NCBI GenBank assembly: GCA_003650925.1
Contig: QMSP01000003.1
Location: 19,446-83,445, forward strand
Length of the DNA stretch: 64,000 nucleotides
Source: Thermoprotei archaeon
GTDB taxonomy: Archaea; Thermoproteota; Thermoprotei; QMSL01
Direction of reading: 5' to 3'
Part shown: in pieces, positions 1 to 64,000 of the stretch
Position numbering within the stretch: position 1 is the first letter of the stretch
Layout of the letters: each line of letters begins with the position of its first letter
The notes under the pieces: generated by a model
Databases searched by the model: none
The model's input: the letters and a program-made list of their open reading frames with translations, nothing else
What the model was told of the DNA's origin: nothing
Position numbers and translations under genes: made by a program

Positions 1-355
1 GTGTATATCCCACTGCTGAGAAGAGTACCGAGAAGCTCGTCTCTTTCTTGAATATCCACCTATTGAAGGAATAAGCTATGGCCACGGCAAGTGAGAAGGC
101 ACCTAGACAAAGCATCAAGTCAAAGAGGGTCATGGGGATAACAAAGCTTACTGTGAGAGTCCTTGAGACATAGTCCCATGATTTTCTAAGTATGGGCACA
201 AAACACGCCATTATCTTGGATACAGCTGCATAGTGTATCAATCCATAGAGGAGGGAGAGGACTATTATGTTGATGATGAGGCCATTCAAGTCAGGTGCAT
301 CACTGAGCTCCTCGAAGACCTCCCATGGATTTTTAAACATCAATAATAGTTTCAT
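1..355 (-). CDS. Hypothetical polytopic membrane protein, N-terminal part; the gene continues past the window start.
   Basis: The minus-strand reading frame is open from an ATG at 355-353 to position 1. It translates to MKLLLMFKNPWEVFEELSDAPDLNGLIINIIVLSLLYGLIHYAAVSKIM... with hydrophobic TM-like segments. It is absent from the ORF track because it is truncated. Confidence 0.3.
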   Translation of the reverse strand, partial: MKLLLMFKNPWEVFEELSDAPDLNGLIINIIVLSLLYGLIHYAAVSKIMACFVPILRKSWDYVSRTLTVSFVIPMTLFDLMLCLGAFSLAVAIAYSFNRWIFKKETSFSVLFSAVGYT

Positions 356-481
356 GTAGAAAGGCCTAGCGGGTCTTTCCTCTACGCTCTTGCTCAATAC
401 TCTCAACCCTCAGGTCAATAGTTAGAGCGGAACTTTTATATCAATTACCACTATCTAACTTAGTTAAGGTGAGCTAAGTGG

Positions 482-1636
482 GTGTCCATATTTGGAGTAA
501 GTGAGTCTAGTTCACTTGAGAAGAGAACTGACTACGAGCGGTTGATAAAAGAGTTTGGACTAAAGCCCTTAGATAAGAGCCTATTGGTCAAGTTACAACC
601 ACTGCACTACCTATTCGAGCTGGGCATGATATTCGCCCATAGGGGCTTCGATGACTATTTGAGGAGATATGAGATAGGGCAGAAAGTTAGCATAGTCTCA
701 GGAAGAGGCCCATCAAACTTCATGCATCTAGGCCATCTAGTAGTTTTTGAAGTAGTTAAATGGCTTCAAAGTAGGCTTAACGCTAGTGTCTACATACCAC
801 TTTCAGATGATGAAAAGTACGTATTCGGCAAGGTCAAGAGGCTTGAAGATGCTCACTTCTTCGCCTTAGACAATGCCCTAGACATACTCTCACTAGGCTT
901 CATCAAGGGCAAGACCTTCCTCTACATATCATCTAAGATGCCTGAAGTCTACGAGATATCAGTTAAACTCTCAAGATATCTTACCTACAACACCGTCAAG
1001 GCTACCTTTGGACTTGATGACTCTACCAATCCTGGGACCATATTCTATGCCTGTGTTCAGGCTGCTCACATACTAATGCCTACACTGCTTCATGGAGAGG
1101 TTGTTGTAGTGCCTATAGCTATAGATCAAGACCCATACATGAGGCTAACAAGGGATGTAGCAGAGAGAGTTGGAATTGCCAAGCCTGCAGCCATATACTC
1201 AAAGTATATAAAAGGGCTTACAGGAGAGCCCATGTCAGCCTCTAAGCCTGAGACCTGCATCTTTACCTCTGACGACCCCGAGACTGTGAGAAAAAAGGTC
1301 TGGATGGCATTTACAGGAGGAAGACCAACCTTAAAGGAACAGAAAGAGCTTGGAGGAGAGCCAGAGAAATGCGTAGTCTTTGAGTGGTTAAAGGTCTTCG
1401 TATTCAAGCACATCAAGGACATAGGACTTCACGAAGAGAAGTGCAGAAGTGGTGCTCTAGTATGTGGTGAATGCAAGAAAATGCTGAGTGATGCACTAGT
1501 TAAGCGCCTAGAGGAGATAAAGAGAAACAAGATGAGAATTCTGGATAACATTGACGACTATTTCCTTCATCCCATAGAGGAGGAGCTGATAGAAAATGTT
1601 AGGAGAAGGCTACATATCCAGGAGAGCCAAGCTTGA
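482..1636 (+). CDS. trpS: Tryptophanyl-tRNA synthetase, archaeal/eukaryal type class I aaRS.
   Basis: A HIGH-like motif (GPSNFMHLGHL) and a KMSAS-type motif (PMSASKP) typical of TrpRS rather than TyrRS. The 384-aa length fits archaeal TrpRS. Confidence 0.8.
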   Translation: MSIFGVSESSSLEKRTDYERLIKEFGLKPLDKSLLVKLQPLHYLFELGMIFAHRGFDDYLRRYEIGQKVSIVSGRGPSNFMHLGHLVVFEVVKWLQSRLNASVYIPLSDDEKYVFGKVKRLEDAHFFALDNALDILSLGFIKGKTFLYISSKMPEVYEISVKLSRYLTYNTVKATFGLDDSTNPGTIFYACVQAAHILMPTLLHGEVVVVPIAIDQDPYMRLTRDVAERVGIAKPAAIYSKYIKGLTGEPMSASKPETCIFTSDDPETVRKKVWMAFTGGRPTLKEQKELGGEPEKCVVFEWLKVFVFKHIKDIGLHEEKCRSGALVCGECKKMLSDALVKRLEEIKRNKMRILDNIDDYFLHPIEEELIENVRRRLHIQESQA

Positions 1637-2309
1637 GGATGTCTACACAGAAGGACCCGTAGTCATCCTAGGCCCCAGCCTGATAGGTCAGAAGACCATA
1701 TTAGGAATAGGTTGTATCATAGGATATCCAGTGCGAGCTAAGCTCCTAGGGCTTAGGGAGAAGGGCTTAAACCTAGAAGCTCTTGATGAGGCAAGTAAAG
1801 GCACCTCTATAGGCAGGAAGTGCATACTTCGAAGCTTTACTGTAGTGTACGAAGATGTGAAAATAGAAGATAATGTTGAAACTGGTCATCATGTTTTGAT
1901 AAGAGAGAAGAGCCTCATAGGAGCTGGAACCAGAATAGGATCTCACACGGTAGTGGATGGAAGAGTGATCATAGGGAGGAATGTTAGCATACAAACTGGA
2001 GTGTACCTACCTCCTTTGACGGTTATTGAGGATGAAGTATTCCTAGGGCCTTATGTTAGAGTAACAAATGACAAATATCCCCCCAGCTCAAGGATGAGAG
2101 GCGTAACTGTAAGAAGAGGAGCTGTCATAGGTTGCGGAGCTGTTCTCCTAGCAGGAATAGAAGTAGGTGAAAGAGCCGTAGTGGCTGCAGGGGCTGTTGT
2201 TACTAAGGATGTAGACCCAGAGATAGTAGTAGCTGGTGTGCCTGCAAGGCCCATCTCTACAAGGGAGGAATATGATGAGAAGAGGAGAGAATGGGAGGGG
2301 GGAGGCTAG
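1596..2309 (+). CDS. Hexapeptide-repeat (left-handed beta-helix) acyl/acetyltransferase.
   Basis: Repeated [LIV]-G-x-x-x-x hexapeptides (IGAGTRIGSHTVVDGRVIIGRNVSIQTGVYL, GAVIGCGAVLLAGIEVGERAVVAAGAVV). It overlaps the trpS 3' end, suggesting an operon. Confidence 0.6.
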   Translation: MLGEGYISRRAKLEDVYTEGPVVILGPSLIGQKTILGIGCIIGYPVRAKLLGLREKGLNLEALDEASKGTSIGRKCILRSFTVVYEDVKIEDNVETGHHVLIREKSLIGAGTRIGSHTVVDGRVIIGRNVSIQTGVYLPPLTVIEDEVFLGPYVRVTNDKYPPSSRMRGVTVRRGAVIGCGAVLLAGIEVGERAVVAAGAVVTKDVDPEIVVAGVPARPISTREEYDEKRREWEGGG

Positions 2310-2426
2310 AAAAGCATTAGTTTTATATGACCATTTCCATCTAGTGAACATGATGATGAGAAATCGCGGGCCTGAGAGATGATGAGCGCCTCTGATGCTG
2401 ATAAAGTCCAAGATCATGAGTTATGC

Positions 2427-3263
2427 CTATCTCATAGCTCCAGCCAAGAGCCCTCTTATGAAGTACCTACCCATGGCTATGAACAATATCAGAGGAGGTA
2501 TCGAGCCTATTACCGAGCCAGCCATCTGTAGATTCCATAGCGCGGTATAGCATCCCTTAAGCTCAGCAACCACTGGAGCTATCATCTTCACGTTAGTACC
2601 ACCTATGACAAGAGCTATGAGAAACTCATTCCACACACTCGTGAACACGAGGATTGCTGTTGAGAGCAGTGTTGCCTTAGAAGCTGGGAGAACTATGTAT
2701 AGGAAAGTGCTAAGGGGGTCACAGCCATCTATTATAGCTGCCTCCTCCAACTCCCTTGGAAAAGTGAGGAAGAAAGTCATGGATACCAGCGTAGCTAGAG
2801 GGAGATTAAGCATTATATATGCAAAGATGAGGCCATGATGAGTATCTATGAGCCTGAGGAGTGATTCAAAGGTCGTTAAAGGTATTAATATCATCTGATA
2901 TGGAAGGAAGGAGGCGAACATTATGATGAAGGTTAAGGGTATCGTAGCTCTAGATGGGAAGCGTGCAAGATAGTAGCCAGCACATGCTCCAATGAAGACA
3001 CAAGCTGAGGTGGATACTATGGAAATGAAGAGGCAGTCAAAGAGAGCCTTAGCCATCTTCCTCATTACCTCTCCATAGTTCTGAAGTCTTGGACTTGAGG
3101 GAGGATTGAGATATTGCATCTTTGAGATCTCAGCGGGAGTCTTCAATGAGGTTATGACCATAATGTACATGGGCACAATCCACAGGAATGCTAGGAACAG
3201 GAGGATAAAGTAGACGAGCATTCTCCTAATGGTGTATATGGTCAGTCTCATAGACCAAACCAC
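2427..3263 (-). CDS. ABC sugar transporter permease, MalG-like.
   Basis: Six-TM binding-protein-dependent permease with an EAA loop (EEAAIIDGCDPLSTF). It overlaps the upstream permease gene. Confidence 0.75.
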   Translation of the reverse strand: MVWSMRLTIYTIRRMLVYFILLFLAFLWIVPMYIMVITSLKTPAEISKMQYLNPPSSPRLQNYGEVMRKMAKALFDCLFISIVSTSACVFIGACAGYYLARFPSRATIPLTFIIMFASFLPYQMILIPLTTFESLLRLIDTHHGLIFAYIMLNLPLATLVSMTFFLTFPRELEEAAIIDGCDPLSTFLYIVLPASKATLLSTAILVFTSVWNEFLIALVIGGTNVKMIAPVVAELKGCYTALWNLQMAGSVIGSIPPLILFIAMGRYFIRGLLAGAMR

Positions 3264-4201
3264 CTCTTAATGGCATAATACACATATGGAACTATGATCA
3301 CTGCCGTTAGGGAGAATATAATTGTCGCAATAGCACAACCCTTTGCTAAGAGGTCCTGGGCAAAAGCTGCTACGTACATGTATACAGCCAACACCTCGGT
3401 AGCATAGCCTGGGCCTCCTCTAGTCATAACCCAGACTACATCAAACACCTTTAAACTGAATATTGCCAAAAGGCACGTCACTATTAGAAAGGCATGCTTC
3501 ATGTTGGGAAGAATTATGTGCTTAAGTAGCTGAAGTGCACCAGCTCCATCTATCATAGCCGCCTCTATCAGCTGCCTGAGCAGGCTCTCTCTAAAAGCAG
3601 CTAGGAAGAGGAGCATGGCAAAGCCAGTGTACTGCCACATGGCTGCCATCACTATGCAGAATATAGCTCTATCAGGATCATCAAGCAGCAGAGGTAGACT
3701 ATTCTTTGTGATGCCCATCACCTGTAATACCTCTCTGAGGACTGGAACCTCAAGCAGATAGTTGGCGAGAACGAAGTTGAATACTCCTCTCCTTGGGTCA
3801 AAGATCCATGACCAGAGAACCCCTGTGACCACGAAGGAGAGAGCTGTGGGATAGAGAAAGAGTGGCCTAAGATAGGGCTCCAGCTTCTCTGCTGAGATCT
3901 CCATTAGAAAGGCTAAGAAAAATCCCAGTAGAGTTGAAGGTATTACGAAGAATACCAGCCACAGGATGTTGTTGTAGACGTTTCTCCAAAACCTCTCCTC
4001 AGCAGAAAGTTCTAGATACCTATCAAGACCTGCAAAATGAGCTTCCTTACTTCCAAAGGTCCAGTCAGTAAATGACATAGCTATAGTCCAGATGGTCATG
4101 AAATAGAGTATGAGAATGAAGAAGAGGGCAGGAGCGAGAAAAATAAAGGAGTATTTATACTTCCCAAGCCTCATGGCTTTTCTCACTCCTTCCAGAACCA
4201 C
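3248..4201 (-). CDS. ABC sugar transporter permease, MalF-like.
   Basis: Polytopic permease with an EAA motif (IEAAMIDGAGALQ). It overlaps the solute-binding protein gene. Confidence 0.75.
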   Translation of the reverse strand: MVLEGVRKAMRLGKYKYSFIFLAPALFFILILYFMTIWTIAMSFTDWTFGSKEAHFAGLDRYLELSAEERFWRNVYNNILWLVFFVIPSTLLGFFLAFLMEISAEKLEPYLRPLFLYPTALSFVVTGVLWSWIFDPRRGVFNFVLANYLLEVPVLREVLQVMGITKNSLPLLLDDPDRAIFCIVMAAMWQYTGFAMLLFLAAFRESLLRQLIEAAMIDGAGALQLLKHIILPNMKHAFLIVTCLLAIFSLKVFDVVWVMTRGGPGYATEVLAVYMYVAAFAQDLLAKGCAIATIIFSLTAVIIVPYVYYAIKRWFGL

Positions 4202-5526
4202 TCACTGAACTCCCTAACCTTATGCTTTTCCATAAGGGCTACTATATCTGACACTGCCTTACTGACGTCCTTATGGTCAAAGAAGCTTATTATAGCCTTG
4301 CAGAAGTCCTCAAGGAATGCTGGAGGAGCTAGCATGAAGGTGCCATGTGGTATTACAAGCTCTGGATGTTCCTTCAGGAATCTTATGTTCTCCCTTCTTA
4401 TGCTGTCTGGATACTCTGCAGGAGCATCGTCCCTAGCTGCTATGCTTCCCTTCTTGATAGCAAATTCGTAGGCTATCTGTGGCTCGCTTATGAGCTTTAG
4501 CCATAGCTTAGCCACATCTGGATGAGGACAGCCCTCAGGCATTACAAAGGCGTCTACGCCTATTAGGTACACCTCGTAGTCTCCTCCAGGAAGTGGAACT
4601 GCATGGAAGTCGACGTCACACTTTAGCCCTCTTGCTAAGAAGTAGCCTAGAGCCCAGTCTCCATACATACCCATGGCGGCCTTGCCCTCAGCTATAAGGG
4701 CACAGGTCTCATCCCATGTCCATGCATTGCTGGGAACTAGGTAGCCATTCTCTATCAGGACCTTTACAAATTCAAGAGCCTTTCTTAGAGGTTCAGCCTC
4801 CTCGGGCTTTGTTAGGTCAACTCTTCCAGTGAAGAAGTTGAGGTAGTACTCAGTTCTCTCATCCATGGTCTTTCCGCCATAGTAGTATATGAGTGGGTCG
4901 AAGAAGAAGGCTACATGCCAGTAGTCCTTAGTTGACATGACTATTGGATATACATTGGGCTTCTTCTCCTTTATTATTCTACAGACCTCCAGTAGCTCCT
5001 CAGGAGTAGTAGGAGGCTTTACTCCCAGCTCATCAAATATATGCTTGTTGTAGAAGAGAAGATTCTCTCTGTGTACATTATTGGCAGGAACTCCGTAGTA
5101 GTGGCCGTAGAAGTAGCACATTTTAGCTAATAGCTTGGGAACGTGTTCTATGAGATCAGTCTCCTCCCATACATCATCCACAGGTGCTAGGTAGCCAGCG
5201 TCAACATACCTTTTCAGGTTAGCTCCAGCCAGGTCTAGGAATATGTCAGGAGGATTACCTGCCTCAAGCCTGCTCATTACAACGACCCTTATATCTCTAG
5301 CAGCACCACCAGGTACTTCGTTCTCTCTTACAACTATGTCAGGATACCTCTCCTTGAAGTACTTGAAGTATACGTCTATGGCCTCTCGCTCACCACCAGC
5401 TGTGTAGTAGTGGTATATTATCAGTTCAGGCTTAGGAGCGAAATACTGTTGATAAGCATAGTACCCTCCTACTGCCAATACTATTATCGCTATGACGATA
5501 ACCCCAAGCAGCTTCTTGGAGAACAT
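4183..5526 (-). CDS. ABC transporter extracellular solute-binding protein (family 1, sugar-type) with an N-terminal membrane anchor.
   Basis: N-terminal TM/signal segment (LLGVIVIAIIVLAVGGYYAY), a 447-aa periplasmic-binding-protein-like sequence, and position first in the operon with two permeases. No ATPase is in the cluster, which is common in archaea. Confidence 0.65.
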   Translation of the reverse strand: MFSKKLLGVIVIAIIVLAVGGYYAYQQYFAPKPELIIYHYYTAGGEREAIDVYFKYFKERYPDIVVRENEVPGGAARDIRVVVMSRLEAGNPPDIFLDLAGANLKRYVDAGYLAPVDDVWEETDLIEHVPKLLAKMCYFYGHYYGVPANNVHRENLLFYNKHIFDELGVKPPTTPEELLEVCRIIKEKKPNVYPIVMSTKDYWHVAFFFDPLIYYYGGKTMDERTEYYLNFFTGRVDLTKPEEAEPLRKALEFVKVLIENGYLVPSNAWTWDETCALIAEGKAAMGMYGDWALGYFLARGLKCDVDFHAVPLPGGDYEVYLIGVDAFVMPEGCPHPDVAKLWLKLISEPQIAYEFAIKKGSIAARDDAPAEYPDSIRRENIRFLKEHPELVIPHGTFMLAPPAFLEDFCKAIISFFDHKDVSKAVSDIVALMEKHKVREFSEWFWKE

Positions 5527-5876
5527 GTAATCACCTAATAATATCTTTCGTATACAGGTTTTTAAGCCTAAGGGGGATCAAAACGCGATCGCGCCAAGTC
5601 TTATATCTACTACTGATGGTAGTATGTTGAGCAGCTCTCCATGAAGACGTTCACGTTCTCGCTATGTACAGATAGCTGTTCATAGTTGTGAGTGATAGAT
5701 AAAGTGTTCATACTATACTTCTCTGAGTAGACTTTTTGAGATGAATGAGCAGTTACTAGCTGGAGAATTTACTCTTTTTAGTCTATTTCGTGAGTAATGC
5801 TTATTATATACTGGCGAATAGTCGGATATAGGTTACCTCAATAGCGAGTCCTTTATAGGCTAATACGCTACAATTC

Positions 5877-6233
5877 ATGAATAAAAAGGTTAAAATAGGG
5901 TTTTTCATTTCCTACTATGTGGGGATAAGCATGAGTGGAGTTAGTGCAATCCGAGTTGTTGTCAGGAAAGGCAATCTAGACATAGGCCAGCATTTCAGTC
6001 TACCAAGCTGGGTAAGGAAGATGTTGGGATGGAGAACGGATGAGTTATTGATTTTCAGAACTACCAGTGAAGGCAATATACTAGTGGAGAGAGCACCGGG
6101 AAGAACTTCAAGAATGACAAAGAGCCGAATTCACATACCAGCAGAGATCGCCAGGAGTTTAAATCTAAGAGACGGCGATGTTCTAGAATTGGAAATTCAG
6201 GGAGATAGACTACTTATCAAGAGAGCTAAGTGA
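5877..6233 (+). CDS. AbrB/SpoVT (swapped-hairpin) domain DNA-binding protein, two tandem domains.
   Basis: Two segments resemble the AbrB/MazE swapped-hairpin fold (…IRVVVRKGNLDIGQHFSLPSWVRKMLGW… and …RIHIPAEIARSLNLRDGDVLELEIQGDRLLI…). The true start may be the internal Met (MSGVSAIRVV). Confidence 0.5.
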   Translation: MNKKVKIGFFISYYVGISMSGVSAIRVVVRKGNLDIGQHFSLPSWVRKMLGWRTDELLIFRTTSEGNILVERAPGRTSRMTKSRIHIPAEIARSLNLRDGDVLELEIQGDRLLIKRAK

Positions 6234-6242
6234 TGCAGAAAA

Positions 6243-6275
6243 ATAATTTTTTCTTAACTTCAAATTTGAACTTTA
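6243..6275. terminator. Convergent-gene terminator region with a 12-bp perfect palindrome TTCAAATTTGAA and a T-tract.
   Basis: Located between the stop of the AbrB-like gene (+) and the stop of the V4R gene (-). AATTTTTTC plus TTCAAATTTGAA were seen directly. Oligo-T tracts act as archaeal terminators. Confidence 0.35.
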
Positions 6276-6329
6276 ATCATATTTAGTGAATTAATGTATT
6301 AATGTCCTTCTATGTAAGTTATACAGTGG

Positions 6330-6827
6330 TCAAGTAGACGATCTAGTCAAGGCTTCTATAATCGTTTTGCTTCCTCTTGGAGTGAAATAGGAGTCCGCTA
6401 ATTTGACTCTAAGCCCAGTATACTTCTCAAATATAGCCATAGCTATAACAGCACAGGGACATGTAACATCTCTCGGCTCAAGAAAGGGATGTACATGCTG
6501 CGCAAATACACAGTCATCGACAATAAGCTCTATACGATATCTACTTAATTTCCTAACATAAACTCTCTTAGCTACACCAGTTGACAGTAATAATGAGGTA
6601 AGATTAGCCAAAGCATCATCTAGATCTTTGCCCTTTAAGAGACCTAATCTTCGCTTTTCATCTATCTGACGTATAAGGTCAAGCGTAGGATGTATGAAAA
6701 TGCTGGCTCCTGTTCCTAACATCCGTCTTACAGCTCTTTGATAGGCAAACAGTATAGCGTGAACAAAGAGCACTACATCATATATATCACTTGACCCCTT
6801 CTGAACTTGACTCATTATGATCACCAA
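6330..6827 (-). CDS. V4R (4-vinyl reductase-like) domain protein.
   Basis: About 165 aa with a C-terminal Cys pair region (DVTCPCAVIAMAIFEKYTG) characteristic of V4R small-molecule-binding domains. Confidence 0.45.
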   Translation of the reverse strand: MVIIMSQVQKGSSDIYDVVLFVHAILFAYQRAVRRMLGTGASIFIHPTLDLIRQIDEKRRLGLLKGKDLDDALANLTSLLLSTGVAKRVYVRKLSRYRIELIVDDCVFAQHVHPFLEPRDVTCPCAVIAMAIFEKYTGLRVKLADSYFTPRGSKTIIEALTRSST

Positions 6828-6889
6828 TATAGTACTATGCTCCTTAAGTAATGAATTTTTATATCTCTGTACTTAATTGCTATCATTTA

Positions 6890-8671
6890 CTATAGGACAT
6901 CAAGAGGTTCTATTTTAAGCATCTTTATAAATAAATCTGTGTATTCACTTTCAAGGTGTAGATTTAGGTGCCTTACTCTCTTAATGAGCGCCTTCATAAG
7001 CTCTCTAGCTTTACTTGATAATAGGAAAAGCTCACAGCCCATGAGAGAGCCATTGCCAATGAAGGTTACCTTACTTGGATCAACCCTGGGTATAAGGCCT
7101 ATATCTATGGCATTTTCAGGGTCCATGTAAGTACCAAAAGCTCCTGCAACATACAATACTTCAAGGTCCTCCGCGCTGACCTTAGCCTTCCTCATCAATA
7201 GCTCACAAGCAGCTCTAATAGCCGCTTTTGCAAGCTGAAGCTTCCTTATATCACTTTGCCTAAGCAAAATATCATGACCAGTTCCGCTCACGCTCCCTCG
7301 AATCACTACGAAGCACTTTTCTCCATCAATAAACTCTACGCCTGGTAGCTCGCTCTTAATAACACCTCTGGAGTCAATGATCCCTAGTCTTCTAAGTGAA
7401 GCCAGGAGGTCTATAAGAGCTGACCCGCACAAGCCTCTAGGAGGTATGTTCCCTATGGTAAAGTACCTTAACTGCCCTTCTTCAATCCATAATCTCTCTA
7501 TAGCTCCTTCTTCAGCTCTCATGCCACAGCTTATACCTACACCTTCAAATGCAGGACCTGCAGCACATGAGGTTACATAAAGCTTCTCTCCCTTCTTAAG
7601 CACAAGCTCACCATTAGTACCAAGGTCTATGAGTAGAGCGCATTTCCTCTCCATAATGCCCGAAGCTATGATATCTGCTGCTACATCTCCTCCCACATAT
7701 CCTCCTAGAATGGGCATTAAGTATGAGTAGGCCTCTTCATGCGCGATTATACCCAGCCTCCTGGCCTTGACTACATAGGGACCTATGATGGGCGAGTTAA
7801 AGGGAGCTACTCCTAAGCTTGTAGGCGAGACTCCTAACATTATAAGAGACATCACAGTATTTCCTGCCATAGCTACTGCCTTTATATCCCTGGGAGCTAA
7901 ATTCTTGATCTCAAGAAGAGAGCGTATAAGGTTATTAACAGTATCAACAAGCAAAGCTCTTAGCTCAATAAGTCCTCTATCTCCTTTTCTCATAATGTAC
8001 TCTATCCTGGATATGACATCTTCGCCCACTCTTAATTGCTTATTGTAGGCAGACAACACAGCCTCTCTTGTACCCTTCCTGATGTCTAGCAGAGAAGCCA
8101 CTACCGTAGTAGTGCCCAGGTCTACTGATATAGCGTATATCGCACCCTTATCCTCCTCAACATCTATGGCCTCTCTGGCCTCCAAGTCCATTACCATGTC
8201 CACCTCTCTGCAGTTCTCCCTAAGGAGCGATATCTTTCGCAGAGAGGAAAGGGATACTGTTGCATTCTTTAGGTCAGCATTGAGCTGACCAAGATCATGA
8301 AGCATTAGAGAGGCTGAGGAGATTTTGACTCTTACATGCCTTATTATAGGGTCTAGAGGCATGTCTACTCTAAAGCCCCACTCCAAGATCTTGGCCCTCA
8401 GGGGAAGGATCTCAATGACTGCATCATCGAGTACTCTTGTTTGGCATGCAAGTCTCCAGCCCATAGAAAGAAGTCCACCAAGTCTCTTCCTCTCTATGGG
8501 TGTGACCTCGCTTAAGGTGCCCTGAACTACTTTTACAAGACACTTACCGCAGAGACCCTTTCCACCACAGGGAGCAGGTAAGGGTATGCCATGTCTATGT
8601 AGTGAATCAAGAAGTCTCTCTCCCCTACGAACTCTCAAGACTAGTCCTTTAGGAAGAATCTTCAATTTCAC
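6890..8671 (-). CDS. 2Fe-2S ferredoxin fused to an ASKHA-fold ATPase (RACo-like, COG3894 family).
   Basis: N-terminal plant-type ferredoxin cysteine pattern (PCGGKGLCGKC…ACQ). ASKHA phosphate motifs DLGTTTV and IDLGTNGELVL. The 593-aa length matches reductive activators of corrinoid proteins. Confidence 0.65.
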   Translation of the reverse strand: MKLKILPKGLVLRVRRGERLLDSLHRHGIPLPAPCGGKGLCGKCLVKVVQGTLSEVTPIERKRLGGLLSMGWRLACQTRVLDDAVIEILPLRAKILEWGFRVDMPLDPIIRHVRVKISSASLMLHDLGQLNADLKNATVSLSSLRKISLLRENCREVDMVMDLEAREAIDVEEDKGAIYAISVDLGTTTVVASLLDIRKGTREAVLSAYNKQLRVGEDVISRIEYIMRKGDRGLIELRALLVDTVNNLIRSLLEIKNLAPRDIKAVAMAGNTVMSLIMLGVSPTSLGVAPFNSPIIGPYVVKARRLGIIAHEEAYSYLMPILGGYVGGDVAADIIASGIMERKCALLIDLGTNGELVLKKGEKLYVTSCAAGPAFEGVGISCGMRAEEGAIERLWIEEGQLRYFTIGNIPPRGLCGSALIDLLASLRRLGIIDSRGVIKSELPGVEFIDGEKCFVVIRGSVSGTGHDILLRQSDIRKLQLAKAAIRAACELLMRKAKVSAEDLEVLYVAGAFGTYMDPENAIDIGLIPRVDPSKVTFIGNGSLMGCELFLLSSKARELMKALIKRVRHLNLHLESEYTDLFIKMLKIEPLDVL

Positions 8672-9614
8672 ATCTCCTGAGCCTATAGGCCTCCCCCTCC
8701 TGAACTATAAGACCTTCATTCATCAGATCGCATAAGGTATTTTGTAACTCCTCAGGATTGATATCAAACATGATCAATAGCTCATCTTCAGTCGAAGGCC
8801 TTCTAGCCAATATGCTCAGGAGAGCCGTCCTCATGTCATGGATCTGCAAGGATATCCTGCCCCTACTCCTTGGCCTGTCGAAGTCCAGCCTCTTCCAGCC
8901 CAAGATGTCAGCCATTATCCTGTAGATCTCCATTATTTCGCCTCTCGTAAGAGGCTTCCATCCATTGGGTAGGCGCCAAATAGGTGTTGTCAATTTCACT
9001 CTAGAAGGAGCTATGCTGGATACCGTCTCGATGAGCCTTCTGAGCTCCCACGAGCTAGTATTAGAGATGCCCAGAGACCTGAGTAGTGTTACCTCTAGGC
9101 ATAACTCTTCAACTACATCTCTCAACCTTTTGATGAAATTCACTAAGGAGCTGTAGCTTACCTCTACTTGAGGTCTATTTATGGCGTTGAATACTTTTTG
9201 ACTGCCTGCATCAAGCCTAAACACGACTTCGTCTAGCTCTTCAAGGAAGTGAAGCTTATTCAAACTCTTCCTCATTAGGCCTATGCCGTTCGTTAGCAGA
9301 GATATCGACACTCTATCTCCAAGCCTCTTTCTTATATCATGTAGAAATTCTCCTAGAAATGGACATAAAGTCTGCTCACCTGCCCCACGAATAATGATCC
9401 AGCTAATGATCCTCCTCTCCAGCAGGCCACTGAACAATTCTAGCTCTCTCATCACGTCCCTCAGCGATTTCACATGATGGCTACATGATACGTCTGAGTA
9501 AGGACAGTATACACAATCCATGTCACATCTACGAGGAGGGCCTACTAGATCCACCCCTACGGCAAATCCATCCCTATGAGGTACTGGGCCATATACTGAG
9601 GGCAACATCCTCAC
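8649..9614 (-). CDS. Radical SAM enzyme with a C-terminal winged-helix-like segment.
   Basis: CxxxCxxC motif near the N-terminus (CDMDCVYCPY). It overlaps the RACo-like gene by 23 bp, suggesting co-transcription. Confidence 0.7.
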   Translation of the reverse strand: MRMLPSVYGPVPHRDGFAVGVDLVGPPRRCDMDCVYCPYSDVSCSHHVKSLRDVMRELELFSGLLERRIISWIIIRGAGEQTLCPFLGEFLHDIRKRLGDRVSISLLTNGIGLMRKSLNKLHFLEELDEVVFRLDAGSQKVFNAINRPQVEVSYSSLVNFIKRLRDVVEELCLEVTLLRSLGISNTSSWELRRLIETVSSIAPSRVKLTTPIWRLPNGWKPLTRGEIMEIYRIMADILGWKRLDFDRPRSRGRISLQIHDMRTALLSILARRPSTEDELLIMFDINPEELQNTLCDLMNEGLIVQEGEAYRLRRCEIEDSS

Positions 9615-9699
9615 TAGACCTCATGTGCTCTATAGTGAAGCTGTGTAGTCTTATTTCACAAGCCCTCTTAATTCTAACTCAGAGGTTATAGAGCGTTCT

Positions 9700-11037
9700 T
9701 TATATTATTCTCACCTTGGATATCCTCAAGGGAGGAGCGTATTCTGCTATGGGCATCCCCTTCTCAAAACTTATCCTGACCGACATTTCCCTGCCGACAG
9801 CATCTATTCCATGGAGGAGCCGCCTAACATCGCCCTCTATAGCCAGTGGTGATACAACACCCTTTATCTCACCCTTCTCGATATACCACGCTGTTTCCAC
9901 AAATATCTTGCATCTGCCTCTCTCATCAACTTCACCCCTTATTAAGCCGTCTATGAGGAAGCCTGATCTCGTCTCTTCTATCATCTCCTCAAGCCTCCAG
10001 TCGCCTGCCTTGAGTATGAAATTACTCATAAGGGAGAGAGGAGGAGTTTCAAGTCCACGACCATTTCCAGCTGGCTCATGACCATAGAAGAGGGCACTAG
10101 CTCTTGAATGAAGATAATTGAGTAATATCCCTTTCTCCACGAGAACTTTTCTTCTGGCTCTTATCATCTCGTCATCGGCAAAATAGCTTCCAAATCCTCC
10201 CCTCAAGAGAGGATCGTCGTATATGGTCACACTCTCGGACGCTATCCTGATGCCTACTGGAAGCCTTTTAACCCCTCTCAGCATATACATGTCGGCCTGC
10301 AGCTCATGTCCTATGCACTCATGTATCAGAGCTCCAGCCACCTTGCCACTCAATATAACCGGGAAGTGAGTGCCTCTTATAAGAGGATTTATAACACCTG
10401 CTTTAAGCATTGATCTGGCTCGTTTGAGAAGAGGTTCTACATCTTTTTCAGAAAGGTCGAAAAGCATTTCAAGACCTCGAGTATAGCCCATGATTTCGCT
10501 TACACCTAGACCTTGAACTCTCGCATACATGGTAAGATATGTCAAAGGCTTCACCTCAACCAGCTCATGGTCATTAAGGTCTATGTGCCTTTTGACCATA
10601 AGCTCTGAGTCAAGTATTATTTCAGCCATACTGCACCCGGCTTCACTCAAGCTACTGCCGAGAGCGTTCAATTCCTCAATTATGGTATCATCATTTACAT
10701 CGCCTGGCCCATACCTGTAGGGATGAAATATCCTACCTTGTGCAACAATACCCTCTGAGAGGCCTTTACCCCATTGTAAGGATGATGTGTAGGCAAGCTT
10801 ATATGCTCTCTTAGCAAGCTCCTCAGGTTTGACCTCACAGCCTCGTGAAACGACTATACCCCAACGACCCCTAACGTAGACTCTGACTATGAAGACGTTC
10901 GTATGGCTCTTGCTTACCTCATTAGAAAAGCCTCTAGAGGCCCACTGATGATGTACTATGTCAAGTGAGATAGCATCAGCGTGGTCAAGCTTGAACTTGG
11001 AGAGGCAGTCTAGAATCTTCTCCAAAATCCTCATCAA
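9700..11037 (-). CDS. TldD/PmbA-family metalloprotease.
   Basis: A 445-aa protein with the TldD/PmbA architecture and a conserved central HExxxH-like region (IHECIGHELQ). Only a single copy is present here; TldD/E often occur as pairs. Confidence 0.65.
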   Translation of the reverse strand: MMRILEKILDCLSKFKLDHADAISLDIVHHQWASRGFSNEVSKSHTNVFIVRVYVRGRWGIVVSRGCEVKPEELAKRAYKLAYTSSLQWGKGLSEGIVAQGRIFHPYRYGPGDVNDDTIIEELNALGSSLSEAGCSMAEIILDSELMVKRHIDLNDHELVEVKPLTYLTMYARVQGLGVSEIMGYTRGLEMLFDLSEKDVEPLLKRARSMLKAGVINPLIRGTHFPVILSGKVAGALIHECIGHELQADMYMLRGVKRLPVGIRIASESVTIYDDPLLRGGFGSYFADDEMIRARRKVLVEKGILLNYLHSRASALFYGHEPAGNGRGLETPPLSLMSNFILKAGDWRLEEMIEETRSGFLIDGLIRGEVDERGRCKIFVETAWYIEKGEIKGVVSPLAIEGDVRRLLHGIDAVGREMSVRISFEKGMPIAEYAPPLRISKVRII

Positions 11038-12239
11038 GGCTGATAATATATGGAGGCACTAGAAAAGCTTTGTTCTAAGCTCCTAACTCTTGACACCTGC
11101 TCAGCCACTTTCTCCATGAGCTCCTCATCATACCAGACTACCGGCTTCCATGCCCCTATGTCCTCTAAGTATAGCTTAGGATACTCCAAGGATTGCGTAA
11201 GACGAGCCCGATTATCTAGTATGCCCATGGTATATTCACTCACATAACCTTCATATACTAGCTTACTGAGGACGCGATAGAGGCTTATAAGAGCATGCCT
11301 GGGTATGTACATGAGAACGGCACACCAATTGCCGCTAGGCGATCTAGAGAGGGCTTTGACAAAAGGCCTTCCCCTTAGACTATTCAGAATCTTGGCTAGA
11401 ATAGCCCTACTCTTAGCCTTCATGAAGACTATTATGTAATATGAGACATTGACGTTGAAGGTATAAACTATGGGCTTGTACTGCAATATGAGCTTTCTTC
11501 CTATCAAGTGATTGCTGTAGTGGTAATAGGCCTTTGAGGCAGAGATTCCCATACTCCTGGCTAACTCAAATATGGGCTTTGCTCCGTCAGCCTCAAGTTT
11601 TTCAAGCATGTATAGATCCACTACGTCAAACTCCTCTCGAGGAGGAGTCTCCCTCAGCATAGAAGGCATCTGTGACTCCTCAGCATCTATGGTAGTTATC
11701 CAGTCTCTTAGACTTAATCTCCATTTACCTCTTGAGAAATCATAGTACTCAAGAGATGGCTTACAGAACCAAGAATCAAGCATTTCTATAAGTTTGTATC
11801 TTCTGATGATTCCATACTCTACTAGTTTCTTTAACAAACTCTCTAGTAGACTCACTTGGTCATTAGGACATAAGTATAGACAATAATATCCATTAAAGTC
11901 TCCATAACATCTTGCCATGGTTCGCCAGTAAATGGGCTTGGTAAGAATTTTGCTCATGAGGTCAAATCTCACGTATGAGGCCTCAAGAAATACATGAAAT
12001 CTTCTCAAACCAAGTCGTCTGTGACTCACCACAGCGTAAACCCTCAGATATCCTCTTCTCTTAAGCTCACGAAACCTCCTTCTAAGCTCATTCACAGCAA
12101 GACCAGTTTTTCTAACTAGAATCTTCTCATTATGCGGATCTATCTCGAAAAGAGACATTATAAGGCGGTAGCTGGCCTCGTCAAGTAGTTTCGAAACGCC
12201 TGGCTTCATAGGTATCGTTATACCTTGAGCCTTTACCAC
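11034..12239 (-). CDS. Putative transcriptional regulator with two AsnC/Lrp-type winged HTH segments.
   Basis: Two HTH_AsnC-like stretches (…EKILVRKTGLAVNELRRRFRELKRRGYLRVYAVV… and …DVVDLYMLEKLEADGAKPIFELARSMGISASKAYYH…). There is a 4-bp overlap with the downstream TldD-like gene. Confidence 0.35.
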   Translation of the reverse strand: MVKAQGITIPMKPGVSKLLDEASYRLIMSLFEIDPHNEKILVRKTGLAVNELRRRFRELKRRGYLRVYAVVSHRRLGLRRFHVFLEASYVRFDLMSKILTKPIYWRTMARCYGDFNGYYCLYLCPNDQVSLLESLLKKLVEYGIIRRYKLIEMLDSWFCKPSLEYYDFSRGKWRLSLRDWITTIDAEESQMPSMLRETPPREEFDVVDLYMLEKLEADGAKPIFELARSMGISASKAYYHYSNHLIGRKLILQYKPIVYTFNVNVSYYIIVFMKAKSRAILAKILNSLRGRPFVKALSRSPSGNWCAVLMYIPRHALISLYRVLSKLVYEGYVSEYTMGILDNRARLTQSLEYPKLYLEDIGAWKPVVWYDEELMEKVAEQVSRVRSLEQSFSSASIYYQP

Positions 12240-12535
12240 TGTCAGCTACCCAAAATGAAAAATTAGATGTCATGGATATAAACATATCCCTATTTGGCCT
12301 CTTTAACCCCCGCCCTAGAAGGGCTCAGGGTCATCAGTTGGCTCGTATACGTACATGTGGCTCACCAAGCTCTATTTTGTAGAAGCCTGTATTCCTTGCT
12401 TATGGTCATAACTATAGTCAAGATAGCTTAGGCTATTCCTTAAGAGTCATGGGGTATAAAAACCACTGTATTCATGAAAACGGTAAATAATCATTGTTTA
12501 TCATTAGTGGAATATAATGAAAATATAGTGGATAT

Positions 12536-12685
12536 TTACTTTGATCTGGAGCGACTACCTAATCTTTTAACTTTGGTGGATCCACAATATGGACATTTGA
12601 CTTCCTCTTCGCTGGCTTCTACACTGAAGTAACCACCTTTGCCTTTCTTGTTGCAGTCTAGGCATACATACCTGATCTTAGCCAT
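12536..12685 (-). CDS. Small (49 aa) zinc-ribbon protein, possibly RNA polymerase subunit P (RpoP/Rpb12-like).
   Basis: Hand-translated minus-strand ORF MAKIRYVCLDCNKKGKGGYFSVEASEEEVKCPYCGSTKVKRLGSRSRSK with CxxC…CPYCG zinc-ribbon spacing and a basic tail. It is below the ORF-track length cutoff. Confidence 0.3.
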   Translation of the reverse strand: MAKIRYVCLDCNKKGKGGYFSVEASEEEVKCPYCGSTKVKRLGSRSRSK

Positions 12686-12747
12686 TAAGGTCCCCGCTAG
12701 CTTTTTCTTTCTCCACTCTTATTTGTGGTTAAGGGGTTTGCTCGTAG

Positions 12748-13605
12748 ATGATTGCATATGGCCTGTCGATAACAGTATTTGAGGAGCACATAAGGCTTAT
12801 AAGAAGGAGAAGGGCTGGTACAGAGGCTCTCATGGATGCGTTCACGAGGTTAGTGAACTTAGCGTCTGAGGAGGGATATCTAGTAGTTGAGCTCCTTGCT
12901 CCTCCTAGATGGCTACAGATAGGGAGGGAGGACGTTGAGAGGTTTAGAGAATTATGTAGCTCTAAAGGTCTGGAGGTCAGAGTTCATCAATACCCAAGCG
13001 ATAACATAGCCTCACCCAGTGAGTATGCTTGGAGAAGCAACCTGAACAGTCTTCTGAGAAGCCTAGAGGTAGCTAGCAGTATGGGAGCTTCATGCTTCAT
13101 AGTCCACCCTGGCTTTTATCGTAGAATAACAGGTTCGGAAGCGGCTAGGTCTAGGGCTAGAGCTGCTCTCTATGAGCTGGTGGACAAGGCTCAGGAGCTG
13201 GGCATAAGGCTTCTTGTAGAGAACAATAGCAGAGGCTCCTCCATATACATAAGCCCTGACGAAATGTTAGACTTAGTCAGAGAATTTAACGTGAGGATAG
13301 TTTTTGATCCTGCTCATGCATATAGATCGGGATTCAATCCTCTTGAGTTCTATAGGGATCTGAGAGACCATATAGATGAAGTACACGTCAATGATGCGCT
13401 AGACAACAGAGAACATCTTCCAGTAGGAGAGGGCATGATCGATTATAGCTCTCTTATAAAGGAGATAGGCCCAGAGCCTAAACATGTATTCGTCATAGAG
13501 ACGTGTGATATTAAAGGAGCCAAGGCATCGAGAGAGTATCTAGAGCGAGAGCTAGAGAAGCTCAGATCGCGTGCTACATCAGAACCTCTTAATCAGATCG
13601 ATTAA
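12748..13605 (+). CDS. Xylose-isomerase-like TIM-barrel protein (sugar phosphate isomerase/epimerase or AP-endonuclease-2 fold).
   Basis: Metal-ligand motifs spaced as in EndoIV/xylose-isomerase-like barrels (FIVHPGF, LLVENNS, VFDPAHAY, VHVND). Confidence 0.55.
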   Translation: MIAYGLSITVFEEHIRLIRRRRAGTEALMDAFTRLVNLASEEGYLVVELLAPPRWLQIGREDVERFRELCSSKGLEVRVHQYPSDNIASPSEYAWRSNLNSLLRSLEVASSMGASCFIVHPGFYRRITGSEAARSRARAALYELVDKAQELGIRLLVENNSRGSSIYISPDEMLDLVREFNVRIVFDPAHAYRSGFNPLEFYRDLRDHIDEVHVNDALDNREHLPVGEGMIDYSSLIKEIGPEPKHVFVIETCDIKGAKASREYLERELEKLRSRATSEPLNQID

Positions 13606-13724
13606 GGTCAGGCTTGTCATAGTCATGAGCCAAGAGTCCATCTTAGAGAGTTCTTCACCTAGCTCCTTCTGAAATCATGAGATGTACATCTTGTAGGGTC
13701 TTGATAGCTAAAGAATGATGTGAA

Positions 13725-14330
13725 CTAATAGTAAGTGCTGGCATAGACCCAATAGCCGCCGGCTTTTGCCAGTACCTCATAACTTCCAAAGACTCGCTCC
13801 ATCATATCAGCTAACCTTGCACCACCCTTACCATGTCTTGCAACTAGCTGGAGAAGACCACCTTTTCTCAAATACTCGGGAGCTCTCCTTATGATCTCGT
13901 AACATATCTGGAGGCCTGCAGAGGTTGGCGGATTAGTTATGATCGTGTCAAAGATCTCGCCTCGAACAGGCTCATATAGACTGCCCCATCTTATCTCAGT
14001 ATTGGCCTCAACCTTGTTCAGCCTGACATTCATACGAGCCAGCCAAAGGGCTCGCCTATTTATATCCGTCATCACGACCTTGCCATGAGGAGCCAGCTTA
14101 GCAGCTACTATGCCTATGACGCCATATCCACAGCCCAAGTCTAGAATCCTCCATCCATCCTTAACTATCATGTTCTCTACAAGGAGCTGAGTTCCCTTAT
14201 CTATCCTACCCACGGAGAACACACCACTGGCAGTATAGAATTCAAACTCATAACCACGTAGGATAGCTCTAATCTTCTGAAGCCTCAGTCTACTGATAGG
14301 CTCCTCTGAGTAGTAGTGGCTCATAATCAT
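13725..14330 (-). CDS. Class I SAM-dependent methyltransferase (small MTS domain, RsmC/RlmG-like).
   Basis: SAM-binding motif I ILDLGCGYGVIG, acidic motif VVMTDIN and an NPP-type motif ITNPPT in a 201-aa protein. Confidence 0.6.
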   Translation of the reverse strand: MIMSHYYSEEPISRLRLQKIRAILRGYEFEFYTASGVFSVGRIDKGTQLLVENMIVKDGWRILDLGCGYGVIGIVAAKLAPHGKVVMTDINRRALWLARMNVRLNKVEANTEIRWGSLYEPVRGEIFDTIITNPPTSAGLQICYEIIRRAPEYLRKGGLLQLVARHGKGGARLADMMERVFGSYEVLAKAGGYWVYASTYY

Positions 14331-14377
14331 CCATACTTAAAATAGCAGGCTAAAAGCTATAAACTTTAGGTGCTTTA

Positions 14378-15319
14378 ATGAGTGGCATGTATACAGTAAT
14401 GATAAAGTTGTACAGCCTCATAGGACTAGGTTATGCTCTTAGGAGGAGCGGCGTCTTCAGTGAAGAGATGATTAAGAGGCTAACAGACCTAGTCATATAC
14501 CTCACGCTGCCATCACTTACTCTATCATCCATGTTAGGTGCCCCTTTGAGCGAGTCAGTAAAGGCTATGATGGATGTAATTCAGGCAGCCATTTATCTTC
14601 ATGTAGTGATGTTTATGATATCCATGCCTATTACATGGGTTATACTAGAAAGGAGGGATGAGATGTTCATTACGGCCATGCTAGCTACCATAGGCAATGC
14701 AATATTCCTCCCACTCCCCATAGTGGAGAGCTTATGGGGCTCCGCCCTAGTCCCCTTTGTGGTAACGTATGGTTTTATAGGCATAGCATTTGGCAATACA
14801 CTTGGCGCTTTCTTGGCCTCTATGGCCTCTAGAGGAGAAATAGACCTTGGAGAAAGACTTCTAAGGATGGCGAAGTTCCCTCCCTTCATATCTGTGATAG
14901 TAGCCATCTTACTGCTGATTGCCAGGGTTGAAATCCCATCAGAGGTCTTATCGGCCATGGGCTATGTAGGTATGCCTACCTCCTATGTAGTGATGCTCAT
15001 AATGGGGGCTCTTCTAGCTGACCTTAAAGGCAATGAACTTAGCCGTATAGGCAAAGGACTTGCTGTAGTGCTTGTGCTCAGGTTCATAATCTCTCCTCTC
15101 CTCATGATGATGGGCATGAGTGTGCTGAAACCTGAACCTCATGTCTTAAGAGTTGTGATCGTCGAGAGCATAATGCCTCCTGCCATAACAAACATCGTCA
15201 TAGCCGCGGAGTTTGGAGCTGAAGAGAGCTATGTGGCAACGCTCGTATTACTCTCAACCATATGCTCCCTCATAACAATATGGATGATTCCTACTCTGGA
15301 AGCTCTCCTGATCAGCTAA
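14378..15319 (+). CDS. AEC (auxin efflux carrier) family membrane transporter.
   Basis: A 313-aa polytopic protein with two repeated five-TM halves, a typical AEC organisation. Confidence 0.55.
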   Translation: MSGMYTVMIKLYSLIGLGYALRRSGVFSEEMIKRLTDLVIYLTLPSLTLSSMLGAPLSESVKAMMDVIQAAIYLHVVMFMISMPITWVILERRDEMFITAMLATIGNAIFLPLPIVESLWGSALVPFVVTYGFIGIAFGNTLGAFLASMASRGEIDLGERLLRMAKFPPFISVIVAILLLIARVEIPSEVLSAMGYVGMPTSYVVMLIMGALLADLKGNELSRIGKGLAVVLVLRFIISPLLMMMGMSVLKPEPHVLRVVIVESIMPPAITNIVIAAEFGAEESYVATLVLLSTICSLITIWMIPTLEALLIS

Positions 15320-16067
15320 TCCTGAACAATTTCATAGCATTTCTGGTCGTGGCCTTCTTCACCCATTCGATTTCCAGTTCCTTTACTCTAGCTAGAAGCT
15401 CAGCCACTTTGGCTACGCTCCATGGATGAGCCTCCTCCTCTTTGAACATGTAGGGAGCATCAGATTCAAGCAGGATTAGGCTAAGGGGCGTCTTCCTCGC
15501 AACTTCTATAGCCCTCCTTGAATACTGAAGGGCTAAGTTAACTGAGACATAGTATCCTCTATCGATTATCGACTCAAGCACCTCTAGGCTTCCAGTATAC
15601 CAGTGGAAAAGAGCTCGCTCTATTCTATACCTATCCAGAAGCTCTAGGATTATTCTCTCCGCATGTACTGAATGTATGTTGAGGGGAAGATCGTACTCCT
15701 TGGCAAGCCTTACGATCCTTTCGAAGACTCTAAACTGCCTTCTCCACTTATCCTCTCCTCGTACAAACCTTCTGTCCATTCCCACCTCACCGAGACCTAC
15801 AATTCTATCCAAGTTCTCCTCTACTTGCCTTATGATGAGCTGAAGCTCATCATCAGTTGCCTTCCATGATTCCCATGGATGATAACCTATACAGACCCTT
15901 ATGTTCTGAGGGGCAATGCTCATGGCCTGAAGTACCGCCTCATTGGATTCAGGATCTGAGCCTACGCCAATGATCACAGTGACTTCATGTTCAAGCGCCC
16001 TCTTAACTATGCTCTTCACGTCTTCATATTCATCTATATGACAGTGAACATCCACTAACATAGACAT
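15312..16067 (-). CDS. tatD: TatD-family metal-dependent hydrolase (DNase).
   Basis: N-terminal MLVDVHCHID His pair plus downstream conserved His/Glu/Asp positions of the TatD TIM barrel. The 251-aa length fits. Confidence 0.75.
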   Translation of the reverse strand: MSMLVDVHCHIDEYEDVKSIVKRALEHEVTVIIGVGSDPESNEAVLQAMSIAPQNIRVCIGYHPWESWKATDDELQLIIRQVEENLDRIVGLGEVGMDRRFVRGEDKWRRQFRVFERIVRLAKEYDLPLNIHSVHAERIILELLDRYRIERALFHWYTGSLEVLESIIDRGYYVSVNLALQYSRRAIEVARKTPLSLILLESDAPYMFKEEEAHPWSVAKVAELLARVKELEIEWVKKATTRNAMKLFRIS

Positions 16068-16075
16068 GGCCTCTA

Positions 16076-16843
16076 ATGTCAGGTGTCTGGATAAAGTATT
16101 TAAGAGTAGGGCACGCTAGACGCTTTATCGGTGGTCTTGTGGAGAGGTTCAAGAGATTCGTGAAAAGAGTGAGGGAGGAAGCTCAAATTCCTCTTGTGGT
16201 TAAATGCCTTGGAGAGAGAGTTGCTGATTGGCAATCTGCTGGTGGATTCATACTCATAAAGCCTAGAGCAGCAAGCTTTGACTTCATCCTCTATAGGAGG
16301 GAGCCCATACCTCTTAGCTTAGACTTCAAGGATAGATTCATATGTCAGATAACTATAGTATCTGAGGAAAGCATGAATGAGAAATACGTACCAGTATATC
16401 AGAGGATGAAGACTATGGAGTGTGAACTGGTTTGGAAAGGACTTATAGGTAGAAAGCCCACCTTCAAAGCTTCGAAAAGCCTTGAAGCTCTCTCAAGGCG
16501 AATAGAGGGACTTGCCTTCAACCCCATGTTGGCAAAGGCCATAGCGTCAGATGAAAGTATAATTCATCTTATTAGCAGGATCAAGCCAGGTGAGTTGTCA
16601 ATTCAATTGAAGTCAATGAGTGATGTTGATGCCTACTTCGCTGTAACCCCTGAGATGACCTACGCCATACAGGCGACCTACTTCAAGGAGCCCAAGGATA
16701 TAGTGTGGTATGTCAACCTGACCACTATGCTTACAAGAGGGCCTTCATATGCGAGAAAGGTCAATGAAGTATATGATCTCCTCGAGAATATAGCCCGTAT
16801 TGTCAGGAAGATCGCTGAGAATATAAGGCACAGTGAAGCTTAA
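16076..16843 (+). CDS. Hypothetical protein.
   Basis: A 255-aa ORF with no motif I can assign. It is tightly spaced with flanking genes. Confidence 0.35.
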   Translation: MSGVWIKYLRVGHARRFIGGLVERFKRFVKRVREEAQIPLVVKCLGERVADWQSAGGFILIKPRAASFDFILYRREPIPLSLDFKDRFICQITIVSEESMNEKYVPVYQRMKTMECELVWKGLIGRKPTFKASKSLEALSRRIEGLAFNPMLAKAIASDESIIHLISRIKPGELSIQLKSMSDVDAYFAVTPEMTYAIQATYFKEPKDIVWYVNLTTMLTRGPSYARKVNEVYDLLENIARIVRKIAENIRHSEA

Positions 16844-16862
16844 ATAAGCCCCTCTCATAAAG

Positions 16863-17309
16863 ATGGTAGGACTGTTGGAGTCCATAGGAGATGATAGCTT
16901 GTACGAGAGTATCCGCTACAAGAGACCTCGAGGAGCCTGTGTATTTGAACTAAATGAAAGTCTCCAAGATGCAAAAATAACCTTAAGGCTAGCTGGCATC
17001 GACCTCATAAGAGTTAGAAAGCTGAGAAGCCTCAGTGACTATACACCTACCTCTAGAGCTTTTCGTGAGCTTGAAGATGAACTGATAGGAGAGGGTGAAT
17101 ATGAAGTATATGAAGGGTTTGGATTCTATGATGATACTCCCCTAACCCTAAGATTCTATTGTGATTATGAGACCCGGAAAGTGAGATATCTAGCAATACT
17201 TGCATATAGGCCGCGGGTCATGAGGAGGCTCAGAAGGAAGCTTGAGGAGCTGGGATGGAGGAGGAGATTTCTATTTGAGATAGAGGCTAGAGTTAGAAGG
17301 CCTACATGA
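16863..17309 (+). CDS. Hypothetical protein.
   Basis: A 148-aa ORF with an Arg-rich C-terminus. It is convergent with and overlaps the 3' end of the Csa3-like gene by 8 bp. Confidence 0.3.
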   Translation: MVGLLESIGDDSLYESIRYKRPRGACVFELNESLQDAKITLRLAGIDLIRVRKLRSLSDYTPTSRAFRELEDELIGEGEYEVYEGFGFYDDTPLTLRFYCDYETRKVRYLAILAYRPRVMRRLRRKLEELGWRRRFLFEIEARVRRPT

Positions 17310-18117
17310 CCTCCTCACTCAGCCTTCTTACCGCCTCCTCCCTTTTGAGTATAGCTTCTCTATACTTTGCAAGAGCAAGAGCTAAAGCTTTACCAAAGCC
17401 TGTAAGCATTATCGGCTTTGTCCTTGAGCCGAGCTCACACATAACTAGCCCCTTCTTGATCAGCTTATTCACCAGCCTACTATATCTGTTCTTAATCACA
17501 GGGTCGAGAGGATCATCTCCACATAGCTCAATAAGCTTCTTAATTGATGGAGCTCTGCCTCCATGTCTTACAAGAGTTACCAGAATATGCTCCTCCTCAG
17601 GTGATGGATGCTCAAGCCTATAGCCAGGTAGGAAGATCTCAAGAGGCTCAAGCCCTCTAACATTCCTCGCCTTCTCAAACCACTCTTCAAACTCAGGCGT
17701 GCCAGGGGAGGGAATGTACCATCCCCTTCTATCAGGAGGTACTACGTAGACATGAACCCCAGGAAACATTAACGAAACTGTCACTATGGCTCCATATGCT
17801 TCCTTAGTCGTAGAGGTAGCATCGATGTAGACTTCCCTCCTATGCTCAAGAACTTCTCTTCTCAAGATCCTGTATAGTGTGGAAAAGACATCAACATAGC
17901 TCTGAGGATTGACACCAACTCTTACAGGTCTCTTAAAAGCGAACGTCAAAGCTCTTAACAACTCCTTAGTATTTCTTCGAGAAGCATAACCGTAGACATC
18001 ACGCTTCTTATCGTATACAAGGTATATCTTCTCTATGGGCATCTTCTCATGCCAGTGCCTAATCCCATCTATGATCCTCTGAAAATCATAGCCTACGAAA
18101 CATATGAGCACTGTCAT
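17302..18117 (-). CDS. Csa3-like regulator: N-terminal CARF-like Rossmann domain plus C-terminal winged HTH.
   Basis: N-terminus VLICFVGYDFQRIIDGI parallels Csa3 YFVTMGFNETFLLRLL. The D-x-T-x-x-K segment DATSTTKEAYGAIVTV parallels Csa3 DLTMGMRMIN. The C-terminal MarR-like wHTH is …HILVTLVRHGGRAPSIKKLIELCGDD…. Confidence 0.4.
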   Translation of the reverse strand: MTVLICFVGYDFQRIIDGIRHWHEKMPIEKIYLVYDKKRDVYGYASRRNTKELLRALTFAFKRPVRVGVNPQSYVDVFSTLYRILRREVLEHRREVYIDATSTTKEAYGAIVTVSLMFPGVHVYVVPPDRRGWYIPSPGTPEFEEWFEKARNVRGLEPLEIFLPGYRLEHPSPEEEHILVTLVRHGGRAPSIKKLIELCGDDPLDPVIKNRYSRLVNKLIKKGLVMCELGSRTKPIMLTGFGKALALALAKYREAILKREEAVRRLSEEVM

Positions 18118-18175
18118 CGTAGCACCATCTTGCTACAGAATAACTTCGGAAGAGATAGTTATAAACATTATGTTA

Positions 18176-18273
18176 TTGTATCCATGCTATGGTTACTGTA
18201 ACGACTATTCATATCCATAGGCTCATGAAATTAGTCTCATTAAAAATGTACTGTAACCATTCCATGGATACAA
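18176..18273. promoter_or_regulatory. 27-bp imperfect inverted repeat pair in the divergent promoter region between the Csa3-like regulator and nurA.
   Basis: Left arm 18176-18202 TTGTATCCATGCTATGGTTACTGTAAC. The reverse complement of the right arm 18247-18273 is TTGTATCCATGGAATGGTTACAGTACA. They match at 22 of 27 positions across about 45 bp of spacer. Confidence 0.45.
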
Positions 18274-18369
18274 TCTCGATGCAATGCAACTATATATGAC
18301 CATGAGTGACAAAGGCAAGGTTTAAGCCTTAAGATACGTAACTTCACTGGAGTTAAGAGAGGGCTTTAC

Positions 18370-19302
18370 ATGATAATTGAAGCGCGTCAACTAATGGAGG
18401 ATATTGAACGTGCGATCAAGACTTTAAGCGTCACAAGACAGCATAGCAGCTTTACACAGCCGTTCGTACCGCTTTTTAAGTTAAGGAGGAAAAGCATAGA
18501 GGGAGAAGAGGTCTTCATTGATTCCTTCAGACCTCTGAGAAGGATAAGGCACAATAAGACAGTAGCAGCAGTCGACTCCTCTCTTAAACTGATCATGGAT
18601 TTAGGAGCCTTCAAGATCTACCTAGTAAAGATAGCAGGAGCGGTGTTCAGAGGCGCTATACATGAGAAGTCAACGATCATGCTGAGGCTAGGGCTTGTCA
18701 CCTCAAGGGAAGAAGCTCTCAGGCTCATGATGAAGTATGAAAGACAAGTGGCAGCTGAGCTACTTGAGGAGAACGCCCCTTCGTACCTAATGTTGGATGG
18801 TAGCCTAAACCCCATAGTTGAGGGATTGAAAGAGGACAGCCTTATCAGGTTGCTAGAGAAGGCGGAGGAGTATGGATGTAGAGTTCTGGCCTTTGCGAAA
18901 TCGTCAAGGATTGTATACGATGATGTGCCTATATCGCTAATATTAGACTTCATGGCCAGGCATCTAGGGCTGAGCTCTTGGATATGCTACCCACTTCTAC
19001 ATAGAGGACGCCTAACCGTAGCTATGGTCAAGCTATCCCCGGATAGTAGGAGGATATTCAGACTTGATATATGGGGATTAGGCGACGTACTAACAATAGC
19101 CTCTGAGATAGCCTATCTGCAGGATGATGCTCTTCCAGGATATCCATATCCTCTTGTTAGAGCTCATAGGGACTCAAGGATAGAGAAGGCTGAGGCGGAG
19201 TATGTGAGGTGCATCTTAGAGGAGAAGATATCGCTGAGGGATCTAGACACAGTCTCCTTCAGGAGGAATGAGCTTGAAGGTTGGAGTCGTGGTGTGGGCT
19301 GA
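18370..19302 (+). CDS. nurA: NurA-family 5'-3' nuclease.
   Basis: NurA motif I (KTVAAVDSSLK) and the second Asp motif (YLMLDGSL). There is a 35-bp overlap with the downstream HerA gene, as in canonical nurA-herA pairs. Confidence 0.65.
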   Translation: MIIEARQLMEDIERAIKTLSVTRQHSSFTQPFVPLFKLRRKSIEGEEVFIDSFRPLRRIRHNKTVAAVDSSLKLIMDLGAFKIYLVKIAGAVFRGAIHEKSTIMLRLGLVTSREEALRLMMKYERQVAAELLEENAPSYLMLDGSLNPIVEGLKEDSLIRLLEKAEEYGCRVLAFAKSSRIVYDDVPISLILDFMARHLGLSSWICYPLLHRGRLTVAMVKLSPDSRRIFRLDIWGLGDVLTIASEIAYLQDDALPGYPYPLVRAHRDSRIEKAEAEYVRCILEEKISLRDLDTVSFRRNELEGWSRGVG

Positions 19303-20899
19303 GGGAACTACGGTGAAGTTCAGAATACTCGAAGACGTGACAGTTGAAAGAGGCGACATCCTGAAGGTTGAGGGTCATGCTGTGAAGCACATAATAAAGG
19401 TGGTAGACTTCAAGCCTGAGACCTTGCTCACGCCCATCGAGATCGCGAGGTTATCTCTTAAGAAGGCTAGAGGAGAGGAAGTGGAGCTTTATGATGGACC
19501 TCTGAGATATTACGACACAGCCATAGCCACCATAGTGGCCGAGATAACCAGAGATGGAGACGTTAGAAGACCTACATCGGTTCCCAAGCTTTTTACTGAT
19601 GTATACACACTTGAAGAGGATGAGATAGAGGAGCTTAACCTAGATACAGGGGACATAGAGTTAGGCTTCGTGAGGATGGGCAGCAAGGTCACTACATGCA
19701 GGGTCAGCATCTCGGGCGCTAAGGCCTTTCCTCATCACATGTTAATATGCTCCATAACCGGTGGTGGTAAGACTAACTTGGGGAAAGTCATAGCATGGAA
19801 TATAATGAGGCTTAGAGATAGACGATATTCGATGGTCATAGTGGATACCGAGGGAGAGTACTTTGATGGGGGTGATTCTCATCACCTAGGCCTAGTTCAT
19901 TCTCCTAGTAGCGAGGAAGGGCTCTTCTTCGTAAGCTATAGGGTCAAGGACAAGGGCAGGATAACGTATAGGTTTAGATACAATGGAGCTCTCATAGAAA
20001 GGAGAATAAGGGCCTGTCCCCTCAGGATATCCATATCATCCCTACATCCTGATGACTTCATAGAGACAGGAGAGTTCACGCCTCCTCAGGAGTCTTTGTT
20101 ATGGCTCTTGTGGAGAGAGCATGGAGATGAGTGGCTAGATATACTCTTGAGAAGGCCTATAGACTCCATATATGCCTCGCTTGGAAGGAGAGTGATGAAG
20201 AGTACTATAGCTGTTACGAAGAGAAAGGTTCACATGATGATAGGGGATGATGGAATCTTCATAGAAGAGGATGACTATGATGTCCTGGGTGACATACTAG
20301 AGGCTGTCTTAAAGGGGATGGTTGTTCTCCTGGACATGCCAGGTGCAAGTGATGCACAGGAGAGGCTACTCACAGTAATAGTAACAAGGAGGATCTTTAG
20401 GAAGTATGAGGTTGAGAGAAGGATAAATCCCTCTAGATGGAGACGCTATCCGACTGTGATAATAGTTATTGAAGAGGCTCATAGGTATTTCTCAAAGGCT
20501 GTTCTCATGAAGCATGGCGAGAGAAGGGATAATATATTCACCACAATAAGCAAGAGAGGTAGGAAGTATAGAGTAGGACTATGCTGTATAACTCAAATGC
20601 CTGGAGAGCTTGAGGAGACCATAATAAGGCAGCAATTGACGAAAATCGTGCTACCTCTTCCAACAAAGCCTGACTACTCTAAGGTGGTCAATTACACGCC
20701 ATATCTAGAGGGTGCAGAGGAGGAGATTAAGAATCTTGAGCGAGGTGAAGCTCTCCTGATATCTCCTCCATCTGGCATAAAGTTTGCGGTTCCTTTGAAG
20801 ATTCATCAATTTGAAGACCTTGTCTATGAGGAGCTCGAAGAGGAAGTCCTGAAGTCTAAAGTGATAAGTCAAGATAGGCGATTGAAGTCTTCCTATTAA
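19268..20899 (+). CDS. herA: HerA-family (FtsK/VirB4-like, DUF87) hexameric ATPase/helicase.
   Basis: N-terminal HAS-barrel-like region, a P-loop SITGGGKTNLGK and the HerA-typical Walker B/catalytic IIVIEEAHRYF. The 543-aa length fits. Confidence 0.7.
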   Translation: MSLKVGVVVWAEGTTVKFRILEDVTVERGDILKVEGHAVKHIIKVVDFKPETLLTPIEIARLSLKKARGEEVELYDGPLRYYDTAIATIVAEITRDGDVRRPTSVPKLFTDVYTLEEDEIEELNLDTGDIELGFVRMGSKVTTCRVSISGAKAFPHHMLICSITGGGKTNLGKVIAWNIMRLRDRRYSMVIVDTEGEYFDGGDSHHLGLVHSPSSEEGLFFVSYRVKDKGRITYRFRYNGALIERRIRACPLRISISSLHPDDFIETGEFTPPQESLLWLLWREHGDEWLDILLRRPIDSIYASLGRRVMKSTIAVTKRKVHMMIGDDGIFIEEDDYDVLGDILEAVLKGMVVLLDMPGASDAQERLLTVIVTRRIFRKYEVERRINPSRWRRYPTVIIVIEEAHRYFSKAVLMKHGERRDNIFTTISKRGRKYRVGLCCITQMPGELEETIIRQQLTKIVLPLPTKPDYSKVVNYTPYLEGAEEEIKNLERGEALLISPPSGIKFAVPLKIHQFEDLVYEELEEEVLKSKVISQDRRLKSSY

Positions 20900-20931
20900 G
20901 AGTTTTATAAGCTGATGTACGAGAGATCACG

Positions 20932-21432
20932 ATGGGGAGAGACATGAGCATAAAGCTAGAGATAGTCAAAGTAGAGGTTCCTGAGGGCTGTAATGTTATA
21001 ATGGGTCAATCTCATTTTATCAAGACAGTCGAAGACCTGTACGAAGCTATGGTAAATGCTGTTCCAGAGGTCAAATTTGGACTTGCCTTCTGCGAAGCCT
21101 CAGGGCCTAGACTTGTTAGATATGATGGCAATGATGAGGAGCTCATTAAGAGAGCAGTAGACACAGCTCTTAAAGTAGCTGCTGGCCACTTCTTCGTGAT
21201 CTTCCTAAGGGGTGCATATCCAATAAATGTTCTCGACAGGATAAAAGCAACTCCAGAGGTGTTGACCATATTTTGCGCCACAGCAAATCCTGTCCAGGTC
21301 ATAGTAGCTGAAACTGATCAAGGCAGAGCAGTACTTGGCGTTGTTGATGGCTTCAAATCAGCTGGAGTTGAGTCAGAGAAGGATATTGAGGAGAGAAAGA
21401 GTTTCCTCAGGAAGATAGGATATAAGAGGTGA
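20932..21432 (+). CDS. Small conserved archaeal protein, possibly the adenosine-specific-kinase-like family (PF04008-like).
   Basis: A 166-aa soluble protein. The family assignment is from memory of sequence style only, so it is weak. Confidence 0.3.
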
Positions 21433-21525
21433 AGATGTAAGCGAGTACTGGTTTTTAATATTTGCTCTTTATTTGATTAGGAATAAATACTCCCTAGATA
21501 GCTTAGAGAACTAGGCTGTGATTCG

Positions 21526-22545
21526 ATGCTATTAATATGGCTGATAACCTCAAGGTGCACTATGAACTGTCTACACTGCTATGCCAAAATACATTGTACA
21601 GTAGGAGAACTCAATACCACCAAGGCTATAAAAGTAATAGAGGAAGCTGCAGATTATGGTGTGAGAAGAATTGTGTTCACTGGCGGTGAGCCTCTTGTCA
21701 GGCAGGATATATGGAAGCTAGTAAGGACTGCCAGGGAGCATAGCATGGAGGTGGCTATAATAACTAGTGGATGGCTTCTCTCATCTGAGGTGCTTGAGCT
21801 AGCCTCCAGATATGATGTGGAGTTCTACTTGAGCCTTGAGTCTATGCTTGAGGAAGTTCATGACATGATAAGAGGTACAGGCTCTTGGAGAAGAACTATG
21901 AAAGCTATTAGAGAGCTGGAAAGGGAAGGTATTGAATATAGTCTGATCACAACTCTCTCCAAGCTCAACAAGAATAGTGCTTGGAAAGTTCCCTTGGAAC
22001 TAGCGCCTAGTGTAGAATGGTGCGATGGCTTCTCTTTCATACCTGTATTACCCAGCGGTAATGCTCTTAAGAGAAGGGAATTACTTCTCGATTCCAAGGA
22101 GCTGATAGATATCGCTATGAAGCTTGATGAAGTCTCGCGCATGGTTGATGTAAGGGCCTATCTATGGTGTATGAGCTTCATCAAGCGCTACGTCAGAAGG
22201 CTGTATGTAGGCTCTTGTAGGAGGAGCAATGTCATAGACCTCGATCCTGCTGGTAATGTACTCTTGTGCGACACCTTAAGCCTTAGGCTAGCGAATGTTG
22301 TAGAAATGGGCTTTGCCAAAGCCATTAAGAAGGCTGAAGAGAGTCCAGTTCAAAGAATTCTTGAAGAGACCGTGCAGTTAGAGCCTTGTAGAGGCTGTAG
22401 CCTAAGGCAGTTCTGCCTTGGAGGATGCTATGTGAGGGCTTTTCAAGAATTCGGTGATATAGGTATGCCAGACCCTCTATGTCCTTTGGTGAGGAGGAGT
22501 CTCATACATGGTGCTTATAGAAAAAGTCGTAGCCGACATACTTGA
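21526..22545 (+). CDS. Radical SAM protein with a C-terminal SPASM/twitch Cys-rich domain.
   Basis: N-terminal CTMNCLHCYA (CX3CX2C) and a C-terminal auxiliary-cluster cysteines (CRGCSLRQFCLGGCY). Confidence 0.7.
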   Translation: MLLIWLITSRCTMNCLHCYAKIHCTVGELNTTKAIKVIEEAADYGVRRIVFTGGEPLVRQDIWKLVRTAREHSMEVAIITSGWLLSSEVLELASRYDVEFYLSLESMLEEVHDMIRGTGSWRRTMKAIRELEREGIEYSLITTLSKLNKNSAWKVPLELAPSVEWCDGFSFIPVLPSGNALKRRELLLDSKELIDIAMKLDEVSRMVDVRAYLWCMSFIKRYVRRLYVGSCRRSNVIDLDPAGNVLLCDTLSLRLANVVEMGFAKAIKKAEESPVQRILEETVQLEPCRGCSLRQFCLGGCYVRAFQEFGDIGMPDPLCPLVRRSLIHGAYRKSRSRHT

Positions 22546-23797
22546 GCGAGTGGAGACTGAGCCTGTATCGCTCAGAGGAGCAATAGAGGATTTCTTCTCC
22601 ATTCATCGAGAGCTAGTCCCCATAAGGGGAGTTGTGCTAGCGATGTCCCTTGCAATACTTCGCAGATATAGAGTCCTTGACGAGATATCTAGACATGTAT
22701 TGGGCCTAGACCCCTACAGTGTAAATGCATATAAAAGGAACCTGCTCAGAGTCGTCATATACGAGTTAAGGTTTCGAGAACACTTGAGAGCTAGGGATGC
22801 TATGAGGCTTCTAAATAAAGCTGGGCTCTTCACAGATTCTATCTCGCTGAACAAGGTTAGGTCCATTGATATACACGACCTTGTGAAGGGTAAGAGCTAT
22901 GTCGAAAAGTTATCCATAAGGTATTCATTCCCCAGATGGGTCATTTTGAAACTGTTAGCTAAATGGAATAGAACTTTTGTAGAGCACATGCTTAAAAGAA
23001 TGAATAAGCCGTCTACACTATGGCTAAGGATCAATACGCTTAAGATAGGCATTGAAGAGGCTATGAGAGGTCTCAGGTCAAGAGGCATAGAGGCCATAAG
23101 AGATAGTGAGCTCTTTGATGTACTTAAAGTGGTCAGAGGAGGAAGAAGACTTGTAGGTCTAGATCTCGTGAGAAACGGCTTAGTATACATTCAGGACAAA
23201 GCTTCATGTGCTGTTGCTCATGTATTGAATCCTTGTCCAGGAGAGCTTATAGTGGACATGTGTTCAGCGCCAGGAAGTAAGGCTACTCACATAGCTCAGC
23301 TGGGGCAGGATAAGGTTCTGCTAATAGGGCTTGACATATCTCATCGTAGGCTAATCTCTGAGCAGAAATTGGCCTCCAATCTAGGCGTGAGAGGAATAGA
23401 CCTTATAATGTGTGATTCAAGGAAATTTATGCTTCGCACCAAGGCTGATAAAGTCCTTGTAGACCCTGACTGTAGTAGTATTGGGAAAATGGGTCATTCT
23501 CCTGAGCTAAGACTTAAGGTGAAAGAGGAAGACCTAGGTAGGCTAGTCTCTCTCCAGAGGGAACTTATGATGAGGGCCATAGACCTATGTCGACGGGGAG
23601 GAATTATAGTCTACTCAACCTGCACTACGACCACAGAGGAAAACGAGGCGTTGATCAGGAATATCATAGATGAACATGGCTTAGAGGTTGAGGAGATCGC
23701 CTTTGGAGCTAAAAGTCCTAAGCTAGGAAAGGCCAAGTATTTCCTTCCTCACGTCCATGACACTATAGGCTTCTTCATAGTTAAGCTAAGGGTGTAG
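22508..23797 (+). CDS. NOL1/NOP2/Sun-family RNA (cytosine-C5) methyltransferase.
   Basis: DMCSAPGSKATH SAM-binding motif, a catalytic Cys region …STCTTTTEENE, and an N-terminal NusB/PUA-like region. 429 aa. Confidence 0.75.
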   Translation: MVLIEKVVADILERVETEPVSLRGAIEDFFSIHRELVPIRGVVLAMSLAILRRYRVLDEISRHVLGLDPYSVNAYKRNLLRVVIYELRFREHLRARDAMRLLNKAGLFTDSISLNKVRSIDIHDLVKGKSYVEKLSIRYSFPRWVILKLLAKWNRTFVEHMLKRMNKPSTLWLRINTLKIGIEEAMRGLRSRGIEAIRDSELFDVLKVVRGGRRLVGLDLVRNGLVYIQDKASCAVAHVLNPCPGELIVDMCSAPGSKATHIAQLGQDKVLLIGLDISHRRLISEQKLASNLGVRGIDLIMCDSRKFMLRTKADKVLVDPDCSSIGKMGHSPELRLKVKEEDLGRLVSLQRELMMRAIDLCRRGGIIVYSTCTTTTEENEALIRNIIDEHGLEVEEIAFGAKSPKLGKAKYFLPHVHDTIGFFIVKLRV

Positions 23798-23853
23798 GTA
23801 ATTTCGGTAAGGCTAAATAATGAGATTTGAGAATATAGTATCATAGAAGGGCT

Positions 23854-24987
23854 ATGAGGTTGACTAAGGTTAAATACAAGCCATATCCAGCCAGGAAGAT
23901 ATTGATGGAGATGAAGAACCTTTCAGAGCTCATGGTATGTTTAGCATACTATGCCATGGTATATGGAGATGCTGATATGGCTAACGATGTATTCAGTCTT
24001 GAGGAGAGAATAGACTACTTAGAGTGCCTTCTGACCATGCAAGCATCCCTAGCAGCCAGAGATGCCAGAGATGCTGAGAGCATGATCAGCCTTTTCAAAA
24101 TGGCCACTGCTACAGACAAGATTTCAGATGCTGCTGCTGACATAGCTAGGATGGCCCTATATAAGGCGAGAGTAAGGGAACATACAGCAAGAGTTCTAAT
24201 AGGAGGAGATGAAGCTCTAGCAAGGATTATCATTGGCAAGGACATGGAAGGGCGACCGCTAGAGGAGCTATATAATAGGTATGCCCACGTATTCGATGTC
24301 ATAGCCATAAGAAGAGATAACGTATGGCTTCATCAGCCAGGGCCTAGAACCATACTTAGAGAGAATGATGTACTCATCATAAGAGCTCCTGAGGAAAGCC
24401 TCGTTGACATGAAGCTTCTAAGGCCTCCGAGAAAGGAGGAAGAAGGTCTTAGTGAGCTATTAAGAGACGTGCTGGAGCTTAAAAATACCTCTGAACTCAT
24501 GGTCGATCTAGCCTACTCCTCCGTTATGACCAATAGTAGTGAAATAGCAGAGAGAGTTTTGGAGCTTGAGGAATACGTAGATAATCTGTATGCGAACTTT
24601 GAGAGGAAAATACTTCAAGCAAAGCTTCCAACTGAGGAATCCCTATGCTTATTAAGAGTTGGGATAGGAACAGAGAACATAGCTGATGCTGCTTCAGAGA
24701 TAGCAGAGATAGTTGTAAGGGGTATAAAGCCTCATCCTGTGCTCGTCGATATAATAGCCCACTCTGATGAGAGGATAATATCGCTGAGAGTTCCTGAGAG
24801 GCTAGATGGAAGAAGCATAGAAAGTCTAGAGCTAGATAAGGTGAGTTCAAAGATCTTAGCCATAAGAAGGAATGGAAGATGGAAGATTAAGCCCTCCTCT
24901 AAGGACTTGGTCAAGAAAGATGATGTTATCATACTCCGATGTTATGCGGAGGCTGAGAGCAAAGTAAGGAACCTCTTTGCTCAATAG
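23854..24987 (+). CDS. PhoU-like plus tandem TrkA-C (RCK_C) domain protein (COG3273-like).
   Basis: Two TrkA-C-like segments (…VLIIRAPEESL… and …ILAIRRNGRWKIKPSSKDLVKKDDVIILRC…) and helical PhoU-like repeats in between. Confidence 0.45.
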   Translation: MRLTKVKYKPYPARKILMEMKNLSELMVCLAYYAMVYGDADMANDVFSLEERIDYLECLLTMQASLAARDARDAESMISLFKMATATDKISDAAADIARMALYKARVREHTARVLIGGDEALARIIIGKDMEGRPLEELYNRYAHVFDVIAIRRDNVWLHQPGPRTILRENDVLIIRAPEESLVDMKLLRPPRKEEEGLSELLRDVLELKNTSELMVDLAYSSVMTNSSEIAERVLELEEYVDNLYANFERKILQAKLPTEESLCLLRVGIGTENIADAASEIAEIVVRGIKPHPVLVDIIAHSDERIISLRVPERLDGRSIESLELDKVSSKILAIRRNGRWKIKPSSKDLVKKDDVIILRCYAEAESKVRNLFAQ

Positions 24988-25059
24988 AGAGGAGATTTGA
25001 ACTATTGTTTAACGCTTATCTTCCTAGAGCTACTAGGTCTAATATGAGGAGATGATCAC

Positions 25060-26055
25060 TTGCCGCTGAAGGTGCTTCTTCTCACGAGAGCAGAAGTAGA
25101 AAAGGTCATCAACATGAAAGAGACCATAAAAGTAGTGGAGGAGGCATTTAAGGAAAAAGGCCTAGGGCTAGTTGATATGCCTCCTAAAACATACATATTC
25201 TTCCCTAAGTATGATGGCGACTTCAGAGTTATGCCAGCCTATTTAAAAGGGATGGACATAGCTGGTGTAAAGGTGGTCAATGTTCATCCTAAAAATCCTC
25301 GAACTCATAACCTTCCGACAGTAATGGCCACCATAGTGCTACTGGACCCCAAGACAGGAGCTCCCCTAAGTATAATGGATGGTACTTTGATTACAGCCTA
25401 TAGGACGGGAGCTGCAGGAGGCATAGCAGCTAAATACTTAGCTAGGAAGGAATCTGAAGTTGTAGCCATAATAGGAGCTGGTGTTCAAGGAAGGATGCAA
25501 CTTATGGCTCTCACTGAGGTTATGGAAAATATCAAGGAAGTGAGAGTATACGATATACGCAAGGAGGCTAGTGTAGAATATGCCAAGGAGATGAGTGAGA
25601 AGTTAGGATTGAATGTAAGGGCATCTGAGAGCGCTAAGGATGCTGTAGCTGATGCAGACATCATAGTAACAGCAACCCCGTCTAGAGAACCTATAGTGAT
25701 GAATGAGTGGCTCAAGCAGGGAGTACACATAAACGCTATAGGTGCTGATGCGCCTGGTAAAGAGGAGCTTGACCCTATGATTCTGAAGAGAGCGAAAATA
25801 GTAGTAGACGATTATGAACAAGCTTCTCATAGTGGAGAAATAAATGTCCCTCTCTCCAAGGGAGTAATATCCATGAAGGACATATACGCTGAGCTTGGAG
25901 AGATCGTCTCAGGCAAGAAGCCTGGGAGGACTAACGACCTAGAGATCACAGTATTCGATTCAACAGGCCTAGCTATTCAAGATGTAGCCACGGCTTGGAT
26001 GGTTTATAACAAGGCTAAGGAGAGAGAGCTAGGCACATGGATAGAGCTCTTCTAG
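25060..26055 (+). CDS. Ornithine cyclodeaminase/mu-crystallin family protein (archaeal alanine dehydrogenase-like).
   Basis: NAD-binding IIGAGVQGRMQLMAL in the OCD/mu-crystallin context. 331 aa. Confidence 0.7.
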   Translation: MPLKVLLLTRAEVEKVINMKETIKVVEEAFKEKGLGLVDMPPKTYIFFPKYDGDFRVMPAYLKGMDIAGVKVVNVHPKNPRTHNLPTVMATIVLLDPKTGAPLSIMDGTLITAYRTGAAGGIAAKYLARKESEVVAIIGAGVQGRMQLMALTEVMENIKEVRVYDIRKEASVEYAKEMSEKLGLNVRASESAKDAVADADIIVTATPSREPIVMNEWLKQGVHINAIGADAPGKEELDPMILKRAKIVVDDYEQASHSGEINVPLSKGVISMKDIYAELGEIVSGKKPGRTNDLEITVFDSTGLAIQDVATAWMVYNKAKERELGTWIELF

Positions 26056-26119
26056 TAGACTAAGCTTTTCTTGATATTTTCCTCCTCCTATTGGAGAACT
26101 CAAGGTTAGGCTAAAATCG

Positions 26120-27025
26120 TTGAGTAGAGTGAAGTATTTAGGGACTAGTTTGCAGCGCTATCAATTCAAGCCACTGCTACTACCCGTCCTTACAGCAGAG
26201 ATAGCTGAGTCTATACTAAAGGCTATGGAGGAGAATAGAAGCTATGTTGAGGAGACTATAAATCTAGGATTGAGCATGAGCTTGCTACTCATTGAAAATT
26301 CTGAGGTCAGGATAAGAGAGGATATCGTCGTTAGTAGAGACCATTTACTCAAGATGCTTAAGGATCCGAGAGCAGTCTACCTAGTCGATAGGTATGGTGT
26401 CTACAAGGTTGAAATAAGGGCCTATGGGCACTACTATAAGCTAGTGGCCGTGGCCAAGAACAAAGCTCCTACAGTTGAGATCAATGGGATCCACATGCAC
26501 AGAGTAGAGAGCACAGACCCCTGGAGCGACAGCATGGCGAAGGTTAGGTTGGCGAGAGTTAAGAAAGGCCACAGAGTTCTTGACATATGCACTGGAATGG
26601 GATATACGGCCATAGCTTCAAGGATGATGGGCGCAACTTATGTGTTGACCATAGAAAAGGATGAAAACGTCCTCGAAATAGCAAGAGCTAATCCCTGGTC
26701 TAGAAGACTATCAGATCCGCAGATTGAAATAATGCTTAAGGATGCCACCGAAGCTGTAAAAGAGCTCGAGACTTCTTCATTCCATAGAATAATACATGAT
26801 CCTCCTAGGTTCAGCATGGCTGGAGAGCTCTATAGTCGTGAGTTTTATCAGGAACTATATAGAGTACTAAAGCCCAATGGAGTATTGTACCATTATGTAG
26901 GCTCGCCTGGAGCGAGATATAGAGGCCTGGATGTATTGGGAGGTGTTGCAAGCAGGTTGAGGCGAGTAGGATTCATCGTAAAGCCTTTAAGAAGTCAAGG
27001 AGCCATACTAGCTTTCAAGGTGTAG
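26120..27025 (+). CDS. Putative SAM-dependent (RNA) methyltransferase with an N-terminal RNA-binding-like domain.
   Basis: Motif I VLDICTGMGYTAIA and an IHDPPRF (D/N-PP-x) motif. The N-terminal 130 aa are unassigned. Confidence 0.4.
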   Translation: MSRVKYLGTSLQRYQFKPLLLPVLTAEIAESILKAMEENRSYVEETINLGLSMSLLLIENSEVRIREDIVVSRDHLLKMLKDPRAVYLVDRYGVYKVEIRAYGHYYKLVAVAKNKAPTVEINGIHMHRVESTDPWSDSMAKVRLARVKKGHRVLDICTGMGYTAIASRMMGATYVLTIEKDENVLEIARANPWSRRLSDPQIEIMLKDATEAVKELETSSFHRIIHDPPRFSMAGELYSREFYQELYRVLKPNGVLYHYVGSPGARYRGLDVLGGVASRLRRVGFIVKPLRSQGAILAFKV

Positions 27026-27028
27026 GCT

Positions 27029-27328
27029 ATGAAGGACCCTTTGAGAACCCTCCTCTCGTCATATAAAAGATACCTTGAAAAGCATGGTGAAAGAATAATC
27101 AGCATATGTGAAATCACGGGCCAAGAAGAGGTCACTACCACCATAGAGTCGCTGTACTGGTATCATGATTCGTCATATGGTTACTCAAGGCTTGATGACG
27201 CGATAAGAGAGCTATTGCAGGATGAGGAAAAGATGAAGGAGTTGAAGGCTAAGGGCATTGTACTCTCCTCCGATGGAAAGCTCTTGAAAGTCAAGCTGAA
27301 CGTCATCAGGCAGCTAATGGGGAAATAG
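27029..27328 (+). CDS. Hypothetical small protein.
   Basis: A 99-aa ORF 3 bp downstream of the preceding gene. No recognisable motif. Confidence 0.3.
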   Translation: MKDPLRTLLSSYKRYLEKHGERIISICEITGQEEVTTTIESLYWYHDSSYGYSRLDDAIRELLQDEEKMKELKAKGIVLSSDGKLLKVKLNVIRQLMGK

Positions 27329-27814
27329 CTACTCCTTTACAAGCTGCCTGATGATCTCATCGTGTCCCATAGTGCAGCCACAATACTCACACCTGAGGAT
27401 GAGTGGATTGAGGCTCATTGTCCTGAACTCAGGGATTACAGGCTCCCTCGGTTGATTAGTGATGCATCTAGGATTAATGCACGTCAGCAGCCCTCTTATT
27501 CTATTAGGCACCTGTACTTTGCTTTTTGACACAACCAGATAATCCTTAATTATGTTTATAGTAGCAGTGGGAGCTATCAGCGCTATTTTATCAACATCTT
27601 CCTTTTTAAGCTCCATCCCCTCAATCTTAACTATGTCCTTTTTACCCAGTTTTTTACTATCGACATTCATTACTATAGCTACTCTAAAGCCTTCTCGACC
27701 TGTTATACCTAATATTTTGAGCACATATAGAGCATGACCTGCAGGGATGTGGTCTATTACCGTACCATCCTTTATTTTCCTTACGATGAGCTCCTCCTTA
27801 TTAGGCTTCCTCAT
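27329..27814 (-). CDS. pyrI: Aspartate carbamoyltransferase regulatory chain.
   Basis: C-terminal zinc domain ([10 protein letters not shown]…CEYCGC). A 4-bp overlap with pyrB upstream. Confidence 0.8.
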
Positions 27815-28746
27815 ACTCGATCACCTGCAAGTATAAGCTTCAAGAGAGCCATTCTAACAGGAACTCCATATCTAGCCTGCTCAAAATACTTAGCATGCTT
27901 CGTCCTATCAACTTCATGATGAAGTTCATCCACTCTGGGAAGAGGATGGAGTATTATCAGGTCACGTTTTACTTTCTTAAGAGATTCAGGAGTTACTCTA
28001 TAGCTTCCTCTGACCTTTTCATATTCTGCAGGGTCAGGAAATCTCTCTCGTTGTATTCTAGTGACGTAGAGCACATCAAGCTCTTCTATCACATCATCAA
28101 GTCTCTCCACTTCCTCAAAGGCAATGCCTCTCAGCTTAAGGTGATCTCGAACTTCTTTTCTAGTGCTGAGCAGAGGCGGAGATATCAAATAGAGCTTCTT
28201 TATGTTGTAGAGGGACACTCCATATATGAAAGAGGTCGCAGCTCGCCCATACTTGAGGTCACCTAATACGCCTATAGTGAGCCCATCTATATCTTCAAAG
28301 TTTCTTCTTATGGTATAGAGATCTATCATGGCTTGTGTTGGATGATGACGAGTGCCATCACCTGCATTTATAACAGGCGATTCAGCTATCTCAGCCGCGA
28401 ATTTAGCAGCACCTTCTATACTGTGCCTAATGACTATTATGTCAGCATATGAGTCAAGCATTCTTATAGTATCTGCCAAGGTCTCTCCTTTAGCTATCGA
28501 AGTGGTCGAAACCTCTGAAAATCCTATGACGTCACCTCCTAGTCTTATCATAGCTGTTTCAAAGCTTAGTCTCGTCCTAGTGCTGGGCTCGAAGAAGGCT
28601 AAGGCCATGACCTTACCTTTTAATATATCCAGCCTAGAATGTGAGTACTTTAGCATATCATCCGCAGTCTCAAATACCTCCTCCAGCTCCTCTCTTGAGA
28701 AATCCAGTATAGTTATAACGTCACGATTATACCACATCAGACTCAC
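27811..28746 (-). CDS. pyrB: Aspartate carbamoyltransferase catalytic chain.
   Basis: STRTR carbamoyl-phosphate binding motif and HPLP motif. 311 aa. Confidence 0.85.
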
Positions 28747-29356
28747 CTCTCAGATACTTCATTACCCTCTCATAGTCCTCAGAGGATATTAATTCAGCTC
28801 TGAACAGCACAGCCACTATATCTTTGAGTGTAGTTAGGGCATGGAGAGCAACGCCAAGTTTACTCAACCTCTCTCTAGCCCCTTGCTCCCTATCCACGAC
28901 AACCAAGGCTTGCGATACCTTGAGTCCTTGATTCCTCAAGGCTTTCACTACTCTCTCAAGGGTGCCTCCAGTGGTAGCTACGTCATCAATTATAAGGACC
29001 TCGCTTCCAGCAGTATAGTCGCCTTCTATTAATCTGCTAAGTCCATGACGTTTCTCTTCCTTCCTTGCGTAAATGAACGGCTTCTTTAGTTTGAAGGCCA
29101 CTACTGCAGCTAGTGGTATTCCTCCTGTGGCTATTCCACATATGAGGTCAAACTTAAGGTCTTTCACTCGCCTTGCACAGATATCAGTTATCCTATCAAA
29201 CTCTTCAGGATGCGATGGAAGTCTTCGAAGGTCTATGTATATGGGACTCCACATGCCTGAAGTCAACTTGAATGACCCTATCTTCACACATCCGAGCTTA
29301 TACAGGATTATGGCCAGCTCCTCAGCCATATATAACCTTTCTTTGGGCATCGACAA
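28727..29356 (-). CDS. pyrE: Orotate phosphoribosyltransferase.
   Basis: PRPP-binding motif [13 protein letters not shown]. Overlaps pyrB and pyrF. Confidence 0.8.
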
Positions 29357-30008
29357 TCTTCATAGCCTCCCTTGAAGGTTCTTCACTTCTAACTATAAGT
29401 CTTCCCACGATCTCAAAATCAGCCCCTTCGGATAAAGCCTGGCCAGGAACACCTCCTTGAGGTCCTATCCCAGGGGAGAATATAGTCAACTTCTTGCCTA
29501 TCACCTTTCTGGCCAGCTTTATGTATTGAGGCTTAGTCGCTCCTATGACAACGCCTTTGATCCCAGCTCTCAAGCCGTAGTCTAGAAGCTCATTAAAGCA
29601 TTTTTCAAAAAGGACAGCGGTGGGGTGGCTCATCATGAGAACTCCTATCACATCCATGATCTCTGAGATCTTATCTATGCTCATAGTAAAGAGATGAACT
29701 ATCACTGCGTCAAGGCCATGATCTTTTAACAACCTACATATTGCCTCATTAGTATGAGGCACGTCTGCGAGCTTAAAGTCAGCTATGAAGTAGTAGTCAT
29801 CATGATGATCCTCTATCAAGTCTTCTAGTGATGAAAGGCCCATGGTAAGAACAAGTGGATATCCCACTTTAACAGCAACAACATAGTCCCTGAGCTCATC
29901 TAGAAGGCCTTTCGCCTTTCTGAGGACATGCTCTTTATCACCATGAAGATCAAGGGCTAGTACAAGGCGAGAATGTTTGTCCTCAGATAATCTCCAGAGC
30001 TTTTCCAT
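29322..30008 (-). CDS. pyrF: Orotidine-5'-phosphate decarboxylase.
   Basis: LALDLHGDK (Asp-x-Lys) and IADFKLADVPHTN (D-x-K-x-x-D) motifs of OMPDC. Confidence 0.7.
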   Translation of the reverse strand: MEKLWRLSEDKHSRLVLALDLHGDKEHVLRKAKGLLDELRDYVVAVKVGYPLVLTMGLSSLEDLIEDHHDDYYFIADFKLADVPHTNEAICRLLKDHGLDAVIVHLFTMSIDKISEIMDVIGVLMMSHPTAVLFEKCFNELLDYGLRAGIKGVVIGATKPQYIKLARKVIGKKLTIFSPGIGPQGGVPGQALSEGADFEIVGRLIVRSEEPSREAMKIVDAQRKVIYG

Positions 30009-30142
30009 TAGCTGAAACCTCTAGTGCTGGACTCACATGAACTTTCTTATATAGATTACTTATGGGAAACTCCACGTATTATCAATAGAGGAAAGGCATA
30101 AAATGCAACAAGCTATCATAATTAGGAGGAAGGCAGAGGTAC
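30009..30142. promoter_or_regulatory. Divergent promoter region between the pyrFEBI (-) and pyrKCD (+) operons.
   Basis: A 134-bp AT-rich gap between two divergently oriented pyrimidine operons. TATA-like TTATATAG and ATAAAAT elements were seen. Confidence 0.35.
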
Positions 30143-30955
30143 ATGTACATTGTAGGGAGAATACTTGAAATAAAGAGGCTTACTTGCAGGATAAAGGCTT
30201 TTACAGTAGAGGTTTGCGAGAGAGTAAATACTACTCCAGGTCAGTTCATGATGGTATGGATACCTCAAGTAGGCGAGATACCATTAAGCATAGCCTATAA
30301 GGAGGATAGGCTTCTAGAATTCATAGTAGCCAAAGTAGGCAGAGTCACGGGCCATATGCATGATAACCTCAGCAAGGGGGATAGACTAGCCATAAGAGGA
30401 CCGTATGGAAGAGGATTTACACTTAGAAATGTAGAGAAATGCCTCATGATAGCGGGAGGATATGGGCTTGCCCCCCTCCTTTATCTTTCACATGAACTAA
30501 AGAGAAGGGGTACTGAGATTGATGTAGCTTTAGGCTTCAGGACGAGAGAAGATGTGTTCTACACCAATAGATTTGATCATGTAGCTGATCATGTATGGGT
30601 TTTTACTGAGGATGGAAGCTATGGCATCAAGGGCATGGTAACGGAGGTCATGAAGAAGCATGTCAAGCTAAAGGACTACGACATAGTGTACACATGTGGA
30701 CCTGAGCTTATGATGTTCGAAGTTGTCAAACATTGCCTAGAGCAGGGAGTTAAAGTAGAGGCCTCACTCGAGAGAGTTATGAAATGTGGTATTGGAATAT
30801 GTGGCTCATGTATACTTGACCCTCTTGGACTTAGGGTCTGCAAGGATGGGCCTGTATTTGATGGAGAGGTGCTCATGAAGATTAATGATTTTGGAAGATA
30901 TTGGAGGTGTCTTGATGGAAGAAAGGTCCCTATCAAGAGTAGATTTAATAGTTGA
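30143..30955 (+). CDS. pyrK: Dihydroorotate dehydrogenase electron-transfer subunit.
   Basis: FAD/NAD-binding ferredoxin-reductase fold and a C-terminal 2Fe-2S cysteine cluster CGIGICGSC. Confidence 0.75.
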   Translation: MYIVGRILEIKRLTCRIKAFTVEVCERVNTTPGQFMMVWIPQVGEIPLSIAYKEDRLLEFIVAKVGRVTGHMHDNLSKGDRLAIRGPYGRGFTLRNVEKCLMIAGGYGLAPLLYLSHELKRRGTEIDVALGFRTREDVFYTNRFDHVADHVWVFTEDGSYGIKGMVTEVMKKHVKLKDYDIVYTCGPELMMFEVVKHCLEQGVKVEASLERVMKCGIGICGSCILDPLGLRVCKDGPVFDGEVLMKINDFGRYWRCLDGRKVPIKSRFNS

Positions 30956-32246
30956 GGGTAAGGCATACGTTGAGGGTAGGTTCATAGAGTGCGCAATAGG
31001 TATAGATGAAGGCATTATAGCTTCAATAACAAAACCTTCAATAGCCCCTCGAGCTGAGCACAAGGTGATTGCCAAGGGTAATGAGCTCATAGTTCCTGGT
31101 ATGGTTGATATGCATGTTCACATGAGAGGTCTTGAGGAGAGCTATAAGGAGGATTGGCTAACTGGAACTATGTCAGCTCTAAGAGGAGGAGTAACCTTCA
31201 TATGTGATATGCCGAACAACAAGCCTTTCATAAACTCCATAAGCAGGCTAAAGATGAAGCTTGATGAGGCTCGTGCTAATGCACTGGTCGACTACGGATT
31301 CTATCTAGGATTTCCAGAAGATCTTAATGAGCTCAGACAAGTTAAGGGCCTGGGAGTTTATGGAGTCAAGCTATACCCTGATGACTATCGAAGCGCCAGG
31401 CTATACAAGCTCCTCAGAGTTTGTGCAGAGGAGGGGCTGTTAGTGGTTTTTCATGCTGAAGACCCAGACATAGTAGACTCTGCCATGAGGCTACACAAGG
31501 TGAGGAAAGTGGAGAAACACCATGAGCTAAGGCCTGAGGCTGCTGAACATGAAGCTGTGAGAAAGCTACTCCTTGCTCTAAGTGAAGTTCAAGGTGTAAG
31601 AGCACACTTCACACACCTGAGCTTGGTCGAATCTATAAGGCAGGTGATATATGGAAAGATGCAGGGATTAAGCGTAACTTGTGATACTTGTCCTCACTAC
31701 ATGCTCCTCGATGCTTCTCTATTGACTAAATTGAAAGGCATAGCTAAGGTGAATCCTCCTCTAAGACCTCATAGTTACGTAAGAGAGGTCTTTAACTCAG
31801 TCAAGGGGATGATAGTCGACGCCATATCTACTGACCATGCGCCTCATCTGCTAGAGGAGAAGTTAAGAAGCTCATATGACGAAATACCACCAGGCTTTCC
31901 TGGCCTTGAGGTCTGTCTGCCCTTATTGATGACTTTGATCGACAAAGGCGACCTTCCCTTACAATGTATTGACCTCTACTCTAAGGGCCCAGCTAGAATA
32001 TTAGGCCTAGGTAAGGGAAGCATATCGATAGGATTTGATGGTGATCTAGTGATAGTCAGGAAGGAGAAGTGGACTATAAGAGGGAATGAGCTTGCATCAA
32101 AAGCTAAATTCACTCCATTTGAAGGATGGGAGCTGAAGTGGAAGGTAGTAAAAGTCTTAATTAGAGGCGTACTCGCTCTTGATGAGGGAGAAGTTAAGGT
32201 AGGGAAAGGGTATGGTAGGCTCATCAAGCCTCTCGATAGAGCTTAG
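30885..32246 (+). CDS. pyrC: Dihydroorotase (cyclic amidohydrolase family).
   Basis: VDMHVHMR metal-binding motif and VFHAED. The annotated start overlaps pyrK by 71 bp, so the real start is probably the internal Met (MEERSL). Confidence 0.75.
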   Translation: MILEDIGGVLMEERSLSRVDLIVEGKAYVEGRFIECAIGIDEGIIASITKPSIAPRAEHKVIAKGNELIVPGMVDMHVHMRGLEESYKEDWLTGTMSALRGGVTFICDMPNNKPFINSISRLKMKLDEARANALVDYGFYLGFPEDLNELRQVKGLGVYGVKLYPDDYRSARLYKLLRVCAEEGLLVVFHAEDPDIVDSAMRLHKVRKVEKHHELRPEAAEHEAVRKLLLALSEVQGVRAHFTHLSLVESIRQVIYGKMQGLSVTCDTCPHYMLLDASLLTKLKGIAKVNPPLRPHSYVREVFNSVKGMIVDAISTDHAPHLLEEKLRSSYDEIPPGFPGLEVCLPLLMTLIDKGDLPLQCIDLYSKGPARILGLGKGSISIGFDGDLVIVRKEKWTIRGNELASKAKFTPFEGWELKWKVVKVLIRGVLALDEGEVKVGKGYGRLIKPLDRA

Positions 32247-33141
32247 TGGGCTGTCGTTGAGAAATCCACTGATATTAGCATCAGGCATACTGGGCACTAC
32301 CTTTTCTATTATGAAGAGAATTGAAGCAGAAGGAGTAGGAGCTATCACCACGAAGAGCATTACCAGGGAGCCTCGAGATGGCTATCCCAACCCAGTAGTA
32401 GTTGAGCTTGAGTACGGCCTAGTTAATGCAATAGGTCTATCGAATCCAGGGATTGAGTACTTTGTACATGAGATCAAGCTCGCTAAGAGGCTCCTCAAGA
32501 TCCCTCTCATAGTCAGTGTTGCCGGCGGAGAAATAGAGGATATAGTCTATGTGTCGAGGAGAGCTGCTGATGCTGGAGCTGATGCTATAGAGCTAAACCT
32601 GTCATGCCCTCATGTCAGAGGAATGGGAATGGAGCTGGGAACAGACCCTATCATGGTCAAGGAAGTTGTTGAGTCCGTTAGAAAAAGAGTCAGCAAGCCC
32701 CTCTTCGTAAAGCTCTCCCCCAACGTGACTAGCATTGTAGAGATAGGGGAGGCAGCTGCAGATGGTGGTGCTGATGTACTAGTAGCCATAAACACAGTGA
32801 AGGCTATGGTCATAGATGTATACTTGAAGAAGCCTATTCTTTCAAATAGGTATGGAGGGCTCTCAGGCCCTGCTATTCATCCAATAGCTGTTAGATGTGT
32901 ATATGAGCTCTATGAGAATCTAGGAGATGAGGTTGAGATCGTAGGAGTAGGCGGTGTTGAGACATGGAGAGATGCCATAGAGCTCATACTAGCTGGAGCG
33001 TCAGCAGTAGGCATAGGCACTGCCATTGTAAGAAGAGGTCTCAAAGTATTCAGGGAGATCATTCAAGGTATGGCGCACTATCTTGAGGAGGAAGGCTTCA
33101 GTAGTATAGATGAAGTAGTGGGCCTTGCCCATAGACGCTAA
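32212..33141 (+). CDS. pyrD: Dihydroorotate dehydrogenase catalytic subunit (class 1B).
   Basis: LSNPGIEYF, NLSCPH (catalytic Cys) and the FMN-binding C-terminal GGV/GIGTA motifs. Confidence 0.8.
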   Translation: MVGSSSLSIELSGLSLRNPLILASGILGTTFSIMKRIEAEGVGAITTKSITREPRDGYPNPVVVELEYGLVNAIGLSNPGIEYFVHEIKLAKRLLKIPLIVSVAGGEIEDIVYVSRRAADAGADAIELNLSCPHVRGMGMELGTDPIMVKEVVESVRKRVSKPLFVKLSPNVTSIVEIGEAAADGGADVLVAINTVKAMVIDVYLKKPILSNRYGGLSGPAIHPIAVRCVYELYENLGDEVEIVGVGGVETWRDAIELILAGASAVGIGTAIVRRGLKVFREIIQGMAHYLEEEGFSSIDEVVGLAHRR

Positions 33142-34484
33142 GAGCCAAGCCCTATAGCAGCAAACTTGACGCCTGCTTTTCTGAACTCCTCTGGATCATA
33201 TATTCTTCTCCCATCCACTAGAGCAGGATTCCTCATAAGCTTAATGAAGTCTTTGGGCTTAAGCCGCCTAAATTCATCCCATTCAGTTACAAGTATGGCT
33301 AGATCAGCTCCTCTTAAGGCATCCTCCACTGTTCTAGCATACTCCACTAAGTCGCCGAATATTCTCCTAGCATTCTCCATAGCTACAGGGTCATGGACTA
33401 CAACTATTGCTCCCTCCCGTATAAGAGCTTGCACTACTTTGATCGATACTGCCTCACGCATGTCATCAGTTCCAGGCTTAAAGGCTAGGCCCAGAACTGC
33501 TACTTTAGCGCCTTTGAGATCACCTATGAGTTTTCTCGCAAGAGCAATAGCTCTATAGGGCTGTTCCTCGTTGATCTTCAAGACCTCTTTGAGTAATCCT
33601 GGATCGCAACCAAGTGATTCAGCAAACTTTATTATAGCCTTAAGGTCCTTTGGAAAGCATGACCCACCAAAGCCAAGTCCAGCTCCTAGAAAGGACGGAT
33701 TTATTCTATGATCCATTCCCACTGCATTCATTACTTCGACTACATCACATCCTGGAATCCTCTCACAAAGACGTGCAATCAAGTTGGCGAAGCTTATCTT
33801 CATGGCTAGCAATGCATTGCTAGCATACTTTATGAGCTCAGCTGCTTCAAGGCTTGTTCTTACTATGGGCACTCTATTCTCATAAAATGTTCTCCATAGA
33901 TTCTCCAAGATATCACCGCTTTTTCTATCGTACTCACCTATAACGACTCTATCAGGGTTAAGGGCGTCTCTTATAGCAGTGCCTTCCCTAAGAAACTCAG
34001 GATTCATTGCTAAGCCTAGCTCATCACCAAGAGTAAGCTCACTTTCCCTCTCAATGATTCTACCAACAATGTTACGTGTAGTGCCTGGGATAACAGTGCT
34101 CTTCACAGTTACAAGATGATACATACCTTTCCTTTTCTTAACTCTAAGTGCTCTTCCCAACTCCTTTGAGGCCTTCTTCACATAGTCGAGATTTATACTG
34201 CCATCAGGTAGACTAGGCGTTCCCACTGTAATGAAGCTTATATCACTATCCTCGATGGCTTTTTCATAGCTGGTAGTAGCTTCGAATAGCCCTTTTTCTA
34301 CCACTTCCCTTAGCATTTCCTCAAGGCCTGGCTCATAGAAGGGGGGATTGACATTATTTATCATCCTGACCTTCTCCTTATCTATGTCCACCCCAACCAC
34401 ATAGTAGCCTCTAGACGCAAGACATACTCCTGTAGTAAGCCCTACGTATCCAAGGCCTATTATCGATATCCCCTTTATCCTCAC
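33138..34484 (-). CDS. UDP-glucose/GDP-mannose 6-dehydrogenase family (nucleotide-sugar dehydrogenase).
   Basis: N-terminal IIGLGYVGLTTGV Rossmann motif and the catalytic Cys motif GGSCFPKD. Confidence 0.75.
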   Translation of the reverse strand: MRIKGISIIGLGYVGLTTGVCLASRGYYVVGVDIDKEKVRMINNVNPPFYEPGLEEMLREVVEKGLFEATTSYEKAIEDSDISFITVGTPSLPDGSINLDYVKKASKELGRALRVKKRKGMYHLVTVKSTVIPGTTRNIVGRIIERESELTLGDELGLAMNPEFLREGTAIRDALNPDRVVIGEYDRKSGDILENLWRTFYENRVPIVRTSLEAAELIKYASNALLAMKISFANLIARLCERIPGCDVVEVMNAVGMDHRINPSFLGAGLGFGGSCFPKDLKAIIKFAESLGCDPGLLKEVLKINEEQPYRAIALARKLIGDLKGAKVAVLGLAFKPGTDDMREAVSIKVVQALIREGAIVVVHDPVAMENARRIFGDLVEYARTVEDALRGADLAILVTEWDEFRRLKPKDFIKLMRNPALVDGRRIYDPEEFRKAGVKFAAIGLGS

Positions 34485-34518
34485 GTCTCTCCCTATTGTG
34501 TAGATATCTTGAGGAAAG

Positions 34519-34731
34519 TTATTTTAGTGCTCCTGATCCACAGCCTTTCCTCTCGCTTACCTCCTTGATTGCTTTTAGAGCATTCTCTATGGAGCTTATG
34601 GCATTCATTATATGTGATCTTACTTCATCATCAAAATGATTTGCATAATCTCTAAGGGACCTCATGGTGATCTGAGCAAACAGCTTAAACCTGTGATAAT
34701 CGCTCCTCACATTATCTTCGCACATAGTCAC
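34519..34731 (-). CDS. Hypothetical small protein (70 aa).
   Basis: ORF only, with no motif. It lies just downstream of the dehydrogenase gene on the same strand. Confidence 0.2.
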   Translation of the reverse strand: MTMCEDNVRSDYHRFKLFAQITMRSLRDYANHFDDEVRSHIMNAISSIENALKAIKEVSERKGCGSGALK

Positions 34732-35054
34732 TCGATATCACCTTTATTTAACCCTGTGGATATAAGGGTTACTAATATGTATATCTACATAGTTTAGACA
34801 ACCAACTACATGTTCATAATCTTCACAATCTTAGCTACACCTTCTTCACGCTATCAGCAGCTGCTGAGGATGAGCCAACGTTGATGTATTCACTTCTCTG
34901 AGGACTGGTCAAGGCTATAGATGGGCAGGATACAAAATAGTATGCTCGTAGTGAGCAATTGATAATATGGCATCTTAGCCTCAAGGCCTGCGATTTAATA
35001 AAAAGCGTTATAAAGGATGGAGTTTGACTGGGCTCTCTTACTCAGTAATTTCGT

Positions 35055-36074
35055 TTAGTCTCGAAAGTCTAGGACGACAGCTAGTGCCTGGGTTCTATCC
35101 TTGAGTAGCATTTCGTATGCCTTAGGAGCTTCTCGCCATGGAAATCTATGGGTGATGAAATGGTCAAGGTTGATCAGGCCCTCCTTCAGTAAGTTGAAAA
35201 ATAGCTTTGCATTTCTCTTCCTCGTCCAAGGATAATATGGAGTCTCATAAGCTGGCTGGCTAGTGAAATGGGTACCTATTATCATCCTGCTCATGGCGTT
35301 TACTTCATCATGAAAGTCTATGGTTGATGGACCTCTTGGGGAGCTGAGCACTATGAAGCGGCCCAAGGGCTTAGCAAGCTTTATGGCCCAGGGTATAACC
35401 GTGGGATTTCCAGTAACTTCAAAGACTACATCAGCCATTCTCCCTTCAGTGAGTTGCTTGACCACCTCCATCACTTTTTCAGGGCTTACAGCCTTGACTA
35501 TGGCCGTGGCTCCACTTAGTTTAGCGAGCTCTAACCTCTTATCAGCTATGTCAACAGCTATGACAGGGAAGCCTCCACACAATCTGCTGAAGATGATAGC
35601 CATCTGCCCAAGTAGACCTAAGCCCACAACCATAACGGCCTCGCCTAAGGAGACTTTAGCTAGCCTGACAGAGTGCATAACTCCTGCGGCTATCGTGTGA
35701 AGACAGGCGATCTCAGGCCTCACACCCTCAGGGACTTTAACAAGTTCATTAGCATCCACGATCCAGTGCTTGGCATGAGGACTCATAGTGGCCACTCTGT
35801 CACCAACTTCAAAGCCAGAGACCTCGGGCCCAAGCTCTATTATTCTTCCAACACAAGAGTATCCTGGTATGAAGGGGTATTTGACGTACCTGGACCAAGC
35901 TGAGGGCCTAGGAAAGTCGCCTGTTAGGGCTGTCAGCTCTGTTCCTGTGCTTATGATCGTAAACTCCGTCTCCAAGAGAACTTGTCCTGGACCTGGTTTG
36001 CCAAGCTCAAACTCCTCAATCTTGACTTCAAAGGGCTTTGGAAAGACTAAACGCCAGCTTTTCAAGTAGAGCAC
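35055..36074 (-). CDS. Zinc-binding medium-chain alcohol/polyol dehydrogenase.
   Basis: GroES-like N-domain with Zn ligands (…GYSCVGRI…) and a Rossmann VVGLGLLGQMAI. 339 aa. Confidence 0.7.
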   Translation of the reverse strand: MLYLKSWRLVFPKPFEVKIEEFELGKPGPGQVLLETEFTIISTGTELTALTGDFPRPSAWSRYVKYPFIPGYSCVGRIIELGPEVSGFEVGDRVATMSPHAKHWIVDANELVKVPEGVRPEIACLHTIAAGVMHSVRLAKVSLGEAVMVVGLGLLGQMAIIFSRLCGGFPVIAVDIADKRLELAKLSGATAIVKAVSPEKVMEVVKQLTEGRMADVVFEVTGNPTVIPWAIKLAKPLGRFIVLSSPRGPSTIDFHDEVNAMSRMIIGTHFTSQPAYETPYYPWTRKRNAKLFFNLLKEGLINLDHFITHRFPWREAPKAYEMLLKDRTQALAVVLDFRD

Positions 36075-36267
36075 CTATACATTTCTAAGGTCTGAGTCGA
36101 AATAAAGTTATCAGCTTCTTGAGGTAAAAGAACGGTGATCATGGAGTTTGAGCCTTAATGGAGCTTATCAATGCACTCAGCCTCTAGCCTAGTCGTCATC
36201 GGCAGAAGCCTAGGAGCTGCCCGCTCTCATCACTCCAATCAATAGTAGAGCCTAGTGCGTTATAAAC

Positions 36268-36702
36268 TTAGCTACCTTCATCCTCAACGCCTCGATCTCT
36301 TGCTCTACGCCTTCTCAAGGCCTCTCTTATCCTTTGATCTCTTTCCACTAGATATCTTGCAAATTCACTGTCAATAAAATACAGAGTTCGTTTAATACCA
36401 ATGTGGTCCACTAGCCTTATCAATACATCAAGATGAGTGCCGGGCCCAAGCATAAAGCCTCTTGTCCTCTCCTCCGTGGTTACAAGCCCTAGATCCTCAA
36501 GAAGCTTAACAGCAGAGACCAAGAGCTCAGGAGTGAGAGGATATTCAGGAAGGCCTCTTCTTATCTTAATTATGTCGGTAGGCAGCTCGCTAAGCCATAG
36601 AACTCCATGAAAGACTGCAAGAGCTCTAAGGGTGTCAAGGGCCAGTTTCGAGACGTCATCCTCGGCCTCTAGAAGTCTTTTAATTTCCTCTTCAAAGCTC
36701 AA
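36268..36702 (-). CDS. Hypothetical protein.
   Basis: A 144-aa ORF with an Arg/Asp-rich C-terminus. Confidence 0.3.
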   Translation of the reverse strand: MSFEEEIKRLLEAEDDVSKLALDTLRALAVFHGVLWLSELPTDIIKIRRGLPEYPLTPELLVSAVKLLEDLGLVTTEERTRGFMLGPGTHLDVLIRLVDHIGIKRTLYFIDSEFARYLVERDQRIREALRRRRARDRGVEDEGS

Positions 36703-36739
36703 ATTCTCACACTATTTCATAAATAAGAAGCTTGAGTAT

Positions 36740-37114
36740 TTAAGATGGTCTACTCTCACCAAGCACATCTAATACATAATTTACGAAAGAGCGTGCCAGT
36801 TCATATGCACGACCTACTGAGTGGGATGATATGATTGTCAACGATGAGGGATAAGCCTCTATAACGTGTTCCTTAAGCTCAAAGTCCTCAAAGGATACGT
36901 GGAGGAACTCCACATCTTCGTCTTCCTCATGAGCTATGCCTATGCCCCATCTCCATCTCCTAGCCTTAGGTAGTAGGAACTTGCTCAGGATCTTCTCAAC
37001 CTCTGAATGGCTCAAGCCAAAGAGAAGCCTGAACAGTTTGCTTTCCTTCTCAGAGAGCTCAACAATTGCGTACACTCTATATATGGATGGGAACTCGTAA
37101 ACACTGATCTTCAT
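36740..37114 (-). CDS. Hypothetical protein, co-transcribed with thrC.
   Basis: A 124-aa ORF overlapping the 3' end of thrC by 4 bp. Confidence 0.35.
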   Translation of the reverse strand: MKISVYEFPSIYRVYAIVELSEKESKLFRLLFGLSHSEVEKILSKFLLPKARRWRWGIGIAHEEDEDVEFLHVSFEDFELKEHVIEAYPSSLTIISSHSVGRAYELARSFVNYVLDVLGESRPS

Positions 37115-38223
37115 CCCTGCACCTCCATTGCCTTAGTTAAAGTAGTGACAACTTTGAGACCTGAGCCTGTTAGGGGTAGAAATACCAGTTCATCTCTATC
37201 CACAAGACCCTGCTCCAAGGCCATGCTTAGGGCTGCAAGCACTGTGGCGCTCGTGGGCTCCACTAGGAAGCCCATGCTCAACATATCTTTGAGAGCCCCT
37301 CTTATCAAGGAGTCGTCAACTACTATACAGTCACCTTCAGTATCCTTTATAGCAGCTATTATTTGATGTAGTCTAGGTGGTCTTCTAACTCTTAAGCCAT
37401 CTGCTAGAGCTGAAACTCCATAGATCTTAGCCCCTTTTAAGATTTCGTATACGGGAGCGCATGAGGCACCCTGTACAGCAATTATCCTTGGGACGTGATC
37501 TATGAGCCCTTGTTCTCTCAGCTCTTTAAACCCCTTGTAGAGGCCCAATAGCAATGTGCCACTAGCTACTGGGACAAAAGCAACATCTACCACATCACCT
37601 TGCATCTGCTCATATAGCTCATAGGCTATAGTCTTAGTCCCCTCTATGAAGTAGGGATTCCATAGATGTCCTACATAAGCTATATACTCTCTCTCAGCAT
37701 GCATAGCCTTTATCGCTGCCTCTTCCCTGTCCCTGCACGTGACCAAGTAGGCACCGGATAGCCTTATGAGGGCGATCTTTCCCTCAGGGGCATCCTGAGG
37801 AACATATATGTATGCCTTCATACCATGAGCTCTAGCGTAGAAGGCGGCTGAGAGGCCAGCATTCCCAGAGGAGTCTTCGGCAATAGTGTTGATATTCAGC
37901 TCTAGACAACGAGCTATTGTGACAGCTGTTCCTCGATCCTTGAAGGAGCCAGTTGGATTAAGATACTCAAGCTTGAAGACCACCTCTACATCGTATACTT
38001 TTCTTCTGATGATGGGAGTATACCCTTCTCCAAGGCTTGCAATAGCGTCTGTAGGCAGTACTAATTTATAGCGCCATATATCCCATCTTGGCCTGAGGAC
38101 ACTTAGGTCGATCTGCAGCTCAGGCAATTTCACCTCCAAGGGGCTACCACAAGTACATCTCCAAATCCACTTTGAAGGGACTATCTCCTTACCACATGCT
38201 GTGCACCTTAGAGTATGCTCCAT
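37111..38223 (-). CDS. thrC: Threonine synthase.
   Basis: PLP-lysine motif GSFKDRG and a glycine-rich loop in the threonine synthase fold. 370 aa. Confidence 0.8.
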   Translation of the reverse strand: MEHTLRCTACGKEIVPSKWIWRCTCGSPLEVKLPELQIDLSVLRPRWDIWRYKLVLPTDAIASLGEGYTPIIRRKVYDVEVVFKLEYLNPTGSFKDRGTAVTIARCLELNINTIAEDSSGNAGLSAAFYARAHGMKAYIYVPQDAPEGKIALIRLSGAYLVTCRDREEAAIKAMHAEREYIAYVGHLWNPYFIEGTKTIAYELYEQMQGDVVDVAFVPVASGTLLLGLYKGFKELREQGLIDHVPRIIAVQGASCAPVYEILKGAKIYGVSALADGLRVRRPPRLHQIIAAIKDTEGDCIVVDDSLIRGALKDMLSMGFLVEPTSATVLAALSMALEQGLVDRDELVFLPLTGSGLKVVTTLTKAMEVQG

Positions 38224-38238
38224 GACTCATACCTCCGC

Positions 38239-38715
38239 CTAGTCCTTGAGCATAAGGTCATACCTCTCTACTACTATGCCATACTTCCTCAACTTATAGG
38301 CTTGCTCTCTTACCTGCTTATCTGACAGAAGAGGGATGTGTTCATAGTGGCTGGAGAGCATCATGATCTCCTTAAGCTCCTCGGGGTCTATTCTTCTCTT
38401 GGCTGTGTAGACTGTAACCTTAACCCTATCCTTATAGCTAAAGACAGTAACTAGATGGGCTGGCGTTCCATAACGTGACATAATGGCTAGTGTCTTGAGG
38501 TCGGCAATGGAAGGCGCCGTCCTTGGTATGGGATGGGTGTGCACTACAGCGATTGCTCTACCATGGACTCTGTTGTAGACGGGAATGACAGCCAGTTCTT
38601 GAGTATTATATAAATGACTCGATATGTATCCATCTTCAAAGAGCACTAGAGCATACTCCTTATCCTTAGGATATCTGGCTATGGTCTGAACTAGCCTATA
38701 CAGCCTATCATCCAT
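38239..38715 (-). CDS. JAB/MPN (JAMM) domain protein.
   Basis: JAMM-like motif AVVHTHPIPRTAPSIADL (HxH…S…D). Confidence 0.5.
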   Translation of the reverse strand: MDDRLYRLVQTIARYPKDKEYALVLFEDGYISSHLYNTQELAVIPVYNRVHGRAIAVVHTHPIPRTAPSIADLKTLAIMSRYGTPAHLVTVFSYKDRVKVTVYTAKRRIDPEELKEIMMLSSHYEHIPLLSDKQVREQAYKLRKYGIVVERYDLMLKD

Positions 38716-38741
38716 ATGCTCAACTCCTTAGTCTGGCGTCG

Positions 38742-39032
38742 TTATTTGAGCTCTTCCTCGGTTCTCCTTCTCTTTACAGCTCGGTCAAATATTATCCAGT
38801 TCTTGTACCATTCCTCATTCTCCTTCTTTAGAAGCTCAAGTATCATCTTAGTAAGCTCTTTTGCTGTAACCTCGCTAACTCCTTTCTCTAAGAGCCTTCC
38901 CTCAATTATCTTAGCTATTTTCCTTGCTGCTTCTGGAGTAGCTCCTGCCTTAAGACAGCTAACGACTATCTTCTCAGGAATAAATTCTTCTTTACGTCCA
39001 TCTCTTTTGACTACGGTTATCAAATCTATCAC
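38742..39032 (-). CDS. Stand-alone ATP-cone domain protein.
   Basis: VVKRDGRKEEFIPEKI… matches the ATP-cone N-terminal consensus (V.KRdG..E.Fd..KI). 96 aa. Confidence 0.5.
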   Translation of the reverse strand: MIDLITVVKRDGRKEEFIPEKIVVSCLKAGATPEAARKIAKIIEGRLLEKGVSEVTAKELTKMILELLKKENEEWYKNWIIFDRAVKRRRTEEELK

Positions 39033-39226
39033 CTATTCAATACTTTTCAGCATCATTTAGATATATCTATCGCTACTTATGAGCATGCTGAAATCTTCAT
39101 AATAGCTCATGAAAGCCGTCATATATGAGCGCGATATTTCAAGGTAATTAGGCACCTAATGGAGTTGTAGTAAAGCTAAAAAACAAGCAGTGCCTAGTAG
39201 ACATAGCAGTGATGATCTACCCGCCC

Positions 39227-39295
39227 TGAAGCGTGATGAGCACACCCTCGCTGAGCAAGGGCGATGACCTATGGCCTCCCTGCCTGATGGGTGAT
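39227..39295 (+). ncRNA. Candidate C/D-box sRNA (weak).
   Basis: Box-like elements in order: GTGATGA (C), CTGA (D'), GCGATGA (C'-like), CTGA (D), then a second GGTGATGA. No clear terminal stem, so this is speculative. Confidence 0.15.
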
Positions 39296-39337
39296 GATTG
39301 GAGGCCTCGTGGGAGCCTTGTGCTTATGTAATTCCTC

Positions 39338-40573
39338 TTAGCAATACTTGACCTCTTGGAACTTAGCTCTAAAAGCTAGCACGTCCTTTCTAACCTTGAC
39401 TGGATCTTCCTGGTCTATTATCACCCTTCTAATCAGCGATGCCAACTCCTTCATGTGATGAACCTTCATACCCAATCTAGTTATCTCCTGAGTTCCTAGT
39501 CTTCCTCCATTATCAACTATTATATAGGCCTGCTCAAGCATCTTGGTCAGGGCATGATATTTTCTTCCCGTAAGCCTCTCAACTTCATCTATAAACACTA
39601 GGAGCTGATGTGAGGAGGTAAAGTCTTTCCTCTTGTACATCATTGGCACACCTTCCTCATCTAGAGCTCTACCCAGAGCTTTAGCATTCATGATTACTTG
39701 CTTCGCATATTCCCTACCATACTTTAAATGCTCACAGAGAGCGATGGCTAGTGCAGCTATTCTGTTAAAATGAGGATTATCCACCATTTTGAGCTTGAGG
39801 TTTTTAGACAGTATCTCGGCTAAGAGGTCATTGTTAGTGACTATGATGCCTCCTTGGGGGCCAAAGAAGGTCTTATGGGTACTTCCAAACAACACGTCAA
39901 CCCCTTCGCCTAGAGGGTCAGGCTGGAAAGCTCCTCCAGCTATTAGGCCTAGTACATGTGAGGCATCATATACTATTAGCGCCCCCACCTCATCACACGA
40001 CCTCTTAATTCTCCTTATATCATAGGGGAAAAGTATTGTCGATGCTCCCAGAATGACTAGTCTCGGCTTTTCACTGGCTATAAGCTCCTCAAGTTCCTCA
40101 TACTCTATGCATCCCTCCTCGTGATTAAAAGGTATAGGAGCCATTCGTAAATTGAAGTATTGAGGTAAGGACTGAGGCATATATCCTGGATATCCTCCTT
40201 TTCTCTCATCTATAGCCAGAATAAGGTCTCCTGGTCTGCAGAGGGATGCTAGCACTATTATTGCTGCATGATGGCCTGAAAGAGGCTCTGGAAAGGCGAA
40301 CTTAGCATTGAAAACCTTGCAGGCTAGTTCTCTGCACATTTCAACTATCTGGTCGATGTATCTAGTCCCCCTGTAGAAGTTCTCAGCCTGTATGGGGAAG
40401 TCAAAACACTCCTCTCTTCTAAGGGAATATCTATGGCCAAGATCTGATAGAAAGACTTGGCGAACAGCTTCACTGCTGATGTTCTCTGAGGGTATTAAGT
40501 TAATACACTGCTTAAGCCTCCACTCATCGTGAGCTCTTATCAATTGAATAAGTTCATCCTTAGGTTCATTCAT
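39338..40573 (-). CDS. glyA: Serine hydroxymethyltransferase.
   Basis: PLP-lysine motif GSTHKTFFGPQGG, typical of SHMT. 411 aa. Confidence 0.8.
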   Translation of the reverse strand: MNEPKDELIQLIRAHDEWRLKQCINLIPSENISSEAVRQVFLSDLGHRYSLRREECFDFPIQAENFYRGTRYIDQIVEMCRELACKVFNAKFAFPEPLSGHHAAIIVLASLCRPGDLILAIDERKGGYPGYMPQSLPQYFNLRMAPIPFNHEEGCIEYEELEELIASEKPRLVILGASTILFPYDIRRIKRSCDEVGALIVYDASHVLGLIAGGAFQPDPLGEGVDVLFGSTHKTFFGPQGGIIVTNNDLLAEILSKNLKLKMVDNPHFNRIAALAIALCEHLKYGREYAKQVIMNAKALGRALDEEGVPMMYKRKDFTSSHQLLVFIDEVERLTGRKYHALTKMLEQAYIIVDNGGRLGTQEITRLGMKVHHMKELASLIRRVIIDQEDPVKVRKDVLAFRAKFQEVKYC

Positions 40574-40858
40574 CAGTGATTAGTAGAGAGCACTATAGGC
40601 ATATTAGCTTTTAGATGCACAAGGATCAGCCCAGGAGGATTCTTCATCTGCTGGAGACCCAGCATCGAGGTCGGGACGCTCATCACTTCAATATAATTTC
40701 TCAAGTCTTAGTTTTATGAGGCTTTCTTCCCATTGAGCCATCATGAAGCCTTATCTTCAAGATAAGCGATAAAAGCTTGTTCCAATACGTTAGGCAAAAG
40801 ATGAAGAGGAAGACCTCACAGAGATACTAAGTGATACTGAGGGGGATGGCTTATATTC

Positions 40859-41014
40859 TCAGGGCTTAGGCCTTCTCCTAGCTCCCAGCAGTTCTTCGAC
40901 TATGTCAATGCATTCCTCTATCGTGGTTCTGACTCCTTCGTAGTCTCCTTCGTCAAGAAGAGATAGAGCATCTGATAATAGGTCTAACAGCTCCTTAAGT
41001 CTCTCCTCGCTCAT
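40859..41014 (-). CDS. Candidate acidic helical mini-protein (51 aa).
   Basis: Hand-translated MSEERLKELLDLLSDALSLLDEGDYEGVRTTIEECIDIVEELLGARRRPKP in the 550-bp gap between glyA and the epimerase gene. Confidence 0.2.
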   Translation of the reverse strand: MSEERLKELLDLLSDALSLLDEGDYEGVRTTIEECIDIVEELLGARRRPKP

Positions 41015-41124
41015 AGCGAGATAGATGTATGGGGAATCTCATTAGCTTTTTCCTTATAGTAGAGATTTAAACACTAAGGTCTTCGCATAGTCCCTGATCA
41101 GGATAGCGGTCCTGGCAGGCATGC

Positions 41125-42333
41125 ATGACGTCTCAGGATCATTCTAACAGAGAAACAAAGACGTATAAGCCTAACTTATATAGAGCTTATTCACGAGGTC
41201 GCAACATGAGCGGAAAAGTTCTGGTGACTGGGGGATGTGGCTTCATAGGCAGCTGGACTGTCGATCTCTTGATTGAAAAAGGTTATGATGTAGTAGTTCT
41301 TGACAACCTGGAGTGGCAAGTGCACAGAGGAAGAATGCCTGAATGGATCAATCCTAAGGCGTGTTATGTTTTTGGAGATCTGAGGGACTATAGGCTTCTG
41401 AGAGAGATAATAAGCGATGTGGATTACGTGATACATCTCGCTGCCTTAGTAGGCATAGGTCAGAGCATGTATGAGGTCGAGAGGTATACAGATGTCAATG
41501 TCAGAGGAACAGCTGCACTATTAGAATCTATCATAAATAGTAACAGCGATGTGAAGAAGGTTGTCGTGGCCTCTTCAATGAATGTTTATGGAGAGGGCAA
41601 ATATTACTGCGAGACATGTGGTGAGTATAAGGTTGTTCAGTCTAGAAGCCTTGAACAGTTGAGGAAGCGAATATGGAATCCTCTATGTCCTGATTGTGGT
41701 CAAGAACTTAAGCCTGTTCCAACTGATGAGAACAAGAGCCTCAACCCCCTTAGCATATATGCTTGGACAAAGCTTGCTCAAGAGCAGCTCTCCATGATCA
41801 TAGGTAGGGCTTATGGCATACCAGTTGTAGTTCTTAGATATTTTAATGTGTATGGACCGCGGCAATCTCTTTCGAACCCCTATGCGGGAGTGTGTGCAAT
41901 ATTCATATGTAGGCTTCTCAACGGAAAACCTCCATACATATTTGAGGATGGCGGCCAACTGAGGGATTTCGTATACGTCAAGGATGTAGCTGAAGCAAAC
42001 ATATTAGCCTTAGAGAGAAGAGCTTGTGACTACCAAGTGATAAACATAGGAACGAGCAAGCCTATATCCATATTGAGATTAGCTAAGGAGATAACGGCGA
42101 TACTCAAGGTTGACATAGAGCCTCATGTTACCTACAAATACAGAAAAGGAGACATAAGGCACTGCTTCGCTGATATAAGTAAGGCGGAGAAGCTTCTTGA
42201 TTGGAGGCCAAGAACAGCCATTAGAGAAGGTCTGAGAAGGCTCATAGAGTGGGCTTTGAAGGGCAAGTGGGAACTTATGGATAGGTTTGATAAAGTCTAC
42301 GAGGAGATGGAGAGGAAGGGCATTCTAATCTAG
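41125..42333 (+). CDS. NAD-dependent epimerase/dehydratase (extended SDR) carrying a Cys4 zinc-ribbon insertion.
   Basis: VLVTGGCGFIGSW Rossmann motif, SSMNVYGEG and YAWTK (YxxxK). About 50 extra residues with CETCG…CPDCG lie between the Ser and Tyr motifs. 402 aa versus the usual ~320. Confidence 0.65.
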   Translation: MTSQDHSNRETKTYKPNLYRAYSRGRNMSGKVLVTGGCGFIGSWTVDLLIEKGYDVVVLDNLEWQVHRGRMPEWINPKACYVFGDLRDYRLLREIISDVDYVIHLAALVGIGQSMYEVERYTDVNVRGTAALLESIINSNSDVKKVVVASSMNVYGEGKYYCETCGEYKVVQSRSLEQLRKRIWNPLCPDCGQELKPVPTDENKSLNPLSIYAWTKLAQEQLSMIIGRAYGIPVVVLRYFNVYGPRQSLSNPYAGVCAIFICRLLNGKPPYIFEDGGQLRDFVYVKDVAEANILALERRACDYQVINIGTSKPISILRLAKEITAILKVDIEPHVTYKYRKGDIRHCFADISKAEKLLDWRPRTAIREGLRRLIEWALKGKWELMDRFDKVYEEMERKGILI

Positions 42334-42363
42334 CTAATGGAAGCGATTTCAGTGAGAATGGTC

Positions 42364-43404
42364 TTAGTGAGATGCTGTTAGATGGCTCTTGATCCATGAG
42401 ATCGTCAACATCAGTCCCTCTCTAAGCTCAGTTCTTGGCTTCCATCCCAGCATGTTGACGATCTTGCTTATGTCGGGACATCTTCTCTTGGGATCGTCTG
42501 GACGTTGAGGCTTAAACACTATCTCCGAAGAACTCTTTGTAAGCTCCTTTATTATCCTAGCCAGCTCTAGAATACTTATCTCCCTGTTATTGCCTATGTT
42601 GAAGACCTCTCCTCTAGCCCTATTATCAGTCATCACAAGGATGTGGGCTTCAATGGTATCGACTATGTAGGTAAAGCTCCTCGTCTGAGAGCCATCTCCA
42701 TGTACGGTTATGGGCTGGCCCATGAGAGCTTGATATATGAACCTTGGAATAACCCTTGCATAGGCACCATCCCATCTTAATCTAGGGCCATAGCTGTTGA
42801 AGATTCTGGTTATCCTTACGTCAAGGGAGTACTCCCTATGATAAGCCATGCACATAGCCTCTGAGAGACGTTTGCTTTCATCATAGCATGATCTGGGACC
42901 TATGGGGTTGACTCTTCCCCAATACTTCTCAGGGGTTGGAATGTATTCATCCTCAGGATCACCATAGACCTCACTAGTACTGGTAAAGAGGAAGATGGCA
43001 TCATGTTTTCTCGCTATCTCCAACATATTATAGGTCCCCAAGGTGTTGGCTAGTATGGTCTCAACAGGATGCATCATGTAGTCTTCCGGGCTTGCTCTAG
43101 CAGCCATATGTATTACTACATCAGGCCTAAATTCAACTTCCTTAACTTTCTCAACAGGCTTGTTGATAAGCTTAAATCTGCCAGTTTTCATGAGATGGTC
43201 TATATAGTCTATTTTGCCAGTGGATAGATTGTCTATACACAAGATGTTGGAGCCCCATCTTATCAGCAGATCACACATCCAGCTGCCTATGAAGCCACAT
43301 CCCCCAGTTATCAAGATGTTCATCTCCTCAAATACATCTCTCACCTTCTCCAATCTTCTGTCTAGCTCATTAAGGCCTACCTCTACCTCATGCTCAAGTA
43401 CCAT
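42364..43404 (-). CDS. UDP-glucuronate decarboxylase (UDP-xylose synthase)-like SDR.
   Basis: ILITGGCGFIGSW, then STSEVYGDPE…YWGRVNPIGPRSCYDESKR closely matching the UXS/ArnA-decarboxylase signature. Confidence 0.7.
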   Translation of the reverse strand: MVLEHEVEVGLNELDRRLEKVRDVFEEMNILITGGCGFIGSWMCDLLIRWGSNILCIDNLSTGKIDYIDHLMKTGRFKLINKPVEKVKEVEFRPDVVIHMAARASPEDYMMHPVETILANTLGTYNMLEIARKHDAIFLFTSTSEVYGDPEDEYIPTPEKYWGRVNPIGPRSCYDESKRLSEAMCMAYHREYSLDVRITRIFNSYGPRLRWDGAYARVIPRFIYQALMGQPITVHGDGSQTRSFTYIVDTIEAHILVMTDNRARGEVFNIGNNREISILELARIIKELTKSSSEIVFKPQRPDDPKRRCPDISKIVNMLGWKPRTELREGLMLTISWIKSHLTASH

Positions 43405-43488
43405 ATGACTTGACCTCCACTAGTCCTACTCTGGCCCTAATATTGACTAAGAGGTTAAGCTTAATAACCTCCTATTACTTCTGGTAAT

Positions 43489-44436
43489 ATGACTATGTTG
43501 AGAAAAATTCGCGTAAGAGCATATTGCAGCACAGCCAACCTAGGACCAGGCTTTGATGTATTAGCTCTAGCCCTTGATGCATTCTATGATGAAGTTGAGA
43601 TTGAGGTACTCAAGAAAGGTCTTCTTGAAGTGGATTTTGTAAATGTGGATAACATTCCAAGTGATCCAAGACAAAACACTGCGGGCTTAGCGGCCTTGAG
43701 CTTCATGAAGAGATTAGGGATCAAGGCTGGGGTCAGGATAAGAGTTTATAAAGGAGTGCCCATAGGCATGGGACTTGGCAGTAGTGGTGCTACAGCCGCT
43801 GCCACAGTGGTAGCTCTCGCAAAGCTCTTTGGAGTGAAACTAGACCATAATGAGTTAATCGAAATAGCTGCTCAAGGCGAGATAGCCTCAGCTGGTGCAC
43901 CTCATGCAGATAACGTCTCGGCCTCTGTGCTGGGAGGTTTTGTGCTCATAAGAAGCTATGAGCCACTAGATGTCATCCCACTGAGAGGTTCAAGCAGAGC
44001 TATTATAGTATTGGCCATGCCTCAAATCAAAGTACCAGCCAAGAAGACAGAGCTTGCAAGAAAAGTCCTTCCAAAGCACATCCCTCTCAAGCACATGGTT
44101 CATAATGTGGGCCATGCTGCGACAATAGTGGCTGGAATACTTCTGGATAGGCCAGATCTCATTGGAAGGGGTATGCATGATGTTGTTGTAGAGCCGGCCA
44201 GGGCTAAGCTGATACCAGCTTATCATAGGGTTAAAGAGTATGCCTTAAGGGCTGGAGCCTATGGTGTTGCCGTAAGCGGAGCTGGGCCAAGCATGATTGC
44301 TATAACAGATACTCGTGAAAAAGCAAGAGAAATAGCTAAAGCCATGGAGAGGGCCTATAGAGAGGAGGGCATTGATGTGAGGCTTCTCATAACAAGACCA
44401 GGCCCTCCTGCGCAGGTGATCATGAAGTCTTCCTGA
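43489..44436 (+). CDS. thrB: Homoserine kinase (GHMP kinase).
   Basis: GHMP ATP-binding motif PIGMGLGSSGA. 315 aa. Confidence 0.75.
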   Translation: MTMLRKIRVRAYCSTANLGPGFDVLALALDAFYDEVEIEVLKKGLLEVDFVNVDNIPSDPRQNTAGLAALSFMKRLGIKAGVRIRVYKGVPIGMGLGSSGATAAATVVALAKLFGVKLDHNELIEIAAQGEIASAGAPHADNVSASVLGGFVLIRSYEPLDVIPLRGSSRAIIVLAMPQIKVPAKKTELARKVLPKHIPLKHMVHNVGHAATIVAGILLDRPDLIGRGMHDVVVEPARAKLIPAYHRVKEYALRAGAYGVAVSGAGPSMIAITDTREKAREIAKAMERAYREEGIDVRLLITRPGPPAQVIMKSS

Positions 44437-45604
44437 GGGCATTGTCCAAATCTTCCTTTATCTCCTCTACATCTTCAAGTCCTACGTATAGTCTCACCAG
44501 CTCATCAGTTATGCCCAGCCTCATTCTCTCCTCAGGGGATAGGTCTTTATGACTTGAAGTGGCTGGATGGATTATGAGGCTTTCGCATCCTCCTAGACTG
44601 GGAGATGGCCTTATGACCTTGAGCTTTGTCATGAAGGAGAATACTCTTTCTTGGCCTCTAACCTTGAGTTCAAAGCTAACCACTCCTCCAAACCCCTTCA
44701 AGAGCTTAATCGCCACATCGTGAGTTGGATGATCAGGAAGGGCTGGATAATATACCTTTCCAACCTTAGGATGTTCATAGAGGAACTCTGCTATGGCGCG
44801 AGCACTTTCATTTATATGCTTCATACGAACATGAAGAGTCTTCAAGCCCCTGGCTGTTAAGTAAGCGCTGAAGGGGTCACATATTGTGCCCAATAGCCTT
44901 CTCCACTCCCAGATCTCATCAGTCATCCTATATTCACCAATTATAGCTCCTGCTACGACATCATTATGGCCAGCCAGGTACTTTGTGCAGCTGTGAACTA
45001 CTAAGTCAGCACCATGGTTTATAGGCATGAAGTTGCAGGGAGTGGTGAAGGTATTATCAACTATAACGATTGCTTCAACTTCATGAGCAGCTTTAATCAC
45101 CTCAGGTATATCCAGAACCCTTAGAAGGGGGTTGCTCATGGTCTCGAGGAACACTAAATCACATCCTCTGCCTATCTCATCAATGAGCTCTTCACTTGTA
45201 GGATAGACGAAATTGACTTTAGCGTCCATCATCGATGATAACATGCTTATGAGCTTTACCGTAGCACCATACAGCTCAAGAGGAGCTACTATCCTCAGTC
45301 CTCGCCGCATAAAGCTCATTAGGCAGGTCATTATAGCCGACATGCCTGATGATGTGAGAAGAGCGTCCTCACCTCCTTCGATTGAAGCTAGCTTCAGCTC
45401 ACAGGCTCTGACTGTGGGGTTATCTTCTCTACCATACTTGAAGTACTTATCCTTCCTTACCTCAATCTGGCTCTTGTCAGGTGGATATCTGTATATAGCG
45501 GAAGTGAATATTGGGGTTATGTAATTTCCGATCTGGGGAACTCTAAGCTCTCCGCTATGTATGGCCTTTGTCGCTAGTTTCCTAAAAATCCCAGCCTCAA
45601 ACAT
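44420..45604 (-). CDS. Cys/Met-metabolism PLP enzyme (cystathionine gamma-synthase or O-acylhomoserine sulfhydrylase family).
   Basis: PLP-lysine region HSCTKYLAGHND. The 394-aa length fits the family. Confidence 0.75.
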   Translation of the reverse strand: MFEAGIFRKLATKAIHSGELRVPQIGNYITPIFTSAIYRYPPDKSQIEVRKDKYFKYGREDNPTVRACELKLASIEGGEDALLTSSGMSAIMTCLMSFMRRGLRIVAPLELYGATVKLISMLSSMMDAKVNFVYPTSEELIDEIGRGCDLVFLETMSNPLLRVLDIPEVIKAAHEVEAIVIVDNTFTTPCNFMPINHGADLVVHSCTKYLAGHNDVVAGAIIGEYRMTDEIWEWRRLLGTICDPFSAYLTARGLKTLHVRMKHINESARAIAEFLYEHPKVGKVYYPALPDHPTHDVAIKLLKGFGGVVSFELKVRGQERVFSFMTKLKVIRPSPSLGGCESLIIHPATSSHKDLSPEERMRLGITDELVRLYVGLEDVEEIKEDLDNALRKTS

Positions 45605-45681
45605 TATGCCACCTCGCGGATATAGTTTTAGAAGACACCTTGAAAAGGTTGTCTGCTGCCTTAATATACTAAAATTTAAGG

Positions 45682-46728
45682 CTACACACTAAGATATTCA
45701 CATATGTTAATAGCCGCAAGCTCACCTTCATACATAGCCTTGCTTATTCTCCTCACACCTCCAGTTATGTCACCAGCAGCGAATAAACCCTTCACGGAGG
45801 TCATCATCATATTATCGACCTCTATGTATGTGTCCTTGACCTTGACTTTAAGTCTCTTAAGTGATTCAAGAAGATTAATACACGGCGTGAAGCCTATGCA
45901 GACTATAGCAACGTCTGCTGATATGTAGAGCTCCTCCTTGCCATCTCTTCGTCTAATAACGACTCCTTCCATCTTATTGTGGCCTACAAATTTTGTTACC
46001 ACATAAGGCAGAATAAGTTCGACCTTCCTTTTCAAGAGCTCCTTATACTTCATCTTACCTGCTCGTAGCTCAGTTCTTCTATGGACTAAGTACACCTTGT
46101 CTGCTTCTTTCGAGAGCATTAGAGCTAGGTCTACAGCGCTATTGCCTCCTCCTACAACAACTACTTTAAGGCCTCTAACCTTGAAGGGAGCTATGAAGCC
46201 GTGGTATACCCCCTTTAGGTCTTCACCTGGAACTCCAAGCCTCTTAGGAGCATAGCTACAGCCTATGGCTATGAGCACAGTCCTTGAGTGGTATGTATTT
46301 CCCTTAATGGTTTTTACCTCAAAGGACGATCCATGTTTCTCAACTGAGACTACTTCTTCTTTCTCCCTGAGTGTGATGTTGTTGTGCTCCTCTACCTCCT
46401 TTCTGAGGAGCTCCCCCAGCTTTATAGCAGGGCGGCCTGGCATAAGCGGGCTTTCAAGAGGTTTCCACGGATATAGCCAGTAAGGAGTACCTCCACAGTA
46501 CATTCTATCAAGGACAAGAACTTTTAGATCATGAAGAGCGCATAGAGTAGCAGCGCTTAGGCCAGCAGGCCCTCCACCAACTATAACTGTGTCATATTCA
46601 CTCTTACTCAATAAGAAGCCCCTCTCATAATGTGTAAAAGCCGCCCTTGATATATGTTTCGCTTGATTACCATTGGGCTTAGAGAATATGCACGACGGCC
46701 AGAAGGTCAGAAGGAGGTGTCCAATCAT
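45682..46728 (-). CDS. FAD/NAD(P)-binding pyridine-nucleotide oxidoreductase, TrxB-like but lacking the CxxC redox pair.
   Basis: VIVGGGPAGLSAA (FAD) and VVVGGGNSAVDLAL (NAD) motifs. No CxxC is seen in the NAD domain. Confidence 0.55.
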   Translation of the reverse strand: MIGHLLLTFWPSCIFSKPNGNQAKHISRAAFTHYERGFLLSKSEYDTVIVGGGPAGLSAATLCALHDLKVLVLDRMYCGGTPYWLYPWKPLESPLMPGRPAIKLGELLRKEVEEHNNITLREKEEVVSVEKHGSSFEVKTIKGNTYHSRTVLIAIGCSYAPKRLGVPGEDLKGVYHGFIAPFKVRGLKVVVVGGGNSAVDLALMLSKEADKVYLVHRRTELRAGKMKYKELLKRKVELILPYVVTKFVGHNKMEGVVIRRRDGKEELYISADVAIVCIGFTPCINLLESLKRLKVKVKDTYIEVDNMMMTSVKGLFAAGDITGGVRRISKAMYEGELAAINICEYLSV

Positions 46729-46996
46729 CTGTCATTCCGGAAACCTTTACATCATCCCACCATGTAGATTGCTTTACTGTACTCTTAAGCCTTTCTACAT
46801 CTATGTCAAGGGTATGATGAAAATTGTTGATAAGGCCGGGAGGACTCTGGCCTATTCATCCTCCCCCATGAGGGGGTGTCTTAGGCCATACCTCCGTAGT
46901 ATAGGCTATGGGGCTAGGACTTAAAGTTTACTATCCGCTTTCTCAAACGCTTTCTTCAATACTCACCTATGATCCTAGATAACAAAGGGGATTGAC

Positions 46997-47959
46997 TTGG
47001 AACAGCTAGAGATCAAACCCATGGAGGAGCGTTCTCTGATAGAGGAGATCTCGAGACTAGCTGAAGACGTTAGAGCATTGAGAAGAGAGCTGGACGAGGC
47101 CTTGAAGCTTCTTGAGAGGAGATTCAGTAGGTCACATCCCATAGTGGCTAAAGCTCTTAGGACTTTGCTTGAAGAGGTAAAACTTCCCAAGGTTCCTGAG
47201 GAGGAATCTATTTTCAAGCTCAGGGAGAGCCTCAGCCGATATCGAGAGGAACTAAGGAGATGTCTTGAGAGAATTACAAGGAAAGCCGAGGAACTGGATA
47301 AGCTTGCTATGACCTTGAATTTCCTAGAGAGGGAGAGTCCTTCACTTAAGCTATGGGCTGATGCGATCATGAAGCTGGATAGAGGACTCTATGAGAGGAC
47401 TCAGAACTTCTTCAAGAGGTTGGATGGCCTGAGACAGCTTAATAGCTATGATGCTGTACAGAAGGAAGCCTCAAGCCTCAGTGCAGAGCTGAGAATACTC
47501 ACAATGGCGTGCAAGGAGGTTCTTTACAAAAGATTATACGAGATAAGTAAGATGGCTAGCCTAGCCCTGAAGCTGTACTGCCAAGCGAAGAGTGTTGCCC
47601 CACTTGAGGTAAGAGGAGACATGGATAAAATAGCTAGTGAGGTCAGGCAGATACTGGACAAGATAAATGAGGCGAAAAACAACGCTCCTCACATCAGGCT
47701 CGACTTAGAAGCTATGAAGAGTTTATTGAGCAAGGCTATAGCTCTTTTCAAGGAGGTTCTAAGCGAAGGTATAGGAGATATGGAGAGTGAGATACTTAAA
47801 GCACTGGATAGGTGTGCAGCCAGGTCAAAGCCCGTCAAGCTACACATACTGGTAGCTCAATTATGTGCCATGACTAATAGGGCGCCGCAGGAAGTCTTGG
47901 ACACCATGCTGAAGCTTAGTAAAAAGAACTTAGTGGACATCAAGATCAAAATATCCTAG
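46997..47959 (+). CDS. Coiled-coil protein of unknown function.
   Basis: 320 aa rich in E/K/R/L heptad-like repeats. Confidence 0.4.
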   Translation: MEQLEIKPMEERSLIEEISRLAEDVRALRRELDEALKLLERRFSRSHPIVAKALRTLLEEVKLPKVPEEESIFKLRESLSRYREELRRCLERITRKAEELDKLAMTLNFLERESPSLKLWADAIMKLDRGLYERTQNFFKRLDGLRQLNSYDAVQKEASSLSAELRILTMACKEVLYKRLYEISKMASLALKLYCQAKSVAPLEVRGDMDKIASEVRQILDKINEAKNNAPHIRLDLEAMKSLLSKAIALFKEVLSEGIGDMESEILKALDRCAARSKPVKLHILVAQLCAMTNRAPQEVLDTMLKLSKKNLVDIKIKIS

Positions 47960-48033
47960 CCACATAGCTGTCAGCTGAGCTCTTGAGTAAGCCTTAATAC
48001 ACTCTCTTCACTAGACGAGATAGGAGCTTCGTC

Positions 48034-48666
48034 ATGAGGAGGAGGGTACGACGTGTATATATAGGAAGACACCTCATGGTTAAGGGAGAGTATGTAGATG
48101 CTATTCTAAAAGGCGAGAAGCGAGCTACCATAAGATTAGGCATTGTTATCCCAAAGTTTAGAGAGATAATACTTCATGGAGGAGGAAAAGTAATAGGCAA
48201 GGCTGTGATAGAGGAGGTCAAGCATAAAAGAGTGAAAGACCTCACGGATAATGATGCTATAGCTGATGGATTTTCAAGTAGACATGAGCTCATGAGGGAG
48301 TTAATACGATGCTATCCTGGGATAAGAAAAAGTGATTATGTTACAATCATAAGATTCAAACTAGTCGAGAAGGCCACTGAAGGAAGGGAGGATACCATGT
48401 ACATGGGGTTCAGCCCAGTAGACATAGCGAGGATTGCAATGCGCTACTCATTGCCCATAGGCGAAGGAGAGAGGCAAATTCTGGAGTTAGTGTCAAGGAC
48501 AGGAAGCATAAGAAGAGCCGCCCAAGAGCTTGGAGGTCTTGAGAAGAGGCGCATGATAAGAAGAGTTCTCAGAAAGGTTGTTAAACTTCTTGCAGAGAGG
48601 GGTATCATCAGGGCACCACTTGAAGGGAGGAATGAGGAAGCCTCAGGCCCCCTCATGAATAGGTGA
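48034..48666 (+). CDS. ASCH (PUA-like) domain protein with a C-terminal HTH-like tail.
   Basis: ASCH GxKxxExR motif (GEKRATIR) and a C-terminal …RQILELVSRTGSIRRAAQELGG…. Confidence 0.45.
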   Translation: MRRRVRRVYIGRHLMVKGEYVDAILKGEKRATIRLGIVIPKFREIILHGGGKVIGKAVIEEVKHKRVKDLTDNDAIADGFSSRHELMRELIRCYPGIRKSDYVTIIRFKLVEKATEGREDTMYMGFSPVDIARIAMRYSLPIGEGERQILELVSRTGSIRRAAQELGGLEKRRMIRRVLRKVVKLLAERGIIRAPLEGRNEEASGPLMNR

Positions 48667-48670
48667 TATT

Positions 48671-48988
48671 TCAGCTTAAGACTCTGACCAATACCTTCCT
48701 GGCAACTCCTACGCCCAAGATAATCTTCCATCCTCTAATGTGTCGTCTATCACTTGCACTCACGTCACTTTTATTGCGGAGCAACTCTACGACCACAGGA
48801 CCAGGTCTTGATGCATTCACAACTCTTACAAGAGCACCAGCTGAGAGACCCATCTCAGCAAGCCTACGCACAAGTCCTCTTCCCCCGCTTACACCTACTA
48901 TCTCAACTAAGGCTCCCTCTGGGGCTAGAGCAAGTGGTACTATAAGCTGCTTGCCTTCGCCAGCCTTCATTACTATCGCCTCCCTCAT
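48671..48988 (-). CDS. FeoA/DtxR-C-terminal-like SH3 domain protein.
   Basis: About 105 aa with …LAPEGALVEIVGVSGGRGLVRRLAEMGLSAGALVRVV… resembling the FeoA fold. Confidence 0.45.
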   Translation of the reverse strand: MREAIVMKAGEGKQLIVPLALAPEGALVEIVGVSGGRGLVRRLAEMGLSAGALVRVVNASRPGPVVVELLRNKSDVSASDRRHIRGWKIILGVGVARKVLVRVLS

Positions 48989-49022
48989 GTCTCTGCCTCC
49001 TCTTAGGCTAACCTAACTAGTT

Positions 49023-49038
49023 TAGGCTAGCCTAAATT
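49023..49038. promoter_or_regulatory. 16-bp perfect palindrome TTTAGGCTAGCCTAAA, a candidate operator or terminator.
   Basis: Seen directly. It lies between the DUF134 gene 3' end and the FeoA-like gene 5' end on the minus strand. Confidence 0.3.
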
Positions 49039-49089
49039 TACAATAGGAGGTTTATAAGGATAATTATGTGCTATGGCTCAAAATCTTCC

Positions 49090-49467
49090 TCAGCGTGACG
49101 AAGGCCTACCTAGCGTTCGATAGTTCTGAGGAAGTACATAAGGACTCACTATAAGTGGACGAGGCGTATAGAGCATAAGAGCTATTTTCTTCCTAGCACT
49201 ATTAAGACAGCGCCAGAGAGTGCCTCTGCTTATCCCCATCCTTAAGGCTGCTTTATCTTGGGTAAGCCCTTCATGGTACACAAGACGAAAGGCCTCATAT
49301 TCATCCATGTAAAGTATGACAGGCTCTGGATCTCCCATCCTGTTGCCATTAGCATCAAAAGGTATGAACTGGATGAACCTGGGCTCTATGCTTATAAACC
49401 TGGGCTTGGAGGGTCTTCCAACTCTTCCCCAACGATGTCGCCATATCCAGCCATGCACAAGAACCAC
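49090..49467 (-). CDS. DUF134/UPF0251-family predicted DNA-binding protein.
   Basis: N-terminal GRPSKPRFISIEPRFIQFIP and a C-terminal sigma-70-region-4-like HTH (…LTQDKAALRMGISRGTLWRCL…). Confidence 0.55.
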   Translation of the reverse strand: MVLVHGWIWRHRWGRVGRPSKPRFISIEPRFIQFIPFDANGNRMGDPEPVILYMDEYEAFRLVYHEGLTQDKAALRMGISRGTLWRCLNSARKKIALMLYTPRPLIVSPYVLPQNYRTLGRPSSR

Positions 49468-49510
49468 CTCTCTACTATTAATGTCTCAGAGTATTTAAAA
49501 GATGTGGAAT

Positions 49511-49756
49511 TTATTCTCCACTAGACTTCTCAGCCCATGGAGGTCCTCCTCCACCTCTCCCTCTGCCTCTTCCCCAGCCTCTTCTTCCACGCCCCCTATC
49601 CACTCTATGTATCATATGGTGTGGAGCTCCGCATCTAGGACATTGAAGAGGTTTAGGCATGCCATAGGGCACCTCTATGATATTGCCACATGCCATGCAT
49701 TGAAAGCGTTTCATTGGAGGCTTTACCTCACTAGTCATTGAATACCCCCTCCACAA
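49511..49756 (-). CDS. Zinc-ribbon mini-protein with an RGG/RG-rich tail.
   Basis: CMACGN…CPRCG zinc ribbon followed by RGRGRRGWGRGRGRGGGGPPW. The true start is probably the internal Met (MKRFQC) at about 49714. Confidence 0.45.
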   Translation of the reverse strand: MWRGYSMTSEVKPPMKRFQCMACGNIIEVPYGMPKPLQCPRCGAPHHMIHRVDRGRGRRGWGRGRGRGGGGPPWAEKSSGE

Positions 49757-50630
49757 GCCTGGCTAAAGAGTTTATGACTCTATAGAAAGGTCTCTTCTCA
49801 TCCATGAGCTTGTTTAGATCTCCAGAGCTGTAAGCTGTGTGTACCACCTCATCATAGGGAACCATAGTCAAGGTGTACACGAAAGGTAACCCCTTAGCAA
49901 TTTCCCATACCTCCCTTATAAAGCTCTCCCAACCATCAAACTCTCCAACCTTATTGACTACGATAATACATTGCCTCTTAAACCTCTTATTTAGGTCTAG
50001 TACAAGTTTCAGATCATGAATTCCCATGGGAGTAGGCTCGGTGATTACAAGAACTATATTACTGATATTAAGAACCTCCGATATTATAGAACCTGCTCCC
50101 GGAGGACAGTCCACTAGAAGTATTTTGTTCTTGACATTATCTTTAACATAATCTATTAGAAGATGGGCTACTAAAGGACTTCTCTCATCTCCAGGAACTA
50201 TTTCGCCTCCTATAACAACAAGATCCTTAAGCTTGCCCCTCCATATATATCCCATGATTCGGTAGTCCTCCTTAACGGCATCATGGGGGCATACTATTTT
50301 GCATATGGTACATCCATTACATAATTCAGCTATGAGACTAGGCGGTCTTCCTGGAGGGGCTACAAGAGCATTCTCAGGACAATTCCTTACACATATACTG
50401 CATCCAGTACACTTCCTAGTATCTATTGAAGGAATAAAAGCTTTTAACTCCTTGACAATCTCCACTTGCTCCATGAAGACCTTAGACGAAGGATTATCAA
50501 CATCAGCATCGATATACACAACATCATGTTTCATCTTAGCCAAAAGATAGGCTATGCTAAGAGCTATAGTAGTCTTCCCTGTGCCTCCTTTGCCGCCTAG
50601 GACTCCTATAACCTGTACATTAGAGTGCAC
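49731..50630 (-). CDS. MinD/ParA-superfamily P-loop ATPase with an inserted 2x[4Fe-4S] ferredoxin domain (COG1149-like).
   Basis: Deviant Walker A GGKGGTGKTT. Two CxxCxxCxxxCP motifs (CTGCSICVRNCP, CNGCTICKIVCP). Confidence 0.7.
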   Translation of the reverse strand: MHSNVQVIGVLGGKGGTGKTTIALSIAYLLAKMKHDVVYIDADVDNPSSKVFMEQVEIVKELKAFIPSIDTRKCTGCSICVRNCPENALVAPPGRPPSLIAELCNGCTICKIVCPHDAVKEDYRIMGYIWRGKLKDLVVIGGEIVPGDERSPLVAHLLIDYVKDNVKNKILLVDCPPGAGSIISEVLNISNIVLVITEPTPMGIHDLKLVLDLNKRFKRQCIIVVNKVGEFDGWESFIREVWEIAKGLPFVYTLTMVPYDEVVHTAYSSGDLNKLMDEKRPFYRVINSLARLVEGVFND

Positions 50631-51495
50631 TTTCGATCACCTCCCTGAAGAGCTTGACTAGGGCTCTTGAAGCAGGACTCTCAGGGTATTTGACTATGAC
50701 TGGCTTGCCCATGACATAGGCTCTATAAACATGTTCATCATATGGTATCATGCCCTCCACTTTAATACCTCTCCTATGAAGTAGGTCAAGAATTCTCTTC
50801 ATGATTTCCTCCTTGTACTTATTCAAGATGACCAAATAGGGCACCTTGAAGTGTTCCAAGACCTTAATTACTCTTTCGCATCCCTGAAGTGATGCAAGAG
50901 AAGGCTCTAGCACTACTATGCCTAGGTCGGCTCCGGATATGGCAGCTATAGTAGGGCAGCCTATGCCAGGGGCTGAATCTATCACTATAACACCATCCTT
51001 CTTCGCAAGACCCTCAGCCATTTCCTTAGCCCTATAGACAAGCTTACCAGTATGCCTCATGCCAAGGGCTAAGTTTCCACTTATTAGAGGAAAACCATAA
51101 TCAGTCTCCATTATCCTAAGCTTACCTGGCTCTACATCCTTTAGGACTATAGCCTCTCTAGGACATACAAGACTACAAGCACCGCATCCTTCACATAGAT
51201 AATCTATAACCATGGGTTTACCTTCTATGAGCTCAATAGCTTTAAATTGACATGTAGCAATACACGCTAGGCAATCTATACACTTATCCCTATCTATGAA
51301 GGCTCTTTTAGCCCCCCTTTCAACATATTCCCTAACAACCCTCCCTCCTAAGACAAGATGAAGATTAGGAGCCTCAAGATCAGCATCAAGAGCTATAACA
51401 TTAAAACCATTCTCATGTAAATAAATAGAAAAATTTGAAGATATTAGAGTCTTTCCAACCCCTCCTTTGCCGCTTACCACCACTATTTGCTTCAA
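50620..51495 (-). CDS. MinD/ParA-superfamily P-loop ATPase with an inserted ferredoxin domain (paralog of the downstream gene).
   Basis: GKGGVGKT Walker A. Ferredoxin motifs CIDCLACIATCQ and CEGCGACSLVCP. An 11-bp overlap with the paralog. Confidence 0.7.
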   Translation of the reverse strand: MKQIVVVSGKGGVGKTLISSNFSIYLHENGFNVIALDADLEAPNLHLVLGGRVVREYVERGAKRAFIDRDKCIDCLACIATCQFKAIELIEGKPMVIDYLCEGCGACSLVCPREAIVLKDVEPGKLRIMETDYGFPLISGNLALGMRHTGKLVYRAKEMAEGLAKKDGVIVIDSAPGIGCPTIAAISGADLGIVVLEPSLASLQGCERVIKVLEHFKVPYLVILNKYKEEIMKRILDLLHRRGIKVEGMIPYDEHVYRAYVMGKPVIVKYPESPASRALVKLFREVIESAL

Positions 51496-51496
51496 G

Positions 51497-51844
51497 CTAT
51501 GCCTTCACCCCTAGCTTTCTCAAAGCCTCCCTAACCGTAATCTCTGGCTCTACATAGACTACTTCAATGCCTAGGCTTCTAAGAGCTGCTTCAGCTCTAG
51601 GTCCTAGTCTTGTTACCACGACCTTGCTAACTCCTTTATTAGCCAAGGTCTGTGCTGCAAGAGGGCCTGCACCATGTCCTACGCTAACGGCTGGATTCTC
51701 TATGGCCTCAACTTTAACTATTCTTGAACCTTCTAACTCCACTATGGTGAATGTCTTACATCTTCCAAAGCTTTGTGCTACGAGGTCATCAAGTCCTCCT
51801 TGACTAGCAGATGTTATAGCTATCTTCTCTCTTCCCATGGTCAT
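51497..51844 (-). CDS. NifX/NifB-C-terminal-like (dinitrogenase FeMo-cofactor biosynthesis) domain protein.
   Basis: About 115 aa with …KIAITSASQGGLDDLVAQSFGRCKTFTIVE…GHGAGPLAAQTL… typical of the COG1433 fold. Confidence 0.6.
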   Translation of the reverse strand: MTMGREKIAITSASQGGLDDLVAQSFGRCKTFTIVELEGSRIVKVEAIENPAVSVGHGAGPLAAQTLANKGVSKVVVTRLGPRAEAALRSLGIEVVYVEPEITVREALRKLGVKA

Positions 51845-51865
51845 TCCTCTTGCTGTAGTTATTAG

Positions 51866-52192
51866 TTAAGGTGGCGCCCTACTTTTCCTCCTTTCCTCAA
51901 TAATGCGCCTCAGCTCCTTTATTGCCTCTTCAACACTTCTAAGCTCCTCTTCTAGCTCTCTCTTATACTGCTCAAGCATGGAAAGTTCTTCCTCAGGGCT
52001 TGGTGGTGGAGGTGGTGGCATGTAGTACATTGGTGGTGGATAGTAAGCCGCATAGGCAGGATATGCTTGTTGAGATGGTTGTTGAGTCTGCTGGGCTTGT
52101 GGAGCACTTGAGGGAGCCGATACTGGAGGTGGCGGAGGAGGAGGCATGTAGTACATTAGTCTTCTCCACCACCAGTACCACATACTTTTCAC
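51866..52192 (-). CDS. Pro/Tyr/Trp-rich low-complexity protein with a C-terminal coiled coil.
   Basis: MKSMWYWWWRRLMYYMPPPPPPP…MYYMPPPPPPSPEEELSMLEQYKRELEEELRSVEEAIKELRRIIEERRK. The 12-nt direct repeat CATGTAGTACAT (52019-52030 and 52145-52156) encodes the repeated MYYM. Confidence 0.4.
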   Translation of the reverse strand: MKSMWYWWWRRLMYYMPPPPPPPVSAPSSAPQAQQTQQPSQQAYPAYAAYYPPPMYYMPPPPPPSPEEELSMLEQYKRELEEELRSVEEAIKELRRIIEERRKSRAPP

Positions 52193-52200
52193 CTTTTCAC

Positions 52201-52398
52201 CTAGGCTGGTGGCTTGAAAGCAGTTTCAAAAGCCTTTCTCCAAGCCTCTATAGCTGTTCTGAAGACATCAATGAAGAGCCACCAGTAGTACGTTGCCATG
52301 AGCAGACTGAATAGGTCATACATTAGTGGATATGGCATCAGGTACCAGTATGGTGAATATGGCAGAGGAGGAACATAATAATAGATGTATGGATTCAT
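52201..52398 (-). CDS. Tyr/Pro-rich mini-protein with a hydrophobic C-terminal half.
   Basis: MNPYIYYYVPPLPYSPYWYLMPYPLMYDLFSLLMATYYWWLFIDVF…. It is in the same frame as the upstream Trp-rich ORF, separated only by TGA plus 3 codons. Confidence 0.3.
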   Translation of the reverse strand: MNPYIYYYVPPLPYSPYWYLMPYPLMYDLFSLLMATYYWWLFIDVFRTAIEAWRKAFETAFKPPA

Positions 52399-52407
52399 GT
52401 TATCACC

Positions 52408-52677
52408 TCACCATGGCCTTATTGGGTACCATGGCATTATGTACCATGGATATGACCATGTTCCCCATGGCCACCAGTAGTACATTGGGTAGTATCCATA
52501 GTAGCCTAGCCATGGATACATCCATGGACCAAAGAGCCACCAGCAAGCTCCTCTTCCGAACAACCACCCTGGTCTAAGCCATGGTGGAAGCCAGCTAAAT
52601 GGTCCTCTTCCTGGCCATGGGCTGATCCATCCCCATCCTCTCCCGCCTCTCCATCCCCATCCCATTCCGATCACCAC
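52408..52677 (-). CDS. Extremely Trp/Gly/Pro-rich mini-protein.
   Basis: …GWGWRGGRGWGWISPWPGRGPFSWLPPWLRPGW…PWMYPWLGYYGYYPMYYWWPWGTWSYPWYIMPWYPIRPW. The coding DNA is a CCATGG cluster, so either strand could in principle be the real one. The minus strand is chosen for operon context. Confidence 0.3.
   Translation of the reverse strand: MVIGMGWGWRGGRGWGWISPWPGRGPFSWLPPWLRPGWLFGRGACWWLFGPWMYPWLGYYGYYPMYYWWPWGTWSYPWYIMPWYPIRPW
52411..52620. repeat. Cluster of eight CCATGG hexamers in 210 bp.
   Basis: CCATGG counted at 52411, 52429, 52444, 52465, 52510, 52522, 52579 and 52615, often as TACCATGG or GCCATGG. This is far above random expectation for a 6-mer. Confidence 0.5.
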
Positions 52678-52772
52678 TTATGTGCTATAGCACATAAGTC
52701 TTAAATCTACCTATATATAAATTTATCTCATATCAAAAAGGACGAGTAAAATAAGAGTTGTTTGCAGGAGGG

Positions 52773-55700
52773 CTAGGAGTGCAGTGCTTTCTCCGCTCTT
52801 TCTATGTACTTAGCCTGCTCTTTTGATGGGAGAGATCTCCACAGTAATAGCTGCTTCCTTATGCTATCGATGAAGTAGTAGTTTGATGAAACCCATATTG
52901 ACCTAGCGCCAGAGATCCTCCTTAGGTGTAGACTGAAGGCGTAGCGCTTCTCTTCGGGCAGTAGGCTTGCTGAGATCGCCACCTCCTGATTCACCTGCAT
53001 CTCATAGGGAGCCAAGCCTACTATTAGCAGTAGAGCATTCTTATCATACTGTATGCCCTTCAGCTCCCTGACCATGAAGGTCCTGGTCTCTCTGCCCTCT
53101 CCCTCAAAGTACTCCCTTAGGTATTCAATTACTCCTAGGGCCTCTTTTCTCGAGGGAACTCTTAGTGGTAGAGGTATGTCCCACTCATCCCCTCTTGGCT
53201 TAGTTGGTGGCTTCCATCTTCTCTCAAGTGAGGGAGTGACCATCTTAGCGGCTATTGAAGCTGGATAGGCTGCTGAGGTTAAGGTTGCAAGTATGATACA
53301 GGCTATGGCTACTAGTACGAAGAGGGAGGAGTAGTTGAGGACGAAGTATCCAGGAAGTAGGCCTGTGCTTATGAAGACTAGGTTTGTATAGAAGCCTATG
53401 ATGTAGCCGACGAGTGCTCCTAGGATAGCGTAGACCAGGGTTTCTGATACGAACATCGAGGCCACTCCTATGGGCGAAAGCCCTAGGCTGCTATAGGTGA
53501 AGATCTCCCTAACCCTTTCTTTGACTGCACCAAGCATGGTTACAACTATGTTAGCAATGCCTATAGCTAGGATTACGCTCACTAGGTTCCAGCCTAGGAG
53601 AAGGAATACGGTGATCCTGGACAGCTTATGAACAACCCCTTCCCATCCCATGAACACCTCAACGTCGAGGCACATGGCAGCATCCCATGCCATTTTATGA
53701 AGAACCTCCTTTGCAAGGTCTCTGTTGGCCTCTATGACTTCAGGCTTTAGTCTTATGGCTACATTAGCTACATATCCTCCCAGGTCCAGCGCTAATCTCC
53801 ATGGTACTATAAGGACTGAGCTCCAAGAGAGCGTCGTAGGTGCAGGGACCTGTGGGGGAGCGACAAACCTACATAGAGGCTGTACAGTTATGGGATCAAC
53901 AGGTGTTATGGCTCTATTGTCAAGGTCAACTACACTGCCAAGTATAGAGCCATCAAAGATACCCATGACCTTGAGCTTTATACCTGCCCACTCTATGACA
54001 TCTCCTATGGTTACATTTAGCTTCTCAGCTACATATTTCTCGAGTATGCATGCATAGTAGTCATCCTCTCTGAATCCCTCACCTATTAGCACGTCCTTGA
54101 ATATTATCTTGACCTCCTCCGCACGCATTCCAAGAAGAGCTCTTACAGCATAGATATTCTCACCATGTCTAAGTATGGCCTTAGGGCCTTCTGATGGCAG
54201 CTCAGTCTCTGGATAGTACCAAACTCTTGGGCATACTATAGCGTAGTCTCCAGCTAAACCTTCAGCGTACTCTATCAAGTGATGGTCAAATATATCATAG
54301 GGCACACAGTATTGCCTCTTCAAGAAGACTCCTGCGTATACAGCCTCCTCGGGAGGAGCTGCAGCCTTGGGAACAGCAACTCTCTTGACCGTAGTGTAGT
54401 AGGAGGCTGATGTTATCGAAGTGAGGCCTATAGCTATGGCTATGATAGTAGCTAATACAAGGGTTGTTCTAAGCTTCCTCTTCCTCATGTTCTCAACTGC
54501 TACCGAGAAGGCTAACATCATTATGCCTACAGTGCCTGTCTCAGGCTTGTGCAGGCCCTTGAGCTTTAGAGCTACCTCCTTCATTATCCTATTGACCTCA
54601 TCGAACAGTATGGCCAGTGTTATTATGAAGAAGACCTCTAGTAGGATACCCATGAAGCCCATGAAAGCATTGCTTATGATGCTTAGCCCTGGGTGCATGT
54701 TGTAGAATATGAATACAAGCACTATGGAGAGTGCTATGGTGACAAGCAGTCTTCTACGTCCTTCACTATGGAACAATAGACGCTCGAAGAAGAAGACAAA
54801 GGGTATCATGAGAGCGAAGAATGCTATTGTGGTGTTGGCTGTATCATTGATCAGGCTCATGACTTCCTCATAAGCTCTCACTGACCATGTCCATGCTAGA
54901 TAGGCCTCTCTATAGGCCTTGTCATATTCCATATTTCTATAGTATTCCTCAGCTAGTTCAAGGTGCCTCTTGGCCTCCTTGAGCACTTCCTCAGCGCTAA
55001 GGCTTCTGACAAGCTTTGAAGCTAGTGTATTATACCTATGTCTTGCTACGGTATACATGTCGTACGCATATCGATAGGCAGTGAAGGGTATGCTATAGGA
55101 CCTTATCTTATAGCCCAGCTCTATTCCACTTCCCTCGGGATATTCATCACTAGCGTTTACTACGAAGGCCACAGTTCTAGGCAGGCCAGGGCCTGCACTC
55201 ATAACAACGAAGGACCTAGTTCTTGGAAGGAGGAACACCATAGCTACTTCTTCATTTTGACTATACATGGTTCCATACCATATGTATATGCTTCGACTCT
55301 CGAAGTCATATGGAGTTATGATGAAGGACTCCAGTAGGAACTCCTCAGCATTCAGTCTAGGGTCTGGGATGTATATTCGTCTCATCAGCTTAGGGTCTAT
55401 GACGTCGTAGAGCGTTATGGTACATGCAGGCATTACTACAGTAGCAGCTTCAGCTGTCCCTCCTAGAAGCCATAGCTTGAAGTTCACAAACTTTATACCA
55501 TACTGACCATAGTCAGGAGCGTATATTATCTCTCCTGTATTCTCATCAACAACCCATGCATCTACATACCAGCCAATTCCTCTAGGAACTTCGGCAGGCA
55601 GGACAGGTGCCCAACCAGCATCTATGGAAGGTGTTGGACATAGGCCATGCACTATGAAGTCTCCATTCTCATCAGCATAGACGATGATCTGAGAGAATGG

Positions 55701-57437
55701 ATATGTTGATGCAAGCCATACTCTAACAAGAGCTCTTGGGATCTTGGAGAACCAGCCTTTGCTTATGTTGTATGTCCAGACAATACCTTTAAGAGTAACG
55801 AAGCCAGCACTCCACACCTGATAGCTGCCCACTTGGAACCACTGGAATCTCCTTGGCTTTATCAAGCTCCAGTCCAGCCCTAGCTTGGGTTCATATATCA
55901 CACAACACAGCACTGGCAGAGCCTGTATAACTAGCTTCTTTAGATTTTCCATGTTCACATAGGCACGGTCATCAAGAGGAGTATTCCAGTGCACTCTATA
56001 GGCATGTGCTGTCCTAAGGGTTATTGAAGGTAGTCCTGCCACAGCCAGAGGCTCGCTATCTATCATGTAGGGTGATGGGCTTCTTCCCCACCAGCCATAT
56101 TGAGTTATGAAGTCCTTGGTGCCCATTATTATGCTCACGCCGTACAAGGACTTGGCAACTTGCTCAACTGCATAGATCCATCTGCTATAGAGCCTCCTCA
56201 GTGGCTCCCATCTAGTGACCACGTATTGGCCTTCCCAATGTATAGCGTAACGATAGAAACAGCCTGCATGGAGTATGTCAAGTTCGTCAGAGTCCGTTGA
56301 GAAGTCCAGGTTGATCTGAGTCCAGACCTTATAGTTCTCCTTTTGTATCAAGTCATCGAATAGCACATATTCAACGAATTCCCTAGGACCAGCCAAGGCT
56401 TCCCAATGCCCTGAGAAGGCTACAAACATAAGGCTTCTTGGCGGTGGATTCTCAGAGAAGTATCGAGCAAGCTCAAGGAGAACAGCTATACTGGTTGCTT
56501 CATCAACTCCTCTCGAGAACGCTAGAACAGGGCTCCAGCTATCATAGTGAGCACTTATAATTATTATTTCATCAGGTGTCTCAGTGCCCTTGATCAGGCC
56601 TATGACATTGTAGGCTTCAACCTCTCTATAGAAGACTCTGGAAACTACTCTGACCTCAACCTTACCATGCTCCTTAAGCAGCTTGAGAAGCTGAGCTCCT
56701 ACGTCTGAGGTTACATATACTCGAGGAGTATATAGCGGAGTTATCAGGATCTTAGCCAGAGAGTCGAGCCTTGTAGCGTGTGGAGTCTCCATGAATATAA
56801 CTGCTTTGGCTCCAAGCTTGAAGGCATTAAGCCACTTTCTTCCACAATCATACCTAAGCATCACTATAGCTCCTTCAATACGTTTGCCATTGAAATCCTC
56901 TAGGTCTCCATCATCAGCGTAAACCAATGTTCCTCTAAGCCCTTCTGGTGGTGTTGGAGAAGTCTGTATTGAATTAGGCCACATTGAATAGGCCTTTAAC
57001 CTCATTCTCACAGGGCTTATTACTTCTATGTAACACTCCTCTTCGACAGGAGCTACCACCTTATACTTCTGGAAGTACCCATCTAGTCTCTCAAGCAGTC
57101 TCTCGGATTTGAAGCCGAATTCCTTAGGCGTTATTAATCCATATTCCTCAAACTTCTCAGCGATGTATTCGGCAACCTCCCTAAGGCCAGGCTGACCTGG
57201 TATTCTACTGCCAGCCTTCTCTATTACGGAGAGGTGCTCAGCCACTCTATCATAGTCTATACTCTTCACGACCTTCTCATATATTGACCTTATCTCCTCC
57301 TCGGGTACTTGACCATAGTTCCCCCTGATGCTAACCGATGTCACCAAGGATGTCATTGCAATAGATGAAATGAGCATTATAGCCAATAGTAGGATGAGCA
57401 TACGGTCTTTGACTCTAAGACTCTTAACGTCAAGCAT
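52773..57437 (-). CDS. Giant (1554 aa) membrane fusion protein: signal/TM, M28-peptidase-like plus PA ectodomain, polytopic middle region, and a C-terminal MacB/FtsX-type permease module.
   Basis: N-terminal TM (LILLLAIMLISSIAM). M28-like HxD and Asp motifs (IISAHYDSW, GVDEATSIAVLLEL, FSGHWE). A MacB-like N-terminal helix …VENMRKRKLRTTLVLATIIAIAIGLTS…, a large extracytoplasmic segment and a C-terminal FtsX three-TM bundle (…LLLGWNLVSVILAIGIANIVVTMLGAVKERVREIFTYSSLGLSPIGVASMFVSETLVYAILGALVGYIIG…). No ABC ATPase lies nearby. Confidence 0.65.
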   Translation of the reverse strand: MLDVKSLRVKDRMLILLLAIMLISSIAMTSLVTSVSIRGNYGQVPEEEIRSIYEKVVKSIDYDRVAEHLSVIEKAGSRIPGQPGLREVAEYIAEKFEEYGLITPKEFGFKSERLLERLDGYFQKYKVVAPVEEECYIEVISPVRMRLKAYSMWPNSIQTSPTPPEGLRGTLVYADDGDLEDFNGKRIEGAIVMLRYDCGRKWLNAFKLGAKAVIFMETPHATRLDSLAKILITPLYTPRVYVTSDVGAQLLKLLKEHGKVEVRVVSRVFYREVEAYNVIGLIKGTETPDEIIIISAHYDSWSPVLAFSRGVDEATSIAVLLELARYFSENPPPRSLMFVAFSGHWEALAGPREFVEYVLFDDLIQKENYKVWTQINLDFSTDSDELDILHAGCFYRYAIHWEGQYVVTRWEPLRRLYSRWIYAVEQVAKSLYGVSIIMGTKDFITQYGWWGRSPSPYMIDSEPLAVAGLPSITLRTAHAYRVHWNTPLDDRAYVNMENLKKLVIQALPVLCCVIYEPKLGLDWSLIKPRRFQWFQVGSYQVWSAGFVTLKGIVWTYNISKGWFSKIPRALVRVWLASTYPFSQIIVYADENGDFIVHGLCPTPSIDAGWAPVLPAEVPRGIGWYVDAWVVDENTGEIIYAPDYGQYGIKFVNFKLWLLGGTAEAATVVMPACTITLYDVIDPKLMRRIYIPDPRLNAEEFLLESFIITPYDFESRSIYIWYGTMYSQNEEVAMVFLLPRTRSFVVMSAGPGLPRTVAFVVNASDEYPEGSGIELGYKIRSYSIPFTAYRYAYDMYTVARHRYNTLASKLVRSLSAEEVLKEAKRHLELAEEYYRNMEYDKAYREAYLAWTWSVRAYEEVMSLINDTANTTIAFFALMIPFVFFFERLLFHSEGRRRLLVTIALSIVLVFIFYNMHPGLSIISNAFMGFMGILLEVFFIITLAILFDEVNRIMKEVALKLKGLHKPETGTVGIMMLAFSVAVENMRKRKLRTTLVLATIIAIAIGLTSITSASYYTTVKRVAVPKAAAPPEEAVYAGVFLKRQYCVPYDIFDHHLIEYAEGLAGDYAIVCPRVWYYPETELPSEGPKAILRHGENIYAVRALLGMRAEEVKIIFKDVLIGEGFREDDYYACILEKYVAEKLNVTIGDVIEWAGIKLKVMGIFDGSILGSVVDLDNRAITPVDPITVQPLCRFVAPPQVPAPTTLSWSSVLIVPWRLALDLGGYVANVAIRLKPEVIEANRDLAKEVLHKMAWDAAMCLDVEVFMGWEGVVHKLSRITVFLLLGWNLVSVILAIGIANIVVTMLGAVKERVREIFTYSSLGLSPIGVASMFVSETLVYAILGALVGYIIGFYTNLVFISTGLLPGYFVLNYSSLFVLVAIACIILATLTSAAYPASIAAKMVTPSLERRWKPPTKPRGDEWDIPLPLRVPSRKEALGVIEYLREYFEGEGRETRTFMVRELKGIQYDKNALLLIVGLAPYEMQVNQEVAISASLLPEEKRYAFSLHLRRISGARSIWVSSNYYFIDSIRKQLLLWRSLPSKEQAKYIERAEKALHS

Positions 57438-57493
57438 CCTAAGAACCTCCTAGGATAATAAAAGATTAAAAGAATTTAAAAAGGTTGTTTTGT

Positions 57494-59563
57494 CTAGACT
57501 AGCCTAGCCCAGAACATTGGCCAAGCTCTTAGGCAGAACTGTAACACTGCTGTTATGAAGAAGTTGAATCCATAGCCCATTGCGAAGCCTATAGCAGCAG
57601 GTACAGCTCTCTCCTCATATAGCTTGGCGCCGCCTACTCTGAACACTATCACCTTGATTATTAGAGCTATTAGGCAGTTTAGCCACATCCACTCCATGAC
57701 GAACAGTGTCATCATCATGGCTACTGGGTTCCAGAAGAACCATGGGAACCTCATTCTCAGTAGGTATACTATTATGACAAACACTATACCAGTCCACGTT
57801 AGGTGTATGTACTCAGGTATGGTGAACTCAGGTGTTGTGAGTGTGTAGTTCTGAGCCCAGCCTAGAGCCCATTCGTGATAAGGCACTGGGCCTAGCTTGC
57901 TTAGACCTCCAAGGTGATGTATCCACCATAGGCCAAATACATGAGTCCATATTCCAGCTACGATGGCAGTTATTATCATTGCCCAAAATACATCAGCAGC
58001 TCTCACCTTGTTGACCTCAGCAACCTTGTACATGTAGATGGTGGTCCTTATGTTGAAGGGTGATAGCCTTGGGCCTGCGTTTCCTAGAGCGCATACTAGG
58101 AATATCGACTTTATCATGGTTGGATCAGTTGTTGGTATGGCTGGAGCTCCTAGCATTGCATAGACATATGGTGTGCCAAATAGCTGGTATACTGTGTAGT
58201 GCCTCCATAGCTCTGCTGAACCTCTTATGTTGGCTATCTGGAATAGCCAGTATGTTAGCAGGACGAATATAGCAACGTGCACAGGGACTCCAGAGCCTAC
58301 CCACATTGCTAGCCAGAGTAGGCAGAGTATTATAGTACCCCATGCTACAAGCCTATACGATACGCCCTGCTCCTTGATGTCCTCCTTGCCAAAGGCACAC
58401 TTGAAGATGGTTGCGAGGTGCTTGTAGGTGGTTATCAGAACCCATACGCCTATTCCCAGAGTTATACCGCTTGTAGCCCAGTACCAGTACTTGAAGGGAC
58501 CGTTTCTTCCATAGTAGCCAGCCATGATGCCCATGTACATACTCTCTACGCCAGGCCTGTACTCCAGTATGCCTAGCTTGACTCCTACGACTGGGTATAG
58601 GAAGGCGAATATGAACCAGGTCAGCACAGTAGTGGCGAGTATATCAAGTGGACATAGGAAGAATATTGGTATCTCTGGTATCATCAGATAAGCAAATGCG
58701 AAGCCTCCTGGGAATAGAGTAGTTGTGTATGGTGATAGGTCTACAGGCTGTGTGCTCCACTCAGTGCTTGGTGGAATGGCTGGTATGAAGTATCTGAATA
58801 CGTCTGGCAGGGTTCCTAGGAAGCCTAATATGAAGAACACCCAGAACAGCTTATTCCTTGGTATCCTAAGGTCAAACAGCTTCGTCCTGTTCTTCTCAGG
58901 GTCTATTTCACTAGCCCACTGAATTAGATAAGCAGTTGGTAGTACAGCTGGGAATGGAAGCCTCTCAACTTCAATGAAGGGCTTTCTAAGCATGAAGCCC
59001 CAGAAGTAGCCAGTTATGGTCCATAGTAGGAAGAACAGTATCCAGTAGACCAAGGATGGACCCCAAGCTCCCCATGGAACTTCGCCTATGCCTACGTTCT
59101 CCCTAGCCCAGGCCAAGCCGTACCAAGCAGCATCTACGATGTTCTTGTCCTTAGGTATCCAGAACTCGGGAATTATATCCCACCAAGCCTTATAGGGATC
59201 GTTCTCGGCAGCGTATAATGGCATGAAGAAGTGATAAGTGGGAACACAAGATATGCCCCATAGTAGCTGACCATACTGGATGTAAGTGACACCAGCGCAC
59301 ATTAAGCATGTTGTAGTTAGTACGGTTAGCTCAGCTGCGGTAAGCCTCCACTTGGGATTCACCCATCCTAAGAGCTCAGATACTATGATCACTAGGATTA
59401 TTGGCGGTGGTAATACTCCTGGGAAAGCCCACCATTCAGTTAGCGTCTGGATCCAGAAGTTGCCAACGAACGATGCCAATATTACTACTATCATCCAGAA
59501 GAGCACTCTGGGAGTCAATCCTCTCTGTAGCTCCTCCTTAGGAGCCTCGCTCATAAATATCAC
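57494..59563 (-). CDS. Polytopic membrane protein (689 aa), a paralog of the divergent gene and possibly OPT-superfamily-like.
   Basis: At least 14 hydrophobic segments. It shares the FIEVERLPFPAV motif with 59719..61650 (FIEVEKLPFPFA) and an N-terminal LT-x-R. It sits 57 bp upstream of the giant gene on the same strand. Confidence 0.55.
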   Translation of the reverse strand: MIFMSEAPKEELQRGLTPRVLFWMIVVILASFVGNFWIQTLTEWWAFPGVLPPPIILVIIVSELLGWVNPKWRLTAAELTVLTTTCLMCAGVTYIQYGQLLWGISCVPTYHFFMPLYAAENDPYKAWWDIIPEFWIPKDKNIVDAAWYGLAWARENVGIGEVPWGAWGPSLVYWILFFLLWTITGYFWGFMLRKPFIEVERLPFPAVLPTAYLIQWASEIDPEKNRTKLFDLRIPRNKLFWVFFILGFLGTLPDVFRYFIPAIPPSTEWSTQPVDLSPYTTTLFPGGFAFAYLMIPEIPIFFLCPLDILATTVLTWFIFAFLYPVVGVKLGILEYRPGVESMYMGIMAGYYGRNGPFKYWYWATSGITLGIGVWVLITTYKHLATIFKCAFGKEDIKEQGVSYRLVAWGTIILCLLWLAMWVGSGVPVHVAIFVLLTYWLFQIANIRGSAELWRHYTVYQLFGTPYVYAMLGAPAIPTTDPTMIKSIFLVCALGNAGPRLSPFNIRTTIYMYKVAEVNKVRAADVFWAMIITAIVAGIWTHVFGLWWIHHLGGLSKLGPVPYHEWALGWAQNYTLTTPEFTIPEYIHLTWTGIVFVIIVYLLRMRFPWFFWNPVAMMMTLFVMEWMWLNCLIALIIKVIVFRVGGAKLYEERAVPAAIGFAMGYGFNFFITAVLQFCLRAWPMFWARLV

Positions 59564-59718
59564 CAGATATGGTCGTTAAAAATTTATATTTGAACTCTAA
59601 ATTTAAGCACTCTCCTTACTACTGTTTTTAAGTTTAAACGAGTTTAGAGTTTCGATGTTTAAGTTCTAAAGGCTAAAAAGTCCTTTCCAGCAATAATTTC
59701 GTATCGGTGTGATAGGAC
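59564..59718. promoter_or_regulatory. AT-rich divergent promoter region between the paralogous membrane-protein genes, with an inverted repeat AACTCTAAA/TTTAGAGTT.
   Basis: GAACTCTAAATTT…GAGTTTAGAGTTTCG and a GTTTAAAC palindrome were seen directly. Confidence 0.3.
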
Positions 59719-61650
59719 ATGGAATCAAGAGAAGGTGTTGTACTGAAGCCTGGCCTTACATGGAGATCAATCATGGCCATCATGTATGCCTCTTTAGTCT
59801 TCCTGCCAGTGGCCATATATATGCAATTAGTAGCAGGCACTACAGTACTCGTTGCAGCCGCCTACATAACAGCAATACTATTCAGTGAGTTCTCTAGAGT
59901 ATTAGGTGCGCCTCTCACGAAACAGGAGCTCTTCATAGTCTATGAAATGACCTTGATAGCTGCAAGCGCTGCAGTGTTTACAGGCATGTTGTTCAAAGGC
60001 TATCTCGCTACTTCCCCCATGTCTTGGTCATTCGTAGTGCAAGGAAGACCACTTCCAGAAATAGTGCCCTCATGGTGGGCTCCAACACATGGCTCGCCTG
60101 TGTACAAGTTAAGGACGTTAATGCATCCTGACTGGGCGCTGCCCATCCTATTAGCTTGTCTTCAATATGGTGCCTTTTATCTACTTGAGGAGATAGCTCT
60201 ATCAATGTTCCTGGCCTATCTATTCATTGAGGTTGAGAAGCTTCCATTCCCCTTTGCATCCATAGATGCATCCATGGTAACGGCTCTTAGTGAAAGAAGA
60301 CCTGGAATGCTAAGAGTATTCGCTATAAGTGCCATTCCAGGATTGATAATAGGTGGCCTCGTATTCCTACCTAACATAATGGGCACACCGCTAGTTCCAC
60401 TTCCTTGGTTTGATGCGACATTCTTCACGGAGAAGTACATGCCTGGAGCTATGATAGGATTTGGCACAGACCCTTCATTAATAGTTACAGGATTTCTAGT
60501 GCCGTTTACATCAGCCTTCTACATGCTCATAGGCAGCTTGGCAGTATGGGTTTTTGGCAACTACTTTACCCTGACTACATTCGCAAGCGCCTTTCCAGAA
60601 TGGGTTGCAGAATACTCCAAGGGCATGACTATAGCTGCTATCTATCAGAGGTCTCTTCTTCGAGTGTGGATTTGTCCTCAAATAGGCTTTGTCCTAGCTT
60701 TAGCAACCCTAGTTGTGCTCAGAACTATAAAGCCCATAATTAGAGCCTTCAAGGCATTCACAAAGATTTCATTAAGAGCTAAAGTAGGAGCAGGATACTT
60801 GCCTCTTCCAGTAATAGTGGGCATGTACTTGGCTGGAACTCTGGGCTCTGTCTTCACATTTATGTTGCTAGTCAGAGATTGGCCTTGGGGATACATATGG
60901 ATACCACTTGCCCTTTCCCTTGGCTTCAGCTTCTTCCAAGGTTTGGCTTGTGTAAGAGCTATAGGAGAGACTGGCTATTCCATCTACTTCCCCTATGTCT
61001 GGCATATATCGGTGTACGCTACAGGCTACTCGGGCTTCGCAGCTTGGGAGTTCCCACCAGTGATAGGCGGCTCATATGTCCCACCTGTAGGTGGTGCTCC
61101 CTCATGGGTTAATATGATAAAGGCGGCCTATTTGACTGAGACAAGGCCAATGGACTTCTTCAAAGCACTACTCATAACCGTGATAGTGTACCACATATTC
61201 AGCTTCATCTACGTTGACTTCTTCTGGAGGATGGCACCCATACCATCAATAATATACCCATTCGTCCAAATACAGTGGCCAGCCATGGTGATAATGGAAG
61301 GAGCTTGGATCACGAGGCAAATCGGCGTCAAGGCTCACCTGATAATGCAGTCCTATGCCGCTATGTTGGGTATATGCATAGCAGGAGAGCTGGCCTCTAG
61401 GTATTTGGGAGTTCCGTTCTCAGCTGTAGGCTTAGTCACAGGAACAGCGTGGTTGCCTCCCACAATGATACCTGTGTTCATAGGATCCGCCTTAAGCAGA
61501 TTCGTATTTCGTAGAGTTTTCGGCAGAGAGTTATGGGATGAGTACAGAGCGGTCGTGGTGGCAGGCTTCCTCTGTGGGCAGAGCATAATAGTAGGCATAG
61601 GAGTAGCTGCTTCGCTTATAGCTAGAGCGACTTGGGTATGGCCCTATTGA
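59719..61650 (+). CDS. Polytopic membrane protein (643 aa), a paralog of 57494..59563.
   Basis: Shares the FIEVEKLPFPFASIDA motif and the overall TM layout with the divergent gene. Confidence 0.55.
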   Translation: MESREGVVLKPGLTWRSIMAIMYASLVFLPVAIYMQLVAGTTVLVAAAYITAILFSEFSRVLGAPLTKQELFIVYEMTLIAASAAVFTGMLFKGYLATSPMSWSFVVQGRPLPEIVPSWWAPTHGSPVYKLRTLMHPDWALPILLACLQYGAFYLLEEIALSMFLAYLFIEVEKLPFPFASIDASMVTALSERRPGMLRVFAISAIPGLIIGGLVFLPNIMGTPLVPLPWFDATFFTEKYMPGAMIGFGTDPSLIVTGFLVPFTSAFYMLIGSLAVWVFGNYFTLTTFASAFPEWVAEYSKGMTIAAIYQRSLLRVWICPQIGFVLALATLVVLRTIKPIIRAFKAFTKISLRAKVGAGYLPLPVIVGMYLAGTLGSVFTFMLLVRDWPWGYIWIPLALSLGFSFFQGLACVRAIGETGYSIYFPYVWHISVYATGYSGFAAWEFPPVIGGSYVPPVGGAPSWVNMIKAAYLTETRPMDFFKALLITVIVYHIFSFIYVDFFWRMAPIPSIIYPFVQIQWPAMVIMEGAWITRQIGVKAHLIMQSYAAMLGICIAGELASRYLGVPFSAVGLVTGTAWLPPTMIPVFIGSALSRFVFRRVFGRELWDEYRAVVVAGFLCGQSIIVGIGVAASLIARATWVWPY

Positions 61651-61712
61651 TATTAAAAACAGGAATTTTAGGTGTCTGGGGTAAAAGTCTCCATCTCTTA
61701 GCCAGACTCCTC

Positions 61713-62792
61713 CTACTCAAGAGGTAGCTTGATAGGTCTACCTTCAGCTGATGATCTGAGGGCAGCTTCGGCTATCTCTAGGGCCCTGAGACCTTCTACT
61801 TCATTTATCTCAGGCCTCTTGTCCTCTATTATGCACTTGATGAAGTATTCTAGCTCCCTCTTGTACATGAGCTTCCAGTCCTCCTCCATCCTCAACTGCT
61901 CATAGGGACCATCAGCTATCCTGATCTTCATGACCCCGCTTAAATATCCTTCCACAGCCACAGTGCCTTTCTCGCCAACTACTCCCCATGAGTCCCAGCT
62001 ATGTGTGCCAGACCAGCTCTGTATGAGAGTTGATATGGTGCCCTCCTTGTGAATACATACTACTGATGCGTTATCCTCAATCGTTATGCCCGACTGTACA
62101 GTCATGACCTTAGCGTAGACAGTATCTACATCTCCAGCGAACCATCGAAAAGCATCGAATGCATGAACTGCATTTTCAACTAACATGCCACCACTTATGG
62201 TCTTGTCCTTAAGCCATGGAGCTGGGGGTAATGGCCATACACAGACTCTCCATATGTTAACAGGTCTTCCAAGTCTTCCACTATCTATTAGCTCCTTGAC
62301 GTGCTTGAACATTGAGTGGAATCTGAGGCAGAAGCCCACCATACACTTGACGCCAGCCTTCTTTATAGCGTCCACTACCTCTTTAGCATCCTTTACATTG
62401 GTGGTAATGGGCTTCTCCACAAATACATGTTTACCTGCCCTGGCAGCATTTATCACTTGATCCTTATGAGTAAGAGGTGGCGTAGCTATGAGGACAGCGT
62501 CTACCTCAGGCATTTCAAGCACTTTATGATAGTCAGTATAGTACTTCTCAACTTTGAACTGCTCAGCAGTTTTTCTTGCCTTCTCCTCAACTACATCACA
62601 TACAGCTACGACTTCTACGTCAGGGATCTCTGTCAGAGAAGGCAAGTGAACACTTGTCGATATGAAACCACAGCCTATAACAGCCATTTTCACTCTTGCC
62701 ACGTTACCACCATAAATAACAAGATGAGGTTTCAATTTAACTCTTAGTGAAGTACTCCCAAGGCCTTTTGATGAACTCTCTAATCCTCTCAA
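61713..62792 (-). CDS. Gfo/Idh/MocA-family NAD(P)-dependent oxidoreductase.
   Basis: N-terminal Rossmann MAVIGCGFISTSVHLPSL and the EKP motif (VFVEKPIT). Confidence 0.75.
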   Translation of the reverse strand: MRGLESSSKGLGSTSLRVKLKPHLVIYGGNVARVKMAVIGCGFISTSVHLPSLTEIPDVEVVAVCDVVEEKARKTAEQFKVEKYYTDYHKVLEMPEVDAVLIATPPLTHKDQVINAARAGKHVFVEKPITTNVKDAKEVVDAIKKAGVKCMVGFCLRFHSMFKHVKELIDSGRLGRPVNIWRVCVWPLPPAPWLKDKTISGGMLVENAVHAFDAFRWFAGDVDTVYAKVMTVQSGITIEDNASVVCIHKEGTISTLIQSWSGTHSWDSWGVVGEKGTVAVEGYLSGVMKIRIADGPYEQLRMEEDWKLMYKRELEYFIKCIIEDKRPEINEVEGLRALEIAEAALRSSAEGRPIKLPLE

Positions 62793-63987
62793 TAATCTCC
62801 TCCGATAATTCCCTTCCTACGTTTTGTGAGACAGGACAGACCTTAAGGCAAGCATTACAGCTTAGACAAAGATCATCTTTTATCAGGGCTTGATCCTTAA
62901 GTATTATAGCCTCTCTTGGACAGCGTTCCACACAAAAGCCGCAAGCCACGCATAGTAATGCTCTTACTATGACCTGAATTGTGTTCTGAACTATGGTCTC
63001 CACAATATCGATAGGGGATGTGATTTTTATGCTTCTCTCCGCAATCTCAACTCTAGAATTCTGGTAATTCAGAACAACTGAATGATGGCCAACTTCATAG
63101 CATGAGGTAAAGGAAACTATAATGTTTGATACTCTCTTCAGATCAAGAGGTTGACTAGGCCTCAGGCTTATGGTCAACGTATCCCGGCTTGAGATGACTT
63201 GCTCGATACTCATGTGTATGGGTAAGGCCCTTAGCTTCATTTTCTCAACATTAAACCTCATGTTCTCTAGAAAGCGCCTCATATCCCCCGGCAACCTATG
63301 CCATCTCCATAATGAGAACCTCATCCACAGAGGATGAAGCCCATGTCTCTCAGCCCATCGATTAAGAGCCTTCTCCCACATCTCCCAAAGAGCTGGATAG
63401 TACATTTTAACCAGCTCTAGCTCGGCTAGTTCACAGGCAGGACATAGCCAACAGCCTACTCTATCAAATCCTTTGAAGTATAGTGGATTAGGCCTTAATC
63501 CTTCCTTAATGATATATATCCACACGTCTAGTGAGGTCCATTCATTGATAGGAGCTATGACATGAGAAGTGGGCAATATCTTGCTCCTAGTGAGTATAGG
63601 CATCCTTGCTCTAGCTGCAGACTCGTATTTGCGCTGACCTACAATGCTTATGTTGCCTTCAGGAAACTGCCTTTTTAGATACCTGACCATAGGAGCTAAT
63701 TTGCACACTTTACAGCACCATCTGTAGTCTCTAGCTGGAGGTCCCAGAATCTCCATAGCTCTGAAGAATATATTGCCTGCCTGAGCTCTTGCGATCTCTA
63801 CGCCAAGGCCATCAGCGACGTGATCTATGCTGGCATAAGTCTCAGGAAGCTCAAGTCCTGTATCGCTGAATAACGCCTTCACATCCCCCAAGAATCTAAG
63901 TGCCAGATGCAAAGCTACGAGGCTGTCCTTGCCTCCTGAGAACGATACCACGAAGGGCTTTCTGTATTTGGTAGCTTCTTCAAACAC
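62737..63987 (-). CDS. PAPS-reductase/PP-loop ATP-pyrophosphatase family protein with a C-terminal 2x[4Fe-4S] ferredoxin domain.
   Basis: PP-loop VVSFSGGKDS. C-terminal CVACGFCVERCP and CLSCNACLKVCP. Confidence 0.65.
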   Translation of the reverse strand: MFEEATKYRKPFVVSFSGGKDSLVALHLALRFLGDVKALFSDTGLELPETYASIDHVADGLGVEIARAQAGNIFFRAMEILGPPARDYRWCCKVCKLAPMVRYLKRQFPEGNISIVGQRKYESAARARMPILTRSKILPTSHVIAPINEWTSLDVWIYIIKEGLRPNPLYFKGFDRVGCWLCPACELAELELVKMYYPALWEMWEKALNRWAERHGLHPLWMRFSLWRWHRLPGDMRRFLENMRFNVEKMKLRALPIHMSIEQVISSRDTLTISLRPSQPLDLKRVSNIIVSFTSCYEVGHHSVVLNYQNSRVEIAERSIKITSPIDIVETIVQNTIQVIVRALLCVACGFCVERCPREAIILKDQALIKDDLCLSCNACLKVCPVSQNVGRELSEEIIERIREFIKRPWEYFTKS

Positions 63988-64000
63988 AGCTTCAGCATAT

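Follow-up and report, generated by a model that had tools for sequence, protein, structure and literature searches.

A divergent DUF6293-family regulator with predicted operators is coupled to a distinct NurA-HerA paralogue pair in archaea

Control of nurA-herA genes by a transcription factor with CARF and winged-helix domains has been described in Sulfolobus islandicus, where direct binding of Csa3a activates the promoters of both the nurA-mre11-rad50-herA operon and an orphan nurA-herA operon, SiRe_0094/0095 (Liu et al. 2017, PMC5587795). Csa3a is encoded at a type I-A cas/CRISPR locus, regulates many promoters in trans, and binds an 18-bp palindrome that has short half-sites 8 bp apart (TCCC-N8-GGGA) and lies 12 bp upstream of the BRE/TATA; the structure of Csa3 and its binding of cA4 have also been reported (PMC8699464). 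Species of Pyrobaculum have at least three nurA-herA pairs and possess nurA-csm6-herA clusters, in which nurA and herA flank a CARF-domain gene (csm6/APE2256-type, without a winged helix-turn-helix) and which have CRISPR arrays and type III/I cas genes as neighbors (PMC3396285). In Haloferax mediterranei, the Csa3-like regulator HFX_2341 represses genes on over-expression and behaves as a global regulator (Turgeman-Grott et al. 2024, PMC11434293); haloarchaea, including the close relative Haloferax volcanii, lack HerA and NurA (PMC7776575).

Here we describe a locus in a 'Thermoprotei' metagenome-assembled genome, analysed within a 64-kb stretch of DNA (the window), in which a regulator gene and an overlapping nurA-herA pair are divergently arranged around a 252-bp intergenic region (Table 1). 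We favor, at a probability of roughly 0.6, the reading that these genes form a three-gene unit (the trio) in which a DUF6293-family regulator acts through its own operators to control a distinct, vertically inherited NurA-HerA paralogue pair that is not the mre11-rad50-linked resection pair. The original prediction that a module of a CARF regulator and HerA/NurA was "not described as such" went too far, as related arrangements are published (PMC5587795, PMC3396285, PMC11434293); we did not find the three-gene unit itself described as a unit in the literature. The three ORFs and the 35-bp nurA/herA overlap lie exactly where first placed, the overlap shrinking to 29 bp with the herA start used by public gene callers. 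Also borne out was the detachment of the pair, whose families are confirmed by Pfam, from mre11-rad50: no mre11, rad50 or cas gene was detected in the window among ORFs of at least 150 aa, of which 49 of the 50 listed were covered by a Pfam scan or a public gene table with precomputed Pfam families. One ORF (6330-6827) has no Pfam match, and for a 593-aa ORF (6890-8671), which is truncated by the end of locus L001, domains are recorded only for the first ~455 residues. The noted absence of a CRISPR array likewise held, the window yielding no tandem repeats, no CRISPR-like arrays and no Rfam matches; the neighbors of the trio are housekeeping genes.

Table 1. Features of the regulator-nurA-herA locus (window coordinates)
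Feature	Position	Strand	Description
Regulator gene	17302-18117	-	271-aa ORF; DUF6293/HFX_2341 family, CARF-like domain plus winged helix-turn-helix
Winged helix-turn-helix, residues ~163-248	17374-17631	-	DUF6293_C match and model; followed by a long C-terminal helix
CARF-like Rossmann domain, residues 1-135	17713-18117	-	conserved loop crown
Dyad GTAGC-N8-GCTAC	18119-18136		abuts regulator start codon, in regulator 5' leader
Putative TATA box of regulator promoter, TTTATAA	18159-18165	-	42-48 nt upstream of ATG, 12 nt from O1; assigned by eye
Inverted repeat	arms 18175-18200 and 18249-18274		26 nt each, 88% complementary
Predicted operator O1, palindrome GTATC-N9-GGTTAC	18178-18196		exact GTAWC-N9-GWTAC match; conserved positions in related loci
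Predicted operator O2, palindrome GTAAC-N9-GATAC	18253-18271		exact dyad GTAWC-N9-GWTAC; central
Possible nurA TATA, TTTAAG	18321-18326		assigned by eye
Operator-like site O3, GTAAC-N9-GTTAA	18338-18356		one mismatch; ends 14 bp upstream of nurA ATG
nurA paralogue	18370-19302	+	310-aa ORF
herA paralogue	19268-20899	+	543-aa longest ORF; 541 aa from 19274 in public gene calls

Coupling of the regulator to nurA-herA is conserved rather than accidental. Among metagenome loci, most of them from a small number of hydrothermal and hot-spring data sets, all 59 that carry this HerA subfamily and extend at least 1589 bp upstream have nurA directly upstream together with the divergent regulator, and each of the 21 HerA loci without a regulator match has less than 1310 bp of upstream sequence. 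The trio was also found in the cultured Thermofilum pendens Hrk5 and three further genomes or contigs. Viewed from the regulator side, it occurs in 11 of 22 genome loci, and in 11 of the 15 that retain at least ~2.9 kb upstream of the regulator, a length that could accommodate nurA and some of herA; no neighbors other than these two genes are widely shared. Carriers, many of them uncultured archaea, include Thermofilum, Methanomethylicia/Culexmicrobium, some Nezhaarchaeota and the 'Thermoprotei' genome of the window, and DUF6293 regulators without nurA-herA occur in Nezhaarchaeales, Bathyarchaeia and haloarchaea.

The intergenic region itself carries a recurrent palindrome, GTAAC-N8/9-GTTAC. 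Exact matches to GTAWC-N9-GWTAC occur twice in the 64 kb, both in this intergenic region, when shuffled sequences lead one to expect 0.17 and only 1 of 100 shuffles reached 2. When dyads were counted without bias across 47 non-identical intergenic regions, GTAAC-N8-GTTAC ranked first, and degenerate dyads are about 100-fold denser there than elsewhere in the same loci (4.22 vs 0.042 per kb). At least one site is present in 37 of the 47 loci and at least two in 26, at conserved distances from the regulator ATG, and about 10 related loci have, 9-13 bp from the ATG, an equivalent of the dyad that abuts the regulator start codon in the window; no such dyad was found upstream of regulator genes that do not adjoin nurA-herA. 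This shared operator, together with the 59 informative HerA loci, upholds the divergent coupling originally proposed. The inverted repeats that had been reported at 27 bp are real, although they measure 26 nt, and, since each arm is itself a palindromic operator, the two arms read as inverted copies of one site. As with Csa3a, a CARF and winged-helix factor is predicted to act at nurA-herA promoters; the Csa3a half-sites are 8 bp apart, close to the N8/9 spacing here, and the distance from O1 to the putative TATA box is also 12 nt. In contrast to Csa3a, the trio regulator is a DUF6293 protein that appears dedicated in cis to one nurA-herA pair, outside any CRISPR neighborhood.

By family, the regulator matches Pfam PF19810 (HFX_2341_N; 31.6 bits, cut-off 30) and, below the cut-off of 27, the winged helix PF22665 (DUF6293_C; 23.2 bits, residues 163-248), the same two families as HFX_2341, with which it also shares a Csa3-like predicted structure, a chromosomal and vertical character, and a position not adjoining CRISPR; the HFX_2341 study describes neither an operator nor linkage to a nuclease-ATPase pair (PMC11434293). 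PADLOC CARF3/Csx1 CARF models match the regulator with E-values down to 5.7e-9, and the winged-helix region draws weak MarR-like PDB profile matches, its helices and wing strands being visible in an AF2 model (pLDDT 91.8). The modeled protein thus has a CARF plus winged-helix architecture, and its top Foldseek matches are Csa3 (2wte/6wxq), Sso1393 (3qyf) and Sis0811 (7pq2). The original identification as Csa3-like, for which the peptides VLICFVGYDFQRIIDGI (residues 3-19) and DATSTTKEAYG (residues 99-109) had been quoted, survives for the fold, a CARF-like Rossmann domain with a winged helix, and fails at the level of sequence: the protein belongs to DUF6293/HFX_2341 and matches the published Csa3 pocket motifs (T-h-G-F-(N/D)-E-x4-R and L-x2-G-h-R) only loosely, reproducing neither.

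CARF domains bind ligand at strand-end loops. In the regulator model, columns invariant among 27 homologues map to the C-terminal ends of strands b1-b5 and form a loop crown (VG9xD11..R14..D17G18, D36..D40, N70PQS73, D99xT101STxK105E106, VPP..W133), within which D99-x-T-x-x-x-K105 fits the CARF motif [DN]x[ST]xxx[RK]. In Thermofilum-type regulators, VGFHPxL and DxTDMPP replace VGxDxxR and DATSTTKE with loss of the basic residue of the CARF motif, which is absent from half of the trio-linked regulators, and the pocket is degenerate in L052, a close relative. Because the putative pocket is not uniform, some family members may lack ligand gating or achieve it differently. It is very improbable that the protein is chiefly a Crn1-type ring nuclease degrading cyclic oligoadenylate in the manner of Sso1393/Sis0811, and not a transcription factor, even though those proteins equal it in length and give the best TM-scores (0.48-0.50 vs 0.36 for Csa3). 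A profile search returned no sequence-level match to Sso1393/Sis0811, the b1-a1 loop (VGxD) has no conserved serine where, by inspection, PDB titles place the mutated Ser12 of Sis0811, and the conserved palindromes, which in dozens of loci occupy precisely the interval separating the regulator gene from nurA, point to a DNA-binding regulator; the two roles are not mutually exclusive.

NurA and HerA have the folds and intact catalytic motifs of the canonical enzymes (Sso 4d2i and 2ygk; T. kodakarensis 9x1m), and their overlapping genes likewise imply a complex. NurA scores 48.4 bits against PF09376 (cut-off 21); its columns invariant across 13 sequences include D69, E124, D143, K177, D252, G257-Y-P-x-P261 and H266, a picture unchanged in a 16-sequence alignment at a threshold of at least 87%, and its profile aligns with Sso NurA 2ygk at GDYILMDGSL and GYPFPLLKAH. 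HerA scores 64.8 bits against PF01935/DUF87 (cut-off 23.2). A 31-sequence alignment shows invariant Walker A residues (T164, G165, G167, K168, N170), invariant E403-A-H and Y407 in the Walker B region, where E402 is conserved in at least 90%, and invariant K429-R-G-R-K-Y434 and I441-T-Q-M-P445; these motifs are likewise kept in a 15-sequence alignment. The best Foldseek match of the HerA model (pLDDT 89.6) is Sso HerA 4d2i, over 536 aligned columns at 19% identity.

These same features could be read as those of the sole HerA-NurA end-resection pair of the organism, with mre11-rad50 elsewhere in a split operon and the DUF6293 protein serving as a DNA-damage regulator. The chromosomal, apparently vertical locus among housekeeping genes would suit such a role, as would a sister pair in a Bathyarchaeota genome that adjoins cdc6/orc1 and the PolD small subunit. 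We consider this distinctly unlikely. Identity to canonical HerA-NurA is at most 19%, and scores on the canonical NCBIfam equivalogs (40.8 bits vs 400 for NurA, 66 vs 800 for HerA) reach only ~8-10% of the cut-offs. The HerA subfamily forms one 50%-identity cluster (718 bits) sharply apart from all other HerA, the next relatives scoring at most 197 bits; nearest to the clade are uncharacterized pairs in DPANN and Bathyarchaeota. Moreover, trio-bearing T. pendens also has Tpen_1571, judged from coordinates only to be distinct from the trio herA, which is grouped with the mre11-rad50-linked APE_0107 HerA (PMC5448004), and genomes of Thermoproteales (PMC3396285) and Sulfolobus (PMC5587795) normally contain several nurA-herA pairs.

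Under the favored reading, the regulator, presumably a dimer, would bind the palindromes at four sites: at its own start codon, 12 nt upstream of its TATA box, centrally, and over the likely nurA transcription start, which O3 probably overlaps. Occupancy would impose autoregulation and tight control of nurA-herA, most likely repression, a direction deduced solely from the site positions and the TATA boxes assigned by eye. A small ligand at the loop crown, for which cyclic oligoadenylate is one candidate only, may alter DNA binding and release expression, whereupon NurA and HerA would assemble the usual hexameric translocase and nuclease machine that threads and degrades linear DNA ends. The most likely role is signal-gated DNA-end processing in repair or replication stress, with destruction of foreign linear DNA the alternative.

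An antiviral version of that alternative seems unlikely. In it, the CARF domain would bind cyclic oligoadenylate supplied by a type III CRISPR-Cas system encoded at another genomic site, and the regulator would switch on NurA-HerA so as to degrade invading linear DNA or supply fragments for spacer acquisition. This scenario draws on the resemblance of the regulator fold to the cA4 binder Csa3 (PMC8699464), activation of nurA-herA operons by Csa3a (PMC5587795), and the Pyrobaculum clusters, in which, as here, non-canonical nurA-herA paralogues of Thermoproteota are physically coupled to a CARF-domain gene (PMC3396285). Several anti-phage systems, moreover, pair a HerA-family hexameric ATPase with an effector (SIR2-HerA, DUF4297-HerA, TdpAB) and appear both among the structural matches of HerA and in weak PADLOC matches; HerA also has a partial 77-bit PADLOC match to "HerA Type III coevolved"; in T. 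pendens and locus L033 the trio lies among toxin-antitoxin genes. However, PADLOC matches to HerA span only the C-terminal ATPase part, NurA has none, and HerA reaches only 50-56 bits on anti-phage equivalogs with cut-offs of 800-850 (50-66 bits vs 800-970 with the canonical models included). Unlike the bacterial systems, the trio belongs to an archaeal, vertically inherited lineage, comes with its own transcription factor, and pairs HerA with NurA rather than SIR2, DUF4297 or TdpB; unlike in Pyrobaculum, its CARF protein has a winged helix-turn-helix and is divergently encoded. The absence of the CARF-motif basic residue from half of the trio-linked regulators also weighs against this reading, as does the conservation of DUF6293 in haloarchaea where no type III-associated cyclase homologue was found (PMC11434293). 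The defence role first proposed is left unsupported by the surroundings: no CRISPR arrays were found in 116 related loci (1.08 Mb), no cas families in the annotated neighborhoods, no relatives on viral contigs and no accompanying defence island. Instead, the housekeeping context, old synteny and 45-60% HerA identity across classes make the trio look chromosomal and vertically inherited rather than a mobile island. A CN-hydrolase/NAD-synthase gene pair recurs near the trio across classes.

The coupling of a CARF-type regulator to an orphan NurA-HerA pair is real and strongly conserved. The three open reading frames lie where the original prediction placed them, and its 35-bp overlap of nurA with herA is recovered when herA is taken at its longest; the start chosen in public gene calls lies two codons further on and shortens the overlap to 29 bp. 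The metagenome scan gave 59 loci that reach 1589 bp or more upstream of herA, and every one has nurA directly upstream and the regulator divergent; the 21 loci without a regulator match all end less than 1310 bp upstream of herA. The trio was also found from the HerA side in T. pendens Hrk5 (CP000505) and two further contigs. Starting from the regulator, herA and nurA, divergent from it, were present in half of the genome loci (11/22), or 11 of the 15 with at least ~2.9 kb upstream of the regulator; these 11 belong to Methanomethylicia, Culexmicrobium and one 'Thermoprotei', and the Nezhaarchaeales and Bathyarchaeia regulator loci with enough flank are without nurA-herA. Neighbor clustering returned nurA and herA as the sole widely common neighbors of the regulator, and the order of the trio is unchanged on two 2.4-Mb JGI contigs. 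The regulator family can thus occur alone, as the difference between regulator-side and HerA-side linkage indicates, and the HerA-NurA subfamily was not seen without the regulator in informative loci.

Coordinates of the trio, its predicted operator elements and other features of the window
Feature	Position	Strand	Remark
Two ORFs (255 and 148 aa)	16076-17309	+	no significant family match
Regulator gene	17302-18117	-	ORF, Pfam HFX_2341_N
Dyad GTAGC-N8-GCTAC	18119-18136		abuts regulator ATG
Inverted-repeat arm	18175-18200		exact dyad O1 from 18178
Inverted-repeat arm	18249-18274		exact dyad O2 from 18253
One-mismatch dyad O3	18338-18356		end 14 bp before nurA ATG
nurA	18370-19302	+	Pfam PF09376
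herA	19268-20899	+	Pfam PF01935/DUF87
PF04008 gene	20932-21432	+	'adenosine-specific kinase' family
MinD/ParA-type ATPases	49731-51495	-	two, in tandem
Small ORFs (108, 65, 89 aa)	51866-52677	-	consecutive
Operator-like dyad	52501-52519		degenerate
1554-aa ORF	52773-57437	-
DUF6785/DUF6784 protein	57494-59563	-	689 aa

The region between the divergent genes carries predicted operators. The 27-bp inverted repeat noted originally is real, although its arms measure 26 nt (88% complementary) and each arm is itself palindromic; related loci share the dyad GTAAC-N8/9-GTTAC. Exact GTAWC-N9-GWTAC occurs in the 64-kb window only at O1 and O2, against 0.17 expected. A one-mismatch scan of the window alone found four dyads against 4.7 expected, which is not significant, and within the window only the exact pattern and its clustering are informative. 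When all 5-mer dyads were counted without bias in 47 non-identical nurA-regulator intergenic regions, GTAAC with a gap of 8 ranked first, followed by its own register shifts and a GTTGC variant. The degenerate dyad has 70 copies in 16.6 kb of intergenic sequence (4.22 per kb), and the other parts of these loci, 408 kb in all, hold 17 (0.042 per kb), an enrichment of ~100-fold; at least one intergenic copy is present in 37 of the 47 loci and at least two in 26. Distances from the regulator ATG are conserved (~90 and 136 bp, or 63 and 202 bp), some 10 loci have an extra dyad 9-13 bp from that ATG, and the upstream regions of regulator genes away from nurA-herA are without such a dyad. On this enrichment and the invariant HerA-side linkage, both chance adjacency and a global regulator with no tie to nurA-herA were rejected. 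A TTTATAA placed 12 nt from O1 in the window reads as the regulator's putative TATA box, and O3 overlies the probable nurA transcription start. The geometry predicted for O1 parallels that of the Csa3a palindrome TCCC-N8-GGGA, located 12 bp upstream of BRE/TATA (PMC8699464).

By sequence, the regulator is a member of the DUF6293/HFX_2341 family and not a Csa3. Its N-terminal domain passes PF19810 (HFX_2341_N; 31.6 bits, cut-off 30) and its C-terminal winged helix aligns at the correct residues with PF22665 (DUF6293), at a sub-threshold 23.2 bits (cut-off 27) where the T. pendens homolog clears the model with 30.6 bits. No NCBIfam model matches it, and PADLOC CARF models match its N-terminal 125-140 residues (best E 5.7e-9). 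We collected 69 homologs (47-64% identity) from Methanomethylicia, Nezhaarchaeales, Bathyarchaeia and 'Thermoprotei' MAGs, and several close ones carry the NCBI label 'DUF6293 family protein'. An alignment of 27 window-type homologs keeps V8, G9, D11, R14, D17, G18, D36, D40, Q72, D99, T101, S102, T103, K105, E106, P127 and W133 invariant; in the AlphaFold model (pLDDT 91.8) the invariant residues lie at the C-terminal ends of strands b1-b5, the ligand-binding position in Rossmann-like and CARF domains. The CARF superfamily motif, [DN]x[ST]xxx[RK], follows strand b4 of a Rossmann-like fold, and the invariant stretch D99-A-T-S-T-T-K105 fits it.

As originally predicted, the architecture is that of a Csa3-like CARF-wHTH protein, since a Foldseek search of the PDB with the model placed only CARF proteins at the top: Csa3 structures 2wte and 6wxq (the latter with cA4) were best (probability 1.00, E 1.8e-8), accompanied by Sso1393 (3qyf) and the Sis0811 ring nuclease (7pq2, TM ~0.49) and followed by Cad1, Csm6 and Card1. 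The likeness does not extend to the sequence family, and the Csa3 pocket motifs T-h-G-F-(N/D)-E-x4-R and L-x2-G-h-R (PMC8699464) are just loosely matched, as judged by inspection rather than structural superposition. The b1-a1 stretch, C-F-V-G-Y-D-F-Q-R, retains G-aromatic-D, has no E and differs in its spacing to R, and by inspection no L-x2-G-h-R is evident in the regulator or its 27-homolog alignment. Nor was a Csa3-type setting, within or beside cas genes or CRISPR arrays, found in the window or in 116 related loci.

Comparison of the window regulator with those of loci L030 (T. pendens), L033 and L059-L115 distinguished two conserved pocket types among trio-linked regulators. Window-type regulators carry VG[HY]D[FY]QRIIDG (VGxDxxR), IDATSTTKEAYGA and RGWY, and this pocket is also present in stand-alone regulator genes. 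Thermofilum-type regulators (33-48% identity), seen only beside nurA-herA, carry VGFHPxLxLxG, IDxTDMPPxxxA and RGEF. They lack the basic residue of the CARF motif (DxTDMPP), so that the superfamily motif is present in the window-type homologs and not in this second type. A further variant is L052 (metagenome contig Ga0190363_1005584), whose gene order is identical to that of the window (orf255, orf148, regulator, nurA, herA, PF04008 gene) and whose HerA is 57% identical to the window's; its regulator shares just 37% identity, and the pocket is degenerate (LIDVTNTNVKVVSA). Ligand gating is thus plausible for the window regulator, though not uniform across the family. The two flanking ORFs of 255 and 148 aa, the latter converging on the regulator gene with an 8-bp overlap of its 3' end, are conserved in no relatives other than the closest, L023 and L052. 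The PF04008 gene, which starts 33 bp past the herA stop, retains this arrangement only in the nearest relatives L023, L037, L052-L054 and L116.

Both enzymes look active, to judge from their conserved motifs and, for HerA, the modeled fold. NurA scores 48.4 bits against PF09376 (cut-off 21), and its 16 family members are just 25-36% identical. An alignment of 13 sequences, with which the 16-sequence set agrees, keeps D69, E124, D143, K177, D252, GYPxP (257-261) and H266; D69, E124, D143 and H266, all invariant, correspond to the conserved acidic and His catalytic motifs of NurA. The profile aligns with Sulfolobus NurA (Sso, 2ygk) at GDYILMDGSL and GYPFPLLKAH, so that the N-terminal D, the E, the DGS-type D and the C-terminal GYP..L..AH are all in place. 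HerA scores 64.8 bits against PF01935/DUF87 (cut-off 23.2), and its homologs are 44-60% identical. In a 31-sequence alignment the Walker A residues T164, G165, G167, K168 and N170 (TGGGKTN) are invariant, as are E403-A-H, Y407, KRGRKY and ITQMP; Walker A, Walker B (EEAH) and the Arg-finger region are thus all represented, E402 being near-invariant (>=90%). With the AF2 model of HerA (pLDDT 89.6), the best Foldseek match was Sulfolobus HerA 4d2i (E 4e-26, target TM 0.74, 536 aligned columns), in an alignment that takes in the N-terminal strands, giving both barrel and RecA-like core; the Pfam HAS-barrel model did not match. T. kodakarensis HerA-NurA, TdpA and anti-phage HerAs came next.

Measured against family-specific models, NurA and HerA are both far from their canonical orthologs. 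NurA reaches 40.8 against the NCBIfam NurA_Sulf equivalog cut-off of 400, and HerA 66 and 55.5 against 800 and 970 for HerA_Thermprot and helicase_HerA. The exhaustive HMMER search resolved the HerA subfamily as one cluster at 50% identity (718 bits), with scores of at most 197 bits at ~30% identity for the relatives that come next; those with names are annotated as 'ATP-binding proteins' from Nanoarchaeota, Woesearchaeota and Bathyarchaeota. In two of these three outside loci the overlapping upstream ORF is NurA-like in profile comparison (97.7% and 98.9% probability), and the ORF upstream of the Woesearchaeota HerA is not detectably NurA. On the strength of these NurA-like neighbors, the window pair falls, by sequence comparison, within a wider archaeal clade of NurA-HerA pairs that are non-canonical and uncharacterised. 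The Bathyarchaeota sister pair (L036) adjoins cdc6/orc1 and the PolD small subunit; a 233-aa MarR-like gene beside it proved not to be a DUF6293 homolog.

A Pfam sweep of the window found no mre11, rad50 or cas genes, and repeat scans no tandem or CRISPR-like repeat, which bears out the original observations on all three counts; tRNAs and Rfam matches were likewise absent from the window. No mre11 or rad50 adjoins the pair in the window or the annotated related loci, the annotated neighborhoods hold no cas families, and 116 related loci (1.08 Mb) contain no CRISPR-like array. On these loci an association of the trio with CRISPR was rejected, as was carriage by a virus or mobile element, for lack of relatives of HerA or the regulator among IMG/VR viral contigs. 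The remainder of the window is housekeeping in character (aminoacyl-tRNA synthetase, ABC transporter, pyrimidine-biosynthesis cluster, sugar-nucleotide enzymes, RsmB-type methyltransferase, PhoU, TatD), and the source MAG, 'Thermoprotei archaeon' (locus tag DRN15_01835), has contigs of up to 358 kb. Toxin-antitoxin genes lie near the trio in T. pendens and L033, and a CN-hydrolase/NAD-synthase pair adjoins the regulator in T. pendens and Nezhaarchaeales and also the Bathyarchaeota sister pair. Neighborhoods of this kind are more consistent with ancient vertical inheritance within the core chromosome than with a mobile defense island. NAD synthase, often with CN-hydrolase, recurs next to the DUF6293 gene or the sister nurA-herA in L004, L017, L018, L020, L021 (Nezhaarchaeales), L030 and L036, across three archaeal classes. 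The next most frequent neighbor is a 269-308-aa DUF7347/HTH_20 protein (L004 7076-7885, L017, L018, L021, L011, L013), encoded directly upstream of stand-alone Nezhaarchaeales regulators and just past herA in two Methanomethylicia trio loci.

The arrangement was originally proposed to be undescribed. The concept has published relatives; for the divergent DUF6293-nurA-herA unit itself, or its operator, our literature search, which did not extend to several key comparative papers, found no account. In S. islandicus, nurA-mre11-rad50-herA and an orphan nurA-herA operon have promoters that Csa3a binds directly and activates (PMC5587795), and Csa3b, when over-expressed, raises these genes as well (PMC7480081). 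Pyrobaculum and relatives have at least three nurA-herA pairs; one of them, a nurA-csm6-herA cluster adjacent to CRISPR (PMC3396285), was subsequently catalogued as Cas HerA/NurA (PMC3973734, PMC6546367). In that cluster the CARF gene sits between nurA and herA with CRISPR arrays or type III/I cas genes adjoining, whereas in the trio the regulator precedes a divergent nurA-herA, and the 116 loci contain no array. The window pair is accordingly not a 'Cas HerA/NurA' (type III coevolved) system: arrays are lacking, the gene order differs and NurA has no PADLOC match, while the PADLOC matches of HerA are confined to its C-terminal ATPase region, including a partial one to 'HerA Type III coevolved' (77 bits, residues 326-474). 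Nor does it belong with the anti-phage systems SIR2-HerA and DUF4297-HerA, in which the effector is SIR2 or DUF4297 where the window HerA has NurA as its partner; HerA scores 56 against a cut-off of 800 for HerA_antiphage and 50 against 850 for HerA_antiphage_2. The Csa3-like, vertically inherited HFX_2341 of Haloferax represses genes when over-expressed; the one experimental study of the DUF6293 family that our search turned up reported it as a global regulator and defined no binding site for it (PMC11434293). Both HerA and NurA are missing from H. volcanii (PMC7776575). A further HerA of T. pendens, Tpen_1571, which was placed with the mre11-rad50-linked APE_0107 (PMC5448004), is, to judge from coordinates only, probably distinct from the trio HerA.

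Taken together, the analysis confirms the original observation of an orphan NurA-HerA coupled to a CARF-type regulator and supports its interpretation in part, the regulator being DUF6293 rather than Csa3. The evidence leans towards the trio as a chromosomal, vertically inherited and tightly regulated DNA-end-processing paralog rather than a defense island; for its ligand, sign of regulation and biological role we rely on inference. A more novel proposal, to which we assign a probability of only about one in five, is that the trio acts as a CRISPR-independent, ligand-gated switch for DNA degradation or repair, in which the CARF sensor would read a non-Cas10 nucleotide and license a dedicated NurA-HerA, the two pocket types reading different signals. 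Such a signal might be a nucleotide derived from damage or replication stress, or something that NurA itself produces. The main role known for CARF-domain sensors is to receive type III CRISPR second messengers, and HerA-NurA is known mainly as the end-resection partner of Mre11-Rad50 or, paired otherwise, as an anti-phage module; were this switch real, it would place CARF signaling outside CRISPR immunity, conserved in several archaeal classes and present in a cultured organism. With a CARF-type transcription factor tied to a NurA-HerA pair of its own through a clear predicted operator, outside any CRISPR or defense-island context, the trio offers a clean, small system for asking what ligands CARF domains bind beyond CRISPR and what purpose extra archaeal NurA-HerA paralogs serve, and for part of the DUF6293 family it points to specific candidate target genes. 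These predictions are directly testable, since T. pendens is a cultured carrier and the predicted operator is defined to the base pair.

Other features were noted elsewhere in the window. Each of the two MinD/ParA-type P-loop ATPases has an inserted 4Fe-4S ferredoxin domain. The three small ORFs, situated between ORFs of 115 and 1554 aa, contain exceptionally high proportions of Pro, Trp, Tyr, Met and Gly (e.g. GWGWRGGRGWGWISPWPG...YPWLGYYGYYPMYYWWPWGTWSYPWY), and the degenerate operator-like dyad within this stretch (GTAGCCTAGCCATGGATAC) is probably due to chance. The 1554-aa ORF combines PA and M28-peptidase domains with MacB-like periplasmic and FtsX permease domains, and the DUF6785/DUF6784 protein is encoded next after it.

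What the first reader, a model, noticed from the sequence alone, without database searches (positions are those of the whole stretch)
49090..51844. DUF134 / RGG-tailed zinc ribbon / tandem MinD-ferredoxin ATPases / NifX-like protein operon
Five co-directional, overlapping genes: a DUF134 putative DNA-binding protein, a zinc-ribbon mini-protein, two paralogous MinD-type P-loop ATPases each carrying an inserted 2x[4Fe-4S] ferredoxin domain, and a NifX/NifB-C-like cofactor-binding protein. The COG1149 (ATPase-ferredoxin) and COG1433 (NifX-like) families co-occur widely in anaerobes, and their function is still undefined. It is presumed to be metallocluster trafficking or insertion. The extra zinc-ribbon/RGG protein and the DUF134 regulator in the same operon are less usual additions.
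Basis: partly seen in the sequence, partly recalled or inferred. Interest (0 to 1): 0.55.

Follow-up and report, generated by a model that had tools for sequence, protein, structure and literature searches.

The report
Archaeal orange-protein-type metal-sulfur cluster operon
This is an archaeal version of the little-understood "orange protein" gene cluster of anaerobes, which probably stores or delivers metal-sulfur clusters, and comparing it with related loci reveals the likely DNA switch used by its DUF134 regulator.

Summary
The five genes exist as described, on the minus strand at 49090-51844. They are a NifX/ORP-like protein, two paralogous MinD-fold ATPases each with an inserted 2x[4Fe-4S] domain, a zinc-ribbon protein with an RG tail, and a DUF134 helix-turn-helix protein. 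The unit is larger than reported, about 48671-52724. Three aromatic, Gly/Arg/Pro-rich mini-genes (archaeal DUF5320-like) lie upstream and a feoA gene lies downstream.

The closest known system is the Desulfovibrio orange-protein (ORP) complex, and IssA is the closest relative for the tail-like proteins.

In 39 loci with ferredoxin-ATPases versus 41 plain-MinD control loci, NifX-like genes occur in 37 vs 0, DUF5320-like in 24 vs 0 and DUF134 in 15-16 vs 0. DUF134 is therefore a common partner. Bacterial DUF134 proteins often carry a C-terminal zinc ribbon and RG tail, so the window's two genes look like a split form.

A palindrome (TGTGNW4NCACA, consensus TTTTGTGCTATAGCACAAAA) sits in the cluster promoters of six archaeal loci. 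It gives 8 hits in 145 kb, against 3 in 862 kb elsewhere. A related bacterial site lies just upstream of DUF134 genes. I read it as the DUF134 operator.

The function, ATP- and electron-driven handling of an anionic metal-sulfide species, is inferred and was not shown.

The parts
52712..52721 (-). TATA-like box TTTATATATA of the cluster promoter (inferred)
   Evidence: Read directly from the sequence. It lies in the 95-nt gap after the unrelated 1554-aa gene, 12 nt upstream of the palindrome. No experimental support.
52676..52699 (.). Perfect 24-bp palindrome ACTTATGTGCTATAGCACATAAGT, the predicted DUF134 operator, overlapping the expected transcription start
   Evidence: 12-nt arms, 100% complementary. 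The core GTGCWATAGCAC is unique in the 64-kb window. TGTGNW4NCACA occurs at equivalent promoter positions in L083, L085 (twice), L089, L090 (twice) and L091: 8 hits in 145 kb against 3 in 862 kb. The flanking DNA is not conserved.
52408..52677 (-). W/G/P/Y/R-rich mini-protein of 89 aa (probably 85 aa from the ATG at 52665); N-terminal-type module of an archaeal DUF5320-like family
   Evidence: Composition is 19 W, 16 G, 14 P, 10 Y, 6 R, no D/E, 1 Cys. It gives 34 hits at E<=1e-3 among 1.8 billion representative proteins, sharing the motif GPWPGRGPFSxLPPWxRPGWLxGRGACWWL. Many of these end in a DUF5320-type coiled coil. Orthologs head the cluster in L083, L085, L090 and L091.
52201..52398 (-). 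Y/P/W-rich 65-aa protein with a hydrophobic aromatic core and a conserved C-terminal FRxxIExWRKAxE helix; function unknown
   Evidence: ORF. Orthologs occupy the same position (after the W-rich gene) in L083 (68 aa) and L085 (68 aa). No Pfam or NCBIfam hit.
51866..52192 (-). Pro-rich plus coiled-coil 108-aa protein, DUF5320-like C-terminal module
   Evidence: PF17253 DUF5320 E 9.2e-5, 24 bits, just below the cut-off of 27. An iterated profile links it to 39 ORFs in 26 loci. Orthologs are in L083, L085, L089, L090 and L091.
51497..51844 (-). NifX/ORP/IssA-type Nitro_FeMo-Co single-domain protein (115 aa), the presumed carrier of the metal-sulfur species
   Evidence: PF02579 E 7e-20. PDB matches are MTH1175 (1EO1, E 8.6e-14) and the D. 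gigas orange protein (2WFB, E 1.3e-11), both over the full length. It is not NifX proper: TIGR02663 scores 16 bits against a cut-off of 112.
50620..51495 (-). ATPase A: MinD-fold P-loop ATPase with an inserted 2x[4Fe-4S] ferredoxin domain; subfamily with the switch-II motif DxAPGIGC
   Evidence: Pfam and NCBIfam results. Walker A residues and 8 Cys are invariant in 25 homologs. The AF2 model has pLDDT 93.2. Best Foldseek matches are FlhG, MinD and FleN. Subfamily assignment.
49731..50630 (-). ATPase B: paralog (25% identity to A), subfamily DxPPGTSC, here DCPPGAGS with the switch-II Cys lost
   Evidence: Tandem A/B pairs occur in 35 of 39 loci. NCBI labels it 'CobQ', which the domain content does not support.
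49511..49738 (-). Zinc-ribbon (CxxC...CPxCG) mini-protein with an RG-rich tail, Pfam PF27353 'MJ0401' family; the presumed partner module of DUF134
   Evidence: Precomputed PF27353 annotation. Stand-alone orthologs lie beside the same gene set in L083 and L085. It shares 35% identity over 34 aa (E 4e-7) with the C-terminal ribbon of the L016 DUF134 protein. The ribbon-plus-RG-tail architecture recurs in bacterial DUF134 proteins.
49504..49521 (-). Hairpin followed by a T-run right after the zinc-ribbon stop; TTTTAAATA (49492-49500) could be the TATA box of a separate, leaderless DUF134 transcript
   Evidence: Terminator-like site. The TATA-like box was read, and its spacing to the GTG at 49467 is about 26-30 nt. 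This is inference only.
49090..49467 (-). DUF134 protein (125 aa): W/R/G-rich basic N-terminal arm plus a sigma-70-region-4-like helix-turn-helix; the predicted regulator of the cluster
   Evidence: PF02001 E 1.2e-22. In the AF2 model (pLDDT 82.6), helices 54-100 superpose on sigma region 4 and the DeoR DNA-binding domain at 0.5-0.8 A over about 46 residues. There is no solved DUF134 structure.
49017..49035 (-). DtxR/IdeR-type iron-box-like palindrome TTAGGCTAGCCTAAACTAG upstream of feoA
   Evidence: 16 of 19 matches to the consensus TTAGGTTAGCCTAACCTAA. It is the only such site in the window, against 0.02 expected. The consensus is quoted from PMC7762939. The perfect palindrome TTTAGGCT/AGCCTAAA is reported.
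48671..48988 (-). Stand-alone FeoA-domain protein (105 aa), a loosely associated last gene
   Evidence: PF04023 E 8.7e-12. FeoA is found in only 2 of 39 related loci, so membership of the system is uncertain.

Best explanation
This is an archaeal (Thermoprotei MAG) orp-type gene cluster, the counterpart of the Desulfovibrio orange-protein (ORP) complex genes, merged with IssA-like features.

Shown by comparison:
- Its core is a NifX/ORP-like carrier protein plus a pair of paralogous MinD-fold ATPases (subfamilies A and B). Each ATPase has an inserted two-[4Fe-4S] ferredoxin domain.
- It comes with DUF5320-like proteins rich in Trp, Gly, Arg, Pro and Tyr.
- It comes with a DUF134 helix-turn-helix protein, whose zinc-ribbon/RG-tail module is here a separate gene.
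- A conserved palindrome sits in the promoters of these clusters.

Inferred mechanism:
- The NifX-like domain and the cationic, aromatic, disordered DUF5320-like proteins hold an anionic inorganic metal-sulfide species. This could be thioferrate-like Fe-S, as in IssA, or a thiomolybdate/tungstate-type cluster, as in ORP.
- The A/B ATPase probably works as a heterodimer. It would use ATP-driven dimerisation and its four [4Fe-4S] clusters to build the species, to reduce and release it, or to insert it into target proteins. This is loosely analogous to NifH acting with NifX/NifEN.
- DUF134, with the zinc-ribbon/RG protein, binds the palindrome TTTTGTGCTATAGCACAAAA. In the window this site overlaps the expected transcription start, so DUF134 would control expression, most simply as a repressor.
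- feoA, behind a DtxR-like iron box, hints at a link to iron supply.
For: Gene identities.

Homology to ORP parts:
- The NifX-like protein matches the D. gigas orange protein 2WFB (E 1.3e-11) and MTH1175 (E 8.6e-14).
- ORP-complex composition comes from PMC6345978 and PMC8359166.
- Related loci are genuine orp clusters: the L018 neighbour passes the MrpORP equivalog cut-off (510 against 450 bits).

Case/control neighbourhood, 39 ferredoxin-ATPase loci against 41 plain-MinD loci:
- NifX-like 37 vs 0.
- DUF5320-like 24 vs 0.
- DUF134 15-16 vs 0.
- Tandem ATPase pairs in 35 of 39.

ATPases:
- A and B are two distinct subfamilies that are almost always paired.
- Walker A and all 8 Cys are invariant.
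- The fold is MinD-like with an insertion.

Conservation despite rearrangement: the whole gene set is conserved but reordered in L083, L085 and L090.

Tail-like proteins:
- Nitro_FeMo-Co plus DUF5320 fusions exist. L013 scores 93 and 44 bits, both above the cut-offs.
- This mirrors the IssA architecture of a globular domain plus a cationic Trp/Gly/Arg tail proposed to wrap anionic thioferrate.
- The composition of the 89-aa protein matches that description.

Operator:
- 8 hits in 145 kb of archaeal DUF134 loci, all in cluster promoters, against 3 in 862 kb elsewhere.
- A related bacterial site, TTATGAGN-ATAT-NCTCATAA, lies 8-40 nt upstream of DUF134 or NifX-like genes in L007, L023, L028 and L029.
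- DUF134 has a sigma-region-4-like HTH.
Against: - No biochemical function is known even for the Desulfovibrio ORP complex. Its authors favour an indirect role in cell division.
- The nature of the bound inorganic species is unknown. The window protein lacks the IssA tail on the same chain, and there is no MrpORP gene in the cluster.
- DUF5320 membership is just below the Pfam threshold (24 against 27 bits).
- The zinc ribbon to DUF134 link rests on one significant pairwise alignment (L016) plus shared architecture. L007 gave no alignment.
- DUF134 binding to the palindrome is inferred from co-occurrence only. Another regulator could use the site.
- The position of the palindrome relative to the TATA box differs between loci, so repressor versus activator is open.
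- FeoA association is weak (2 of 39 loci).
- The heterodimer is inferred from paired paralogs, not modelled.
Confidence: 0.65

Rival explanations
1. The ATPase pair is a MinD-like positioning or cell-division system, and the other genes are accessory. ATP-dependent dimers would bind the membrane through C-terminal amphipathic helices and place a partner protein.
For: - The best structural matches are MinD, FlhG and FleN.
- The C-terminal helices are strongly amphipathic (muH 0.64 and 0.75).
- The literature reports morphological defects when orp genes are off, polar localisation of MrpORP, and amphipathic C-termini in Orp3/Orp4.
Against: - No MinC/MinE, FtsZ or Cdv/ESCRT genes are nearby.
- The MinD models are far below their cut-offs (103.6 against 201.75 bits).
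- Every family member carries eight invariant cluster-binding Cys.
- The family is found next to NifX-like carriers in 37 of 39 loci, whereas plain MinD loci never are.
- In the AF2 model the last helix is part of a confident fold, so it is not shown to be a free membrane anchor.
Confidence: 0.1
2. The cluster is a dedicated maturation factor for one specific metalloenzyme, for example a tungsten or molybdenum enzyme, a hydrogenase or a nitrogenase-like enzyme. On this reading it is not a general storage or trafficking system.
For: - SIMIBI ATPases such as CooC, HypB and NifH are enzyme-specific maturases (established knowledge).
- MobB/FeS lies beside the cluster in L083.
- A tungsten-type AOR lies near a DUF134 module in L086, and HypA/HypB-like/HypF lie near one in L089.
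- NCBI names the small protein 'dinitrogenase iron-molybdenum cofactor'.
Against: - No consistent client enzyme gene is found across the 39 loci or the archaeal loci.
- There are no nif genes in the window neighbourhood, and the NifX equivalog is not met.
- The neighbours differ from locus to locus.
Confidence: 0.15
3. The ATPases are ordinary Mrp/ApbC Fe-S carriers or CobQ-type cobalamin enzymes, as current database names suggest, and the grouping has no special meaning.
For: - NCBI names ATPase B 'cobalamin biosynthesis protein CobQ'.
- Pfam CbiA is the top hit.
- There are weak hits to MrpORP and ApbC over the P-loop only.
Against: - ApbC scores 34.8 against 348 bits and MrpORP 45-56 against 450 bits, covering only residues 1-55.
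- There is no glutamine amidotransferase domain.
- CbiA is a generic P-loop family.
- The ferredoxin insertion is invariant.
- The grouping is statistically tied to the ferredoxin-inserted type only.
Confidence: 0.03
4. The upstream mini-ORFs and the palindrome are not functional. The mini-ORFs would be spurious reading frames in low-complexity DNA, and the palindrome a chance or structural element such as a terminator of the upstream gene.
For: - One gene caller did not call the 89-aa ORF, and another mis-framed its ortholog.
- The sequence is compositionally extreme.
- The palindrome lies only about 75 nt after the stop of the 1554-aa gene.
Against: - The protein-level motif is conserved in 34 database proteins and in four further loci.
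- The trio order is conserved in L085.
- The palindrome recurs in divergent promoters where no upstream gene ends (L089, L090).
- There is no T-run after it, and the flanks are not conserved.
Confidence: 0.04

Closest known systems
Orange protein (ORP) complex of Desulfovibrio vulgaris Hildenborough (Orp3/Orp4 ATPases, Orp8 orange protein, Orp5/Orp7 small proteins, Orp9 MrpORP; regulator OrpR)
   Same: - The core is the same: a single-domain Nitro_FeMo-Co protein homologous to the orange protein (2WFB, E 1.3e-11), plus two paralogous MinD-type ATPases each with two [4Fe-4S] motifs.
- Small Gly/Arg-rich proteins accompany the core.
- It is restricted to anaerobes, and a palindromic operator controls the cluster.
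- Related loci contain a true MrpORP.
   Different: - There is no Mrp/NBP35 (Orp9) gene in the cluster.
- There is no sigma-54 or OrpR. The regulator is DUF134 plus a separate zinc-ribbon/RG protein, with a different operator (TTTTGTGCTATAGCACAAAA rather than GGGCGYRTTTTGCGCCC).
- The genes run in one direction instead of forming two divergent operons.
- The DUF5320-like part is split into three extremely aromatic mini-proteins.
- ATPase B has lost the switch-II Cys.
- That Orp5/Orp7 belong to DUF5320 is my recollection and was not tested here.
IssA, the iron-sulfur storage protein of Pyrococcus furiosus (thioferrate nanoparticles)
   Same: - It has the same globular IPR003731/Nitro_FeMo-Co domain. 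The best PDB match of the window protein is MTH1175, which the IssA authors call an IssA-type protein.
- IssA's tail is described as Pro-rich, then cationic, aromatic (Trp) and Gly-rich, with one Cys. The window's 89-aa protein has the same make-up.
   Different: - In the window the tail-like sequence is a separate gene, not a C-terminal extension.
- The ATPase pair and DUF134 are not discussed in the two IssA papers consulted here.
- No evidence here for thioferrate or nanoparticles.
- I could not compare directly with the IssA sequence.
NifH with NifX/NafY/NifEN in nitrogenase cofactor maturation
   Same: A SIMIBI-class dimeric ATPase that carries Fe-S and works with Nitro_FeMo-Co-domain carriers of complex metal-sulfur clusters. 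This is a useful model for how the system might work.
   Different: - NifH binds one bridging cluster between subunits, whereas here each subunit has an inserted two-cluster ferredoxin domain.
- The fold is closer to MinD than to NifH.
- The NifX equivalog is not met (16 against 112 bits).
- There are no nif genes nearby.
DUF134 / UPF0251 (COG1342) predicted DNA-binding proteins
   Same: Clear family member (80.7 bits), with a sigma-region-4-like HTH.
   Different: - This is the archaeal short form, with a W/R/G-rich N-terminal arm and no C-terminal zinc ribbon.
- The ribbon and RG tail are supplied by the neighbouring gene.
- A search of the held paper library for DUF134, UPF0251 and COG1342 found no functional study or binding site.

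Membership tests
ORP (orange protein) complex gene cluster | Single-domain Nitro_FeMo-Co protein homologous to the orange protein (Orp8) | tested here: met
   PF02579 E 7e-20. Full-length match to D. gigas ORP 2WFB, E 1.3e-11.
ORP (orange protein) complex gene cluster | Two paralogous MinD-type ATPases each with two [4Fe-4S] ferredoxin motifs (Orp3/Orp4) | tested here: met
   The description of Orp3/Orp4 is in PMC6345978.
ORP (orange protein) complex gene cluster | Mrp/NBP35-Nitro_FeMo-Co fusion MrpORP (Orp9) | tested here: not met
   No such gene lies in or next to the cluster. NF041136 scores only 40-56 bits against a cut-off of 450 on the window proteins.
ORP (orange protein) complex gene cluster | Sigma-54 promoter and OrpR enhancer-binding protein | tested here: not met
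   No such regulator is in the locus. The locus has an archaeal TATA-type promoter and a DUF134 regulator instead.
ORP (orange protein) complex gene cluster | Physical five-protein complex and a Mo-Cu-S cluster on the orange protein | not testable with these tools
   Needs co-purification and metal analysis.
COG1149-type MinD ATPase with inserted ferredoxin domain | Deviant Walker A GKGGxGK[ST], MinD-like fold, and 2x CxxCxxCxxxCP inserted after the first strand-helix-strand | tested here: met
   Invariant columns in 25 sequences. Pfam CbiA spans residues 4-266 with Fer4 at 65-124. AF2 pLDDT is 93.2 and the best folds are FlhG and MinD.
Mrp/NBP35/ApbC Fe-S carrier | Family profile above cut-off; CxxC motif after switch II | tested here: not met
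   ApbC NF008669 scores 34.8 bits against 348, over the P-loop only. There is a single Cys (GIGC) in A and none in B. ApbC ranks 49th in the fold search.
MinD cell-division ATPase | minD_arch/minD_bact profile above cut-off; MinE/MinC or equivalent partners | tested here: not met
   TIGR01969 scores 103.6 against 201.75 for A and 51 for B. No partner genes are present.
NifX (nitrogenase cofactor carrier) | TIGR02663 above cut-off and nif gene context | tested here: not met
   16.4 bits against 112. No nif genes in the neighbourhood.
IssA iron-sulfur storage protein | IPR003731 domain followed on the same chain by a cationic Gly/aromatic-rich tail | tested here: not met
   The domain is present but the protein ends at residue 115 with no tail. 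Tail-like composition is found in the separate 89-aa gene. Fused forms exist in other loci.
DUF5320 (PF17253) | Pfam profile above the gathering score | tested here: inconclusive
   The 108-aa protein scores 24.0 bits against 27, and the L083 ortholog 25.6. An iterated profile joins them to clear DUF5320 proteins. The 89-aa protein gives no Pfam hit, but its relatives end in the same coiled coil.
DUF134 (PF02001) | Pfam profile above the gathering score | tested here: met
   80.7 bits against 27.
FeoA (PF04023) | Pfam profile above the gathering score | tested here: met
   45.4 bits against 23. No feoB is adjacent.

The most novel reading that the evidence does not exclude
The Trp/Gly/Arg/Tyr/Pro-rich mini-proteins would be free-standing equivalents of the IssA tail. 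Together with the NifX-like protein they would wrap an anionic metal-sulfide polymer into a storage particle or condensate. The ferredoxin-ATPase heterodimer would load it or reductively mobilise it. DUF134 has its own W/R/G arm and an RG-tailed zinc-ribbon partner. It would sense the same polyanion and switch the promoter at TTTTGTGCTATAGCACAAAA. This would assign a joint function to four families of unknown function (COG1149, DUF5320, DUF134, MJ0401) in both bacteria and archaea.
Probability: 0.15. Interest if true: 0.8.

Novelty: new variant of a known kind. Interest (0 to 1): 0.45.

Why it matters
- The ORP/COG1149 system is widespread in anaerobic bacteria and archaea, yet it has no established function.
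- This locus and its relatives tie together the ATPase pair, NifX-like carriers, DUF5320 proteins and DUF134.
- They link these families to the IssA model of holding anionic iron-sulfide on cationic aromatic tails.
- They yield a concrete, testable operator for DUF134, a family with no functional study in the held paper library.
- If the operator is confirmed, the conditions that switch the cluster on (iron, sulfide, molybdenum or tungsten, redox) could be read out directly. That would be the shortest route to the system's function.

Tried and rejected
- The Rfam scan of 48000-53500 found nothing.
- The sigma-70 promoter scan is no better than shuffles and does not apply to archaea.
- Base composition across the window is unremarkable.
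- The word-indexed search with the zinc ribbon found only 5 relatives, so its wider distribution is untested.
- BLASTP of the zinc ribbon against the L007 DUF134 protein gave no alignment.
- No DtxR-like gene and no further paralogs of the cluster genes exist in the window. The extra 'ATPase' hit at 62737-63987 is a PAPS reductase-ferredoxin fusion, matched only through its Fer4 domain.
- FeoA is rarely associated (2 of 39 loci), so I do not count it as a core part.
- The W-rich and YP-rich proteins were not found in bacterial loci.
- The weak second site at 49066-49081 (GAGCCATAGCAC, 2 mismatches) is within chance expectation and is not claimed.
- No solved structure exists for the full ATPase or for DUF134.
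- The 2011 ORP paper (PMC3133258) is not held.
- The idea that the switch-II Cys bridges a cluster between subunits, as in NifH, was dropped as a general feature because archaeal B subunits lack it.

Full report
**Observation.** Profile searches confirm each one.
- The 115-aa protein is a Nitro_FeMo-Co domain (71.6 bits against a cut-off of 26.3).
- The 291-aa and 299-aa proteins hit P-loop families of the MinD/ParA/CbiA type. Ferredoxin (Fer4) families match residues ~65-125, that is, inside the ATPase domain.
- The 75-81-aa protein gives zinc-ribbon hits and ends in RGRGRRGWGRGRGRGGGG.
- The 125-aa protein is DUF134 (80.7 bits against 27).

Spacing is tight from the NifX-like gene to the zinc ribbon (gaps of +1, -11 and -8 nt). 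A 43-nt gap with a hairpin, a T-run and a TTTTAAATA box precedes DUF134.

The sequence comes from a 'Thermoprotei archaeon' metagenome-assembled genome. Public records label the proteins 'dinitrogenase iron-molybdenum cofactor', 'cobalamin biosynthesis protein CobQ' and 'hypothetical'.

**The unit is larger.** Three more small ORFs lie on the same strand, 8-21 nt apart.
- 52677-52408 encodes 89 aa with 19 Trp, 16 Gly, 14 Pro, 10 Tyr, 6 Arg, no acidic residue and one Cys.
- 52398-52201 encodes 65 aa, rich in Tyr, Pro and Trp.
- 52192-51866 encodes 108 aa, Pro-rich and then a coiled coil. DUF5320 scores 24 bits here, just under the cut-off of 27.

Downstream, after a 101-nt gap, lies a stand-alone feoA (48988-48671).

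The mini-ORFs are real genes.
- The 89-aa protein has 34 relatives (E<=1e-3) among 1.8 billion representative proteins. They share GPWPGRGPFSxLPPWxRPGWLxGRGACWWL, and many end in the DUF5320-type coiled coil.
- Orthologs of all three occur in other archaeal contigs. L085 has them in the same order, and L083, L090 and L091 in other arrangements.

**What the ATPases are.**
- An alignment of 25 family members shows an invariant GKGGxGK[ST], two invariant CxxCxxCxxxC(P) motifs, and switch residues.
- The AlphaFold model (pLDDT 93.2) is closest to FlhG, MinD and FleN. NifH appears around rank 45 and ApbC at rank 49.
- No curated NCBIfam model is passed. minD_arch scores 103.6 against 201.75, ApbC 34.8 against 348, and MrpORP 45-56 against 450 over the P-loop only.
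- The PDB holds no full-length relative.

The two window proteins represent two subfamilies that are nearly always paired. Subfamily A has the switch-II motif DGxPGIGC and subfamily B has DxPPGTSC. The order is B then A in bacteria, and A then B in these archaea. The archaeal B subunits have lost the Cys. Obligate pairing suggests a heterodimer, but this is an inference.

**Comparative context.** A scan of one genome per species returned 80 loci. I translated all ORFs and searched them with iterated profiles seeded from the window proteins. Thirty-nine loci carry ferredoxin-inserted ATPases. Forty-one carry plain MinD-type genes and serve as controls.

| Feature | Ferredoxin-ATPase loci (39) | Plain-MinD controls (41) |
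|---|---|---|
| NifX-like | 37 | 0 |
| DUF5320-like | 24 | 0 |
| DUF134 | 15 (16 with one weak hit) | 0 |
| FeoA | 2 | 0 |
| Tandem ATPase pair | 35 | not counted |

Many loci also have an Mrp-type ATPase. The L018 (Desulfobacteraceae) neighbour passes the MrpORP equivalog cut-off (510 against 450 bits). These loci are therefore homologs of the Desulfovibrio orp operons. Those operons encode the orange-protein complex: Orp3/Orp4 ferredoxin-ATPases, the Orp8 orange protein, small Orp5/Orp7, and Orp9 MrpORP.

The window's NifX-like protein aligns over its full length with the D. gigas orange protein (2WFB, E 1.3e-11). It aligns slightly better with MTH1175 (E 8.6e-14).

**DUF134 and the zinc ribbon.**
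- Bacterial DUF134 proteins in these loci are longer (139-206 aa).
- At least 9 of 15 carry a C-terminal CxxC...CxxC ribbon, often followed by an RG-rich tail.
- The window's zinc-ribbon protein aligns with the ribbon of the L016 DUF134 protein (35% identity over 34 aa, E 4e-7). It did not align with L007.
- Close archaeal DUF134 homologs are all short and lack a ribbon.
- Stand-alone ribbon/RG proteins (Pfam PF27353 'MJ0401') sit beside the same gene set in L083 and L085.

I read the window's two genes as a split version of the bacterial fusion. Support for this is moderate.

The DUF134 model (pLDDT 82.6) has three helices (residues 54-100). They superpose on sigma-70 region 4 and the DeoR DNA-binding domain at 0.5-0.8 A. 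No DUF134 structure or functional study was found.

**A conserved operator.**
- A TATA-like box (52712-52721) and the first mini-gene flank a perfect 24-bp palindrome, ACTTATGTGCTATAGCACATAAGT (52676-52699).
- Its core, GTGCWATAGCAC, is unique in the window. In about 977 kb of fetched DNA it occurs exactly only three times, each just upstream of the W-rich gene (window, L083, L085).
- The flanks of the window and L083 sites are not conserved.
- With the looser pattern TGTGNW4NCACA there are 8 hits in 145 kb of eight archaeal DUF134 loci. All lie in intergenic promoter regions next to W-rich, DUF5320-like, NifX-like or DUF134 genes. The remaining 862 kb gives 3 hits.
- The consensus is TTTTGTGCTATAGCACAAAA.
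- In bacteria a closely related palindrome, TTATGAGN-ATAT-NCTCATAA, lies 25-40 nt upstream of DUF134 genes in L007, L023 and L028. It lies 8 nt upstream of the NifX-like gene in L029.

Co-variation of site and regulator across two domains of life is good indirect evidence that DUF134 binds this element. In the window the site overlaps the expected transcription start, which fits a repressor. In L085 it abuts the TATA box from the upstream side, so the mode of action is open.

**Link to IssA.** The IssA paper describes a Nitro_FeMo-Co-type globular domain followed by a disordered tail. The tail is Pro-rich, then cationic, aromatic and Gly-rich, with one Cys and conserved Trp/Gly/Arg character. 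It is proposed to wrap anionic thioferrate.

The window's 89-aa protein has this composition as a separate gene. Fusions of Nitro_FeMo-Co with DUF5320 exist in bacteria: L013 scores 93 and 44 bits, both above the cut-offs. Archaeal NifX-like proteins in L083, L089 and L090 carry RG/W-rich N-terminal extensions.

W/R/G-rich segments also occur at the DUF134 N-terminus (WRHRWGRVGRP, conserved in the archaeal subfamily) and in the zinc-ribbon tail. This recurring chemistry is the basis of my mechanistic proposal and of the more novel reading.

**Mechanism (inferred).**
- A NifX-like carrier and cationic aromatic disordered proteins hold an anionic metal-sulfide species.
- The A/B ferredoxin-ATPase uses ATP-dependent dimerisation and low-potential electron transfer. 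It would assemble the species, reductively release it, or insert it into target proteins.
- DUF134 with its ribbon/RG partner sets expression.

Which metal is involved is open.
- For iron: the IssA-like features, the best match to MTH1175, and feoA with a DtxR-type box. That box matches 16 of 19 consensus positions and is the only such site in the window, against 0.02 expected.
- For Mo or W: the orange-protein homology and the MobB/FeS neighbour in L083.

**Rivals.** A MinD-like positioning or division role is favoured by the ORP literature. It fits the fold and the amphipathic C-termini. It does not explain the invariant clusters or the exclusive association with cofactor carriers. An enzyme-specific maturase is possible, but no constant client gene is seen. 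The Mrp/ApbC and CobQ readings fail their profile tests.

**Verdict.** The locus is an archaeal variant of a known but functionally unsolved kind of system. The added value here is fourfold: the extended parts list, the split-gene relationships, the two ATPase subfamilies, and a predicted DUF134 operator conserved from bacteria to archaea.

Noticed in passing
window 49017-49035 (and 49021-49036): A DtxR/IdeR-type iron-box-like palindrome, TTAGGCTAGCCTAAACTAG, lies just upstream of the stand-alone feoA. It is followed by a second copy, TTAGGTTAGCCTAA. It is the only such site in 64 kb, and no DtxR-like gene is present in the window.
   Followed up: partly
window 62737-63987 (-): A 416-aa fusion of a PAPS-reductase domain with a C-terminal two-cluster ferredoxin domain. 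It surfaced only because its Fer4 part matched the ATPase profile.
   Followed up: partly
window 52773-57437 (-): A very large (1554 aa) protein combining a Peptidase_M28 domain with an FtsX-type permease domain lies directly upstream of the cluster. It is preceded by DUF6785 and OPT transporter genes, and no link to the cluster is evident.
   Followed up: no
L083 4425-5204 and 5196-6197; L085 9422-10336: In two other archaeal MAGs the orp-like cluster is flanked by an MtrH-family methyltransferase gene. In L083 it is also flanked by a MobB plus 'FeS' domain protein (a molybdenum-cofactor adaptor). This is a possible hint at Mo/W or corrinoid chemistry.
   Followed up: no
window 49731-50630; L004, L005, L083: ATPase subfamily B keeps a Cys seven residues after the Walker B Asp in bacteria (DxPPGTSC). 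It has lost this Cys in the archaeal loci examined (GAGS, GVGN, GTGA, GTSR). Subfamily A always keeps it (GIGC).
   Followed up: partly
L084 6001-6387: A 128-aa protein made of two tandem zinc ribbons of the same MJ0401 type, with an RG tail. It lies within 5 kb of feoA, a feoB fragment and a DtxR-family repressor gene.
   Followed up: partly
window 52408-52677; L001 8819-9088; L085 8586-8864: Automatic gene calling missed the W-rich mini-gene in the source contig. It also called a wrong frame over its ortholog in L085, so this family is probably under-annotated in databases.
   Followed up: yes
window 48034-48666 (+) and 46997-47959 (+): An ASCH-domain protein (210 aa) converges on the cluster's end. 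Next to it is a 320-aa coiled-coil protein with no family match in the precomputed annotation.
   Followed up: no
L086/L087 7001-7650; L091 1864-2819: In some archaea DUF134 is followed only by the W-rich and coiled-coil mini-genes, with no ATPase pair within 7 kb. The tightest association of DUF134 may therefore be with the DUF5320-like proteins rather than with the ATPases.
   Followed up: partly

Follow-up and report, generated by a model that had tools for sequence, protein, structure and literature searches.

The three small open reading frames described here (ORF1, ORF2, and ORF3) are distinct genes, each encoding a protein of its own, and are conserved over many archaeal phyla. They lie on the minus strand of the window, the 64,000-nucleotide stretch of Thermoprotei archaeon DNA that we analyzed, and appear to be the first genes of an operon that also encodes iron-sulfur proteins. 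On balance, and with modest confidence, we favor an account in which these separate genes belong to an Fe-S operon, the operon belongs to the same regulon as the iron-sulfur storage gene issA, and the three small proteins assemble around anionic Fe-S species.

Three small genes encode proteins of unusual composition

All three of the unusual small minus-strand ORFs reported in the first-pass annotation were present as described. ORF1 (52408..52665, minus strand) encodes a polycationic protein of 85 amino acids rich in Trp, Gly, Pro, Tyr, and Arg, and ends in a TGA stop codon. The listed reading frame spans 52408-52677, and the likeliest true start is the ATG at 52665, which gives an 85-residue protein beginning with MGWGW and places a Shine-Dalgarno (SD) motif, GGTGAT, at 52670-52675. 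The NCBI protein DRN15_02040 is identical and has the same MGWGW start. The protein is made up of GW and GR repeats, a conserved core (WPGRGPFSWLPPWLRPGWLFGRGACWW), and an aromatic tail. It contains 19 Trp (22% of 85 residues, in agreement with the roughly 20% noted before), 15 Gly, 14 Pro, 10 Tyr, and 6 Arg, with no Lys, no Asp or Glu, one Cys (Cys41), and a net charge of +6. The protein is strongly hydrophobic and offers few sites for trypsin. An AF2 model built from a 120-sequence input predicts disorder (pLDDT 48.7).

ORF2 (52201..52398, minus strand) encodes 65 amino acids and is identical to NCBI DRN15_02035. Its N-terminus is disordered and, as previously noticed, rich in Tyr and Pro; it is followed by one long helix that bears a conserved W-R-K...E motif. 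AF2 predicted a single helix at residues 26-60 (pLDDT 71). ORF3 (51866..52183, minus strand) encodes 105 amino acids: a W/R-rich N-terminus, a poly-Pro stretch, a Gln-rich linker, a second poly-Pro stretch, and a coiled coil (SPEEELSMLEQYKRELEEELRSVEEAIKELRR). The listed frame spans 51866-52192 and the likely start is the ATG at 52183. The WYWWW motif, the two MYYMPPPPPP repeats, and the coiled coil described earlier were all found in the sequence, and the two repeats correspond to a 33-nt direct repeat with 88% identity. ORF1 and ORF2 matched no family from Pfam or NCBIfam, and scans of the window with Rfam (at gathering thresholds) and for tRNAs gave no match.

The TGA codon between ORF1 and ORF2 and the CCATGG sites have ordinary explanations

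The in-frame TGA is an ordinary stop codon overlapping the ribosome-binding site of ORF2 (TGAGGTGATAACATG). ORF1 and ORF2 do share a reading frame in the window, with the TGA (52408-52410) and three codons between them, as was pointed out at first, and this arrangement had raised the question of readthrough, recoding, or recent pseudogenisation. We compared the corresponding junctions in relatives. In 28 of 28 non-redundant related loci, the ORF1 and ORF2 homologues were separate genes, so that neither the proposed fusion nor the proposed conservation of the TGA was seen: the ORF1 homologue ended in TAG at 12 junctions, TGA at 10, and TAA at 6. The relative frames of the two genes were distributed 10/10/8, and the gaps ranged from 1 to 22 nt with a Shine-Dalgarno motif between the genes. 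In the window, the SD motif GGTGAT (52402-52407) immediately follows the ORF1 stop and is itself followed by an ATG. No fused ORF1-ORF2 protein was present among the matches of any homologue search, and the two genes are annotated separately in GenBank. It is exceedingly improbable that ORF1 and ORF2 are one gene expressed through the TGA, by readthrough, selenocysteine, or other recoding, or a gene that was recently broken.

The CCATGG sites reflect the protein sequence of ORF1. The eight sites previously counted in 210 bp over the Trp-rich ORF are there (52411..52620, minus strand), and the cluster is far above chance, since only ~0.04 would be expected in 210 bp; the whole window has 36 sites compared with ~12 expected from its base composition. 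This abundance is what might suggest a repeat or restriction-site element at the DNA level, with the ORFs incidental to it. However, in the ORF1 frame each of the eight sites reads as CCA-TGG, a Pro codon followed by a Trp codon. The cluster arises from the protein sequence together with a strong preference for CCA, which is used for 14 of 14 Pro codons in ORF1 and has a 28% share of Pro codons in the 45 long ORFs of the window. Among the homologues, the Pro of Pro-Trp pairs is encoded by a codon other than CCA in 47% of cases, indicating that CCATGG is not conserved as DNA; conservation is on the protein. The only repeats at the DNA level were short and codon-driven, with no long repeats and no Rfam match. 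The suggestion of coding potential on both strands was not supported either: the frame antisense to ORF1 was open in just 17 of 84 homologues. We regard a DNA element as practically untenable. These two cases are a caution for sequence scans, in that operon punctuation and codon pairs can leave tiny ORFs with in-frame stops or clusters of palindromes.

ORF1 and ORF3 are the two halves of DUF5320, and ORF2 is a partner family

ORF1 belongs to a large archaeal family with a near-invariant core (WPGRGPFSYLPPWQRPGWLFGRGACWW). We found 128 homologues at E <= 0.01 and a relative in 302 species-level genomes; the loci that were fetched were archaeal in 80 of 80 cases. Among cultured organisms, Thermococcus aggregans carries an ORF1 homologue (NF865_09520). 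Twenty core columns were invariant in an alignment of 28 sequences, and 13 columns were invariant and 14 nearly invariant in an alignment of 120. The N-terminal part of the homologues is conserved and the tail is variable. Among 65 short homologues, the mean net charge was +6.6 and 60 had exactly one Cys.

ORF1 carries the N-terminal core that is conserved in an archaeal branch of DUF5320 but lacks the coiled coil. Pfam DUF5320 (PF17253) comprises proteins of ~100 amino acids and of unknown function. PF17253 was matched at E <= 0.001 by 35 of the 120 ORF1 homologues, and these 35 also have the coiled coil; four fused relatives (P0002, P0010, P0041, and P0073) scored 27.4-32.3 bits compared with the gathering score of 27 bits. 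ORF1 aligns with the PF17253-positive proteins over the invariant core WPGRGPFS.LPPW.RPGW.FGRG.CWW, and in the fused relatives the coiled coil stands in place of the variable tail. ORF1 of the window itself had no match to Pfam at E <= 1.

ORF3 is the coiled-coil half of DUF5320, and other archaea carry both halves in one protein. ORF3 matched profile positions 62-99 of PF17253 (E 1e-4) with 23.8 bits, which is under the 27-bit cut-off. The two halves are joined in one protein in ~14-17 related loci; in the window, ORF1 encodes one half and ORF3 the other, and ORF2 lies in between. ORF3-type genes are near ORF1 homologues in most loci. At 13 loci, a match to the ORF3 HMM, a coiled coil of the DUF5320 type, is joined in a single ORF to a NifX-like domain by a linker rich in G, R, and W, in either order; in six of these, the coiled coil precedes the NifX-like domain, and this N-terminal half aligns with ORF3. 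The fusion search of related loci found no fusion of the ORF1 core to NifX. Based on these results, DUF5320 is modular, with a Trp-rich cationic core and a coiled coil that occur fused, split, or joined to NifX domains.

ORF2 is a third, unnamed partner family of ~65 residues that is always directly after ORF1. A single-sequence search of a word-indexed database returned only ORF2 itself, and phmmer against 1.84 billion representatives gave 2 matches only. The family was revealed by the DNA downstream of ORF1 homologues, where 28 loci have an ORF2 homologue directly downstream, and then by a search with the resulting alignment, which found 17 called proteins in a large database. This new family accompanies the split form of DUF5320.

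The three genes probably share an operon with genes for Fe-S proteins

The gene order and spacing suggest an operon consisting of ORF1, ORF2, ORF3, a NifX-like gene, two MinD-FeS genes, and an MJ0401-type gene, followed by a DUF134 gene and feoA. The IPR003731/Nitro_FeMo-Co domain is missing from all three ORFs and is encoded separately, 21 nt downstream of ORF3, by a gene (51497..51844, minus strand) for a tail-less NifX/IssA/Orp8-type protein (PF02579, E 7e-20), which among solved structures is most similar to MTH1175 (1EO1) and to the orange protein, ORP (2WFB, E 1.3e-11). Next are two MinD/ParA-type ATPases with an inserted ferredoxin domain: the first copy (50620..51495, minus strand) has a 2x[4Fe-4S] domain and is Orp3/Orp4-like, and the second (49731..50630, minus strand) overlaps the first by 11 nt. 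The gene at 49511..49738 (minus strand) encodes a zinc-ribbon protein of the MJ0401 type, whose C-terminal tail reads RGRGRRGWGRGRGRGGGG; this gene is probably the last of the operon, as it is followed by a terminator-like hairpin and a T-run. A helix-turn-helix protein of the DUF134 family (PF02001, NF003257), a candidate regulator that may bind the promoter palindrome described below, is encoded at 49090..49458 (minus strand). We infer co-transcription of the small ORFs with the NifX and MinD genes because the genes are separated by gaps of 21 nt or 1 nt or overlap.

The association with Fe-S genes is found in relatives. Within 4 kb of ORF1 homologues, we found NifX-like genes at 51 of 81 loci, DUF134 genes at 45 of 81, and MinD genes with a ferredoxin motif at 34 of 81. 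At least one of the three was present at 64 of 81 loci, and about a fifth of the related loci had no Fe-S neighbors within this distance. The cluster of NifX-like, MinD-FeS, DUF134, and DUF5320 genes is widespread in anaerobes. In Palaeococcus, elemental sulfur co-induces NifX-like and MinD-FeS genes.

A giant gene (52773-57437) lies upstream in the same orientation and encodes an M28 peptidase/FtsX-permease fusion, and its proximity had led to the proposal that the small proteins are secreted or surface peptides that are substrates or partners of this protein. However, a relative of the giant gene was near ORF1 homologues at only 1 of 81 loci, and the two units are set apart by a T-run and by a second TATA box, which is accompanied by the predicted operator. 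Judged by eye on the sequences, no N-terminus among the three proteins resembles a signal peptide, and the conserved neighbors are cytoplasmic Fe-S proteins. We consider a link to the peptidase/permease to be highly improbable, and the idea of secreted peptides found no support.

A palindrome in the ORF1 promoter is shared with issA

The operon has its own promoter, as read from the sequence, with a palindrome between the TATA box and the SD motif. The perfect 24-nt palindrome (ACTTATGTGCTATAGCACATAAGT, 52676..52699) is a predicted operator. Its core, TGTGCTATAGCACA (52681-52694), is the sole exact match within 64 kb. A TATA-box-like sequence (TTTATATATA, 52712..52721, minus strand) is ~29 nt upstream of the palindrome center, and the palindrome, which probably overlaps the transcription start, sits between it and the ORF1 ribosome-binding site. 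The order of TATA box, palindrome, and SD motif is kept in most related loci. A sigma-70 promoter scan was set aside as uninformative for an archaeon.

The site recurs in promoters of the cluster genes. Its consensus is TTnTGTGC-WWWW-GCACAnAA, and TGTGC-N4-GCACA preceded 37 of 79 ORF1 homologues at a distance of no more than 200 nt. The related loci (552 kb) contained 47 copies, compared with ~0.5 expected by chance. There were 48 copies in ~568 kb when a 16-kb slice of the window was included, and nearly all were in promoters of cluster genes. Across archaeal phyla, the site marks promoters of ORF1-type, ORF3-type, NifX-like, MinD-like, and DUF134 genes, and at several loci it is in the intergenic region between a DUF134 gene and a divergent ORF1-type or ORF3-type gene. 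By association, DUF134 is probably the regulator that binds the palindrome. A second operator-like site in the window (TGTGCTATGGCTCA, 49067..49080) has one mismatch and the conserved TTA/AAA flanks and is just upstream of the feoA TATA box; the other two one-mismatch matches in the window are inside long ORFs.

The same site is present at issA. We recovered IssA-type genes from metagenomes by using a published primer sequence, and in 9 of 9 Thermococcales loci TGTGC-N4-GCACA was 32-44 nt upstream of issA, with exactly one copy each. In the published work on issA regulation, sulfide induces issA only under sufficient iron. These comparisons suggest that the palindrome is an operator that places the operon of the window in the issA regulon. 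One palindromic site would tie the cluster genes to issA, predicting a shared regulon that responds to iron and sulfide and a candidate regulator for it.

Possible functions of the three proteins

We infer, by analogy, that ORF1-3 may function in binding anionic Fe-S species. IssA (SipA, PF2025, Q8TZG9), an iron-sulfur storage protein of Pyrococcus furiosus, has a NifX-like domain and a disordered cationic tail rich in W, G, and R, which has been proposed to wrap anionic thioferrate (Vaccaro 2017, PMC5524996). ORF1 would be a free-standing counterpart of this disordered, cationic, single-Cys W/G/R-rich tail. Together with the coiled-coil protein ORF3 and the helical protein ORF2, it would form an assembly on the surface of, or surrounding, an inorganic Fe-S species of negative charge, such as a thioferrate-like polymer or a cluster. 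The tail-less NifX-like protein would hold this species, and the two MinD-type Fe-S ATPases would service it. Searches of the accessible literature returned no expression, binding, or metal data on the ORF1-3 proteins and nothing functional on DUF5320, DUF134, UPF0251, or the operator sequence.

The conservation of the ORF1 core goes far beyond what non-specific electrostatic binding would need. Such extreme conservation suggests that ORF1 has a specific partner, which could be a protein or a defined cluster. It would suit a defined protein interface, and it is a real, if minor, possibility that ORF1-3 are specific binding subunits or assembly adaptors of an ORP-type complex of MinD-FeS and NifX-like proteins and do not touch an inorganic Fe-S polymer. 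The coiled coil of ORF3 and the long helix of ORF2 fit such a role, the neighborhood and the fusions tie the small proteins to MinD-FeS and NifX-like genes, and ORP proteins form a stable complex (PMC6345978). The small proteins would then tether, oligomerize, or localize the complex, a role that is compatible with binding of Fe-S species. However, an adaptor role leaves unexplained the IssA-tail-like composition, the lack of acidic residues, and the single invariant Cys.

Two other functions appear less probable. RG- and GW-rich stretches in ORF1, the MJ0401-type protein, and DUF134, along with the positive charge and predicted disorder of ORF1, could indicate RGG/GW-type proteins that bind nucleic acids (G-quadruplexes or RNA) or form condensates, with a link to Fe-S that is regulatory only; a survey flagged Methanosarcina DUF5320 and DUF134 proteins for an RG motif resembling those of G4-binding proteins. 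We think this unlikely: the support comes only from computational motif matching, the domains found fused to these proteins are metal-cluster domains of the NifX-like type and not nucleic-acid-binding ones, and the W/G/R tail that has been studied experimentally, that of IssA, associates with thioferrate. Very unlikely, in our view, is that the proteins are single-pass or membrane-interface mini-proteins, or RiPP-type precursors in which the leader is conserved and the aromatic core varies. An abundance of Trp and Tyr favors membrane interfaces, ORF2 homologues carry ~20 uncharged residues and then basic ones, and the conserved N-terminus and variable tail of the ORF1 family resemble a leader and core. 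In ORF2 of the window, though, the uncharged stretch is just ~15 residues and is flanked by Asp, too short for a clear transmembrane protein, an assignment that we rejected. Modification enzymes, proteases, and exporters are not conserved in the neighborhood, and a coiled coil substitutes for the variable tail in the fused relatives.

A more specific version of Fe-S binding by ORF1-3 is possible, and we put it forward tentatively. In this version, the small proteins would be a pan-archaeal module of free-standing, disordered mini-proteins that supplies, in trans, the tail that some NifX/IssA-type proteins lack, under a single TGTGC-N4-GCACA operator that is conserved over archaeal phyla, read by DUF134, and responsive to iron together with sulfide. 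Its members would be a polycation of ~20% Trp in which one Cys is invariant, a helix rich in Tyr, and a coiled coil rich in Pro, and their task would be to nucleate a polymer or particle of inorganic iron-sulfur, to cap it, or to set its size.

Comparison with known systems

The link between ORF1 and IssA is one of analogy and shared regulation, not homology. To our knowledge, only one organism has so far been reported to store iron and sulfur in the IssA manner. We compared ORF1 with six IssA-type tails of 84-102 amino acids, which have 11-18 Pro, 15-24 Gly, 6-9 Trp, 5-11 Tyr, 8-13 Arg, no Lys, 0-1 acidic residues, and always a single Cys. In size ORF1 resembles these tails; it shares their restricted composition (P, G, W, Y, F, and R) and likewise has no Lys, one Cys, and an aromatic C-terminus. 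Its positive charge, its predicted disorder, its low Cys content, and its abundance of Gly, Arg, and aromatic residues are the features by which IssA tails were described (Vaccaro 2017). Its operon has the promoter palindrome at the same position as at issA, and a tail-less NifX protein resembling the IssA clade, which includes tail-less members (Vaccaro 2017, PMC5524996), is encoded three genes downstream of ORF1. In contrast to the IssA tails, ORF1 is a separate polypeptide, its Trp content is about twice as high, and its core is Pro-rich and highly conserved rather than made of (GWGRG)n repeats. Homology was rejected: an HMM of the ORF1 family gave negative bit scores against IssA-type proteins, with all filters off, and did not detect their tails.

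The resemblance to DUF5320 is closer. Fused relatives of ORF1 match the profile, ORF3 matches its coiled-coil part, and the genes keep the same company of NifX-like, MinD-FeS, and DUF134 genes. The window differs in that the two halves are two genes and ORF1 bears a Trp/Tyr/Pro tail instead of the coiled coil.

The downstream genes resemble the ORP system of Desulfovibrio, in which Orp3, Orp4, and Orp8 co-purify (PMC6345978). The NifX-like protein and the two MinD-ferredoxin ATPases of the window have the domain make-up of Orp8, Orp3, and Orp4 as given there, and the operon has the ORP-type combination of two paralogous MinD-like ATPases with 2x[4Fe-4S] together with a single-domain Di-Nase protein. 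The window differs from the Desulfovibrio system in being archaeal and in having neither sigma-54 regulation nor the MrpORP fusion, and small proteins of the DUF5320 type are not mentioned in the ORP descriptions consulted.

The likeness to programmed UGA readthrough or selenocysteine recoding is limited to an in-frame TGA in this one genome. Unlike in recoded genes, the position and frame of the stop are not conserved in relatives, and the stop is followed by an SD motif and an ATG.

Three small conserved genes on the minus strand

Three small ORFs of unusual, Trp/Tyr/Pro-rich composition are present on the minus strand of the window (51866-52677, by reading-frame inspection), as the first-pass annotation had reported. 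ORF1 (52408-52665) encodes 85 aa counting from the ATG at 52665, including 19 Trp (22%), 14 Pro, 15 Gly, 10 Tyr, 6 Arg, and a single Cys, while Lys, Asp, and Glu are absent; its AlphaFold prediction is disordered (pLDDT 48.7). ORF2 (52201-52398) encodes 65 aa with abundant Tyr and Pro, and is predicted to have a disordered N-terminus and a single long helix at residues 26-60 (pLDDT 71). ORF3 (51866-52183), 105 aa from the ATG at 52183, has the N-terminus MWYWWWRR, two copies of MYYMPPPPPP, and a heptad-rich helix at its C-terminal end. Alternating Gly and Trp codons give the 5' coding region of ORF1 (52627-52663, minus strand; GGGATGGGGATGGAGAGGCGGGAGAGGATGGGGATGG) several G-runs, and a G-quadruplex could form in the mRNA or the coding strand.

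Sequence comparisons indicate that ORF1, ORF2, and ORF3 are real, conserved genes. ORF1 and GenBank DRN15_02040 (Thermoprotei archaeon MAG) are identical, and a search at E ≤ 0.01 gave 128 homologues. We found relatives in 302 species-level genomes; the 80 loci fetched are all from archaea, including Thermoproteota, Bathyarchaeia, Nitrososphaeria, Hadesarchaea, Korarchaeota, Methanomethylicota, Thermococci, Thermoplasmata, Methanocellales, Brockarchaeota, and Hodarchaeaceae. The core, WPGRGPFSYLPPWQRPGWLFGRGACWW, is almost invariant in alignments, and the tail is variable yet remains Trp/Tyr/Pro-rich. Short-form homologues (n=65) average 18% W, 13% Y, 16% P, 17% G, 8% R, and 0.3% D+E, with a mean net charge of +6.6 and exactly one Cys in 60. 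ORF2 homologues were invisible in single-sequence searches and were found in the DNA after ORF1 homologues in 28 loci, often uncalled as genes, with the conserved pattern D-P-F...W-R-K...E; an alignment search gave 17 called proteins, none with a Pfam domain. ORF3-type genes, near ORF1 homologues in most loci, combine a W/R-rich N-terminus, Pro-/Gln-rich linkers, and the motif (S/T)PEEEL.MLE.YK..LEEEL..VE.RI.EL.

Gene callers overlook some genes of the ORF1 and ORF2 families, so protein databases under-represent both. On an ENA contig identical to the window (L001, 5627-6000), ORF1 was missed and the ORF3 start was placed nine codons late; ORF2 homologues are uncalled in several related contigs (e.g., L002). 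Six loci from Bathyarchaeia and relatives (L007, L020, L026, L037, L049, L055) have an ORF1 homologue followed, usually in its frame and 1-4 codons on, by several paralogous coiled-coil genes in a row, which have varied aromatic or Gly-rich N-termini (MGYRWRRMYYLTGLPGW..., LPYGMGPWGW...GRCRWFPWLPRWWW...); a NifX/coiled-coil fusion is also found in these arrays. A second in-frame stop is present in L019 and L046 (Nitrososphaeria/Thaumarchaeota).

The in-frame TGA and the CCATGG cluster are by-products

The junction between ORF1 and ORF2 reads as normal operon punctuation. Its sequence, CCA TGG TGA GGTGAT AAC ATG, places a Shine-Dalgarno motif between a stop and a start codon, and the two ORFs do share a frame with a TGA and three codons between them. 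The first-pass annotation had raised the possibility of one gene with stop-codon readthrough or recoding, or of a recent pseudogene. We rejected these readings: the homologues are separate in 28 of 28 non-redundant related loci, with varied stops (TAG 12, TGA 10, TAA 6), relative frames (10/10/8), and gaps (1-22 nt), and no fused protein was found among homologue search matches or related loci.

In many ORF1 homologues the last codons are Trp-Trp-stop (TGG TGG TGA/TAG; L004 5240-5275, L050, L051, L078, and others). The GGTGGTGA formed at such ends is also the Shine-Dalgarno motif of the next gene, 1-8 nt from its start, and thus the C-terminal Trp codons and the ribosome-binding site share the same bases.

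The eight CCATGG sites in 210 bp (~0.04 expected) do not behave as the DNA-level repeat element with coding on both strands that had been suggested. All eight are in frame 0 of ORF1, reading CCA-TGG (Pro-Trp). All 14 Pro codons of ORF1 (52408-52665) are CCA, versus 28% in 45 long ORFs of the window; the share is 7/9 in ORF2 and 13/23 in ORF3. Only 53% of Pro-Trp pairs in ORF1 homologues use CCA, and therefore the hexamer is not kept as DNA. Repeats in the region are short and codon-driven only, and 17 of 84 homologues have an open antisense frame. In the homologues, CCA is commoner before TGG (53%) than in other contexts (37%). The CCA bias could reflect codon-pair preference or adaptation to high expression.

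The small genes head a predicted NifX-MinD operon

T-runs, a TATA box, and a palindrome lie, in that order, between the giant M28-FtsX gene and ORF1, and therefore the small genes are predicted to have their own promoter. ORF3 is followed on the minus strand by 21 nt, a NifX-like gene (51497-51844), 1 nt, a MinD-FeS gene, and then a second MinD-FeS gene and an MJ0401-type gene, each of these two overlapping the one before; a hairpin and T-run come after MJ0401, then DUF134 and feoA. Within 4 kb of ORF1 homologues in 81 related loci, we found NifX-like genes in 51, DUF134 in 45, MinD with CxxCxxCxxxC in 34, and an M28-FtsX relative in one, arguing against the proposed tie to the adjacent peptidase/permease gene. 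That gene encodes a 1554-aa M28-peptidase/PA/FtsX-permease fusion and is preceded by a DUF6785 membrane protein; the pair, together at 52773-59575, is unconserved beside ORF1 homologues.

In 13 loci, a single protein joins a NifX-like domain, a G/R/M/W-rich linker, and a DUF5320 coiled coil. Both orders occur; six of these proteins have the coiled-coil half first, and their N-termini (MFWWRRY...SPEEELRMLEDYKRELE) align to ORF3. The MJ0401-type zinc-ribbon protein (49511-49738; C-terminus RGRGRRGWGRGRGRGGGG) has an RG/GW stretch similar to that of ORF1, and the N-terminus of DUF134 (49090-49458; HGWIWRHRWGRVGRP) is W/R-rich. Low-complexity RG/GW stretches are thus a repeated feature of this gene cluster, present in three or four of its proteins.

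A predicted operator is common to the cluster and issA

The TATA box and the Shine-Dalgarno motif of ORF1 flank a perfect 24-nt palindrome (52676-52699). Its core, TGTGC-N4-GCACA, is within 200 nt upstream of 37 of 79 ORF1 homologues. We found 48 copies in ~568 kb (related loci plus a 16-kb window slice), nearly all in promoters of cluster genes (ORF1-type, ORF3-type, DUF134, NifX-like, and MinD-like); with the window excluded there were 47 in 552 kb, versus ~0.5 expected by chance. The consensus is TTnTGTGC-WWWW-GCACAnAA, positioned just after or just before the TATA box, with a second site in some promoters. The arm bases are invariant and do not co-vary, and a protein-binding DNA site, the predicted operator, thus fits better than an RNA hairpin.

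Using the N-terminus encoded by a published issA cloning primer, we recovered nine metagenomic Thermococcales IssA-type loci (L086-L094). In all nine, TGTGCATATGCACA precedes the start by 32-44 nt, flanked by the TATA box and the Shine-Dalgarno motif, with no further copy elsewhere in the locus. In Pyrococcus furiosus, elemental sulfur induces issA more strongly than any other gene, and issA responds to sulfide only with sufficient iron; in Palaeococcus, the genes with the highest sulfur induction include NifX-like and MinD-FeS genes. We infer that the window operon is a member of the issA regulon. The strongest candidate regulator is DUF134, a helix-turn-helix protein that is often encoded divergently from the regulated gene, with the site between them, and that occurs close to two of the larger issA loci.

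Directly downstream of each of the nine issA-type genes is a small ORF (~75-85 aa; N-terminus MPRGFGRGYGR) with a long hydrophobic stretch resembling two transmembrane helices, followed by a second NifX-like gene with a GMGRGRG tail. In four Thermococci loci (L034, L035, L052, L077), the palindrome precedes a NifX-like gene whose long Pro/Gln-rich tail ends Cys-rich (CIHYKNGKCEFW...DPACPFF...APWRWW), and one or two ORF1-type genes directly follow. Between its TATA box and its start, feoA has two DtxR/IdeR-like iron boxes, TTAGGCTAACCTAA (49003-49016) and TTAGGCTAGCCTAA (49022-49035), and a one-mismatch copy of TGTGC-N4-GCACA (49067-49080) is just upstream of that TATA box; therefore feoA appears to have both a predicted iron-repressor site and a TGTGC-N4-GCACA-like site.

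Proposed function and relation to known systems

The tail of IssA, an iron-sulfur storage protein, has a Pro-rich stretch and then an unstructured, cationic Trp/Gly/Arg-rich region with the protein's sole Cys, and is proposed to wrap anionic thioferrate; tail-less members of the clade exist, e.g., MTH1175 (Vaccaro et al., PMC5524996). Because of this description, the same restricted alphabet, the single Cys, and the similar stretches in MJ0401 and DUF134, we propose that ORF1 may be a tail supplied in trans to the window's tail-less NifX-like protein; in this model, multimerisation would be the role of ORF3, and ORF2 would be a helical partner. As the chief alternatives, the proteins may serve purely as protein-binding adaptors in an ORP-type complex, or they may bind nucleic acids. 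That the ORF1 core is so extremely conserved speaks for a specific partner.

We conclude that ORF1-ORF3 are a variant of a known, uncharacterised family, and that the variant itself is new. The genes are annotated as hypothetical proteins, the ORF1 family falls partly within a DUF, and this is no new kind of element. Judging by the literature searched, four features are new: the occurrence of the modules in split and fused form, the ORF2 family, the fusions to NifX, and the operator that issA also has. The function of the ORP/IssA-type cluster becomes testable.

The recovered IssA-type tails (84-102 aa) and ORF1 (85 aa) draw on the same limited set of residues, with exactly one Cys each, but the ORF1 profile does not detect the IssA tails. 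The nearest solved structures to the window's NifX-like protein are MTH1175 and the Desulfovibrio orange protein, and this protein and the two MinD-ferredoxin ATPases reproduce the Orp8/Orp3/Orp4 trio, reported to co-purify in D. vulgaris (PMC6345978). Neither ORF1 nor ORF3 passes the Pfam threshold for DUF5320 (PF17253). Because 35 of 120 ORF1 homologues (95-117 aa) match PF17253 and have a coiled coil in place of the aromatic tail, and ORF3 matches the coiled-coil end slightly under the cut-off, the window encodes a split DUF5320, with ORF2 inserted between the core on ORF1 and the coiled coil on ORF3; it differs from DUF5320 in that the two halves are separate genes.
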